Source of the DNA: Fonticula alba ATCC 38817 | Taxonomy: Eukaryota; Protista; Nucleariida | Direction: 5' to 3' (one strand) | Assembly: GCA_000388065.2 (NCBI GenBank) | Contig: KB932214.1 | Length of the DNA stretch: 52,725 nt | Made by a program: the position numbers and the translations under genes | Shown here: positions 1 through 52,725 of the stretch, piece after piece | Layout: the number at the start of each line of letters is the position of its first letter | Numbering within the stretch: the first letter of the stretch is position 1 | Notes under the pieces: model-generated | What the model saw: the letters and a program-made list of their open reading frames with translations, nothing else | Databases searched by the model: none | Told to the model about the DNA's origin: nothing

Positions 1-38
1 CCCCCCCTCCCGCTTCCACCGGTGTGTCCGACGTGAAG

Positions 39-2444
39 ATGTTCTCCAACTTTCGTGATCGCATGCGCCTCATTCTCGGGAATGTGAGCGATCTCGAGGT
101 GGTGGTGATCAAGTGCACCAAGAACGACACTCGCCTTGCCAAAGACCGCCACCAAGTCTGTGCGTCCTCCCGGCGGTCCTTCCCCGAGCCTCGCTCTCCC
201 GCGCGCGCGTCGGCTCCTATCTAACCCTGGCCTCCCGCTTTTTCCCTCCCTCCTCCCCCCTGGCCGGGGGCGGGCGGTGTGTAGCCCTGATGGCATACAT
301 CGGCGAGAAGGACAACAAGATCGAGCCGCTTTTTAACCTCATCGATTCGCGCCTGGGCTCCAAGCAATTCCTCGTATGTGCTGCCCCGCCATGCCTCCCT
401 CTCGCCGGCCCTCATGCCCGCTCCCTACTTACTCCCCTCCTCCATGTCTCCCCGTCTCCCCTCCTCGTGGATTGGCCCTCCCGCAGGTCACCCTCAAGGC
501 TGCCATCCTCATCCATGAGCTCATGTCCGACAAGCAGGAGGTCGTCATCCGCTACATCATGGACCACCCCGCTCTGCTGGACACCTACCGGCGTATGTCC
601 CCCCCCCCCCCCGTTCACTGCCCTCCCGATGATGAACGCCTCCTGCCGCTGGCGGCACCCCCATACACTCACACACACACACACACACACACACACGCAT
701 GTGCAGCCTGCAACAACTCCCTCTCGCCCTTCGTCCAGGAGTACCTCAACTACATCCGCCTCCGCGTGCGTGATCATCGCTGCGCCTCGCCGCTGTCCAC
801 CCATCCTCCGACACTGACATATGCCGCCTCCCCCCCACCCCCCCACCCCCGTCCCGCATGCAGGTGGAAATCTTCAAGGAGTCTCGCTTCGACCATGTCC
901 GTCGCCCGCTGAAGGAGGCTGGCCGCCTGCTGGCTAAGCTGCGCTTGTCCTCCCTGGTGTCGGACCTGAAGAACATCATCGCCCTGATCGAGGGCGCCAT
1001 GAAGGTGAACCCCCGGGTGGACATCCTCACCACCCCGGTGTCCATCGAGTTCATGCACACCCTCCTGCGCGACATCATCCGCCTGTATGGCTCGGCCAAT
1101 GATGGCATCGTTGACATCCTCAGTGCGTGCCGGGCGCCATCTCCCCCTTTTTTTTCTTCCTTTTCGCCTCCTCTCTGACACTTGCTGCGCCCCGGGGTTG
1201 GCTCCCTCCCCCCCTCCCCCACCCCCCTGATCGCGTGGTCCCATGCCAGACGAGTGCATGGAGATGAAGTACCCCGAGGCCCAGTCCTCCCTGGACACCT
1301 ACCAGGCATTTACCGCCCTCAGTGCCAAGATGTTTGCCTACCTAGATCAGTACCGCGCGATCGAGGGCCACTTCGAGTTCACCCTGCCCACCTTTGTCCA
1401 GCCGATGGATGACGTGTCGGCCTCGCTGCAGAAGCATGTGGAGAACTTGAAGAACCCGGAGAATGCCCCGAAGGGGCCTGACGGCGCGGCGGCCGCCGCT
1501 GCCACCCCGGCCGAGACGCCCCAGAGCATGCCGCGCAACCTGAATGTCGACGTATGTTGCCATGAGTGGCTCTTCCCCTCCGCCGCCGCCGCCGCCGCCG
1601 CCGCCTGCCTCGCGTTCCTTTGCCACTGGGCTGCTTGGGTTGGGGTTTTTTTTTCTTCTTCTTTCTCCCCCTCTTCCCCTCCGCCTCCCGAGGTGCCGCG
1701 CCTCTCCTTGCGACTGACCATTGTGCCCCCCGCCCGCGCCCATCCGTGAACACCACCGCAGGAAACCCTCATCATCGAGGAGGACGAGCTGGCCGACACC
1801 TGCTTCTGGTCCGAGGAGAAGGGCGGCGCGAACCCGAATGCCGGCGGTGGCGTCGCCATGGGTCTGGTCATCCCTCCCGAGGCCCAGGCCGGCCAGGTTG
1901 CCATGCACCCGCACCCGCCTGGCGGGCAGATGGGCTACCCGGGCTACCACCAGCCGCAGATGGCCCAGCACATGATGTCGCCGGGTGCCCCGTACGGGCA
2001 CATGAGCATGGGCGGCCAGCCGTACCAGCCGCCCAACCTCATGCAGCACCCCAACTCCATGATGGGCATCCCGCCCCCGGGGATGGATGGTGCGTGTGTT
2101 CTCTCCTTCGCTGCCTTTCTTTTCTGCTCCTCTCCTCGCCCCCTCCCNNNNNNNNNNNNNNNNNNNNNNNNNNNNNNNNNNNNNNNNNNNNNNNNNNNNN
2201 NNNNNNNNNNNNNNNNNNNNNNNNNNNNNNNNNNNNNNNNNNNNNNNNNNNNNNNNNNNNNNNNNNNNNNNNNNNNNNNNNNNNNNNNNNNNNNNNNNNN
2301 NNNNCCCCCCCCCCCCCCCTTTCCGCCGACACAGTTCGCTCCTCGTTCATTCCCCAGCAGCACTACGCTGGGCACAATGGCCCGGCTGCGTCGCCCTACT
2401 TCCCGGTCCAGGCCCCCGCTGGGAGACCCCTTGGCCCCAACTAA
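39..2444 (+). CDS. ANTH-domain clathrin assembly protein (AP180/CALM/YAP180-like), 8 exons, about 457 aa
   Basis: Phase-consistent GT-AG exons 39-159, 285-373, 487-592, 707-765, 864-1122, 1250-1551, 1762-2089, 2335-2444. Exon 1 encodes KCTKNDTRLAKDRH, matching the ANTH PI(4,5)P2 signature K(X)9KX(K/R)(H/Y). It is followed by VTLKAAILIHELM, FVQEYLNYIRLR and LLRDIIRLYGSANDGIVDIL helices and a Pro/Gln/Met/Gly-rich tail. An N-gap (2148-2304) in the last intron could hide an exon, and an upstream exon outside the window cannot be excluded. Confidence 0.85.
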
Positions 2445-3412
2445 GTCCGGCACTTAGAGGGCCTCTTCTGCCGCCTCCCGCTCACTTTCTCTCTCTTCCC
2501 CTTTGAGAGCCCATGCCACAGGCACGCCCGCCCCTGGGGGGGCGTGTCACGGCCGGTCGCCACCGTGGAGAGTTGGCCTGGAGTGGAGCCTCCTCTCCCC
2601 TCTTTCCTCCCGACGGAACAAGGGAAGCGAGGGGCCTACCATAGCTGTCACGCCGCGCGCGCGCGCGCACGCGTACACACGCACATGCACGTGCATGCCG
2701 TTTCCTGCAGGGCGGGAAGCGACGCCCCTTCCTCCACGCGTGTATACCAGGCACCCCTGTACCCCGTGGTCCTCCTCCTCCTCCCCCCCCCTCCCTCCTC
2801 CTCGCCTTTTCCTCCTCCTCTTCAGACCACCTCCCCCCTCCCTCTTTGCTCTCCTGTATGCCATGCCAAACAGCCTCCGTATGTGCGTGTGCCCATACCG
2901 GGCAGCACAGGGGGCGGGGCACGGACGTGTATACGCCCATCTTGAACTTGCTCCTCTCTTTAATCAACTCTTTCATTTTTATTTCTCGCCTGTGTGGCGG
3001 CCGTATGCATTGGATGAGGCGGGGGGGGGGGGGGGGGGGGCGGGGCGTGGACATGGGTAATCCACTCATCAGCACCATCGCATGCAGGCGACGAGCAGAC
3101 ATATTGGCAGATGGCGGGGGAAAGTGAGGAGGGCAGTCCCATCACGATGGAATCAGTGGGCGGAAGTCCCACGGCCGGAAGGGCGTGTCCCGTAGATCGG
3201 CCCGCGGCCCCCTCCCCCCGCCTCGCGCAAGCAACCGTTCGCAGTGCCAGACGAAGCCGCCTGGAGGGACCCCCAGGGCATGCTCTCGAGCGTGTGCGTG
3301 GATCGTTTCCATCGCCGCAGGCTGCCGTGAGGAGGGGCAGGGCGTGCTCCTCGGGGGAAAAGAAGGTGCCCGTACCACTGGCGCCGCCCACACCAACTCC
3401 ATACCTCCTTTA

Positions 3413-3444
<32 letters not shown>

Positions 3445-4189
3445 ACACACCCCCCCCCACACACACACACAGGGGCCGCGGGAGTGCCTTGCTCTTGCGC
3501 AGTCCCGACTGGGCCGGGGAAAAGCGCCAGAACTGACGAGCGTCTGAGGTCCCAACGAAACACCTCCCAGATGCCCACGATCTGGCTTGAAAACCGCCCC
3601 CCCCCCCGGCCAGCGCGACCGCGCCCGGGCCAGCGGGCTCCGGCGCTCTCGTGGTTTTCCCCGCCGCCCATGCTCCGGATGGCAGCAAGTCCAGAGGAGG
3701 GCTCCCCTCCAGGATGATGGTTGCCGCGGAGGAGTGCCGAGCCCCTCTGTGCGGCCGGATGGATGCCCCCGCCCTCTCCACTGAAAGCCCTCCTCCCCGA
3801 GCCACACCCATCCAGGACGGCCACCCCGCCTCGCTCTCTTCCCCTCCCCCTGCTCCCCCTTTTCGATTTCCCCACCTGCCGCCTCGCGTCCTCGCTGCTT
3901 CTGCGCCACCCCGTAACTTGTACGCATGTCATGTCTGCTGCATGCCGCGGCCTGCCTGCTGGCCGGTGCTCCCGCATGTGTCACCAGCATGCCTCCACAT
4001 GCGGGGGATGCCTGGGCCTGCTGCCCGTCTCTCTCACCTGCGCATATGCTCCCCCCCCCCGCCCTATCGGTATCAATCAAGCTCCGTCCGATTTGCTCTG
4101 CTAACCTTTCCCTCGTGTGCCTCTCTTCGAATGGCTGCCCCCGACCTTTGGCTTATGCTGCACACCTCCGCCGCCGAGCACAGTGCATC

Positions 4190-4925
4190 ATGGTGTACGT
4201 CTCTGAGCCCTATGCACATTGTCTCTCTCTCCCTCTCCCTCTCCCTCTCTCTCCCTCTCCCTCTTCCTCTCTCTTCCTCTCTCTCTTCCTCTCCCTCTTC
4301 CTCTCTCTTCCTCTCCCTCTTCCTCTCTCTCTCCCTCTCTCTCTCTCCCCCTCTCCCTCTCTCTCCCTCTCTCTCCCCCCTCTCGAGGGTATTTCCCCTG
4401 ATCACCCCGGCCGCTGCTGACCCCATCCTGACACGCCCGCTCCTTGTGACACCGCAGGACCACCGGTATTTCCAAGAACGAGATGTCGGAGATCGAGCTC
4501 CGGCGTCTTGAGGAGGAGGCCTTCAGCACTGGCCCGATGTCCATCCTCCTGGAGGCCGTCAAGAACCAGTCCCAGGTGCGCAGAAGCCCAGACCCCGGGG
4601 ATGGGTGCTCGAAAAGCAGGCAAGAGGAGCTGCCCCACATGTGCCTCGCTCCGAGGATGGTCGGTCCACTGACACGCCCCTCTCCTGGCTCCTGGGATAG
4701 GTTTTCATCTCCTGCCGCAATAACCGCAAGATCCTGGCCCGCGTGCGCGCCTTCGACCGCCACTGCAACATGGTCCTGGAGAACGCTCGCGAGATCTGGT
4801 CCGAGATGCCGAAGAACGTCAAGGAGGGCGAGACCCCGAAGCCGATCAACCGCGATCGCTTCATCACCAAGATGTTCCTCCGTGGCGACAGCGTCATCCT
4901 CATCCTGCGTAACCCCCCGGTCTAA
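4190..4925 (+). CDS. SNRPD2: Small nuclear ribonucleoprotein Sm D2, 3 exons, 115 aa
   Basis: Exons 4190-4194 (ATGGT|gtacgt), 4458-4575, 4701-4925 give [74 protein letters not shown]...[23 protein letters not shown]. The Sm1 and Sm2 motifs are typical of SmD2. Confidence 0.95.
4222..4382. repeat. Degenerate CT-rich microsatellite in SmD2 intron 1
   Basis: About 160 nt of ctctccct/ctcttc units, essentially pure pyrimidine on the + strand. Confidence 0.9.
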
Positions 4926-6629
4926 GCCATGGGGCCCTCTTTTTTTTTACCCCGCCTCTGTCGCATGTATCGGCACCCCGGGGCAAGGGGAAGACTTCCA
5001 GTCCGAAAGGAGAGGACACACGAGCCGCGGGCCGTCGCATGGGCCCCCGCCTGCCTGTATGCGCCCATGCTCAAAGGGAGCCCCGCGCATGTTCCCCCCA
5101 CCCTGGGGAGGGGCTGGCCTCCTTCTTCAGAAATACAACAACAATGCACTCCGCAATATGGGCAAAAGAGCCGCCCGGGAAGATCCAGACCGCAAGGGAG
5201 GGCCCCCATGAGGGGGGGGGGGGGGGGGGGGGGGAAGGGGAAATAGCGAGCCAGTGAGAGCAAGAGAGGCATAGATAGATTATCACAAGCACCGCAGATG
5301 GCGTCTCCTCCCCTCCCTTCCACATGGAGGGGGCAAGCGCCCGCTCACAAGGCAGATGCACCGAGGGAGGGTAGGCCCGCCCGGCGCGAGAGGCGCACGG
5401 CCCTTGATGGGAAAACGCGACGGCCCGGAAACGGGACGGCGGCGTGCGCCTCTCTCCTCCGCCCCGCCTGGCCGTTAGTCCCCTTGATGGGAAATCAGCC
5501 GTGTCCTTGGGCACGTGGCCCCCGTATCGCGGGGTGTGATTGGCACGTCTGTGGTGTCTTAACTGGCACCGGCGAGCCGAGCTATTGCCTGGCTGCCTTT
5601 TGGCCAACGCCGTGGCCAATTTTGGAGAGGACCACAACGCTGGCCCATGCCACTGGGGGGCTCTCCCGAGAGGGCGCGGTTGGTGTCGAGCGAGCTCTTG
5701 GGGGCCGGGGAGCTGGGAACGCGCTCCGTATTGTGGCCCGCCTCCGGGCCGGCCGAGGGCGTGCTTTATTTTGGCCGGCGACTTAGACCGGCGTCTCGGG
5801 GGCGCGCGGTGCCTCCTCGATGGCAGGAGAGCGCCGCGGCCCTCTCCCCCCCGACGCAAACCCGAAAGCAAGGGACCGCCGCCGCGCGCGAGCATTTTCC
5901 GGGCGGGCAAGGGCCTCTTGGCTTGTCGCACACGGCTGACGGCGCCACGTCCGCCGCCGCGTCCGGTCCTCCCCCCCCCCCCCCCCCGCGCGCGCGCAGG
6001 AAGAACCTCACGCCCAGCCCCGCATTGCTCAGGCACGGCAGCGCCAGACGGAGCTACCACACGCGCGCAGAGCGCATGTATCCGCGCGCACGCCGCTCAT
6101 CCTCCATCCTGGTGTGGGGCGCAATCATATGTCTGCGCGCGGGAGAGCAACAACAACAGAGCGAAAGGGGGCAAAAGGCAGACGTGCTCTGGGGGGGAGA
6201 GCGCGGGGGGAGACGCGCCCGTCTCCCTGTTCGGCAGGCACAAAAACACGCAGCTGGCGGACTGGGAGACAAAATTGGCACGCGCCACGAGGCGGTGAGC
6301 GACGTGGAGGGGGGGGGATATGGCTATGGACGGAGGGGGGGGGGGAGGGGGAGGCACAAACAAGCGCGCGCGAGAAGGGGAGAGAGGTTGCAGGAGCAGT
6401 AGAGGGGAGTCTATTCGACGGATGCGCGTTGGGCCACGAATCCCAGAGAGGGCGCAGGGCGTGCGCCGCCGCACAGGATGACGACGACGACGATGACGAC
6501 CCCGCTGGGAAGCTGAGCATGACACACCGACGCCGAGGGAGCCACCAAACCACCAAGCGGAGATGATGGCGCCACCCGTCGTCTGCGACTGCAGGACTGA
6601 TATTGGAAGGGCAAGGAGAGCCAAGGATT

Positions 6630-8322
6630 TTAACCCTTGATCTTGAAGCCGCGAGAGTGACGGCGACCACGAGCCTTCTCGAACTTGCGGCCCTTGGAGA
6701 GGGTGATGGGCCTGGGGGTGGTGGTGGAGAGAGAGAGGAGGGGAAGGGGAGTCTGTCAGCCTCGGGGGGGGGAGAGAGAGAAGGAGGAAGACGGGAGCAG
6801 CAGTGCGCAATGGTGCCCCGCGCCGCCGCTGCCCAAGAGGGAACAGGGGGCCGGGGCGGCAAGAGAGAGAGAGAGAGAGGGAGAGAGAGAGAAGGGAACG
6901 TACTTGGCGTGGCTGCCGGCGCCCGGGCTGAAGTACTTGTTGGCCTCGCGAGTGCTGGTCTTACCACGGAGCAGGAGGGTGTTCTTGCCAGTGGGGGCAC
7001 GGATGGCGAGCTGGTCGAAGGTGAGGACCTCACCACCGGCGGCGACGATGCGAGCGCGGGCGGTCTTGGTGACGTGGAGGGCGCAGACGGTGACCTTGGG
7101 GACATCGACCATGCGGACGTCGTCGGTCACGGTGCCGACGAGGACGGCGGTGGCCTCCTTACCCTCGACGAACTTGGCGAGCTTGGAGAGGGACATGGAA
7201 GGGCGGTTGACGCGGCTGGCGTACAGGCGGCGCAGGACAACAGCGTTGAAGTTGGACTCGGTGCGGCGAGCAAGGAAACGGTAGAGCTACGGGCCGGGTG
7301 GCGGGAGAGGGGGAGGGAAGCGCGAGTGAGCAGATGGGCACCAGGGCGACCGAAGGGGAGCGAGCAAGCAGGCACGAAGAAGGCCCCCCCCTGCTCCCGG
7401 CGCGCCTCGGGGAGACGACCCCGAGAGAGGGAGAGGAAGGGAAGGAGGGCGCGCAAGAAGGGCCGAGAGGTGCGCGCGCGGTGGGGACGACGACACGGTG
7501 GTGAAAGGGGCGAGGCGAAAGCGGGCGCGCACCTTGACGAGCAGAGCCAGGTAGGCGTTCTGGCTCTTGGGGGCCTTGCGGCGAGAGCTCTTGTTATGCT
7601 TGATGCCGGTCTTCTGAATGGCCTGTGGGAGCGCGAAGAGGAAAGGGAGGTCGTTAGAATGGCGCTAAGGAAGGGGCTGGCTGAGGAGGAGGAGGAGGAG
7701 GAGAGGGGAGAGGAGACACTCGGCGACCCTGCCTGAGGCAGGATTCCCGGGCATGTGGGACGGATAGGTGGCGCGCGCGCGTGCGGGGTGCGTGTCCGGC
7801 GCCGCCCGCCGCCGGAAGAAGACCGGCAACGATGGCGGATGCACAATGCATCCGACATGGCGCATGCACACATCCGCCGGGCCGCCACGCATGCATGCGG
7901 CTCGAGGTGTGGCACACCAACCAGGGCACACAGGCCCCTCCTCCTCGGGAAGGAGCAGGGGGAAGGAGCACCGGCCGGCGGACGAGGGCATGTGCGCATG
8001 GGCAGGCAGGGCCGCAGCAGAGTGGAGATCCCCGCCCCTGCCGAGTGCGCACAGGCGCAAGAAGGAGGGGAAGGAGGACCATGCGCGCCGTGTGCGGATG
8101 CGAAGGGCGTGCGCACGCGGCGCCACACATACACACGAGGCGATGGGGCGCGAGGAGGACCAGACACAGCGGGGCGTCGTCGCGCAGGCGCGCGCGCGCG
8201 CGCGCACGACACTAGCCGAGGGCCGAAGGGAAGCCCATGCGATCCAAGCGAATGGCGGGCGGAGGGAGGAAAGGAAAGGAGAGGAGGGAGGAGGAGGAGG
8301 GGGCAGCGTATGGACGAACCAT
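6630..8322 (-). CDS. RPL18: 60S ribosomal protein eL18, 4 exons, 185 aa
   Basis: Exons (minus) 8320-8322 (ATG|gttcgt), 7533-7622, 6904-7286, 6630-6711. The protein includes [55 protein letters not shown] and [13 protein letters not shown], all diagnostic of eL18. Placement of the ATG-only first exon is inferred. Confidence 0.93.
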
Positions 8323-10211
8323 CTTGTCTGACTGATGAGGAAAATAGTAATACCAAACCTCAGACAAAAGAGGCTGAAACCATGGGTGGATGGTGGGCGC
8401 ACTGGTGGCTCTTCACACCTGGCGCCGTCACTGGGTGCAGGACGACCAGAGGTGGCAGGCCGGCCGCAACCACAGGTCCCACTCCCCGGGGGAGTGGATC
8501 AGCCGCCGAGTCTGCGCCACGGCCGGGAGGGGGGAGGCGGCGACAAGGGCATCCCCAGTCACCCTTGGACCGGGACGCCTCCCCCCCCCCCCCCCCCCAG
8601 GGCGGGGTCCCCCCCCCCCCCCCTGCCCCGCAGCCACCCCCCGGCCAGCTAGGCACTCACGCAGAGACGGGAGCGCACGCGCACACGCACACACACACAC
8701 ACACGCCGGGGGGCGACCGGCGCCGCCTCGCCCCCACCCACCCCCCTCCTGGTCCCTGCGCACTGCAAGCTGCACCCCGGGCGAGGTGCCGAGGTGCCTG
8801 TGGACGGTGGGCCGGCGGCGGCGACGCGCGGGGGCAGGGGGGTCGAAAAAGGGCCGAATGCCCCGGCCCCCCCCCCCAGGGGGTGTGACCGGAAGACCGC
8901 CGGTGCTTGTGCGCGGACGCGTCCGCCGACCTCCCCCGCTGTGAGCCCGCCTCAGGATGGGGCACCTCTGGCGCGCACACATGCACACGGCCCCGAGAGG
9001 CCACGCCGCCCCTCCGGGGATCCCCCCGGGGACCGTCGCCCCGTAACTCGGGCAGTGTGCCTGTGCCGGCTCGTGCGTGTTGCCGCCGGGTGTGGGAGAA
9101 AAGCATGCCCCCCACGCCTGCACCTTGGCATGCTGCCTCCCTGCCTCTCCCCCGCCGAGTGCTGAGGCCATGGAAAGGAGGGACCGGCGACACACCGGAG
9201 ACGTGCACAGAGGGGGGGGGGCAGGGGAACACAGCCCCCGCCCAAGTGCCGACGGAAGGATCGCCCTACCGACGCTCGAGTGCTGCGGGCCTTTCTCCCT
9301 TGCGGCCTCCTTTCCCGCGTTCCGCCCCTCCAAGCTGGGGGGAATATATTGACACAATAATAATTGAGACATTACCCGTGTCCTTCGTGGCACTGTCGCC
9401 CGGCCGGTGGTCCGATTTTTTTGCCCCGCCGAGCTGGCCTCGCGCCGCCAGGCGACCGGTGGGGCCGCCGCGCCGGGGATCTGTCCTTTTTTCCTCCACC
9501 GGCCCGGCACATCCTAAACCCAATGCGGCGGGGAGGGGGGGGGGGACGAGACGCTGGGGCTGGCCAAAATGTGCGGTCTTCCGACGCGCGGACTCACATT
9601 TTCAATCCGCCGAAGGTGTGCCAACGATCGGGGCTCCCCATTGTCCCCCGGCTGGGAGCTGTGCGGTGCCCCCCGGCGGGCCGCATCGCGCAGGTCGCCC
9701 TTTCTTTGCCTTTTTTTTTTTTTTTTCACGCTCCATCGATCCGTCCTGACAACCGGCCGACAGGCACCAGGGGCGCAGGGCAAGAAAGGCGGTTCCCGTC
9801 ACATCTGCCTGTCCAGGGGCGAGGGGGACACCGACTGCTCCCCGTAGTAGGTGTCATGCAGCCGGGCGCCGGCTTCCTGTGATCCAGCTTCTCGGCTGTG
9901 GCCGCCCTGTCTGTCCGCCCCCCCCCCCCCCCGCGCGCTGTGCCAAAGCGATCGGGCACCTCCTGGCCTCCTGCCGAGAGACGGCCACCCGGGTGCCGAA
10001 GGGAGCATGCTCCAGGGAACATCCGTGCGGTGGTGCCCGGCTGCATGGGTGCCGCTGCGGCTGCTGAAGGGGAAAAGGGGGGGCAACCCGCCGGCACCCG
10101 GAGAACAGGGGCGCCAGCCATCGGCCATCCTCTTCCTCCTCCGCTCCGCTGCCTCCCCCCCCCCCTCGCGTTCTCGCGTTCTCGCTCTTGCTTCCTTTTC
10201 ACACCCGCACC

Positions 10212-11276
10212 ATGCGGAACCTGCACGCCTTCTGCTCGACGGGCGACGCACCCTGGCTGCCAGCTCCCTCGGCGGCCGAGACCTCCGCCCCGGGGGAGGC
10301 GTCGGCCCCCTCGAGAGCCCGGGCGCCCCCGCGGCTACTCGGCTTCGGCGAGGTCGACCACACTCTCGAGAAGCACCTCCAGGAGGACTGGTGGGAGGAC
10401 CTTTTCGACGAGGTGTACCTTCTGACGGATGGCGATGTTGTTGAGGATCCGGCCATCACCGAGCGCGAGGTGGACCTCTTGCTTCAGATCCTGGCGGGCC
10501 ATCTGCCGACCGGGGCATGCCCGGGCTCGGTGGCGGGCCCCTACCACCTGGTGGACCTTTGCTGTGGGCAGGGCCGGCACGCGCTGGAGCTCTTGCGCCG
10601 GTGGCCCGGGGGGCTGCGCGTCACCGGGGTTGACCAGTCGGCGACGCTGATCGGGGTGGCGCGCGAGCGTGCCGCGGCCGCCGGGGCCACCAGTGCCGCC
10701 TTCCATGTGGCCGATGCCCGGGCTCCCGGGGCGCTGGACGCCGCCGGGACCCCGGCCGACGCGGTCATCCTCATGGGCAACAGCCTTGGGTATAGCCCCC
10801 AGTCGGCAGACGACTCGGCCATCTTGCGCAATGCGGCGGCCGCCCTGCGCCCGGGCGGCCTCCTGGTCATAGACGTGACCAATGGCGAGTACATGCGGCA
10901 GAACTTCAGCCCCCGGTCGTGGGAGTGGCTGGATGTGCCGGCCGGCGGCCAGCAGTCGGCCGCCCCCGGGGCCGGGCGCCTGGCCGTCCGGTCGCGCAAG
11001 CTCTCCCCCTGCGGCGGGATGCTCCTTTCCCGGGAGATGGTCATCTGCACGGGGCACGGCCTGATCCGGGACAAGGTCTACGCGGAGCGCATGTACTCTC
11101 AGGCGGATCTGGATCGGGCCGCGGCCGTGCATGGCCTTGTCCCCGCCCGGCCGGCGCACTTCCTCGATGGCGAGACCTCTGCCCGGCTGGGAGCCGACAT
11201 GGGCATGATGGCCAGCCGCATGGTGCTGACATATTGCAAGGCGGCCCCCGGCGAGGGCGGCACTGGGGGTGTTTGA
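10212..11276 (+). CDS. Class I SAM-dependent methyltransferase, intronless, 354 aa
   Basis: Single open frame containing motif I LVDLCCGQGRHALEL, VTGVDQS, HVADAR, DAVILMGNSLGY and LRPGGLLVIDV. There is an N-terminal block EKHLQEDWWEDLFDEVYLLTDGDVVEDPAITEREVD. The substrate is unknown. Confidence 0.85.
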   Translation: MRNLHAFCSTGDAPWLPAPSAAETSAPGEASAPSRARAPPRLLGFGEVDHTLEKHLQEDWWEDLFDEVYLLTDGDVVEDPAITEREVDLLLQILAGHLPTGACPGSVAGPYHLVDLCCGQGRHALELLRRWPGGLRVTGVDQSATLIGVARERAAAAGATSAAFHVADARAPGALDAAGTPADAVILMGNSLGYSPQSADDSAILRNAAAALRPGGLLVIDVTNGEYMRQNFSPRSWEWLDVPAGGQQSAAPGAGRLAVRSRKLSPCGGMLLSREMVICTGHGLIRDKVYAERMYSQADLDRAAAVHGLVPARPAHFLDGETSARLGADMGMMASRMVLTYCKAAPGEGGTGGV

Positions 11277-11435
11277 GTGGGGCCCGTGCTCGAGGCACGT
11301 CTGTGCTCCCTCCCCCCCTCTGGGGACTGTGTCCTTCGCCTCGACCATCCCCCATCGGCCAGACGATGTGTATTGGGATTTCCCGGCCAATACAGATAGT
11401 TCCCTGGTGTTGATAGTGGCTGCCTATGTGTCTGT

Positions 11436-11520
11436 TCTCTCTCTCTCTGTGTGTGTGTGTGTGTGTGTGTATGGCCGTGTATGGCCGTGTGTGGCCGTGT
11501 GCGGCCGTGTGCGGCCGTGC
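11436..11520. repeat. Compound (CT)n(GT)n microsatellite followed by five 10-nt units (ATGGCCGTGT-like)
   Basis: Units atggccgtgt, atggccgtgt, gtggccgtgt, gcggccgtgt, gcggccgtgc at 11471-11520. Confidence 0.9.
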
Positions 11521-12277
11521 GTGCACTCGCCCGCCGAGGGGGCGATCGCGTCTTCGAGGCCCCTCGGAGCGGGGCATGACCCACGGGGATCACATGTGCA
11601 TATAAATCAATCACCCGATTCGACATTGGGTCCGTCTTTCGATGTGAGCCGCATCTTCGGGGGGGGGGGGGGCGGGGGCCCTCGTTGCGCTCTCTGTTCT
11701 TTCGTCGCACCTCTGCCAGGTACGCTGGCGCCCTGGCGCGCACGCGCATGCCAGCGTCCGGGTCTGGGCTGCCGCATCTTGCGCGCGAGCCGGGAAAAAG
11801 AAAAAGGAAAAGTGCGAGCGGCTTTCCTGCCCTTCCCGTCAGCTGCTGGTTTGGTGTCTAGCCGAGTCTCTTTGTCGAGGCGCCCACCCCGGGGTGGGCA
11901 CTGGGGGGGCGCGCCCTCCATGCGCTGGCGGTTCTCCGGCCGGTGCTCTCGGAGGACTTCCGAGGCGTGTGGGCGGGCGGGGCCGGAGCGTAACCGCCTG
12001 CGCATTCCTGGGGGGCTCCGAGCTAATCTTCCTCGGGCTTGGGCGCTGGAGGCGTCCCTCGTCGAGCGGGGCAGGGTCCCAGGCCTACATCGGGGGGACT
12101 CTTTCACGGGCCCCTGCCTCTGCGCGGCTGGTCCTGGCTGGCTCGAGGCTTTCGGGCCCGGCCTGCCTGACCTGGGTGTGCATGCACCCGCCTCATTGGG
12201 ACCCCGGTCACGGTCAGGGAGGTGCGCGAGCCAGGGCGGGATGGGGCCGGGGCGAGGGAGGGGGGGGGGGGGGGGCG

Positions 12278-12530
12278 GGCATTCCTCTCCAGGGCCTCGG
12301 CGTGGGGACGGGTGGGTGTGTGTGTGGGCCCGTCCCCGCAAGGGAGGGGAGGGGGGGCGCTGCGACTGCTCCCTTTTGTTGTCCCACCCTGCCGCTCTAG
12401 GCAGCCGAGCCGGGGGGACACCGCTTTTTCGATGGATCCCGAGTCCCTTCTATCCCGGACCGCCCATCACCCTTCCCCCTTTCCCCTTCGCTCTATTTTC
12501 CCGCCCCCTTTGGCTTGTCCCCCCCCCCCC
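12278..12530 (+). repeat. Copy A of a ~240-nt direct repeat (copy B at 13384-13640)
   Basis: 12337-12518 is identical to 13443-13624 (offset 1106). The preceding 59 nt are homologous with 9 mismatches by manual alignment. Confidence 0.9.
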
Positions 12531-12766
12531 CCTCCCCCCTCGCCCTCCCTCCTTCCTTCTCACTCTCCGAGCGGGTCGGCCCCTGTCCCTCATCCCCGCA
12601 GCGGACCGCTCCTGTCCCCGTCACCCCTTCTGGAGGAGGTGTATGTCCCTCTCGCCATTGCTTGCGGCCCTGATGCCCTTGCCTGCGCATTCTAACTCCC
12701 CCCCCCATTCCTGGCAATCCTCCCCCCCCTCAGCCTGCCCCTCTCTCCCGTCTCCCGTCCTCTCCC

Positions 12767-13101
12767 ATGTCCCTGAGTGAGGCTCCGATCGACGACATGG
12801 CCGCGGCTGGCCAGCTGTCGTCGATGGACCGCCTGGATCCGGACCGGGATGCCGGCCCCCCCGAGGCCGCGCCCCCGCCGGCCCTTTGTGACGGGAAGAC
12901 CGTGACCGACTATATGGTGGGCCTGGTGGCGCACCTGTTCTCCTTCGCCCCGGCCGAGGTGTCGAGCTTCCTCCAAGGGCACCCTCTGTTTGCCGAGGCA
13001 CTCGACAACTTCATCAAGGGTCCGGGGTCGCCGGTTCTGGTGTTCACGCGCTCCTCGCGTGAATCCACCAGTCCCGATGGTGCGTGATGTCTCTCTCTCT
13101 C

Positions 13102-13132
<31 letters not shown>

Positions 13133-13622
13133 CCCCCTCTCTCTCTCTCTNNNNNNNNNNNNNNNNNNNNNNNNNNNNNNNNNNNNNNNNNNNNNNNNNN
13201 NNNNNNNNNNNNNNNNNNNNNNNNNNNNNNNNNNNNNNNNNNNNNNNNNNNNNNNNNNNNNNNNNNNNNNNNNNNNNNNNNNNNNNNNNNNNNNNNNNNN
13301 NNNNNNNNNNNNNNNNNNNNNNNNNNNNNNNNNNNNNNNNNNNNNNNNNNNNNNNNNNNNNNNNNNNNNNNNNNNNNNNNGATGGCATTCCTCTCCAGGG
13401 CCTCAGCGTGTGTACGTGTGTGTGTGTGTGTGTGTCCGTGCGCGCAAGGGAGGGGAGGGGGGGCGCTGCGACTGCTCCCTTTTGTTGTCCCACCCTGCCG
13501 CTCTAGGCAGCCGAGCCGGGGGGACACCGCTTTTTCGATGGATCCCGAGTCCCTTCTATCCCGGACCGCCCATCACCCTTCCCCCTTTCCCCTTCGCTCT
13601 ATTTTCCCGCCCCCTTTGGCTT

Positions 13623-13666
<44 letters not shown>

Positions 13667-16600
13667 CTCCCCCTCTCCCTCCCTCCCCCTCTCCCTCCCT
13701 CTCCATGTTCCCCCTTCGCCTGTCCATCGACAGGGGCTCCCTTCCCTCTCCCATTACCTTACCTTACTCCTTACACCCCCCTCTTCCGCACTCCCAGACT
13801 CTCCCTTCGCCCTTGGCTTTCAAACCGAGGTCTCCTTCGGCAACTTCGAGGCGTCGGTGGTTTTCATCCGCCGCGGCCCGGCGGTCGTGGTCGGCAAGGC
13901 CCTGGCCGCCCAAATCCACCTGCTGAGTCTCAACGACTCGTCGCCCTACGAGATGTTGCACTCCTACATCCACAATGCCGTGTCGCCGTACTTCAACACA
14001 TACGCGGCGGCCAGTGCGGCCATGGCCGGGCCGGAGGCCGGGTCCGCGGCGGCCACCGCCGCCGGGGGTGCCCCGGTCCCCGAGTCGCGCTCCGGCGTGC
14101 CAACCGTCAAGAAGAAGCTCGCCGAGCTGGAGCTCTCGCTGCGCCACCTGAATGAGCATATCCTGGTGCCGGAGATCCAGCTGGTCCTGCATCCGGTCAT
14201 CGAGGCGGCGGTGGCGCGCGCCCGCGCGGCCGGCCACTCGGAGGTTGGCATCCGCCATATCGAGCCCGCCTCGCTGGTGGAGGACCGCGAGAGCCCGGCC
14301 TCCAAGGCCTTCTTCGCCAGTCTGCAGGACACCCTCAACAACTGGGTCAAGGAAATTCGCAAGGTGACCTTCGCCACGCATGACCCGGCTCAGGGTGCCG
14401 CGGCCGAGGAGGTTTCCTTCTGGGAGAGCGTCGACGCGGAGCTCGCTCGTCTGGAGGTCTTCCTCAACAGCGACGGGGTCAACCTGACGAAGGAGGTTTT
14501 CCGCTACTCGAAGCGCGTGAATGTCATCCTGAACTTCGACACGGCCATCAACTTCAAGAGCGCCCAGGACCAGGGTATGTCCCTGGACCAGTTCCGGGTG
14601 TCGCCGCGTTCGGCTGCCTGCCAAAGCAGCCCCCCCCCCCCCCCNNNNNNNNNNNNNNNNNNNNNNNNNNNNNNNNNNNNNNNNNNNNNNNNNNNNNNNN
14701 NNNNNNNNNNNNNNNNNNNNNNNNNNNNNNNNNNNNNNNNNNNNNNNNNNNNNNNNNNNNNNNNNNNNNNNNNNNNNNNNNNNNNNNNNNNNNNNNNNNN
14801 NNNNNNNNNNNNNNNNNNNNNNNNNNNNNNNNNNNNNNNNNNNNNNNNNNNNNNNNNNNNNNNNNNNNNNNNNNNNNNNNNNNNCCCCCCCCCCCTCCGC
14901 CTCAGCCACTCGCTACATGATCTTCTTGCGGGATCTGCCCGTGCGCGAGATCGTCCTGGCCACCAATCTGAGCCAGCTCCGGGATGCCTCGTCCACCGTG
15001 CTGCAGCATATGATCAAGCGCGTTCGCATCACCAACTACCCCCTGAAGAACATCCAGATCCTGGCCTTCTCCATGTCGCAGGATTTGACGCAGCAGATGG
15101 TGCGCATCCTGCAGGACATGCGGTTGATGCACCTCGGCGCCGAGGAGCAGGTGGCCTGCCTGAGCGAGTGCTTCACCATCTTCTCGGCATGGGATCAGAA
15201 TTGCTCGCAGCTGGTCACCTATGCGCGAGATAACTTCCAGCGCCGGCAGGACCGCCACTATATCAAGATCGGCTCGGACATCGGCGCATTGAAGACTCGC
15301 CTGGAGCTGCTGCGCACCTTCCTCATGGAGCACCAGGCCCTGCAGAAGACCGTCGGCTCGGTCTTCGGAGCCGGGGCCCGCCTGATCGCCGGGTCGGCGG
15401 GCGGGTCGTCCTCGGGAGCGAACTCGTCATCGGCGGCGGCGGCGGCGGCGGCGGCGGCCGCGGCCGCGGCCGACATCGACCCCCTGGCCGTGGTCCGAAA
15501 GGCGTATCAGGATTTCGCGGCGGCCGACGTGCTGGACACCTCGGACGAGGGGGCCCAGCTGTATCGCCAGGCGCGGCAGGCGTACGATGCGCAGATCAAG
15601 CGCGTGGAGGGGCTGATCATCGCCCTGCTGCGCGAGCGGCTGAGTGTGTCGCACACGGCTTCCGACATGCTGCGTACCCTGTCGCAGTTCAATGTCTTCT
15701 TCAATCGCCCGGGCGTGAAGGCCGCCGTGCACACCTACCAGGCGGACCTGCTGCGCCATGTGCAGGAGGACATTGCCCTGTTGCAGCAGCGTTTCATCCG
15801 CGGGTACCACTCTTCGGCTGCGGCCAAATTCGACCAGCAGCGCGGCCTGCCCCCGGTGACCGGGCAGATTGCCTGGGCCCAGCAGATTGCCCGGCAGCTG
15901 GCGGGCTATGTGCAGCGCATCGAGTCGGTGCTCGGGTCTTCCTGGAAGGAGCAGGCGGCCGGCCAGAAGTTGGCCGCCTCGACCGAGGCCTTCCGTTCGC
16001 GCTTGGACCCGGTGGCCTTCTTCAATGATTGGGTCAACACTTGCCGGGCGCACAGCTACTCCTTCCGCATCGCCGGCGGGGTGTTGCTGGTGGATCGGCG
16101 CCAGGTGGCTGGCCCGGTGCGGGCCCTGACCGGGGCCGGTGTGGCCGGCGCCGGCGCCGCCCCGGCCACGACCAGCATGCGTCTTTTCCTGGATGTCAAC
16201 TTCAGCCACAGCCTGGAGACCCTCTTCAAGGAGACCTTCCACCTGGCCTGGTTGGGGTACTTCGCCCCGCGGGACATCCACTCGGTGGCCATGGTGGCCC
16301 GGCGCCTGTATCCCCTGGCGGCCAGCCTGCGTGAGACCATTTCCATGTACGAAGCCGTGTGCGGGGTGCTGGAGCAGCGGCCGGACTTGTCGCTGTTGAT
16401 GGCCGGCCGGCAGAAGGAGATCCATGCGCAGCTGGTCCAGGTGAATGCCCTGTCCTGGAGCCTGCTGAGCCGGAGCCAGTCGGTGCGCGAGGTGCGCACC
16501 GGTGCCGGGGAGATCACCCACCTGACGGCACTGGTGTCGGCCTTCGGGTCGGCCTTCGGCGAGCTCCGGCAGAAGGTCGATGCCCTGGAGGGGGTGTTGG

Positions 16601-19600
16601 CCCAGCTGGCCACGTGTCCCTTCCTGCCACGGGCCTTCTTCGACATCGGGGCCCGTGCCCAGGCCATCGTCAACTCCATCAGTTTGTTGAACTTCAGCAA
16701 TCTGGACCACTGGGTGGCCGGGCTGAATGCCCGGATGTCTGGCATTTTGCTGGAGCGCCTGCGCCTGGCGGTGCGTGCTTGGATTCATGTCTTCAGCCGG
16801 GAGGCTGTCGATGTGGATGCCGGGTCCGCGGGCCGGGGCCCGGCCGGTGGCGATCTCGATCCGGAGGACGAGGAGGCCGAGGCCGTGGCGGATCCGGTGG
16901 CACTGGCCGGCGCCGAGGAGGCCCTGCGTGGCATGCGCCAGCTGGTGCTGGAGCTGCTGCTGCGCAATCAGGTCATCTTCCTGGAGCCGCCTCTGGAGCA
17001 GGCCCGGTCGATGTGGATCACCGGGCTGTACACCTTCCTGAGCCCGGTGTGCCAGTTGGGCGTGCTGCGGTCGTCGGCGTTGGATCTGGCCGCCGGTGGG
17101 CCTGGGTCTCCGGCGGCGCTGCCGGGCCCCGGGGGCAGTGACGTGACGGCCGCCGGCGGTGCGGTCACCGCGGCCGGGGCCGGCGGCTCTGCCAGTGGTG
17201 CTGCCACTCAGGCGGCCACCTTCCGCTTCTTGCTGCGGGATTTGGTGGCCTCGGGCGAGCTTCAGGCTGCCTTTGAGGCGGTCGAGTCGAAGATCGCCAC
17301 GGTCGGGACGTATGTCGCGGATTGGCTGCGCTATCAGGCCCTGTGGGACCTGAATGAGGCCCATGTGGCTCAGCGTCTGTCCACCGATGTGGCCCTGTGG
17401 CGGACTCTGCTGGCGGACATTCGGAATGCCCGGTCGACCTTCGACACGTCGGAGTCCCGGCGGGAGTTCGGTGTGGCGGTGGCCATCGACTATGGCCACA
17501 TCCAGCAGAAGGTCACCTCGCGGTATGACGCCCTGCAGGCCAGCCTCCTGAATCACTTTGGTGGGCTGCTGCGCGAGAGCACCGGCACCCTGTTCGATCA
17601 GCTGGTGGAGGCTCGCCTGCAGTTGGAGGACTCGCGCTTGGGTTCCGCCGGGGCCGATGCCACCGGGCTGGCTGGTGCCAGTGGGGCGACCGGGTCCAGC
17701 GGTGGTGGCACCGCCGCGGCGATTGCCTGCGTGACCCTGGTGCAGGAGGTCAACCGTCGGGTGCCGGGCTGGGCCGCATCGCTGGATACGCTGAAGGGCT
17801 GCGAGGTCCTGCTCCGGCGTTTGCGCTTCCAATTCCCGGCCGGGTGGCTGTACTTCGAGCGGCTGGACTCCGAGTGGGAGGCCCTGCAGCTGACCCTGTC
17901 CAAGCGGAATGAGGAGATCAAGCGGCAGTTGGCGCCCTTGCAGGCGCGCATCACCGAGCAGGATGCCCATTTGCTGGAGCAAATCCAGGCCGCCGAGGCG
18001 GATTGGGCAGCCAACAAGCCGCTGCGCGGGGACACCCGGCCGGCGGCGGCGCTCACTGCGCTGGCTCAATTTGAGGCCACTTTCGGCCGGCTGTCGGAGG
18101 AGTGGATCCAGCTGGAGCGTGCCAAGGAGTCGCTGAATTTGCCGGCCGGCGGGGAGAACCGCGTGCTCTTCATGCTGGCCGAGTTGGAGGATCTGCGCCT
18201 GGTGTGGCAGGATCTGGCCAAGATTTGGGCGGCTCTGCGGGAGCTGGGCGAGACCCCCTGGGCGTCGATCCAGCCGCGCAAGGTGCGCCATGCGCTGGAG
18301 GATCTGTCCGAGGCGCTGCGCGCGCTGCCGGTGCAGCTCAAGCAGTATGCCGCCTTCGAGTATGTGCAGGCCGAGTTGCGGACCCTGCTGCGTGCGAATC
18401 TGGTCATCGGCGATCTGAAGGGCGATGCCATGCGTGAGCGCCATTGGCAGATGCTCTTCCGGCGCCTGCGTGTCGGGGAGCCCGGCGGTCCGGCCGGGCC
18501 TGGCAGTGCGACCGGCCTCGGCCGGCGTGTGGCCCTCGGGGACATCACCCTGCAGTTCCTTTGGGACTTGGGCCCGGCGCGCAATGAGGCCGCCATTCGC
18601 GAGGTGCTGGTGGTTGCCCAGGGCGAGCTGGCCCTGGAGGAGTACCTGCGCACGGTGGAGGAAACTTGGAAGGCCTTCGAGCTGGAGCTGGTCAATTACC
18701 AGAACAAGTGCTACCTCATCCGTGGCTGGGATGACCTGTTCAATCGGTGCAATGAGCACCTGAGCGCCCTGCAGGCGATGCGCATTTCGCCGTACTACAA
18801 GGAATTCGAGGGGACGGCCGCCACCTGGGAGGAGCGTCTGACTCGGGTGAATGCCATCTTCAATGTGTGGATCGATGTCCAGCGGCAGTGGGTGTACTTG
18901 GAGGGCATTTTCACCGGGTCCGCGGACATCCGGAATTTGTTGCCCACCGAGTCGGCCCGGTTCCAGTCCATCAACCAGGAGTTCCTGACCCTCTTGCGCC
19001 GGGTGGCCAAGGACCCGCAAGTGTTGGAGGTGATTGCCATCCCGAACATTGCGCGGTCGTTGGAGCGCCTGGCCGACATGCTGGCCAAGGTGCAAAAGGC
19101 CCTCGGTGAGTATTTGGAGAAGGAGCGCTCCTCCTTCCCGCGGTTCTACTTCGTCGGTGATGAGGACCTGCTGGAGATCATTGGCAATGCCAAGGATGCC
19201 AACAAGATCCAGAAGCACTTGAAGAAGATGTTCGCCGGGATTTCGGCCCTGGTGCTGGAGGGCGGCTCGACCGGGGCCACGCTGGCCGACAGCAGCCCGG
19301 CCGAGGGGGCCGGCGGGGAGGGCGCCGCATCGGCGACGACCGCCGGCACCGGGGCCCCGTCGGCCGATGCCGTGCCGACCGCCGTGCTGGGCATGGTCTC
19401 GCGCGAGGGCGAGACCGTGCCCTTCCGCACGCCGATCGACCTGCGCGCGCAGCCCAAGATCAATGAGTGGCTGGCTCAGGTGGAGCAGGAGATGCGCCTG
19501 TCGCTGGCGCACCTGCTGGATGAGTCGATCTTGGCCCTGTTGGCTCTGCAGCAGGGGGCCATCGATGTGGCCTTCGAGACGGCGGCCGGCATTGGGGCCT

Positions 19601-22600
19601 CCCCGGGCGGTCTTCCGGCCGTGGATGCTGCCGATGGTGGTGGGGCCGACTCGCCGGTGGTGGCGCTGGCCGTGGCCCCGGTGGGCGAGCATTTCGGCCA
19701 GGCGGCCTTCCTGGAGTGGGTCCAGCGCTTCCCGGCGCAGTTGGTGGTCATCGCGGCGCAGGTTGCCTGGACCACGCATGTGGAGCGGGCCCTGGCCCAG
19801 GGTGCCGGCGATGGCGATGCCGCTGGCCAGGCCCTCGGGGCGCTGCTGCGCTTTGTGGAGCATGTGCTGACGGTTCTGGCTGACACGGTCCTGCAGGATA
19901 TCGATGGATTGTATCGGCGCAAGTGCGAGCACCTGATCACGGAGATGGTGCACCAGCGCGACATCATCCGGCGGCTGGTGGCCGACCGGGTGACATCGGT
20001 CGGCTCCTTCGACTGGCTGTACCAGATGCGCTTCTACCATGATGCCCAGGGGGCGGACCCGCTGCGGCGGTTGGCCATCCGCATGGCCAATGCCTCTTTC
20101 GATTATGGGTTCGAGTATCTCGGCGTGGTGGACAAGCTGGTGCAGACGCCGCTGACGGACCGGTGCTACATGACCCTGACTCAGGCATTGGACTTGCGCC
20201 TGGGTGGTTCGCCCTTCGGCCCGGCTGGTACCGGCAAGACCGAGTCGGTCAAGGCCCTGGGCGCGCAGCTTGGACGCTTTGTGTTGGTGTTCTGTTGCGA
20301 TGAGACCTTCGACTTCCAGGCCATGGGCCGGATCTTCGTGGGGTTGTGCATGGTCGGCGCGTGGGGCTGCTTCGATGAGTTCAATCGTCTGGAGGAGCGC
20401 ATCCTGTCGGCCGTGTCGCAGCAAATCCAAACCATTCAGATGGCCCTGCGGGATCAGCGCGCATCCGGGGCCGCTGTCACCAATGAAATCGAGCTGGTGG
20501 GCAAGCAGCTGACCGTGCACCCGGGCACCGGGATCTTCATCACCATGAACCCGGGGTATGCCGGCCGGTCAAACCTGCCGGACAACTTGAAGAAGCTCTT
20601 CCGTGGCATGGCCATGACCAAGCCCGACCGGGAGCTCATTGCCCAGGTGATGCTCTTCTCGCAGGGGTTCCGGTCGGCCGAGCTGCTGGCTTCCAAGATC
20701 GTGCCCTTCTTCAACCTGTGCGCCGAGCAGCTGTCCTCGCAGCCGCATTATGACTTCGGCCTGCGCGCCTTGAAGTCGGTGCTGGTGAGTGCCGGTAACC
20801 TGAAGCGCGATCGGATTTTGTCGGCCACCGGGCCGGGGTCGGCCGATCGTGGCAATGCCGTGGCCCAGGCTTCCTCGGCCCTGGCCGAGCAGGAGATCCT
20901 CATCCAGTCGGTGGCCGAGACGGTGGTGCCGAAGCTGGTGGCCGAGGACATTGCCCTGCTGCGGAGCCTGCTGGAGGATGTCTTCCCCGGGGTGCCCTAC
21001 CGGCCGGCGGACACGCGTGCCCTGCGCGAGGCCATCGAGGCCATCTGTCGCGAGCGCCACCTGGTGGCGGCGGATGCCTGGGTGGACAAGGTCCTGCAGT
21101 TGTACCAGATCCACAAGATCAACCATGGTGTGATGCTGGTGGGCCCGGCGGCCACCGGCAAGTCCACCGCTTGGTCGGTGCTGCTGGCGGCCATGCGCCA
21201 GGTGGATGGCATCGAGGGTGTGGCGCATGTCATCGACCCGAAGGCCATTCCGAAGGAGGCCCTGTATGGGACGCTGGATCCGACGACGCGCGAGTGGACG
21301 GACGGCCTCTTTACGGGGATCCTGCGCCGGGTGCTGGACAATGTGCGCGGTGAATTGAACCGCCGCCAGTGGATCATCTTCGATGGTGACGTGGACCCGG
21401 AGTGGGTGGAGAACCTGAACTCCGTGTTGGATGACAACCGGCTGTTGACCCTGCCCAATGGCGAGCGCCTGTCCCTGCCGCCGAATGTGCGTGTCATGTT
21501 CGAGGTGCAGGATCTCAAGTATGCCACTCTGGCCACGGTGTCCCGCTGTGGCATGGTTTGGTTCAGTGATGATGTGGTGTCCCAGCCGATGGTGTATCAC
21601 CATTATCTGGCGGCCCTGGAGGCGGATGTCCTGCCGGGGATGGATGCCATGTTCGAGGGTGCCGGGCGTCGTGGTGGCACGGCGGCCACCACCGGGTCCG
21701 AGGGCGGCGACCTGCCGGCGGCCCTGGTGCTGCAGCGGGATTGCGCGCGCGTCTGGCGGCCGTACTTCGCGGATGAGGGGCTCGTGACGCAGGCCCTGCG
21801 CCGGGCGGCCGAGCTGGAGCACATCATGGAATTTTCCCCGGCTCGGGCGTTGCAAACGCTGTTCGCCATGCTGAACAAGACCGTGCGCAATGTCTTCGAT
21901 TACAACCAGTCGCATCCGGACTTCCCGCTGGCGGCCGACACCGTGGAGCGGTATTGCGTCCGGCGCCTGCTCTATTGCCTGGTGTGGGCCTTCTCCGGGG
22001 ATTGTCGCCTGCCTCAGCGTGATGTGCTTGGGGCCTTCCTGCTGGGCACGGCCGGTGTGGAACTCCCGGCCGGGAGCTCGGCCGCCCCTCCGTCGCTCAT
22101 CGATTACGAGGTCCAGGTGGCCTCCGGTGATTGGGGCCTCTGGCAGAACCGGGTGCCGGTGGTGGACATCGAGACGCACCGGGTCACGGCCCAGGATGTG
22201 GTCGTGCCGACGGTGGACACGGTTCGCCATGAGGATGTGCTGTACACATGGCTGGCGGAGCGTCGGCCACTGTTGCTGTGCGGGCCTCCCGGGTCCGGTA
22301 AGACCATGACCCTGTTCGCCGCGCTGAATGCCCTGCCGGATGTGGATGTGGTGGGGTTGAACTTCTCCTCGGCCACCACGCCGGAGTTGCTGCTGCGCAC
22401 CTTCGAGCAGTATTGCGAGTATCGCAAGACCCCGGCCGGGCAGATCCTGGCCCCGACGCAGCCCGGCAAGTGGCTGGTGCTCTTCTGCGATGAGATCAAC
22501 CTGCCGGAGCAGGACAAGTACGGCACTCAGCGGGTGATTTCGTTCATGCGGCAGCTGGTGGAGGCCGGCGGGTTCTGGCGTTGCCATGGGACCGGTGCGT

Positions 22601-25600
22601 CGGACCGGCAGTGGGTGCGCCTGGAGCGCATCCAAATTGTCGGTGCCTGTAATCCTCCCACCGATCCCGGGCGTGTGCCCTTGACCGGGCGCTTCCTGCG
22701 GCATTGCCCGCTGTTGATGGTGGACTACCCGGGCGAGACGTCGCTGCATCAAATTTACGGCACCTTCTGTCGGGCCCTGCTGAAGGCGGCTCCCAGTGGG
22801 TTGCGGTCCTTCGCCGAGCCCCTGACCCATGCCATGGTGGATGTGTATCTGGCCAGTCAGCGGCATTTCACCCCGGACCAGCAGGCGCATTACATCTACT
22901 CGCCGCGCGAGCTGACTCGCTGGGTGCGTGGTGTGTATGAGGCCTTGCGGCCGTTGGATGCGGCCGGGGTCCTGGCCGATGGGGAGTTCCTGGTGCGCCT
23001 GTGGGCGCATGAGGCCCTGCGTTTGTTCTCGGATCGCTTGGTGTCGGCCGAGGAGCGTGCCTGGACCGGTGCCCTGATCGATTCGGTGGCCGAGAAGCAC
23101 TTCGGTGCCGGTGTGAATCTGGTGTCGGCCCTGGCGCGGCCGATTCTCTTCTCGGACTGGCTGTCGAAGCACTATCTGCCGGTGGATCGCGAGCAGCTGC
23201 GCGAGTATATGAAGGCTCGTTTGCGTGTGTTCCACGAGGAGGAGCTGGATGTGCCGCTGGTGCTGTTTGACGATGTGCTGGAGCATGTGCTGCGCATTGA
23301 CCGGGTCTTCAAGCAGGTCCAGGGCCATGCGCTGTTGATTGGTGTCTCGGGTGCCGGGAAGACCACCCTCACGCGCTTTGTGGCCTGGATGAATGGCTTG
23401 ACCCTGTTCCAGATCCGTGCCCATGCGGCCTATAGCATGGAGGACTTCGATGACGATCTGCGGGATGTCCTCCGGCGGACCGGCTGCCGGGGGGAGAAGA
23501 TTTGCTTCGTCATGGACGAGGGGAATGTCCTGGACACGGGCTTCCTGGAGCGCATGAACACCCTGCTGGCCAATGGCGAAGTGCCGGGGCTCTTTGAGGG
23601 GGATGACCATGCGCAGCTGATGACCGCCTGTCGAGAGGGCGCCCAGCGTGAGGGGCTGCTGATTGACACGCCGGATGAGCTGTACCGGTGGTTCACCCAG
23701 CAGATCACTCGGAATTTGCATGTGGTGTTCACGATGAACCCGCCGGAGGGCGGCCTCGGTGGCCGGGCGGCCACTTCGCCGGCTCTCTTCAACCGCTGTG
23801 TGTTGGATTGGTTTGGCGATTGGTCGCCGCAGGCCCTGTACCAGGTGGGTTCGGAGTTGACGCATCGGTTGGACTTCGACGCGGCTGGGGGCCGGCAATT
23901 CGCGGTGCCCACCCAGTATGGGCCCTTCCCGCTGGCACATCCGGACCTGGGGCCGGTGATTGAATTGCCCCCCTCGCATCGGGAGTCGCTGGTCAATGCG
24001 CTGGTCTTTGTGCATGCCTCCCTGGGGGAGGTGTGTGCGCGTGTGGCCAAGCGCCATGGGCGTCTGTTGCACATTACGCCGCGCCATTTCCTGGATTTGA
24101 TTCATCACTTTGGGCGTCTCTTCGAGGAGAAGCGCTCGGAGTTGGAGGCCCAGCAGCTGCACATTAGCGTGGGCTTGAAGAAGCTTCGGGAGACCTTCGA
24201 CGCGGTGGCCGAGCTCCAGTCGACCCTGGCGGTGACCAGTGCCGAATTGGACCGGAAGAATGCCGAGGCCAATGCCAAGTTGCAGGAGATGCTGCAGCGG
24301 CAGCAGGAGGCCGAAAAGCGCAAGGTCGATTCGACGGCCATCCGCCGGGAGGTGGAGGAGTCCAGTCGGGTGATTGCCAGCCGCCATGAGGCGGTCATGG
24401 TGGACCTGGCCCAGGCGGCGCCGGCCGTGGAGGAAGCCCAGCAGGCGGTCAATGGCATCAAGAAGTCCCAGCTGACGGAGATCCGGTCTTTGCCGAATCC
24501 GCCGAAGGCCGTGTCGCTGGCCCTGGAGCCGGTGTGCTTGATGCTGGGCGGCGGCCCGGCCGGTGGCGGGGCCATCACCTGGCAGACCATCCAGCAGACC
24601 CTGCGCCGGGAGGACTTCATCACGTCGATTGTCAATTACAACACGGAGAAGCAGCTGACGGCCGGCGTGCGGGAGCACATCCGCACGCGGTACCTCAGCA
24701 ATCCGGATTACAACTTCGAGGTGATCAACCGCGCGTCGAAGGCTTGCGGCCCGTTGGTCAAGTGGGTGCAGGCCCAGTGCAGCTATTCCACCATTCTCCA
24801 GCGTGTGGAGCCCCTTCGCCAGGAGGTGGCCGAGTTGGAGGCGGCCGGCGAGTCGGCGCGCGTGCAGCTGGCCGAGGTGGAGGCCACCATCGCCGAGCTG
24901 GAGCAGTCGATTACTCGCTTCAAGGATGAGTATGCCACATTGATTGCGGAGACCCAGGCGCTGAAGGCCCAGCAGGAGACCGTTCGGGCAAAGGTGACCC
25001 GGGCAACCGGGCTGCTGGATTCCCTGCAGTCGGAGCGTGCGCGCTGGTCGGAAACCTCCTCGACCTTCGAGCAGCAGATGACCACCCTGGCCGGTGATGC
25101 GCTGGCATGCGCGGCGGCCGTGGCCTATTCCGGGTTCTTTGATCAGACCCATCGGCAGTTGCTCTTCCGCCGGTGGCTGGCGCATCTTCGTCGGTCGGGC
25201 ATCGCCACGCGGGCCGACCTGTCGGTGACGGAGTATCTGTCCACGGCGGATGAGCGGCTGGCGTGGCAGGCGCGCGGCCTGCCGGCCGACGACCTGGCCA
25301 GCGAGAATGCCGTCATGCTGACGCGCTTCAACCGGTACCCGCTGATGATCGATCCGTCGAGCCAGGCCCGGGCCTTTGTCCTGCGGCAGCTGGCCGACCG
25401 GAAGATCCAGCACACATCCTTCCTGGACAAGTCCTTCGTCAAGAACCTGGAAGCGGCCTTGCGCTTTGGGAATCCGCTGCTGGTGGACGATGTGGAGGCG
25501 CTGGATCCGATCCTGAATCCGTTGCTGAATCGCGAAGTCCGCCGGGCCGGTGGCCGGGTGCTGGTGCGCGTGGGCGCCCAGGATGTGGACTTCTCGCCGG

Positions 25601-28600
25601 CCTTCTCGCTGTTCCTGGTGACCCGCGACTCGAGTGCCCTCTTTGGGCCGGATCTCTGCTCGCGGGTGACCTTCGTCAACTTCACCGTGACTCGGGCTTC
25701 ATTGCAGAGCCAGTGCCTGTATAGTGTGCTGCGCGCGGAGCGGCCGGACATCGAGCAGAAGCGCACGGATCTGCTGCGCATGCAGGGCGAGCTGCAGACT
25801 CGTTTGCGGCACCTGGAGCGGGCCCTGCTGGAGGCCCTCAATGCGGCCGAGGGGTCGATCCTGGAGAGTGACTCGGTCATCACCACGATGGAGGCCCTCA
25901 AGCGGGAGGCGAGCGAAATCGCCGGGCGCATTTCCGAGACCGATTCCATGCGCGATGAGGTGGAGGCCGTGACGGCCGAGTATACCCCCTTCGCGGCGGC
26001 CTGCTCGGCGGTCTTCTTCACCATGGAGCAGCTGAACCAGCTGCATCCGTTCTACCAATTCTCGCTGGACATGTTCATGGAGATCTTCAACCATGTGTTG
26101 GCCAGTGTCGGCCCGGCGGCGGCTACTGCTGTTGCTAGCACGGGCACCGGGCAGGATGCGCCGGCTGCGCGTCTGGCCCGGCTGACGGAGCAGCTCTTCC
26201 GGACGGCCTTCCGCCGGCTGTCGTCGGCCCTGCTGCACAGCGACCAGCTGACCTTGGCCATGCTCCTGGCGCGGCCCTTCGCCCGGGCCACGGGCCAATC
26301 GCTGGATGAGGATCTGTATGACTTCCTGATTCGGAATGTGACGGCCGCTGCCGGGGCCGGTGCTTCGGCCGGTGCGGACACCGGGTCGTCCTCGGCCGGC
26401 GGGCTGGTGTCCTCGCTGGAGGCGCGCCTGGATGGGGCGGCGCGTGGCCTGGTGGCCACCTTGGGGCTGGCGCCCTCGTCGGATCGGCTGGCGCAGCTGC
26501 GCGAGTTGCTGGCCCTGCCGGCCTTCGCCGGGCTGCCGGCCAGTGTCACCGCCGACCCCGAAGCCTGGGGCGCCTTTGTGCGTGGTGCCGGTGCGCCGGA
26601 GGTGGCGGTGCCGGCCGGGGCCTGGGACCTCGGGGCGGCCAGCCCGGATGCGTCGGCCGAGGAGCCGCTGCCGGCCAGGCAGGCCGCCGTGGTGGAGGCC
26701 CTGCTGGCGGCGGTGCTGGTGAAGGTCCTTCGTCCGGACCGGGTGTCGCCGGCGTTGGAGCGCTTCTGCGGGCTGCTGTTCGGGGAGCACTTCCTCCAGC
26801 AGCCGGAGCAGCAGGCTCGCCTGCAGGAGGTGGTCCTGCGGGAGGTGACCGCTCGGACGCCGGTGGCCCTGTGCTCGGTGCCGGGGTTGGATGCCTCCTT
26901 CCGGGCGGAGCAGCTGGCACGCGACCTGAAGCGCCCGCTGCGGGCCATTGCCATCGGCTCGCCGGAGGGCTTTGCCCAATCGGATCAGGCCATTTTGGCG
27001 GCGGTCAAGGCCGGCACGTGGGTCCTGCTGAAGAATGTGCACCTGGCGCCGCAGTGGCTGTCGCAATTGGAGAAGCGCCTGCATGCGCTGACGCCGCATG
27101 CGGACTTCCGGCTGTTCATGACCATCGAGGTGGTGCCGCAAATCCCGGCATCCATCCTGCGCCTGTCGCGCATCTTCATGTACGAGCGGCCGCCCGGCAT
27201 GAAGGCCAACATTTTGGAGACGCTGGCGGACTTGCCGGCCGAGCGCATCGGCCAGCAGCCGGTCGAGCGTGCCCGGCTGTTCTTCCTGCTGGCCTGGGTC
27301 CATGCCATCATCCAGGAGCGCTTGCGGTACGCGCCGATCGGCTGGACCACGGCCTACGAGTTCAATGACGCCGATCGCCGGTGTGCCTTCGATGTGATCG
27401 ATGGGTGGGTGGATCGCGTGGCGCAGGGTGTCCGGACCAACATCTCGCCGGAGTCCATCCCCTGGAGTGCGTTGCGCACGATCCTGGCCGAGTCGGTGTA
27501 TGGCGGTCGTGTGGACAATGACTTCGATCAGCGCACCCTGGCGGCCTTCATTCGGCAGGTCCTCTCGGCGGCTTCCTACGATCCGGAGTACATGCTGGTG
27601 GCGGCCGGGCATGAGGGGGCGACCGCGGGCGACATGGGCCCCGGGGAGGATGCCTCCTCGGTGGCCGGGCTGCGCGCGCCCACCGGCACCACCATGCAAG
27701 CCTTCCTTGGCTGGGTGTCCGAGCTGCCGGACCGCCAGCCCCCGACGTGGCTCGGTCTGCCGGCCGACGCGGACAACCTCCTGCTGACGCAGGTGGGTGG
27801 CCAGCTGCTGGGCAAGCTCCGTGCCATGGGCGGCTTGGATGAGGATGACGAGGCCCTGGAGACGGTGGACGACATGCTGGCGGCGGCCACGGCGGCCGCT
27901 GGCCATGTGGCTGCCGGATCGACCGAGGCCGGGCTGGATGCCTCGCTGCCGGGCTGGATGCGTGCGATTGCCGGTCGTGCGCAAACCTGGCTCGGGGTGC
28001 TGCCGGAGGCCATTGCCCCGGTCGATCGGACCGCCGGGAATGGGCCCATCTTCCGGTGCCTGGAGCGTGAAGTGCGCAATGGCAGCCGGCTGTTGCGCAC
28101 GGTGCGCGGCGATCTGGCGGAGCTTGTGGCCATTGTGGCCGGCACCGCCAAGCAGACCAACCACTCGCGGTCGCTGCTGCGGGACTTCTCGCGGGATGCG
28201 GTGCCGGCGTCGTGGCGGCGGTTCCACACCTCGCCGCCGGGCATCTCCCTGGATGCCTGGCTCGGGGACTTTGCCCGTCGTTGCGGGCAGTTCATTGCCC
28301 TGGCTGGGAGCCCGGCGGCCTGGAGCGGCAATGGCGGCTCGGCTGGTGGGGATGCCTCGGGCTTCCCCATCTGGCTGGGTGGCCTGCTGGCGCCGGAGGC
28401 CTTCCTGACTGCCTCGCAGCAGGCCGTGGCCCAGGCCCGGGGCTGGTCGCTGGAGGAGCTGCAGCTGTCGTTGGAGTTCCTGCCCGAGGCCGAGGGGACC
28501 TCGGCTGCCGGGGAGGATGTGGCGGCGGCGGCGGCTGCTGCGCGCGCACGCGATCTGGCCTCGCCCGGGACCTTCCTCCTGTCGGGCATTCGTCTGGAGT

Positions 28601-28857
28601 GTGCGGTGGTGGCGGCGGCCGGCACCGGCCAGGTGGTTCCTGGCCCCTCGCACGGGGCGGCCATTGGCCTTGTCCGGCTGTGCTGGCACCAGCGCGCCGG
28701 CGTGGTCCTGCCGGCCGATGCCATTCAGCTGCCGGTGTACCTGAACTCGGCGCGCAAGCAGCTTCTCTTCTCCACCTGGCTGTCGTCCAGCATGACGGCG
28801 CCGGTGGCCTACCAGCGCGGTGTGGCGCTCACCTGCTCCGATGTCAAGTCCACCTAG
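12767..28857 (+). CDS. DYNC1H1: Cytoplasmic dynein-1 heavy chain, 3 exons, about 5013 aa
   Basis: Exons 12767-13079, 13798-14574, 14906-28857 join in phase (15042 nt). P-loops are AAA1 GPAGTGKT (20218-20241), AAA2 GPAATGKS (21142-21165), AAA3 GPPGSGKT (22282-22305) and AAA4 GVSGAGKT (23341-23364). Other motifs are WGCFDEFNRL, RFYFVGDEDLLEIIGN, the stalk/MTBD IKKSQLTEIRSLPNPPKAV and the tail SPYEMLHSYIHNAVSPYF. The start could instead be ATG 12797. Both introns contain N-gaps. Confidence 0.96.
13384..13640 (+). repeat. Copy B of the ~240-nt direct repeat, inside dynein intron 1
   Basis: Starts right after N-gap 13151-13380 and matches 12278-12530. Confidence 0.9.
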
Positions 28858-29075
28858 TGTGCTTCCTGCGGCCTGCCTCCTTTTCGGCCCGATCCCTTGC
28901 AAATAACATCTTCTTTTGCCTCCGGCCGGTGTTTCATTTGTTTTCCTGCTGGCTGGGGTCTATTCTTTTTTCTTTTCTCTTTTTTCCGGCGGCGCCCCCG
29001 CACACGCCGTAGGGGTGGCTGGGAGGGGCAGGTGCGGGAACCTGCGGCACATGTCCTGTGCCGATACGTACACAC

Positions 29076-29230
29076 GCACAGTCGCACAGTCGGGTCGCAC
29101 AGTCGGGTCGCACAGTCGGGTCGCACAGTCGCACAATTGCAGAGTCGCACAGTCGCACAATCGCACAATCGCACAATCGCACAATCGCACAATCGCACAA
29201 TCGCACACACACACACACACACACACACAT
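29076..29230. repeat. Compound minisatellite: 13-mer GTCGCACAGTCGG x3, 8-mers GTCGCACA and ATCGCACA x6, then (CA)n
   Basis: Read directly. It lies between the dynein stop codon and the Hook-domain gene stop codon. Confidence 0.9.
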
Positions 29231-29438
29231 ACAAGTACACACGCACACACAGACAGACAGCGAAAGGGAATGCATGGACATTGCCCAGGGCGCAGTGTGG
29301 GAGCCAGGTCACACGCTGCATGGTCCCCGGGGCCGAGATCACGGCCCACGCTTGCACCCTCGCGCGGGGCGCGCCTGACAGCCGATGCCGGTGTGCGAGG
29401 AAAGCAAGTTTATTCCGCATGGGGGTGTGGGGAAACAT

Positions 29439-32400
29439 CTATTGCGACAGGGCGGGGTCGCGGCGCTTCTTTTTCACCGAGATGGAGATCCTCTTCTTCC
29501 AGGAGAGGGCGGGGTCCATTTCCGGGGCCGAGGTGGCCGGGTTTTCGGCACTGGCATGCAGTCCACCGGGCGGGGGGGACACGGTGCCGAGGCCGAGGCT
29601 GGCACTGGCCGCGCTGCTGACACTACCACGCCGGTCCTGCCGGCCATGATCGCCCCCCTCGGCGCCGGTGTGGGCAACGTCAAAGTCGGCCTCGCGGTCG
29701 TGCAGGAAGGAACACGGCGGCGGCACGACCATGGCCGCGGTGGTGGACGGAGTAGTGGCCGATGGCCCCCCGGCCGGGATCCCGGCGAATCGCCCCTCGG
29801 AGGTGGGCTCCTCGATGATGGTGGTGTGCATGGAAGCCGCGGAGGAGTCCTCCGACATGCGCCGGGGCTCGGAGCTGGCGCCGGGCCAGCCGGAGCCCAT
29901 GGAGGTCCCGCCCGGAGGCGAGAAGGATCCCTCATTGAAGGAGGAGCGCGTGGATGACCGAGCCATGCTGAAAGACCAGTTGCCACTGCGCTTGCGTGAG
30001 CCGCCAGCTCCGCCGGAAGACGAGGACAAGGAGGAGGAGGAGGAGGAGGCGGGGTCCGTTGTGTCGCTCAGGCCGCGCGGGTGCACCGCGTAGCCGGCTC
30101 GCTCCTCGGGACCGGGGTCGCCCATGGGCAGGGCATTTTGCGTGTGCCCGGCCGCAAAGCCCCCATGCAGGTGATGCGAGCTGGCCGAGTGATTGCGCTT
30201 GAACCAGGGACCGGCCGATGGTTGGGGCTGCGGCTGGTGCAGGGCCGATCCGCTGCCGAGGGCCGAGCCCGGAGACGAGAGCGACGGCTGCGAATGGAAG
30301 ACCCCGGCCCCGTCCGGCCCGACATGATGATGGTGATGGTGGTGCTGGCGAAAGAAGCTGCCACTGGAGGAGCTACTCTTGCGGGAGGAAGGCTCCTCAT
30401 ACTGGTTGAAGGTGCCGCTGGAGTAGGAGCTCCCCGAGTGAGTCCGGGTGAGGGGCCGGCCACCGGCCGAGGGCCGGCCTGCATCCGGCACCGGTGTCCC
30501 AGCCGACGAGTGTTTCGAGGAAGAGGGGCGCAGGAGACTGGTGAAGCGCTTGGCCAGTGAGCCAGCCGAGCCGGTGGACATGCCGAGGAGCTTCTCCTTG
30601 CGGTATGCACGCTTGGGCTCCAGGCGCTCGGGGGTCTGGCGCAGAGCAGGGCATGCCAGAAGGTCGGGCATGAGCGGGAAAGAGAGCGGAGGAGGGAGGG
30701 GGGTCAGAGGGATACAGGGGCGGGGAGATGTGAGGAAGGACGCCTCGCCAGAGAGAGAGATGGGGGAGAGAGAGGGGGAGGGAGGAGGGGAGGGAAGAGA
30801 GAGGGGGAGGGAGAGAGGGGAGGGGAGAGAGATGGGGAGAAAGAAAGAAAGAGAGAGAGAAAGAAAGAAAGAGAGAGAAAGAAAGAAAGAGAGAGAAAGA
30901 AAGAAAGAGAGAGAAAGAAAGAAAGAGAGAGAAAGAAAGAAAGAGAGAGAAAGAGAGAGAGAAAGAAGGAAAGAGAGAGAGAAAGAAGGAAAGAGAGAGA
31001 GAAAGAAGGAAAGAGAGAGAGAAAGAAGGAAAGAGAGAGAGAANNNNNNNNNNNNNNNNNNNNNNNNNNNNNNNNNNNNNNNNNNNNNNNNNNNNNNNNN
31101 NNNNNNNNNNNNNNNNNNNNNNNNNNNNNNNNNNNNNNNNNNNNNNNNNNNNNNNNNNNNNNNNNNNNNNNNNNNNNNNNNNNNNNNNNNNNNNNNNNNN
31201 NNNNNNNNNNNNNNNNNNNNNNNNNNNNNNNNNNNNNNNNNNNNNNNNNNNNNNNNNNNNNNNNNNNNNNNNNNNNNNNNNNNNNNNNNNNNNNNNNNNN
31301 NNNNNNNNNNNNNNNNNNNNNNNNNNNNNNNNNNNNNNNNNNNNNNNNNNNNNNNNNNNNNNNNNNNNNNNNNNNNNNNNNNNNNNNNNNNNNNNNNNNN
31401 NNNNNNNNNNNNNNNNNNNNNNNNNNNNNNNNNNNNNNNNNNNNNNNNNNNNNNNNNNNNNNNNNNNNNNNNNNNNNNNNNNNNNNNNNNNNNNNNNNNN
31501 NNNNNNNNNNNNNNNNNNNNNNNNNNNNNNNNNNNNNNNNNNNNNNNNNNNNNNNNNNNNNNNNNNNNNNNNNNNNNNNNNNNNNNNNNNNNNNNNNNNN
31601 NNNNNNNNNNNNNNNNNNNNNNNNNNNNNNNNNNNNNNNNNNNNNNNNNNNNNNNNNNNNNNNNNNNNNNNNNNNNNNNNNNNNNNNNNNNNNNNNNNNN
31701 NNNNNNNNNNNNNNNNNNNNNNNNNNNNNNNNNNNNNNNNNNNNNNNNNNNNNNNNNNNNNNNNNNNNNNNNNNNNNNNNNNNNNNNNNNNNNNNNNNNN
31801 NNNNNNNNNNNNNNNNNNNNNNNNNNNNNNNNNNNNNNNNNNNNNNNNNNNNNGGGGGGGGGGGCGGGAGGCGAGACCGAGGGAGAGAGAGAGAGAAGGA
31901 AAAAAGGGCGACTGGCGGGGAAGCGCACGTTCGGCCGGGGTGGTGGGAGTGGAATCGGCGTGCTGCCGGGGCTGGGAAATAACACAAGAGAGGACCAGGA
32001 GGCAGATCTTCCGGAGCTCGGTGATGCCGGCATACTTGTCGGCGAAGTGGCCTCCGCGGATCCCGGCACCAGGGCTGGAGCCGGGACCCGTGCGCGGCTG
32101 CATTTTCAGCGAGAGGCGCCGCGCAAGGGCGCTTTTTTCGGACTGCTCGGTCACAAGGTGCGAGTGGGGAGCAAACTTCGACCACCAGTCGGGGTAGGTG
32201 GCAAGCCGAGAGGCCAGCACCAGATCCGGCTCCCAAGGGAGTCGCCGACCGAGCACGTCATTGAAGTACGATCGGACGGACTTCATGACACTGTGGGAAG
32301 GTCAGAGAGAGAGAGAGAGTATGTGTGTGTGTGTGTGTGTGTGAGTGTGTGTGGGTGTGTGAGTGTGTGTGGGTGTGTGTGTGGGTGAGGGTGTGTGTCT

Positions 32401-32918
32401 GTGTCGGGACCGAAGGGACGGGCGGGAGGGGGCCGAAAGGGGCTGGAGAGGATCGCGTCGGCAACGGCAACAGATCCGTGCATACCTGAGGAGGTTGTAG
32501 AAAAAGAGAATCCAATCGGTGGACGAGGAGAAGTCCCCGGTCAGAGACAGGGACGAGGCCTGGCCCATTGTGGGTGCCAGGGATCGGGGATCCTCCAGAA
32601 GATCGATTTGGTGTGCTGGATGGCTGGGCGATTCGGGGGGCGGGGCGGGGGCGGGGGAGGATCAGAGGCTGGAAGCGGGCAAAGCGGCGTCGCGCCACCT
32701 GCAGACGGAGTCGAGGCACGGGGAGCACGGGCAGCGCACAGCTCGGTCATGGCAGCGGCCAGGGCGTGGCCATTGGAAAGGGCCAGGAATCGGCGAAGGT
32801 CCCCCTCGGCCTCATTGAACAGCAGGCCAGATGGCAAAACCGAGGACTTGGGGAAGGAGTCGAGCCAGCTCTCCAGCGCCAAGAGCTGGGTCAATTTGAG
32901 ATGCTGAAAGGAGGACAT
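29439..32918 (-). CDS. Protein with Hook-type calponin-homology N-terminal domain and Ser/Gly-rich disordered C-terminus; middle interrupted by an N-gap
   Basis: Exons (minus) 32699-32918, 32486-32615, 31929-32290 join in phase and give LALESWLDSF...LALSNGHALAAAMTEL...DWILFFYNLLSVMKSVRSYFNDVLGRRLPWEPDL...ITELRKICLLVLSCVI, which by eye aligns to the HOOK N-terminal domain. A terminal open segment 29439-30635 (399 codons) is Ser-rich. The phase mismatch across the gap (31044-31853) implies a missing exon or two separate genes. Confidence 0.6.
30838..31043. repeat. Purine-only GAAA/GA compound microsatellite running into an N-gap
   Basis: Repeated aaagaaagaaagagagag and gaaagaaggaaagagagaga units. 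Confidence 0.9.
31044..31853. other. Largest assembly gap (810 N). Other gaps: 2148-2304, 13151-13380, 14645-14884, 35510-35613, 38926-39270, 39883-40239, 42495-42689, 51898-51922
   Basis: N runs, almost all abutting poly-C/G or dinucleotide repeats. Gap sizes are assembler estimates. Confidence 0.98.
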
Positions 32919-33122
32919 GGCGCTTGATGGGGGGGAGGGGGGGGGGGAGGAGAGAGTGGGGCGAAGGTTGGACCGGCCTGCGAACGTCGGGTTGAGGGGA
33001 GGGAGAGGGGGAGAGGGAGGGCCGTGCCCCGGGCGGGGAGGAGATGTGGTGGTCCAGGCTCGGGCGGCCCTGATCGCGCGCGAGGGAGGGGGCGGGAGCC
33101 AGGGGCGTGGAAGCAGCGACAG

Positions 33123-33180
33123 GAGGGGGCGGCGGAGCGAGGGGGCGGCGGAGCGAGGGGGCGGCGGAGCGAGGGGGCGG
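33123..33180. repeat. 16-nt tandem repeat GAGGGGGCGGCGGAGC, about 3.6 copies, upstream of the Hook-domain gene
   Basis: Exact copies at 33123, 33139 and 33155, partial at 33171. Confidence 0.9.
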
Positions 33181-34328
33181 GGACGGAGGGATGGAGAGGG
33201 GTGGCGGGTGCCCAGGGCGGGGCCACCGGCGGGGGGTGCAAGAAAAAGCTCTGGCCTCGCAGTGCAGCGACTCCCCCTCGCGGATCCCACTGGCTGCTGC
33301 TAGTCAGACGGGCCGGGCCGGGCCGACGGTGGGGGAGGGCCGCGGAGAGTGAGGCCGGGGGCCGTGTTGCGACCCCGAGTCGGATCGTGGGCCCGGTGCC
33401 GGAGGGCGGCCCGGCCGAGAGTCGGGCGAGGGAGACACCGCGGGGCCGGCCCCGCGGCCGAGACGCGAGCGGCGCCCCGGCCCGGGTGGCAACATTAGTC
33501 TGCCCTCCGGACGTGGCTTCTCCCCCATCCCGAGGGGGGCGGCCCCCGCACATGGCGGTCCGAAATGAGCCGGCAGGGGCAGGAGGGCCTCCCCGAGGAC
33601 GGGGCAACCGACGGGCGGGAACCCCCCCCCCCCCCCCCTGCAGACCGAAGAGCGAAGTGCGAGGAGGGGTGGCCCATCGCCCTGGGGCGCCGGTCCCGAG
33701 GGCCAATGCACAGGCGCAAGCGGGCGGCGCCACAAATCCCACCCCCCCTCCTCGCCCCCTCGCCCTTGTAAATGCACACGCGCTCGCACGCACCCTGGGG
33801 CTTGGGGACAATCTCCATTTTCGGGGGGGGGGGGGGGGGGGGGGCGCGAACAGGGCCCAAGTGTGACATCCCCTCTGATCTCGCCGCCAGCGGCGCCTGG
33901 GCGCTTGCCTACGGGCCAACCGGCCGACGGCTGCCTGGGGGCCCGGTCGGTGCCGGAGGCGAGGCAGGCCCGCGCGCGGGTGTTGGAAGAGGGGATCGGT
34001 CGGCCCCCCGGGAAGGGGGCCCCGGGCGGCAACATGGCCCAGGCCGGATGAAAAAGCGATCGGCGCCCCGGCTTTGTCGGATATTGGAAAACGACCGCCG
34101 CCGTCATCTGTCCTTGTGGCGGGGAGCAAGGGCACGGCCTCCGGCCGGCCGGGCCGCCGGCCAGCGGCCGGACACAACATGACGGAGAAGACCGCCGGCG
34201 AGATGTGCGCAGCCCTGTTGTGCGAGTCGTCGCCAAATCAATGGCCCGGGGGGGCCGGGCTCTCGGGCCGAATGCCGGTGCGAAACTGTCCATTTCACGC
34301 CTGCCCCGGGCCCCTTGCGCCCCCGCCC

Positions 34329-34360
<32 letters not shown>

Positions 34361-36777
34361 GCGGGTTCCTTCGGCCTGGCGGGCCCGCGCCCCTGGCGGC
34401 CCGGCCAGCCGGTGGTGCAAAAGGGGATTTACACCTGGCCCCATCGGCGCGCGTCCGGCAAGTGGCTGTGTTTGGGCGCGGGGCCGGCTCCGGTGGAAGT
34501 ACACAGCGCCGGAAGAGGCCCGCGCGTGAGGCGGAAGGCTTGACAACGCTATTTGGGTCTCTTTTGCGGGCCCTTCGTGCTTCGACCCGGGCGGCGTGGT
34601 GTGCGCGCCCCCTTCGCCCGGCGCAGGAGCCGGGGCGAGGGCAGTATGCTTGTGTGGCATGGGCTTGGTGTCTTGGGGGGTCTTCAACAGAACTGTTTGT
34701 CGGGAGCCCAGACTCCCCGCCGTGAAGGGAGGTCCACACACACACACACACACATACACGGGGCGCGCGCATACTTATTCCCCCCGCCGGGGGGGGTGCA
34801 AAGGGTCCGCGGGCACATGTGAATGCAGCCGCCAAGGGCCGGGGGTGGGAAGCATGCACAGCGGCATGCCAGATCACCCCTGCCCCGTCCCCCGGTCCCG
34901 GCCTCGAGACCGGGGGCGGTATGTGTACGCCTGCGCGGGAGGAAGGCGCCCACGGGTCGTCATCATTTGGTCCCCGGACACGGATGAGTGAGCGCCGGGC
35001 CACGGAATAATGACCGTATGCCCTCCCCGTCAAGGTTGGGGCGGGGGAGCGGAGGGAGAGAGAGAGAGAGAGACAGAGACAGGCCGCGGGCTCCCAAGCT
35101 CAAGGTCCGGCGACGCTGGCCCACGATGGCTGGCACTGACCGCTCCAACATGGAGGGGGTTTGTTTCAATCGGGCCGGTTCGCCCGCGCAGTGCGTCGAG
35201 GTCGCTCCCATTTCCGGCCCACCCGGCTTGCTCCCGGGCAAAAGAGATGCCCCGAAAGTGGAGAACACACGGGCCGGGCCGGCTCCGCCCTCCTTAATCA
35301 ATCCCCTCCCCCCCCCCTCAAGGGCGGGGCGACGCCGGTGCCCGACGCCCGGCACACCCTGGCATTCCCTCGATCACCCCGCAGGCTCTCTTGGAGCCGA
35401 TATCCGGGCGGAGCCGACAACCTCTCACACAGCGGCGCCAGCACATGCCTGGCGCCTGGCCGTCTAGCGGCAATGTCATGTCTGGCAAGCTGTCAACCCT
35501 CTCCCCCCCNNNNNNNNNNNNNNNNNNNNNNNNNNNNNNNNNNNNNNNNNNNNNNNNNNNNNNNNNNNNNNNNNNNNNNNNNNNNNNNNNNNNNNNNNNN
35601 NNNNNNNNNNNNNNTCGCCGACCTCTCCACTCGACGACTGCCGATGGTCTATACCCCCTCTCCCCCCGCGCAAGGGCACTCCCAAACGCGCGCATGCCCG
35701 AGGGCCTTTCCCCCCTGAGGGATTAATTTACGAACCATGGCCGCCATCGGCCGAGGGGATTGGAACGCCGGGCGGGGGGGACGCGGCACGCACACAGGGC
35801 CGATGGCCTGTCCCTGCCCCTCGGCCGAGGCCGCTGGTCTTCACACCTGCGCGGCCCGGGCCGAGGATGCTCCCGGCTTATAGCGTGCCCTCGGCCGCGC
35901 AAGTCCGGCCGGGGGGCCCCGGGCAGCGAACTGGACGCCGTCTGGCGGCCGCCCCGCCCCCTGGGGTGACATCCGCGCTCCGGAAATTGGTCGGGACCTG
36001 CTGATGGACCCCGCGAACGAGGGCGAGAGAACCAACACAGGGGGGAAACGAGAATGGGCAAGCAGGCGGGCGGCCGCGGCAAAATATGGCGGTCTGGAGG
36101 GGGCCCGCCCTGCGCGGAATGAGGCTTTACCTCTCGGGCCCATCCCGCTCTCTGCCCCCCCTGGCCGAACCCAATTCCTCACTCCCGCCTCGCGGACCCA
36201 GTGTCGGGCCCGGGGGGGGGGGGGGACGGGCAAGACCGGGGCGGCCGCACAGCCCCGCATACCTTCTCATTCCCCATTCCACACTGTCCCGTTGGCAGGC
36301 CCCTGGAATCCGACGAGACGTAAATCGAATACCCGAAAAGCAATTATCGCTCCGAGATGCCGGCGCAGGGGCTGCATTTTCGCCTCGCGCGCAACTAGAT
36401 CGACGGCACTCCACAGAGTCCCCCCCGCCGCCGGAGGCCGACCCAGGGGGTGGGGGGGGGGGAGAGCCTTGGGAGGAGTGATGGGCTGGCTTTGCTGCCG
36501 GCCCAGCCCCTCCCCGGTTATGGGGCGGCGATGTATCGGCATGTGTTGTTGTGTGTATGTGTTGTGTATATGGTACAGGGTGAAAAAGGGTACAAGGAAG
36601 AGCCGTTGAGGCCGGGGGGGGGGGGTATGCGCTCGCGCACCAGGCGGGGGCAGCACAGGGTGGGGTGGGGGCCAGCAGCTGTCTCGGAGGAAGCCGCGCG
36701 GGGGATCGCACAGAATGTCGTGCGCACCCCCCGCCGAAGGCGAGCTCTATCGGACAGCGTGTGCTGAGGGGGGGGGG

Positions 36778-36809
<32 letters not shown>

Positions 36810-37322
36810 TGGTGTGGAGGGAAGCAACCAGGGTGTGTGGAGGGGGGGGGGAGAGAGAGAGAGAGAGAGGAGGGAGGAGAAGGGGGCCGAAAGCCGGTCG
36901 ATACGTCAACGCATCGCATTTTTTTTCCGCGCGCGTATGCGCGTGAAGCAGCCCATGGCAGGATAGAATGGTAGATGGGTTTGGTGCGCAGGAGCACACG
37001 GGCGCGCGTGGCGATATCTTGGGACTCGACGATGTTGCTGCTCACCGGAAAGGTGGCTTGTCTCTCGGCCTCTCTCGCTCTCGATCTCGCTCTCGGCAGC
37101 AGGCCCACGACAGCCCCATTCTTCATGCTTTAGCCTTACACGCGCTCACACGCGGGGCTTTGCGCGAGTGAGTGTGTGAAAAGGGGAAGGAGATGGGGGC
37201 GCAGCAGTAGTCCCGTAGCCGAGATGTCTGAACTGGGGGAGGGGGCAGCGAGAAGAGAGGGAATACGACCCCCGACGACAAAGGAGCAAGGACATAATCG
37301 CCAGGATGCGATTTTGGGGCAT

Positions 37323-39780
37323 TCACTCGTCACCGCCGTCGGAGTCGGTCGGCGCGGCGGCCACAGCCTCGGCCGTGCTGTCACCAAAGCCACCATGGTG
37401 GCCGGCATCATCATCGAAGCCGCCATGGTAGAAGCCAGCGCCATCGACGTCATCATCAGCACCACCGAGGGCCCCGACGAGGCCGACATCATCGTCGACC
37501 GGGTGACCGCCAAAGTCCCCGAACACGGCGCCGGCCTCCTCATCGTCACCGATGCCACCATGGTGAGGGTGGAAAGACTGCCCGTCGACGCCGGCAGCAA
37601 CAGCAGCAGCATCATCGGCATCCTCGTCGGCATCCTCATCGGTGACCGCCTCGTTGTGCTGAAGAAGCTGCGCGTCATCATCGGCCGCATTGTCTTCCTC
37701 CTCCTCCTCCTCCTCCTCGAGGTCCTCCTCGGCGTCCAGCTCCTCGAGCTCTTCGTCCTCCTCGCCGCCACTGTAAAGGGGCTCGTCGCCGGCGGCGGCG
37801 GCGGTGGCTGGGGCAGCCTCAGCGGAGTGGCGATGGCGGTGGGAGGCATCGTGGGAGTGCTCGGCGTCGGCGCCATCCTCCTCCTCTTCCTCCTCGTAGT
37901 ACTCGTCATCGTCGCCGGTAGCGGCGCCGGCGGCACCGTCCTCATCGAGGAGCTCCGCATCGTCGCCATCGTCCTCGACTTGGTCGTCATCAAGGTCCTG
38001 GTCCTCGTCAAGGTCCTGGTCCTCGTCAAGGTCCTGGTCCTCTTCCTCCTCGGCCATGGCATCATCGTCGTCATCCTCTTCCTCCTCGGCCACGGCGTCG
38101 TCGTCGTCCTCCTCCTCCTCCTCCTCTTCGGCATTCTCAAGGTGGTGGTGGCGGTGACGATGATGCGAGTGATGACTGGCGGCCTCGTCGGCCTCCTCCT
38201 CATCGAGGTCCTCCTCATCGAGGTCCTCGTCCAGGAGCTCGGCATCCTCGTCGCCATCCTCCTCGCCATTGTCGTCCTGCTCGAGGGCGTCATCATCGTC
38301 CTCCTCGCCGGCGCCTTCGCCATCGACGTCGTCCTCCTCCTCGCCATCGTCATCGTCATCCACATACATGTGGTCGCCGTCGCCGTCGCCGTGGTGGTGG
38401 TGGTGGTGGTGGCCGTGAGGGTAGTGGCCATCGCCAGGCATGGTGGCATACTCATCGAGGCCATCGTCCTCCTCCTCCTCATCATCCTCCTCATCGCCTT
38501 CCTCTTCCTCCTCCTCGACTTCGTCCATCTCGAGGATGTCCTCCGGGAAGTCCAGAAGATCCACCTGGGGGATGTCCCCGACGAAGTACTTGTGTGCGCT
38601 GGGGAAGAGGTACTTGCCGAAGATCTTGAGCAGCCATTCGGAGGACTCGCGATCGTTCTTGGCGAAGATGTGGAAGAAGCCATCGGCGGTGTCGTCCTCC
38701 GGGGCACGGCGCTTCTGGCCGACCACGGCGGAGGCCGACTCGGCGGCCGCCTCGTCCGTCTGCTGGTCCTTGAAGTGAATGACCGAGGTGCTGATGGCCG
38801 GAACCTCGTCATCGTCCTCGGGATTGCTGTAGGACAGCTCCTTGACGAGCTCGGTGTTCTCGAAGAGCGGGTTGGGGCCGAAAGTCTGTCAAGGAGCAAG
38901 GGTGAGTGAGTCGGCGAGGGGGGGGNNNNNNNNNNNNNNNNNNNNNNNNNNNNNNNNNNNNNNNNNNNNNNNNNNNNNNNNNNNNNNNNNNNNNNNNNNN
39001 NNNNNNNNNNNNNNNNNNNNNNNNNNNNNNNNNNNNNNNNNNNNNNNNNNNNNNNNNNNNNNNNNNNNNNNNNNNNNNNNNNNNNNNNNNNNNNNNNNNN
39101 NNNNNNNNNNNNNNNNNNNNNNNNNNNNNNNNNNNNNNNNNNNNNNNNNNNNNNNNNNNNNNNNNNNNNNNNNNNNNNNNNNNNNNNNNNNNNNNNNNNN
39201 NNNNNNNNNNNNNNNNNNNNNNNNNNNNNNNNNNNNNNNNNNNNNNNNNNNNNNNNNNNNNNNNNNNNNNGTGTGTGTGTGTGTGTGTGTGTACGCACCA
39301 GGGTAAGCTTGGTCGAGCGGACAGTCGAGTTCTCGCCCTCGATTTGGGTGTAGTTGACATCGAGGAGCTCGGTGAGGGCGAGCTGATCGGCCGAGGTGAT
39401 GTAGCGGCGAAGTGCCGGGTGCTGGAGGACCTGTGGCAGGCATGCCGATGGGGGCAAACGGGCGGGCAAGCGAAGAGGGGGGGTCATCAGCGGAGGCGCG
39501 AGCGCAGGCATGAGGGGGCGGAGAGGGGGTGGGGGGGAGGGGGACAGGGAGCTTGGGATGGCAGGGCCGAGAATGAGACACGCACCACCAGAGACCAGAA
39601 ATGGGGGATGTTGCGGATGAGCGACGAGCGCTCCTTGTAGAGGGGGGCCTTCTTGGCGACGAACTCAAAAGCCACCTTGGTCACCAGGCGGTTCATTTCC
39701 TTGTTCATGGCATCATCAATGCGATCCAGAGCCTCCATGTTCTCCTCAAGCTGCTTGAGGTACTCGGCATCGGCCTCAGA
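37323..39780 (-). CDS. Nucleosome assembly protein family histone chaperone (SET/TSPY/Vps75-like) with very long acidic tail; 5' end probably in gap
   Basis: Phase-0 exons (minus) 39586-39780, 39299-39430, 37323-38885 encode at least 629 aa. Motifs include KKAPLYKERSSLIRNIPHFWSLV, VLQHPAL, TFGPNPLFENTELVKEL, GFFHIF and YLFPSAHKYF, which fit the NAP fold. The start codon was not found and is probably in N-gap 39883-40239. Confidence 0.85.
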
Positions 39781-42700
39781 CTGGGCACCGCGAGAACCGT
39801 GAAGGGAGGTGGGGAGGAGGAACGAAGTCAGCGAATGACCCACTGTGGAGCGGTGGGGAGGGGGGAGAGGGAGAGAGAGGGGNNNNNNNNNNNNNNNNNN
39901 NNNNNNNNNNNNNNNNNNNNNNNNNNNNNNNNNNNNNNNNNNNNNNNNNNNNNNNNNNNNNNNNNNNNNNNNNNNNNNNNNNNNNNNNNNNNNNNNNNNN
40001 NNNNNNNNNNNNNNNNNNNNNNNNNNNNNNNNNNNNNNNNNNNNNNNNNNNNNNNNNNNNNNNNNNNNNNNNNNNNNNNNNNNNNNNNNNNNNNNNNNNN
40101 NNNNNNNNNNNNNNNNNNNNNNNNNNNNNNNNNNNNNNNNNNNNNNNNNNNNNNNNNNNNNNNNNNNNNNNNNNNNNNNNNNNNNNNNNNNNNNNNNNNN
40201 NNNNNNNNNNNNNNNNNNNNNNNNNNNNNNNNNNNNNNNACGCCTCCGGCCGCCAACATCGCCCGGCCTTTGTGGCGCCGGCGCGTGCCCTGCACACCGA
40301 GGCGCGGCCGTGCTGGCTTATCTCCGAGGGTCCCCCGAAGCGCCGGAGCGCGCCCCCGCAAGCCCGATAAAAGCGCGGGACTCGGCGCTGTGTGCGGGGG
40401 AGCATGCGCGCGCGAACAGGGGCCAGAAAACCGCCCTTTCGCGGGCGGGCCCGGGGGATCCCGGCCCTGGGCGCGGGCCGGCTTCTTCGCCGGCGCGCAC
40501 GCACGCCACGCAGGGTGGGACTCTGTACGCGCACCTCCAGGGGGGGGGGGGGGCGGAGCGAGGCGGGGGTTTCTTCGACCAAGAGAACCCTCGGCCGCGG
40601 CCGCAATGGGACAGACACAGGCGGGCGGATCGCTCCCGGCCCCGGGGGCTCAGCAGCGAGCCGAGGGTCGGTGGGGAAGACCTTGGCACGAGTTCGGCCA
40701 TTCTGAATGCGCCCTCCGCGCGCGCGCGCGCGCGCGCGCGCACGCGCGCAAGTGCACGAATGTGCTGGGGTAGGCCGCGTGCGACGGAACGCGCTGCCTG
40801 CGGGAGTGTGGGCGGGCGTCCGCGTGCGCCGGCGCGTCTAGCCCAGGGCATCTGTCAGCGGGGGCCCGAACGGGGCCGTGAGGCGCAGGGGCGCCGAGCT
40901 GGGCGTCGGCCCATGACCCGGCAGAGCGCGGGCAAGCGGTGGCCTGCCCCGCCGCCCGCGGCGCGGCCACCGCGCCGGCTCTGGTCGTGGTGCCCTGGTG
41001 CCGACAACACCCCATTCGGGCGCGCCGGGCCCGGCGGTGTGCCCCCCCCCCCCCGGCAAGGTGAACCTCACGCCCTGCCAGCCCTGCATGCGGAAATCCG
41101 TGTGCCGCGCCTGAGGGGGGGGGGATCCAGAGTACAACCCCTCGCGGGGGAGGGATGTTGTTGTTGTGGTTCGGGCCTCGGGCGTGCGACACGGGCTTGC
41201 CCCCCCGCCCCCCGCCGCCGCGCGGCCCGAGTAGAGGCGGTCGTCGACCGGCGCCCCGAACGCGGCCCGGCGCCACCTGCGGCAGGGCCCTCTCGCCAAA
41301 TGGTCCCGGGCCTCGAGCGGGCAGGGCCAGGCCCTCGTCCAGGCAGCGGGAGGGAGGGCCCGAAAGGCAGCCGTGCCGGAGGGGAGACGCGGGCCCAGAT
41401 TAAGCGCCCTCGGTCCGAGGCCCGCCAGGAAGCGGGGGGAACAGTCCCCCCCCCCCCTCCCCCGTACTCGCTCGCAGCTATCGGGGGGCACGCAGGCAGC
41501 ATGTCACTTGCGCCCAGGCAAGGGAGGCGGGGGGGGACAGGTTCGCACGTTGCTCGAACATTCACCGGAAGGCTCCCCGGCCACATGTGCCGCGCACCGG
41601 AGGCCGGGGGGAAGTGTGTGCGCCTTGCCTGGGTCCGCGGGTGAGGGATGGACGGGGGGGGGTCTCTGCGGGGGCGGCGGTGTTTTAGGAATATCACCAA
41701 TATAATGCCGGTTTTTTCCGGAGTATCTCTCCCTTCCCTGGTGGGGCGGGGTGCCGCCACCAATGGACATTGGCCGCGAGAGATAGACCTTCGCACTGGG
41801 GGGGGGGGGGGCGAGTGCGGGTGCGGGCGAAAGAGCCCCTCCGACAAGGGCCCGACGGGGCGGGGGGCGGCGGCCGGCGGATGCACTTAACAGCACGCCC
41901 CGGCTCTTGGAGGCTCCCAAAGTGAGGGGGCCCTCCTGGCGGTGAGTGTCCCCGGGTGCGCGCAAGTTCGTCCAACGATTTTCTCTTGCCACCTGCCGCG
42001 CAACGTTCCGGCCTCCTGGGAGGGGGCAGGGGGCAGTTTTTGTTCTCCCCCCACTGGGGCAGGACGAGGGACCTCCGGGGGGGGGGGGGGGGATCACCGC
42101 CGTGGGCCATGGGCCGACGGTGGGATTCGACCGGGAGGCTTCCTTTGCCGCGGCCCGCCCCCGGTCGAGCTGCGGGCACGGGAACATGCACGCTCGGGCG
42201 CCTTTTTATTCCGCCCAGGCGTTTGCCCCCGGGGCTTGCGAGAGGCCCCGGGGCCACGGTGTCTCGGCCCGAGGAGGGGGAAGGCAGGAGGGCCGGGGGG
42301 GGGGGGATGCCGCGCGTCCGACCACCGCGCTAATTAAAGTCTCACCCCCGGCCGAGGTGGATGCCGGGTTGCATCCTCCCTCTGGGGCTCAGCGGAGGAG
42401 GAGGAGGAGGCGGCGGGGCGCGGTGGCCGCGGGAGTGCCGGCGGCTCCGGTACAATTGGCCGTGTCGTCCCCGTTCCTTCGCGCCCCCCCCCCCNNNNNN
42501 NNNNNNNNNNNNNNNNNNNNNNNNNNNNNNNNNNNNNNNNNNNNNNNNNNNNNNNNNNNNNNNNNNNNNNNNNNNNNNNNNNNNNNNNNNNNNNNNNNNN
42601 NNNNNNNNNNNNNNNNNNNNNNNNNNNNNNNNNNNNNNNNNNNNNNNNNNNNNNNNNNNNNNNNNNNNNNNNNNNNNNNNNNNNNNNNNGCCTCTCCCCC

Positions 42701-43328
42701 GCGCCCCCCGTGGGCGTCGCCCGATATCCCCCGCCCCGGTTCTCGTGAGCCGCACATGCGTTTGCGGGTTCCTGCCCGCCCCTCGGGGGACCATGGCTTG
42801 TCTCTGCCGGGGGCAGGGCCTCTTCGGTGACGAGGGCTGCCCCTTCGGATGAGCGGGGGGGGGGGGCGACCGGGGAGAGGGCCCGGGCAGCGTACCCCCC
42901 CCCCCCCCTGCTGCCCCGTTCTGCGCGTCCGAAGCTGGAGAGCCCACCCTGCCGCTGGCCGGGCCTGGGCGGCGGGAGCCGGTCGGCGCGTGCCATATAC
43001 CTCGCCCGCCGGGCGTGCATATACGGGGGCGGCCTGCCCCCGGCTCTGGGCCCGCCCCCGCCGGCACACGTGTCGTCACACGCCCGGCTTCGGACCGTCC
43101 CGCGTTTGGGAAGACCTTGGGCGAGCCGCCCACGCTGTTCCTGATCAAGCAACGGGCCCTGTGACCCAAGTGTGCGGCGGTTTCAGCCATCAACGTGGCA
43201 CGCCAGAGCCGGAGCCCGGTGGGCGAGGGACTCCCAGCCACGACCTGGGGACCCGTGGCCGGGGCGCGCACGGGGCGGGGGGCGACGGGGGGCGTGGGTG
43301 TCTGCAGGGCGGGGGGCATTGGGGGTGG

Positions 43329-43362
<34 letters not shown>

Positions 43363-44865
43363 GGGTGGTTTGTGCATCATCAGGAGCCCGCAGGTTCCTG
43401 CCCGCGCACGGCACCGGGCCTTGCGCCGCACATGTGGCCCATATTCCAGGTGTGGAGGGGGATTGCGAACCGCGGGGAGGAGAGCCGCCTGGAGGCTTCC
43501 ACACCTTGGCTGGCGACCTGGCCGAGGGCGGGTGAGACATCGGGCCCATGTCGCCCTGTGCCGGCCGACAGAAAAGCGCGCGAGCGCGGGTGTGGTCGGC
43601 CCTCCGGCGGTGCCCGGAGCCCGAGCGGTGGACCAAGCTCGCTCCGTGGCCACATGCTGCCGCCTTGCGCCGCCCGGTCGTTGGCTTTCGGGTCAACGCC
43701 CTTCGGCTGAGCGAGCGAGCGAGCGAGCGAACCAGCGAGCTTGGCCCCTGGAGCAGGCGGCGTGGTGAGCCGGCGAGGGGGCGGGGCGGTGGGGGGGGGG
43801 GGGGGGGCTCATGCCTTCGCGCGCCAAAGTGCGGGAGAGGCCTCTTTTTCCCGCGCTTCTCCATTCGGCTGGTGGAGAGGCGCGCACCCGAGCATCTCTC
43901 GGGGGGCTTCGGGCATGTCGGCGGCCCTCCCCTCCCTTTGGGCCCAGGGAGCTGCCGCTGTGGCATTTGTTCCGCGGGCATTCTTCGGGGCACCGGCGCC
44001 GCCTGTCCGGCGGTGTGCCGACCTCTCTCTCTCTCTGGGTGCCCTTGGGCTCCGTCAGTCCTGCCGTTCCGGCGGCGGGGGCTCCTGTTTCGGGCCCTCC
44101 CCCTGGCCCGGGCGCACTCGGCCAGAGGGGGGGGGGACTCGACGCGGGCGCCTTTTTGAAAAGCGCCTGATCAGTCAAAGACAAGGGTGGGCAGGTCTCC
44201 GGGGAGAGGAACGTGTCCCACTGTTCCCGCTGGCCCTGCTTCGGAGGGCGGCATTCTTCCCCACCGCCGCTTTTTCTGGGGGCATGACCGGCGCCACCTG
44301 GTTGCCCCCCCCCCCCCCCCCCGGCCCCCCCGCACCAATGTGCATCGTCCTGCTGACTGGCATATGCCTTGCTTTCCGGCCGAAAGGGGCGACCCGCCCA
44401 GGTTGGTGTGAAGGGAGCCAGTGTTCCCGTTGTCCCCCGCCCCCGCCCCCCTCGATGTCCTGCGATAGTGCGCCCGTTGGTGCGTGTGTGTGTGTGGGGG
44501 GGGGGGGGGCCGGAGCCGGGCCCTTCCTTGCCCGCTTTGTCCCGCCAGGCCGCGAAGGCGGGTCTATTTGCGTGTCCGAGCACCACGGGTCCTCCTGAAC
44601 ATATGACAAGAACCTACGGCAGGCGCGGGATTCTAAATGCGGCGCATGATCCGATGAAATACGGTGATCCGGCCTCTGCCAGTCGGGGCAACGGCCCCTC
44701 CGGGGGATGTTCCCCCCGGGGGGCGGGGGGCACGCGAATGGAGGCCAAATGTGAGGCCCTCTGTGTTGGGATGGGCAAGACCCAAGGGGCGGGGCTCGGA
44801 GCATGCTCGGCGGGGCGCCCGGCCCCCGGAGGAGGCCCGAGTAGGTTGACACCAGGGAGACAGCG

Positions 44866-44870
44866 AGAGC

Positions 44871-44920
<50 letters not shown>
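44866..44920. repeat. (GA)n microsatellite upstream of PDCD5
   Basis: A nearly uninterrupted gagaga run. Confidence 0.9.
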
Positions 44921-44925
<5 letters not shown>

Positions 44926-45080
44926 CTTCATCGAGGGGAGGGACGATCTGCATCGTCGGTGCTTGCTTTTCGGCCGGCGCAAGGGCAAAGGGGCCCGGCA
45001 GCCCCAGGCAGATCCCCTTCTCCTTCTTCCACTCTATCTGTCCCCCCCCCCCTTACTCCCCTTTCTGTTTGCCAATCACC

Positions 45081-45867
45081 ATGGACGACCTCTCCAACCT
45101 CCCTGCCGGCCTGTCTGCCCAGCCCCCCGGCGGCGACGGCGGCGACGCCGAGAGCAAGGCCCGTCTCAAGGCCCAGGAGGATGCCCGCCTGGAGATGATT
45201 CACCAGATCCTGACTCCGGATGCCCGGGAGCGCCGTACGTGCCCCTTCTTTCCCGCCCCCTCCTCCTCCCCCCCCTCCCTCCCTTCCCCTCTCTCTTCTT
45301 CACACACCCATGTGCCCGATCCATGGCCCTCCTGCGTGGGCCGGCCTCCACGCATGTGGGACGGGCGCCGTGGGAGGAGCGGGGCAAGGGGCTGAGGGGC
45401 AGCTGGGCCATGCACTCGCCCAGATGTGGGCATGTGTCTCTTTCCCTTTCCGGGCCATACACTAACCGGCGACCGTCGCGCCTCGCTTTGTACCCAGTCA
45501 ACCGCATTGCCGTCGTGCGCCCGGACAAGGCGCGTGGTGTGGAGGACCTGCTGGTCAAGATGGCCCAGTCCGGGCGTCTTGGTGGTCGGGTGTCTGAGCA
45601 GCAGCTGGTTGGCATGCTGGAGCAGATCAGCGAGCAGACTGGCTCCACTCGTGAGACCAAGATCAAGGTGCGTGGCCTGTACTCTCCTTCCTCCTCCCGC
45701 CCCCCCCCCCCCCCCCCCCCCCGCTTTGGCTCCATCGCAGCCAGGGCATACATGGCTGCTTTATGTCTCCCCTTTACTGATGATCCCCGTGTGGCGGGTG
45801 CCTGCAGTTCTCCCGTCGCGGTGACGATGACGATGACGATTGGGAGGCCGACCTCTTCAAGGACTGA
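45081..45867 (+). CDS. PDCD5: Programmed cell death protein 5 (dsDNA-binding domain), 3 exons, 127 aa
   Basis: Exons 45081-45234, 45498-45667, 45808-45867 give ...QEDARLEMIHQILTPDARERLNRIAVVRPDKARGVEDLLVKMAQSGRLGGRVSEQQLVGMLEQIS...KIKFSRRGDDDDDW. The ILTPDARERL..IA.V.P.KA pattern is characteristic. Confidence 0.93.
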
Positions 45868-46502
45868 GGGCGGATTTCCCGGCCGACCTGGGCGCAAGCG
45901 CGCACCGCTCCCCCGCCCGTGCCCCAGCCGTACTCCTTCTCCCCCGGGGGAGTAAACGCATCCTGGATGCGGGTCGCGATGCGGCCGGGCATATGGCCCA
46001 TTTCCGGATCCTCCCATGTGTGGGCAGCGGCTGCGGCGATGTCGATGCAGCGCCACTGGCGCCACATCATCCTCCAAGACAATATAAAGACGCAAAGCAA
46101 CACCAGGCACAAGGGGGGTGCACGGACGCAGGGCATACAGAGTGCCGCGACACAAGTGCCCCCCCCCCCCCCCCAGGCATGTGTCGGTTCTATTCGCCCC
46201 CCCACTCCCCCATGAACACCCACACACACCCACAGACACGCGGACGAAGTCACATCCGTTTATTTGGGAGGGGAGAGGTAGACGCGTATGCGCGCACTCG
46301 GAGAGGGGGGGGGGGGGGAGGGGGACAATTGGTCTTAGAGATGGCTTTCGCCCATCTCTCGCTGTGCTTGTTCCCAGCCCCCCTCTCGCGGAGAGCATGC
46401 ATCGGATTGCACACGGTCCTCCTCCCTCCCTCCCCGCGGTTGAGATGGGGGGGGGAAGGGGTGTGGGAGAGGAAAGAGCCAAGCGGCCAATGGGGGCAGC
46501 GC

Positions 46503-48198
46503 TTAGTTGACGATCATGCCCTGGGCGAAGACCAGAAGCAGGGACATCAAAGAGCGGGTGTTGTACTTGAGACCCTCCAGGGAGAAGCCCGGGCGGTTGA
46601 CCAGGTCCCCGGGGCGGTGGTACTGGTTGTCGGCGATCGGGCCACAGCGCTCGAAGATCTGGGTGGACAGGTAGCCCAGCTCGTGGAAGGCCTGGTGGTC
46701 GGAGCAGCAGGCGTCGGTCAGGCAGACGTCCACCTCGGGGACGTACTTTTGGACGACGCGCGAAGCCAGCTCAACAAGATCAGAATCGGTGTAGCGGCTG
46801 GGGAAGGCGGTCTGGAAGTTCTCGCCCTCCTGATTGAAGGCCAGCATGTCGGACTGGAACATGTAGACAATGTCATCGCCACGCTCCTTGGCGGCCTTGG
46901 CATAGGCGCGCGAGCCGACGAGGCCCTGCTCCTCGGCCGAGAAGGTGGTGAAGATGACGGTGTAGTCGAAGGACACCTTGTTGATGCGGATCAGATCGGC
47001 GATGTGCAGCAGGGCCGAGGTGCCGGAGCCATCGTCATTGGCACCCGGGGCGTCGGTGGTCGGGCTGTTGACGTCGATGGCGCGCGAGTCGTAGTGCGCG
47101 CCGAGGACGACGAACTTGTCGGGGTAGCGGCGGCCCGGCAGGACGGCCACCACATTCGGGGACATGTCATCGCGGAAGGTCTCCAGGGTGGTGGTGAAGC
47201 CCATGCTGGTGTACTGGTCGGCGATCCACCTGGCCGCGTCGTGGGCCTGGGTGGAGTAGGCGTTGCGGGTGGTGAAGGGCGAGTCGGAGGCCTCGCCGGT
47301 CAGGTACTCGAGGTAGTAGCGCAGGTCGTCCTCGTTGACCTGGTCCAGGAGGCGGAAGCGGGCGGCATCGACCTCCTGGCCCTCAGTGCCGAAGGTGGCA
47401 GCCAGCTCGCGGAGGGCCGCCTGGTTGCGCTGCAGCAGCGACTCCAGCGGGTACTCCGGGACGGTGAGGATCTCGGTGCCCAGGGAGATGTCGCGGAGGA
47501 GGGCATCGCGGAAGAGGCTGGGGCCGACCTCCGGCATGGCGGGCAGCATGGCAATGAAGCGGTTGGAGTCGGAGTGGAGGATCTGTCGCCGGAGGGGGGC
47601 GAGTGTGTGTGTGTGTGTGTGTGTGTATGTGTCAGCGGTCAGGCAGTCGATTGGGCGGGGCTTGGACGATGCATGTCCGGAGGGAGGAAGGGCGGCGGCG
47701 GTGGCGGGGAGGGGGGGGGGGACGGACCTCGGCGTTGTAGCGGTTCAGGGCGTTGTGGATGCGGCTACCCCAGGCGCGGACGGTTCCGGGGCAGTCGGAC
47801 TCCAGGAGCTAGGGGGAGGGGGGGGGGGGGGCGAGCGGGACGAGCGGGGTAAGTGCCAGGAAGGGGCATGGGTGATGGCGTGAGCAGGGCGCGCTGGCCG
47901 GGACACGCACGTCCTTCTCCAGGATGTAGACCTTGCGAGAGGGCTCGACATCGGCCAGAATCCGGGCCTCCGGGAACTGGGAAGCCAGGTCGGCGAACTC
48001 GTTGACATTCTCGTCGATGATGAGCAGGGCGTCCTCGTGGTAGTAGCCGCGGACGTCGCGGGTGCGGATCAGATCCTTGATCTGCTCGGGGGTGGCGCCG
48101 GGGACGAGGGCCCACTTGCGGGGGGAGGCAGCCGAGACGACGGCCGCCAGGAGGGCGAAAAGGGCAATGCCCGTGATGAGAGCGCGGCGGAAGTTCAT
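46503..48198 (-). CDS. Secreted M28-family zinc aminopeptidase (leucyl-aminopeptidase-like), 3 exons, 482 aa
   Basis: Phase-0 exons (minus) 47911-48198, 47728-47808, 46503-47582. The N-terminus MNFRRALITGIALFALLAAVVSA looks like a signal peptide. Metal and catalytic motifs are VLGAHYDS, APGANDDGSG, FSAEEQGLVGS, QSDM, CSDHQAF and QYH. Confidence 0.9.
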
Positions 48199-48601
48199 GC
48201 TGTCCAGGGGGCAGGGGAGGGGGAGCCTGGGCAGAGGGGGGGTGGGGAGAGGGGCGAGAAGGTGAGGTGACTGCCGGCCCGGCCGGGTCGGTCGATCTGG
48301 TCCGGCAAATGCCTCGGTCCCCCCCCCCCCCGCCCCCTGCGCCGGTCAGTGGCTGGCCATCTGCGGCAGCCTGGCCCGCTGGGGGCCGCCGGTCAGCGGG
48401 CGACACCCCCGGGCCTGGTGCATAGTCATCAGGCCTGCAGGGGGGATGCCGTGCCATGGACGCGACGCAGCCGCGAGGCACCGACGGGCCGAGGGGGGGG
48501 GGGGCTCTGTGTGCGCCCGGCCGGGAAACACTCTGTCATTGCCCAAGAGCGGATCAGGAACCGGGGGGGGGGGGGAGGGCGGAGTGGCGCGCCCTGCGGC
48601 T

Positions 48602-48638
48602 GGGGGGGGGGGGCACAAGGGGGGGGCACAAGGGGCGG
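48602..48638 (+). repeat. G-run/CACAA motif G12-CACAA-G8-CACAA-G4-CGG, copy 1
   Basis: The same motif recurs at the end of the window (about 52688-52725). Confidence 0.8.
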
Positions 48639-48933
48639 TCCAGTCAGGGCCCCCATGCTCGCCCGCGCGTTGAATGGGGCCCTGTTGAGATGTGGGATCA
48701 TGTCTTGCGTGGACACACATTTCTCCGGCGTGCGGCCGGGGCACGGTCGCAATGGCCCTCGGCGCCTCGGCGAGGCCCGGGGTGATGTTCGTCCTCCAGG
48801 CCCCGCGCGCGGGCACGTATAACAGCCCGAGCCCCGGAGGGACCGCGGCGCCGGTGGGGGCAACTCTCGCTGCAGGGTGATGTGTTTTTGGCCGGGGCCC
48901 GGGCGGCATGGTTTTTTTTCTTCTCGCCCTGCC

Positions 48934-48970
<37 letters not shown>

Positions 48971-49835
48971 CCGCTCTTTCCCCCGGCCCTACGGGTGCGT
49001 TGTCATTGACCACTTTCTGCGGAAGCGGCGGGGGGAGGGGGGATGCCCGTTCGGCCGGGAGCGCCTGGCCCGGGCGTGAACCCGGCCCCGGTCACGGTGG
49101 CCCGGAATGCCGGCCCGGCTCGGAGCGACACGAGGCGGGCTGTCCAAGGGGAGCCCAATTGCCCCAGTCCCCCCGGGGGCAGGGGGCGCGGGGTCGCAGG
49201 CATGAATCGGTGCCGGCCCGCGGACGGGCGCCAGGCGAGGGTCAGATGGGGGGGGTGCACACCGGCCAGGTCCGCTCACCCTCGCCGCCCGGTCACTGCT
49301 GCCACGCTCGCTCCCCGACCGACACGCGGTGTTGGGACCGCGGCACACGGCGGAGGGCACAGCCGGCGCGCGTGTGGCGCAGGCCGTCCGTCTGGGCATC
49401 TTGCCGGATGGTCCGCCTCGTCGCCCCTCCTCCCCCGGCCCAGCTGCGGCTGTTCCCCGGAGGGCGGGGGGTGGGGGGAGACGCATGCTTGGGAAAGGCG
49501 GCCGGGCTCTTTTCAGTCCCGCGAGGGCGTCGCAATGCGCCCGGCCGCGTTATTTGAGAGGTGTGTTCTCCCCCCCCCGCCCCCCATCCACCCCCCCCCC
49601 CTGCCCGCGCTCCAGAAGGGTGTCCAGCATCGTCCGCGCCTCAGCAGGCTCGCGCGAGAGAGGGTTTCGAGCACCCGCATTGGCCACAGCACCCCCGTTC
49701 AGGAACACCAGATGTGCAAAGACCGTGAGGCACCGACAGTCCTCGGTGGCCTCTCGATTAACCGAATTCCATTTCCGACATTCACTCAAGTGCCATGGTG
49801 TATTGGTTGGGTGGTGTTGGCAGTTACGGCGACTC

Positions 49836-52615
49836 TCAGTGGTCACGCGGGACCAGCAGGGGGGACCGATCGTTCAGAACCTCCCCCCCATGGTCGTCGT
49901 CGTCATCGTCCTCCGGCCGATCGCCGGCGGCGGCGGCGGCGGGGTGGCCATCAATGGGAGGGGAGCGGGCGCTGCCACGGCGCTGGCGGGGCAATCCCCC
50001 GAGCCCCGGGCCGAGGCCGGTGTTGATGCTGCCAAATTCGCTGGGGTGCTCGTTGATGCTGAAGGACGCGGCGGCCGCGGCCGGCAGGATGGCCAGGTCA
50101 TCCTCCTCGGCCTGCTCCTCCACCACGTCCAGGAGGGAGTCCCCGGCATCTGACGGGCAGGGGGAGAGCGAGGAGTGGGTGGACTGGGCATCGAGGTTCT
50201 TGATGCCGGCGAGGCGGGCGGCCTCCTGGTCCTCCGGGTCCTCGGGCGCATCCTCCTTGGGGTGGCCGGGGGCGGCCGGGTCCGGGCCACCCTGCAACTG
50301 GCGCAGGACCAAGCCCCGGTAGACGCCCTTGCGGCGGGCAATCAGCTGGTCGTGAGTGCCACGCTCGACGATCTTGCCGCCCTGCAGGACGAGGATGGCG
50401 TCGGCATTCTTGACCGTGGACAGCCGATGGGCGATGACGAGCACGGTGCGCGACTCCATGGCCCGGTCGATGGCCTCCTGGACTTGGAATTCGCTCTCGG
50501 CGTCCAGAGCCGAGGTGGCCTCGTCCAGGAGGAGGATGCGCGGGTTCATCAGCAGGGCCCGGGCGATGGCGATGCGCTGCTTCTGCCCGCCGGAGAGGCG
50601 GACGCCGCGTTCGCCCACCAGCGTGTCATAGCCCTGGGGGAAGGCCGAGATGAAGTCGTGTGCGTTGGCCTGGCGCGCGGCGTTGATGATATCCTCCTCG
50701 GGGACATGGAAGGACCCGGGCACGGGGCTGCCGGCCGCCGACCGGTGCTGGTACGAAAATTCCTCCTGAATGCCGAAGGCAATGTTTTCGCGGATGGTCG
50801 TGGCGAAGAGCACCGGCTCCTGCGACACCAGGGCCACCTGCGACCGGTACCACTTGGGATCGAGGGTGCGCAGGTCGTGGCCATCGACCAGGATCTTGCC
50901 GGAGGTCACATCGTAGAAGCGCTCGAGCAGTGACACGATGGTGGACTTGCCGCCGCCTTTTTTTTTTTCCATCCCCCCCGTACAGAGTGAGATGTTATTC
51001 TCTCGCACACCAAAACGAGGACACACGGCAGGGGCCCGAAGGAGGGAAAGCATGCATACACACACACACACACACGCGCGCAAAGGAGATATCGTGGGAC
51101 ACGCACCAGACGGGCCAACAAGGGCCAAAACACGCCCCGGGGCCAGGTCCAGCTGGATGTCATCCAAGATCTGGCTGTCCGGGCGCGAGGGGTACGTGAA
51201 GGAGACGCGGTCGAAGGTGATGTGTCCGGTGAGGCTGGGCAGGCGCAGGCCGCTGTCGAGGCAGATGCACAAGGGGGCCGGAAGTCCAGCAGCAGGTTCG
51301 TTTGAGCACATTGGGAGGGTGTTCAGTGGCGAGGGAGTGGGTGGCTTTGGGTGTCATCGTGGAGAAAGAAACAAGAAAGGGGGGAGAGGAAAAGAGCGTG
51401 GCGCACCCCTTGACCGGGATGGTGGGAACCCGGTCGATCAGGCCGAAAACGCGCTCACTGGCTCCGACGGCGGCCATGAAGTCGCCGAAAAGGCTCGACA
51501 GGAAGGCGAAGGCCTGCATGTCCGGTTGCAATGCACGGTCGGGGAAGGCGTGCGCGCGCGCGCGTGGTGTGTGTGTGTGTGTACATATGTCAGGGGAGCT
51601 GCCACTGTCTCAAGGGGAACGCGGCCCCCCCCCAGGGGATGGAGGGCCATGGTGGGACCACCTTCCCAAGCAACATACCATGGCCACCGACAGGGTGTAA
51701 ATGAGGAAGGAGGTCAGGAGGCCGGTGGTAATGCGGCCTTCGATGACAAGGACACCGCCATACCACAAAACCAGGGCAATGGCCGCCTGGGGAACGAATC
51801 CGAGCAGGCCATTGAACAGACCATACACGAAGGCGATCTTGCGACCGAGCAGGTAGCTGGCAGTTGAGGGGGAGAGGAGACATGGCACGGTTGAGGGNNN
51901 NNNNNNNNNNNNNNNNNNNNNNGCTGCCACTGTCTCAAGGGGAACGCGGCCCCCCCCCAGGGGGGATGGAGGGCCATGGTGGGACCACCTTCCCAAGCAA
52001 CATACCATGGCCACCGACAGGGTGTAAATGAGGAAGGAGGTCAGGAGGCCGGTGGTAATGCGGCCTTCGATGACAAGGACACCGCCATACCACAAAACCA
52101 GGGCAATGGCCGCCTGGGGAACGAATCCGAGCAGGCCATTGAACAGACCATACACGAAGGCGATCTTGCGACCGAGCAGGTAGCTGGCAGTTGAGGGGGA
52201 GAGGAGACATGGCACGGTTGAGGGGGGGGGGGGGGGGGGTTAGCCCAAGGTCAGGAGACGATTGCTTGTATGTGCCCCTCTCTTTGGTGTACCTCTGGTA
52301 GGTGGCATTTGTGTACTGCTGGTTGGATCGGTCCTCGCCCGAGAAGGAGCGAACGGTACGCATGTTGCTGATGACTGCACGGAGGGGCCCGGCGCCGGGG
52401 TGGAATGGGTCAATGCCGGGGGGGGGGGCGGGAGTAGGGCAAGCAGCAGGGCATCATGGCGACATACCCTCCTCGGCCACGGTCAGCGCATCGGCCAACG
52501 CCTCCTGGAACTTCTTCTGCAGGGTGCGCAGGTACTTTCCATAGGCCACGGCTCCGATGGTGACCAGGGGCACAACCGAGAACATGATCAGAGACAGCTG
52601 CCAGCTAAGAAGGAA
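49836..52615 (-). CDS. ABCB-family half transporter (TAP/MDL-like), 3' portion; gene continues beyond the window
   Basis: Exons (minus) 52468-52615, 52293-52374, 52006-52183 (duplicated at 51679-51856), 51407-51513, 51107-51252, 49836-50956. TMD motifs are [19 protein letters not shown] and [14 protein letters not shown] motifs are FTYPSRP, Walker A GPSGGGKST (split by an intron), [20 protein letters not shown], Walker [13 protein letters not shown] and IAHRLST. Confidence 0.92.
51598..52225. repeat. Tandem ~300-nt duplication around a 25-N gap, containing two identical copies of one ABCB exon
   Basis: 51598-51897 matches 51923-52222. The differences I saw are confined to homopolymer length, and the copies are separated by N 51898-51922. 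Confidence 0.9.
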
Positions 52616-52687
52616 CTGCATGCCGAGAGAGGAGGGCGGGGAGGGGAGGATCAGTTGGCTGTTGTGGCCATGGTCGCAAGGGGGGGC

Positions 52688-52725
52688 GGGGGGGGGGGGG
52701 CACAAGGGGGGGGCACAAGGGGCGG
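52688..52725 (+). repeat. G-run/CACAA motif, copy 2 (truncated by window end)
   Basis: G13-CACAA-G8-CACAA-G4-CGG, matching 48602-48638. Confidence 0.8.

What the first reader, a model, noticed from the sequence alone, without database searches (positions are those of the whole stretch)
31929..32918. Divergent Hook-type CH domain hidden across three small exons, apparently without room for a full Hook coiled coil
Seen in sequence: three phase-consistent exons give L..WL.SF, LSNGHALA, DW...NL..V.K.V..YF.DVLG..L...PDL and ELRKI..LVL.C.I, plus an ~60-aa insert after the PDL motif. No single ORF in the six-frame track shows this. Established: the same pattern characterises the N-terminal Hook domain of HOOK1-3, CCDC88 and fungal HookA/Hok1. 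That domain binds dynein light intermediate chain and is normally followed by several hundred residues of coiled coil that engage dynactin. Inference: the visible downstream coding sequence is a Ser/Gly-rich disordered segment. The 810-N gap could encode at most about 270 aa even if fully exonic, so this may be a truncated or rewired Hook-domain protein, such as a decoy, regulator or short adaptor. The helices that bind LIC would fall exactly at the gap edge.
Basis: partly seen in the sequence, partly recalled or inferred. Interest (0 to 1): 0.7.

Follow-up and report, generated by a model that had tools for sequence, protein, structure and literature searches.

The report
Unannotated, possibly Hook-like gene start
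Three small, well-supported coding exons next to the dynein heavy-chain gene look like the start of a very divergent Hook-type dynein-adaptor domain.

Summary
On the minus strand, three exons (32918-32699, 32615-32486, 32290-31929) give the quoted motifs and total 237 codons. They are joined by GT..AG introns with consistent phases. Codon usage picks the proposed frame in each exon.

The Hook reading is only partly supported. Searched exon by exon, the sole Pfam hit is HOOK_N at E 0.22 (11.7 bits). That is noise level: exon 2 hits antibody light chains at E 0.11. No homologue turned up in 1.84 billion representative proteins, the PDB, metagenomes or the organism's own genome. The gene appears unannotated.

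New facts:
- The genome has an ordinary multi-exon Hook with a long coiled coil on another contig.
- The Ser-rich ORF downstream is a separate 410-aa public gene model with its own ATG.
- The 810-N gap is flanked on both sides by the same purine-only simple repeat, so it probably holds little coding sequence.
- The LIC-binding helix H is not in the visible sequence.

No RNA data were found. "Truncated Hook" stays open but unproven. Interest is modest.

The parts
32699..32918 (-). Exon 1: ATG plus 73 codons and 1 nt. Carries LESWLDSF and LSNGHALA. Ends at donor CAG|GTGGCG.
   Evidence: Codon log-odds +0.19 per codon against about -1.0 to -1.1 in the other minus-strand frames. Upstream of the ATG all frames score -0.8 to -1.1.
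32616..32698 (-). Intron 1: 83 nt, GT..AG, phase 1.
   Evidence: All frames score low.
32486..32615 (-). Exon 2: 130 nt. Starts HQID and ends DWILFFYNLL. Donor CAG|GTATGC.
   Evidence: Codon log-odds +0.14.
32291..32485 (-). Intron 2: 195 nt, phase 2. Holds a (GT)n/(GA)n microsatellite, a CTGAC branch-like site and a CCCACAG acceptor.
   Evidence: Codon log-odds -1.1 to -1.6 in all frames.
31929..32290 (-). Exon 3: 361 nt. Carries SYFNDVLG..PDL, a 57-residue insert, then ELRKICLLVLSCVI and a Pro-rich tail. Candidate donor AAC|GTGCGC at 31928 (phase 1).
   Evidence: HOOK_N E 0.22 on residues 89-108. Codon log-odds -0.02, with the insert at -0.34 and its flanks at +0.14 and +0.19.
31854..31928 (-). 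Pyrimidine-rich tail after the candidate donor, running into the gap. Probably intron or 3' non-coding sequence.
   Evidence: 92% purine on the + strand next to the gap. Codon log-odds -0.49.
31044..31853 (.). Assembly gap of 810 N. It hides whatever follows exon 3.
   Evidence: All nine gaps in the window sit in homopolymers or simple repeats.
30745..31043 (-). Simple repeat on the far side of the gap, made only of C and T on the minus strand. No coding signal.
   Evidence: All frames score negative.
29439..30671 (-). Neighbouring gene, not shown to belong to this one. A 410-aa Ser/Gly/Pro-rich protein (P0002) with its own ATG. Its stop codon faces the end of the dynein gene.
   Evidence: An exact 410-aa protein exists in the public collection. 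No Pfam family. S+G+P is 41% and the longest P/G-free run is 19 residues.

Best explanation
This is the 5' part of a real, unannotated protein-coding gene on the minus strand. Its first 237 residues most likely form a very divergent Hook-type calponin-homology domain.

Compared with animal Hooks it has three insertions: about 13 residues, about 10-16 residues, and 57 residues. It is a second, lineage-specific Hook-domain gene. The organism's ordinary Hook, with a long coiled coil and the conserved C-terminal motif, lies on another contig.

The gene breaks off in an assembly gap that sits in a long simple repeat. The next gene starts 1.26 kb further on. So what follows the domain is probably short (at most about 270 residues, likely much less) and cannot be a Hook-length coiled coil.

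Shown:
- the exons, phases, splice signals and coding bias;
- single copy in the genome;
- absence from public protein sets;
- the ordinary Hook elsewhere;
- the separate downstream gene model.

Inferred:
- the Hook-type fold;
- that the gap is mostly repeat;
- any function.

If the fold is right and a helix H lies in the gap, the protein would dock on the C-terminal helix of the dynein light intermediate chain. Without a coiled coil it could not bridge to dynactin. It would then act as a non-activating binder or carry the domain for another partner.
For: Gene reality:
- Phase-consistent GT..AG introns whose signals resemble those mapped in the same genome.
- The frame-specific codon bias switches at the splice sites and lies at or above the extreme of non-coding frames. 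It equals that of the true Hook's domain exons (-0.20 to +0.42) and of P0002 (-0.04).

Hook likeness:
- The only Pfam family hit for any exon is HOOK_N, at the right end of the profile (positions 102-121 of 146).
- The genome's genuine Hook does barely better exon by exon: one of three tested exons hits, at 16.6 bits, and mouse Hook1 in the PDB matches only at E 0.53. A weak score is therefore expected.
- The mouse Hook1 segments printed (LTNGVTMAQVLHQID; ILGCAVNCEKKQ) line up with LSNGHALAAAM...HQID and LVLSCVISQPRQ.
- From my memory of human HOOK3, the W-to-Y spacing of 17 residues is kept exactly across the predicted exon 2/3 junction. That recollection agrees with all ten residue numbers quoted in PMC4970328. 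The Met-to-W distance is 17 residues here against 18 in HOOK3.

Short remainder:
- 1258 nt lie between exon 3 and the ATG of P0002, an exact public 410-aa model.
- Both gap flanks are purine-only on the + strand.

Partner:
- A dynein light intermediate chain gene is present, and the dynein-1 heavy chain lies next door.
Against: - No statistically significant match to Hook or any CH family by any allowed test.
- Exons 1 and 2, and all sub-exon pieces, give nothing in Pfam or match nothing Hook-like in the PDB.
- E 0.22 is at noise level, since exon 2 hits antibody light chains at E 0.11. At about 12 bits, a few chance HOOK_N hits per six-frame genome are expected: one search gives E 0.75 for 13.8 bits.
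- phmmer of exon 3 against 1.84 billion representatives found no Hook.
- No detectable similarity to the genome's own Hook (all z below 1.5).
- Fragment folds were uninformative.
- Helix H, the LIC-binding element, is not in the visible sequence.
- No RNA evidence that the exons are joined or expressed.
- The gap size is only an estimate.
Confidence: 0.5

Rival explanations
1. A real gene, but the Hook resemblance is chance. The exons encode an orphan, lineage-specific helical domain unrelated to Hook or CH domains.
For: - No significant profile, sequence or fold match in any search.
- Chance hits of equal strength occur.
- No similarity to the genome's own Hook.
- No relatives anywhere.
- The match needs three insertions.
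Against: - HOOK_N is the only Pfam family hit, and it falls at the expected profile position.
- Six motifs lie in Hook order starting at the N-terminal Met. Register is kept across a splice junction that was set by independent signals.
- A true Hook in this genome is nearly as invisible exon by exon.
Confidence: 0.25
2. An ordinary long coiled-coil Hook-family adaptor whose body is missing only from the assembly. Either the gap is under-sized, the scaffold join is wrong, or the rest sits on an unplaced contig.
For: - The gap length is an estimate.
- This assembly breaks inside genes at simple repeats. The dynein gene itself is cut at 14645-14884 inside an intron.
- Contig C112 begins inside a long repetitive coiled-coil ORF that has lost its N-terminus.
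Against: - Both gap flanks carry the same simple repeat, which suggests one repeat tract.
- The flanks are joined in one scaffold.
- A Hook-size coiled coil needs well over 2 kb here; the genome's own Hook spans about 4.1 kb.
- Nothing links C112 to this locus, and its ORF ends in a membrane anchor unlike Hooks.
- No second helix-H-like match exists in the genome (low sensitivity).
Confidence: 0.1
3. Not a functional gene. Either a decaying remnant of a duplicated Hook 5' end cut off by repeat expansion, or spurious open frames in GC-rich DNA.
For: - Unannotated in public protein sets.
- No RNA evidence.
- No stop codon or 3' end is visible. The reading frame runs into a repeat that cannot encode stops on this strand.
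- The insert has weaker codon bias, -0.34.
Against: - 237 codons over three exons without a stop or frameshift.
- Intact ATG and splice signals.
- Codon bias as good as in annotated neighbours.
- No sequence similarity to the resident Hook that would mark a recent duplicate.
Confidence: 0.1

Closest known systems
Hook family dynein adaptors (HOOK1-3, fungal HookA/Hok1). Solved Hook domains include mouse Hook1 (PDB 1wix) and the human HOOK3 structure described in PMC4970328.
   Same: - An N-terminal position starting at the Met.
- The order of motifs: W motif, L-S-N-G turn, HQID, W..L...NL, Y..D.LG, PD, and the E-L-x-K...L-x-L-x-C helix.
- The only Pfam hit is HOOK_N, on that last helix.
   Different: - Three insertions, the largest 57 residues between the PDL and ELRKI motifs.
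- No visible helix H. This is HOOK3 aa 132-158, the LIC1 site with Q147 and I154 (PMC4970328).
- No coiled coil and no C-terminal cargo region at the locus.
- Scores are far below family thresholds.
The same genome's canonical Hook gene (G000:C8, about 1724100-1728240, minus strand; L010 5097-9238)
   Same: - Both are multi-exon genes that split the N-terminal domain over small exons with short GT..AG introns.
- Donors are similar: GTGCGC, GTGCGT, GTATGT.
- Both are weakly detected exon by exon.
   Different: - The C8 gene has a helix H exon that hits HOOK_N (E 0.0068) and Hook1 1wix.
- It has several hundred residues of coiled coil and the C-terminal REQRMMAVAWYDL-type motif.
- There is no detectable pairwise similarity to the window's exons.
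- Intron positions do not coincide.
CCDC88 proteins (girdin, Daple)
   Same: They carry a Hook-type N-terminal domain with the same motif order (from my own knowledge, not tested here).
   Different: They are followed by more than 1000 residues of coiled coil and, to my knowledge, are restricted to animals. Nothing of that kind is at this locus.

Membership tests
Hook family / Pfam HOOK_N (PF19047) | The N-terminal domain scores above the HOOK_N gathering cut-off (23.5 bits). | tested here: inconclusive
   Tested exon by exon only. Exon 3 scores 11.7 bits, E 0.22, on profile positions 102-121. Exons 1 and 2 and all sub-pieces give nothing. A true Hook exon from this genome reaches only 16.6 bits.
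Hook family | Helix H after the CH core: the LIC1-binding surface, HOOK3 aa 132-158 with Q147 and I154 (PMC4970328). | tested here: inconclusive
   Not present in the visible sequence. After ..CVISQPRQHA, exon 3 turns Pro-rich, and profile positions 122-146 are unmatched. It could lie in the 810-N gap.
Hook family | Several hundred residues of dimerising coiled coil after the domain. | tested here: inconclusive
   None is visible. 1258 nt separate exon 3 from the next gene's ATG, 810 of them N and most of the rest simple repeat. P0002 is 41% S+G+P with no P/G-free run above 19 residues. A wrong gap size would change this.
Hook family | A conserved C-terminal cargo-binding region. | tested here: not met
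   Nothing like it lies downstream on this strand as far as the dynein gene. The C8 gene has it.
Calponin-homology (CH) fold | A seven-helix CH fold that superposes on solved CH or Hook domains. | tested here: inconclusive
   Only fragments could be folded. Exon 1 (pLDDT 71) came out as a generic three-helix bundle. It had no Foldseek match and best Z 5.6 to unrelated helical proteins. Exon 3 had pLDDT 44. The joined fold was not run.
CCDC88 (girdin/Daple) | A Hook-type domain followed by a very long coiled coil. | tested here: inconclusive
   No coiled coil is visible at the locus and there is little room for one if the gap size is right.

The most novel reading that the evidence does not exclude
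A naturally short Hook-domain protein. It would have a Hook-type LIC-binding head with no dynactin-spanning coiled coil, either alone or fused to a Ser-rich disordered tail, and is encoded beside the dynein heavy-chain gene. It would act as a non-activating LIC binder that tunes or competes with the canonical Hook and other adaptors.
Probability: 0.12. Interest if true: 0.6.

Novelty: new variant of a known kind. Interest (0 to 1): 0.35.

Why it matters
If confirmed, this would be a second, highly diverged Hook-domain gene in a deep-branching relative of fungi. It might lack the coiled coil that all known Hook and CCDC88 proteins use to activate dynein-dynactin. That would be a natural test of what the Hook head does on its own.

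As it stands, the practical value is smaller:
- An unannotated gene has been found at an assembly gap.
- The organism's ordinary Hook has been located.
- Exon-by-exon family scans have been shown to miss even true Hook exons in this genome.

Tried and rejected
**Searches that found nothing useful**
- Pfam on whole exons and on seven sub-exon pieces: only HOOK_N at E 0.22.
- PDB sequence search on exons 1, 2, 3 and two pieces: nothing Hook-like. Exon 2 hits antibody light chains by chance.
- phmmer of exon 3 against 1.84 billion representatives: one spurious repeat protein, P0001.
- ESM Atlas feature search on exons 3 and 1: no usable hit.
- Own-genome search with exons 1 and 3: single copy.
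- Metagenome scans with exons 3 and 1: no relatives.
- Word search around exon 1: no public protein of 137-436 aa.

**Other attempts**
- I tried to fetch Hook family members through the paralogue's coiled-coil exon, to build my own profile. Nothing came back, so no custom Hook profile could be made.
- Smith-Waterman of the window's exons against the paralogue's exons, with shuffles: all z below 1.5.
- Single-exon AlphaFold models with Foldseek and VIA-align: only generic helical matches.
- Sequencing runs: none holds the stretch. Only G-runs were laid, and repeats at 31854-31907 and 32295-32409 were skipped.
- The look-up of encoding contigs for P0002: withheld.

**Alternative gene models considered and rejected**
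- An intron that removes the 57-residue insert: no donor, acceptor and branch site combine well.
- A 64-nt intron (GTATGC at 32035 to CCCAG at 31972) that would delete the ELRKI helix: the region has the best in-frame codon bias of exon 3 and carries the Pfam hit.
- A direct splice from exon 3 into P0002: phase mismatch at every plausible acceptor.

The joined-exon search and fold were left out.
Full report
**What is there**

The feature lies on the minus strand. Translation in the three minus-strand frames, with a list of GT and AG sites, gives three exons:
- Exon 1 is 32918-32699. It starts at an ATG and carries LESWLDSF and LSNGHALA.
- Exon 2 is 32615-32486. It starts HQID and ends DWILFFYNLL.
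- Exon 3 is 32290-31929. It carries SYFNDVLGRRLPWEPDL, a 57-residue insert, ELRKICLLVLSCVI, and then a Pro-rich tail.

The phases fit: exon 1 ends in phase 1 and exon 2 in phase 2. No single ORF shows the pattern.

**Is it a gene?**

I trained a codon log-odds on the first 9 kb of the neighbouring 4646-codon dynein ORF and calibrated it on the held-out rest.
- The three exons score +0.19, +0.14 and -0.02 per codon.
- All other frames and the opposite strand score -0.5 to -1.7.
- Non-coding frames of the held-out dynein sequence average -1.0. Their 95th percentile is -0.07 to -0.23 at these lengths.
- The domain exons of the genome's true Hook score -0.20 to +0.42. The annotated neighbour P0002 scores -0.04.
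- The best frame switches where the introns are placed, and it collapses upstream of the ATG and inside both introns.

The splice signals are GTGGCG and GTATGC donors, CATCCAG and CCCACAG acceptors, and a CTGAC site before the second acceptor. They resemble those I mapped in five exons of another gene of the same genome: donors GTGCGC, GTGCGT, GTATGT and GTCAGC, and acceptors CACAG, CCCAG, CTCAG and GACAG. I take the exons as real coding sequence with about 85% confidence.

No RNA evidence could be had. No public run holds the stretch, and laying four runs gave only G-run matches.

**Is it a Hook domain?**

The joined search and the joined fold were therefore left out.

Exon by exon, the evidence is thin:
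- Pfam gives a single family, HOOK_N, for exon 3. It scores E 0.22 and 11.7 bits against a 23.5-bit cut-off, and matches residues 89-108 to profile positions 102-121 of 146.
- Exons 1 and 2 and seven sub-exon pieces give nothing.
- PDB sequence searches give nothing for exons 1 and 3 or for two pieces of exon 3.
- Exon 2 hits antibody light chains at E 0.11. This shows what chance produces at this level.
- At about 12 bits, a few chance HOOK_N hits per six-frame genome are expected. One search gives E 0.75 per genome for 13.8 bits.
- phmmer of exon 3 against 1.84 billion representatives returned only a repeat-inflated false hit.
- The Atlas gave nothing, and metagenome scans gave nothing.
- Single-exon AlphaFold models were uninformative. 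Exon 1 (pLDDT 71) folded as a generic three-helix bundle, with no Foldseek match and best Z 5.6 to unrelated proteins. Exon 3 had pLDDT 44.

**Calibration with a true Hook**

A search of the organism's own genome with HOOK_N and HOOK found a canonical Hook on contig C8, at L010 5097-9238 on the minus strand.
- Its N-terminal domain is split over five small exons.
- It has several hundred residues of coiled coil.
- It ends with the REQRMMAVAWYDL-type C-terminal motif.

Even this gene is nearly invisible exon by exon. Only its helix-H exon hits HOOK_N (E 0.0068, 16.6 bits) and mouse Hook1 1wix (E 0.53). Two other domain exons give nothing in Pfam, and one of them, tried against the PDB as well, gave only a chance hit. 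A weak exon-level score therefore does not count against the window's gene, but it does not prove anything either. The two genes show no pairwise similarity, and the window's gene is single copy.

**Why I still favour a Hook-type domain, at about 55-60%**

- The Hook1 segments printed (LTNGVTMAQVLHQID and ILGCAVNCEKKQ) line up with LSNGHALAAAM...HQID and LVLSCVISQPRQ.
- My recollection of human HOOK3 residues 68-157 agrees with all ten residue numbers quoted in PMC4970328: N68, W69, K77, D102, E108, I136, I139, M142, Q147 and I154. Against it, the stretch from DW to ..VLGRRL aligns without a gap. The W-to-Y distance is 17 residues in both, across the exon 2/3 junction, which was placed on splice and codon evidence alone.
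- The Met-to-W distance is 17 residues here against 18 in HOOK3.

This comparison rests on memory and on inspection, not on a tool score. My rough estimate is that it would be worth about 13 bits pairwise after penalties for re-entering the alignment at each gap. That is suggestive but not significant at database scale.

**What follows the domain**

After ..CVISQPRQHA, exon 3 becomes Pro-rich. A donor like others in this genome (AAC|GTGCGC, phase 1) sits at 31928, followed by a pyrimidine run into the gap. Helix H is HOOK3 aa 132-158, and it carries the LIC1 contacts Q147 and I154. HOOK3 1-160 binds LIC, while 1-239 assembles dynein-dynactin but is immotile (PMC4970328). Helix H is not in the visible sequence.

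All nine gaps in the window sit in homopolymers or simple repeats. The one in the dynein gene lies in an intron. This gap has purine-only sequence on the + strand on both sides: 340 nt on the left and about 50 nt on the right. It is therefore probably mostly repeat.

Beyond the gap lies a 410-codon Ser/Gly/Pro-rich ORF.
- An identical 410-aa protein starting at the ATG at 30671 exists in the public collection, so annotators treat it as its own gene.
- The candidate acceptor upstream of its ATG, and those in its first 40 codons, all need a phase-0 donor, whereas the exon 3 donor is phase 1.
- It has no Pfam family and no stretch that could be coiled coil.
- Pyrimidine-rich sequence also precedes the ATG at 32918, so such tracts may mark 5' regions here. 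That rests on two examples and is an inference.

So at most 810 nt, probably far fewer, remain for the rest of the gene. A Hook-length coiled coil does not fit unless the gap size or the scaffold is wrong. Contig C112 starts inside a long repetitive coiled-coil ORF that lacks its N-terminus, but nothing ties it to this locus.

**Annotation and context**

- No public protein contains exon 3 at any length or exon 1 within 137-436 aa. The gene appears unannotated.
- It lies 3.1 kb from the end of the cytoplasmic dynein heavy chain ORF at 14917-28857 (DHC_N1 E 5e-58), with P0002 in between.
- The genome also has a light intermediate chain gene. FHIP was not detected, which is inconclusive.
I did not verify the name, though the 31.3-Mb size and high GC fit my memory of that genome.

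**Verdict**

- The Hook reading is plausible but unproven.
- The 'truncated Hook' idea is consistent with the space available but rests on a gap.
- The Ser-rich segment is probably a different gene.
- This is a modestly interesting lead that needs the joined-sequence profile and fold, transcripts, and a closed gap.

Noticed in passing
window 14917-28857 (+), continuing upstream across the gap at 14645-14884: A cytoplasmic dynein heavy chain is encoded as one uninterrupted 4646-codon ORF (DHC_N1 E 5e-58). The gap just upstream lies inside an intron: GTATGT..polyC..N..polyC..CCTCAG. The gene converges on P0002 and sits 3.1 kb from the Hook-like exons.
   Followed up: partly
G000:C8 about 1724100-1728240 (-); L010 5097-9238: The genome's canonical Hook gene. 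It has five small domain exons (a 9238-9197, b 9113-9025, c 8890-8803, d 8716-8594, e 8448-8341), long coiled-coil exons and a C-terminal REQRMMAVAWYDL motif. Its YxxE.LG region is less canonical than the window's gene.
   Followed up: partly
window 29439-30671 (-): P0002 is a 410-aa Ser/Gly/Pro-rich protein with a run of seven His. It has no Pfam family and no relatives among proteins of comparable length (226-718 aa) in the public collection, and it is annotated as its own gene.
   Followed up: partly
L008 = G000:C112:1-2855: The contig starts inside a long, highly repetitive Ala/Glu/Leu coiled-coil ORF built of AERDAL..HAAL-type units. The ORF ends in a hydrophobic, anchor-like segment. Its N-terminus is lost at the contig edge, and a 10-N gap sits inside the repeats.
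   Followed up: no
window 28900-29300: Between the converging stop codons of dynein and P0002 lies a tandem repeat that reads ..CDCAIVRLCDCAIVRL.. in one frame, next to (GT)n runs. It is probably non-coding 3' sequence.
   Followed up: no
window 32488-32613 (-): Exon 2 gives a chance PDB hit to antibody light-chain N-termini (E 0.11, LTQSPASLAVSLGQ-like). It is a useful marker of the noise level of exon-sized queries.
   Followed up: yes
window 10188-11273 (+), 44369-45952 (+), 49839-51311 (-): Ordinary neighbouring genes: a class I methyltransferase, a PDCD5-like dsDNA_bind domain protein and an ABC transporter ATPase.
   Followed up: no
G000:C1:3146310-3147290 (-): A dynein light intermediate chain gene (DLIC, best exon E 1e-7). 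It is the expected partner of Hook domains.
   Followed up: no
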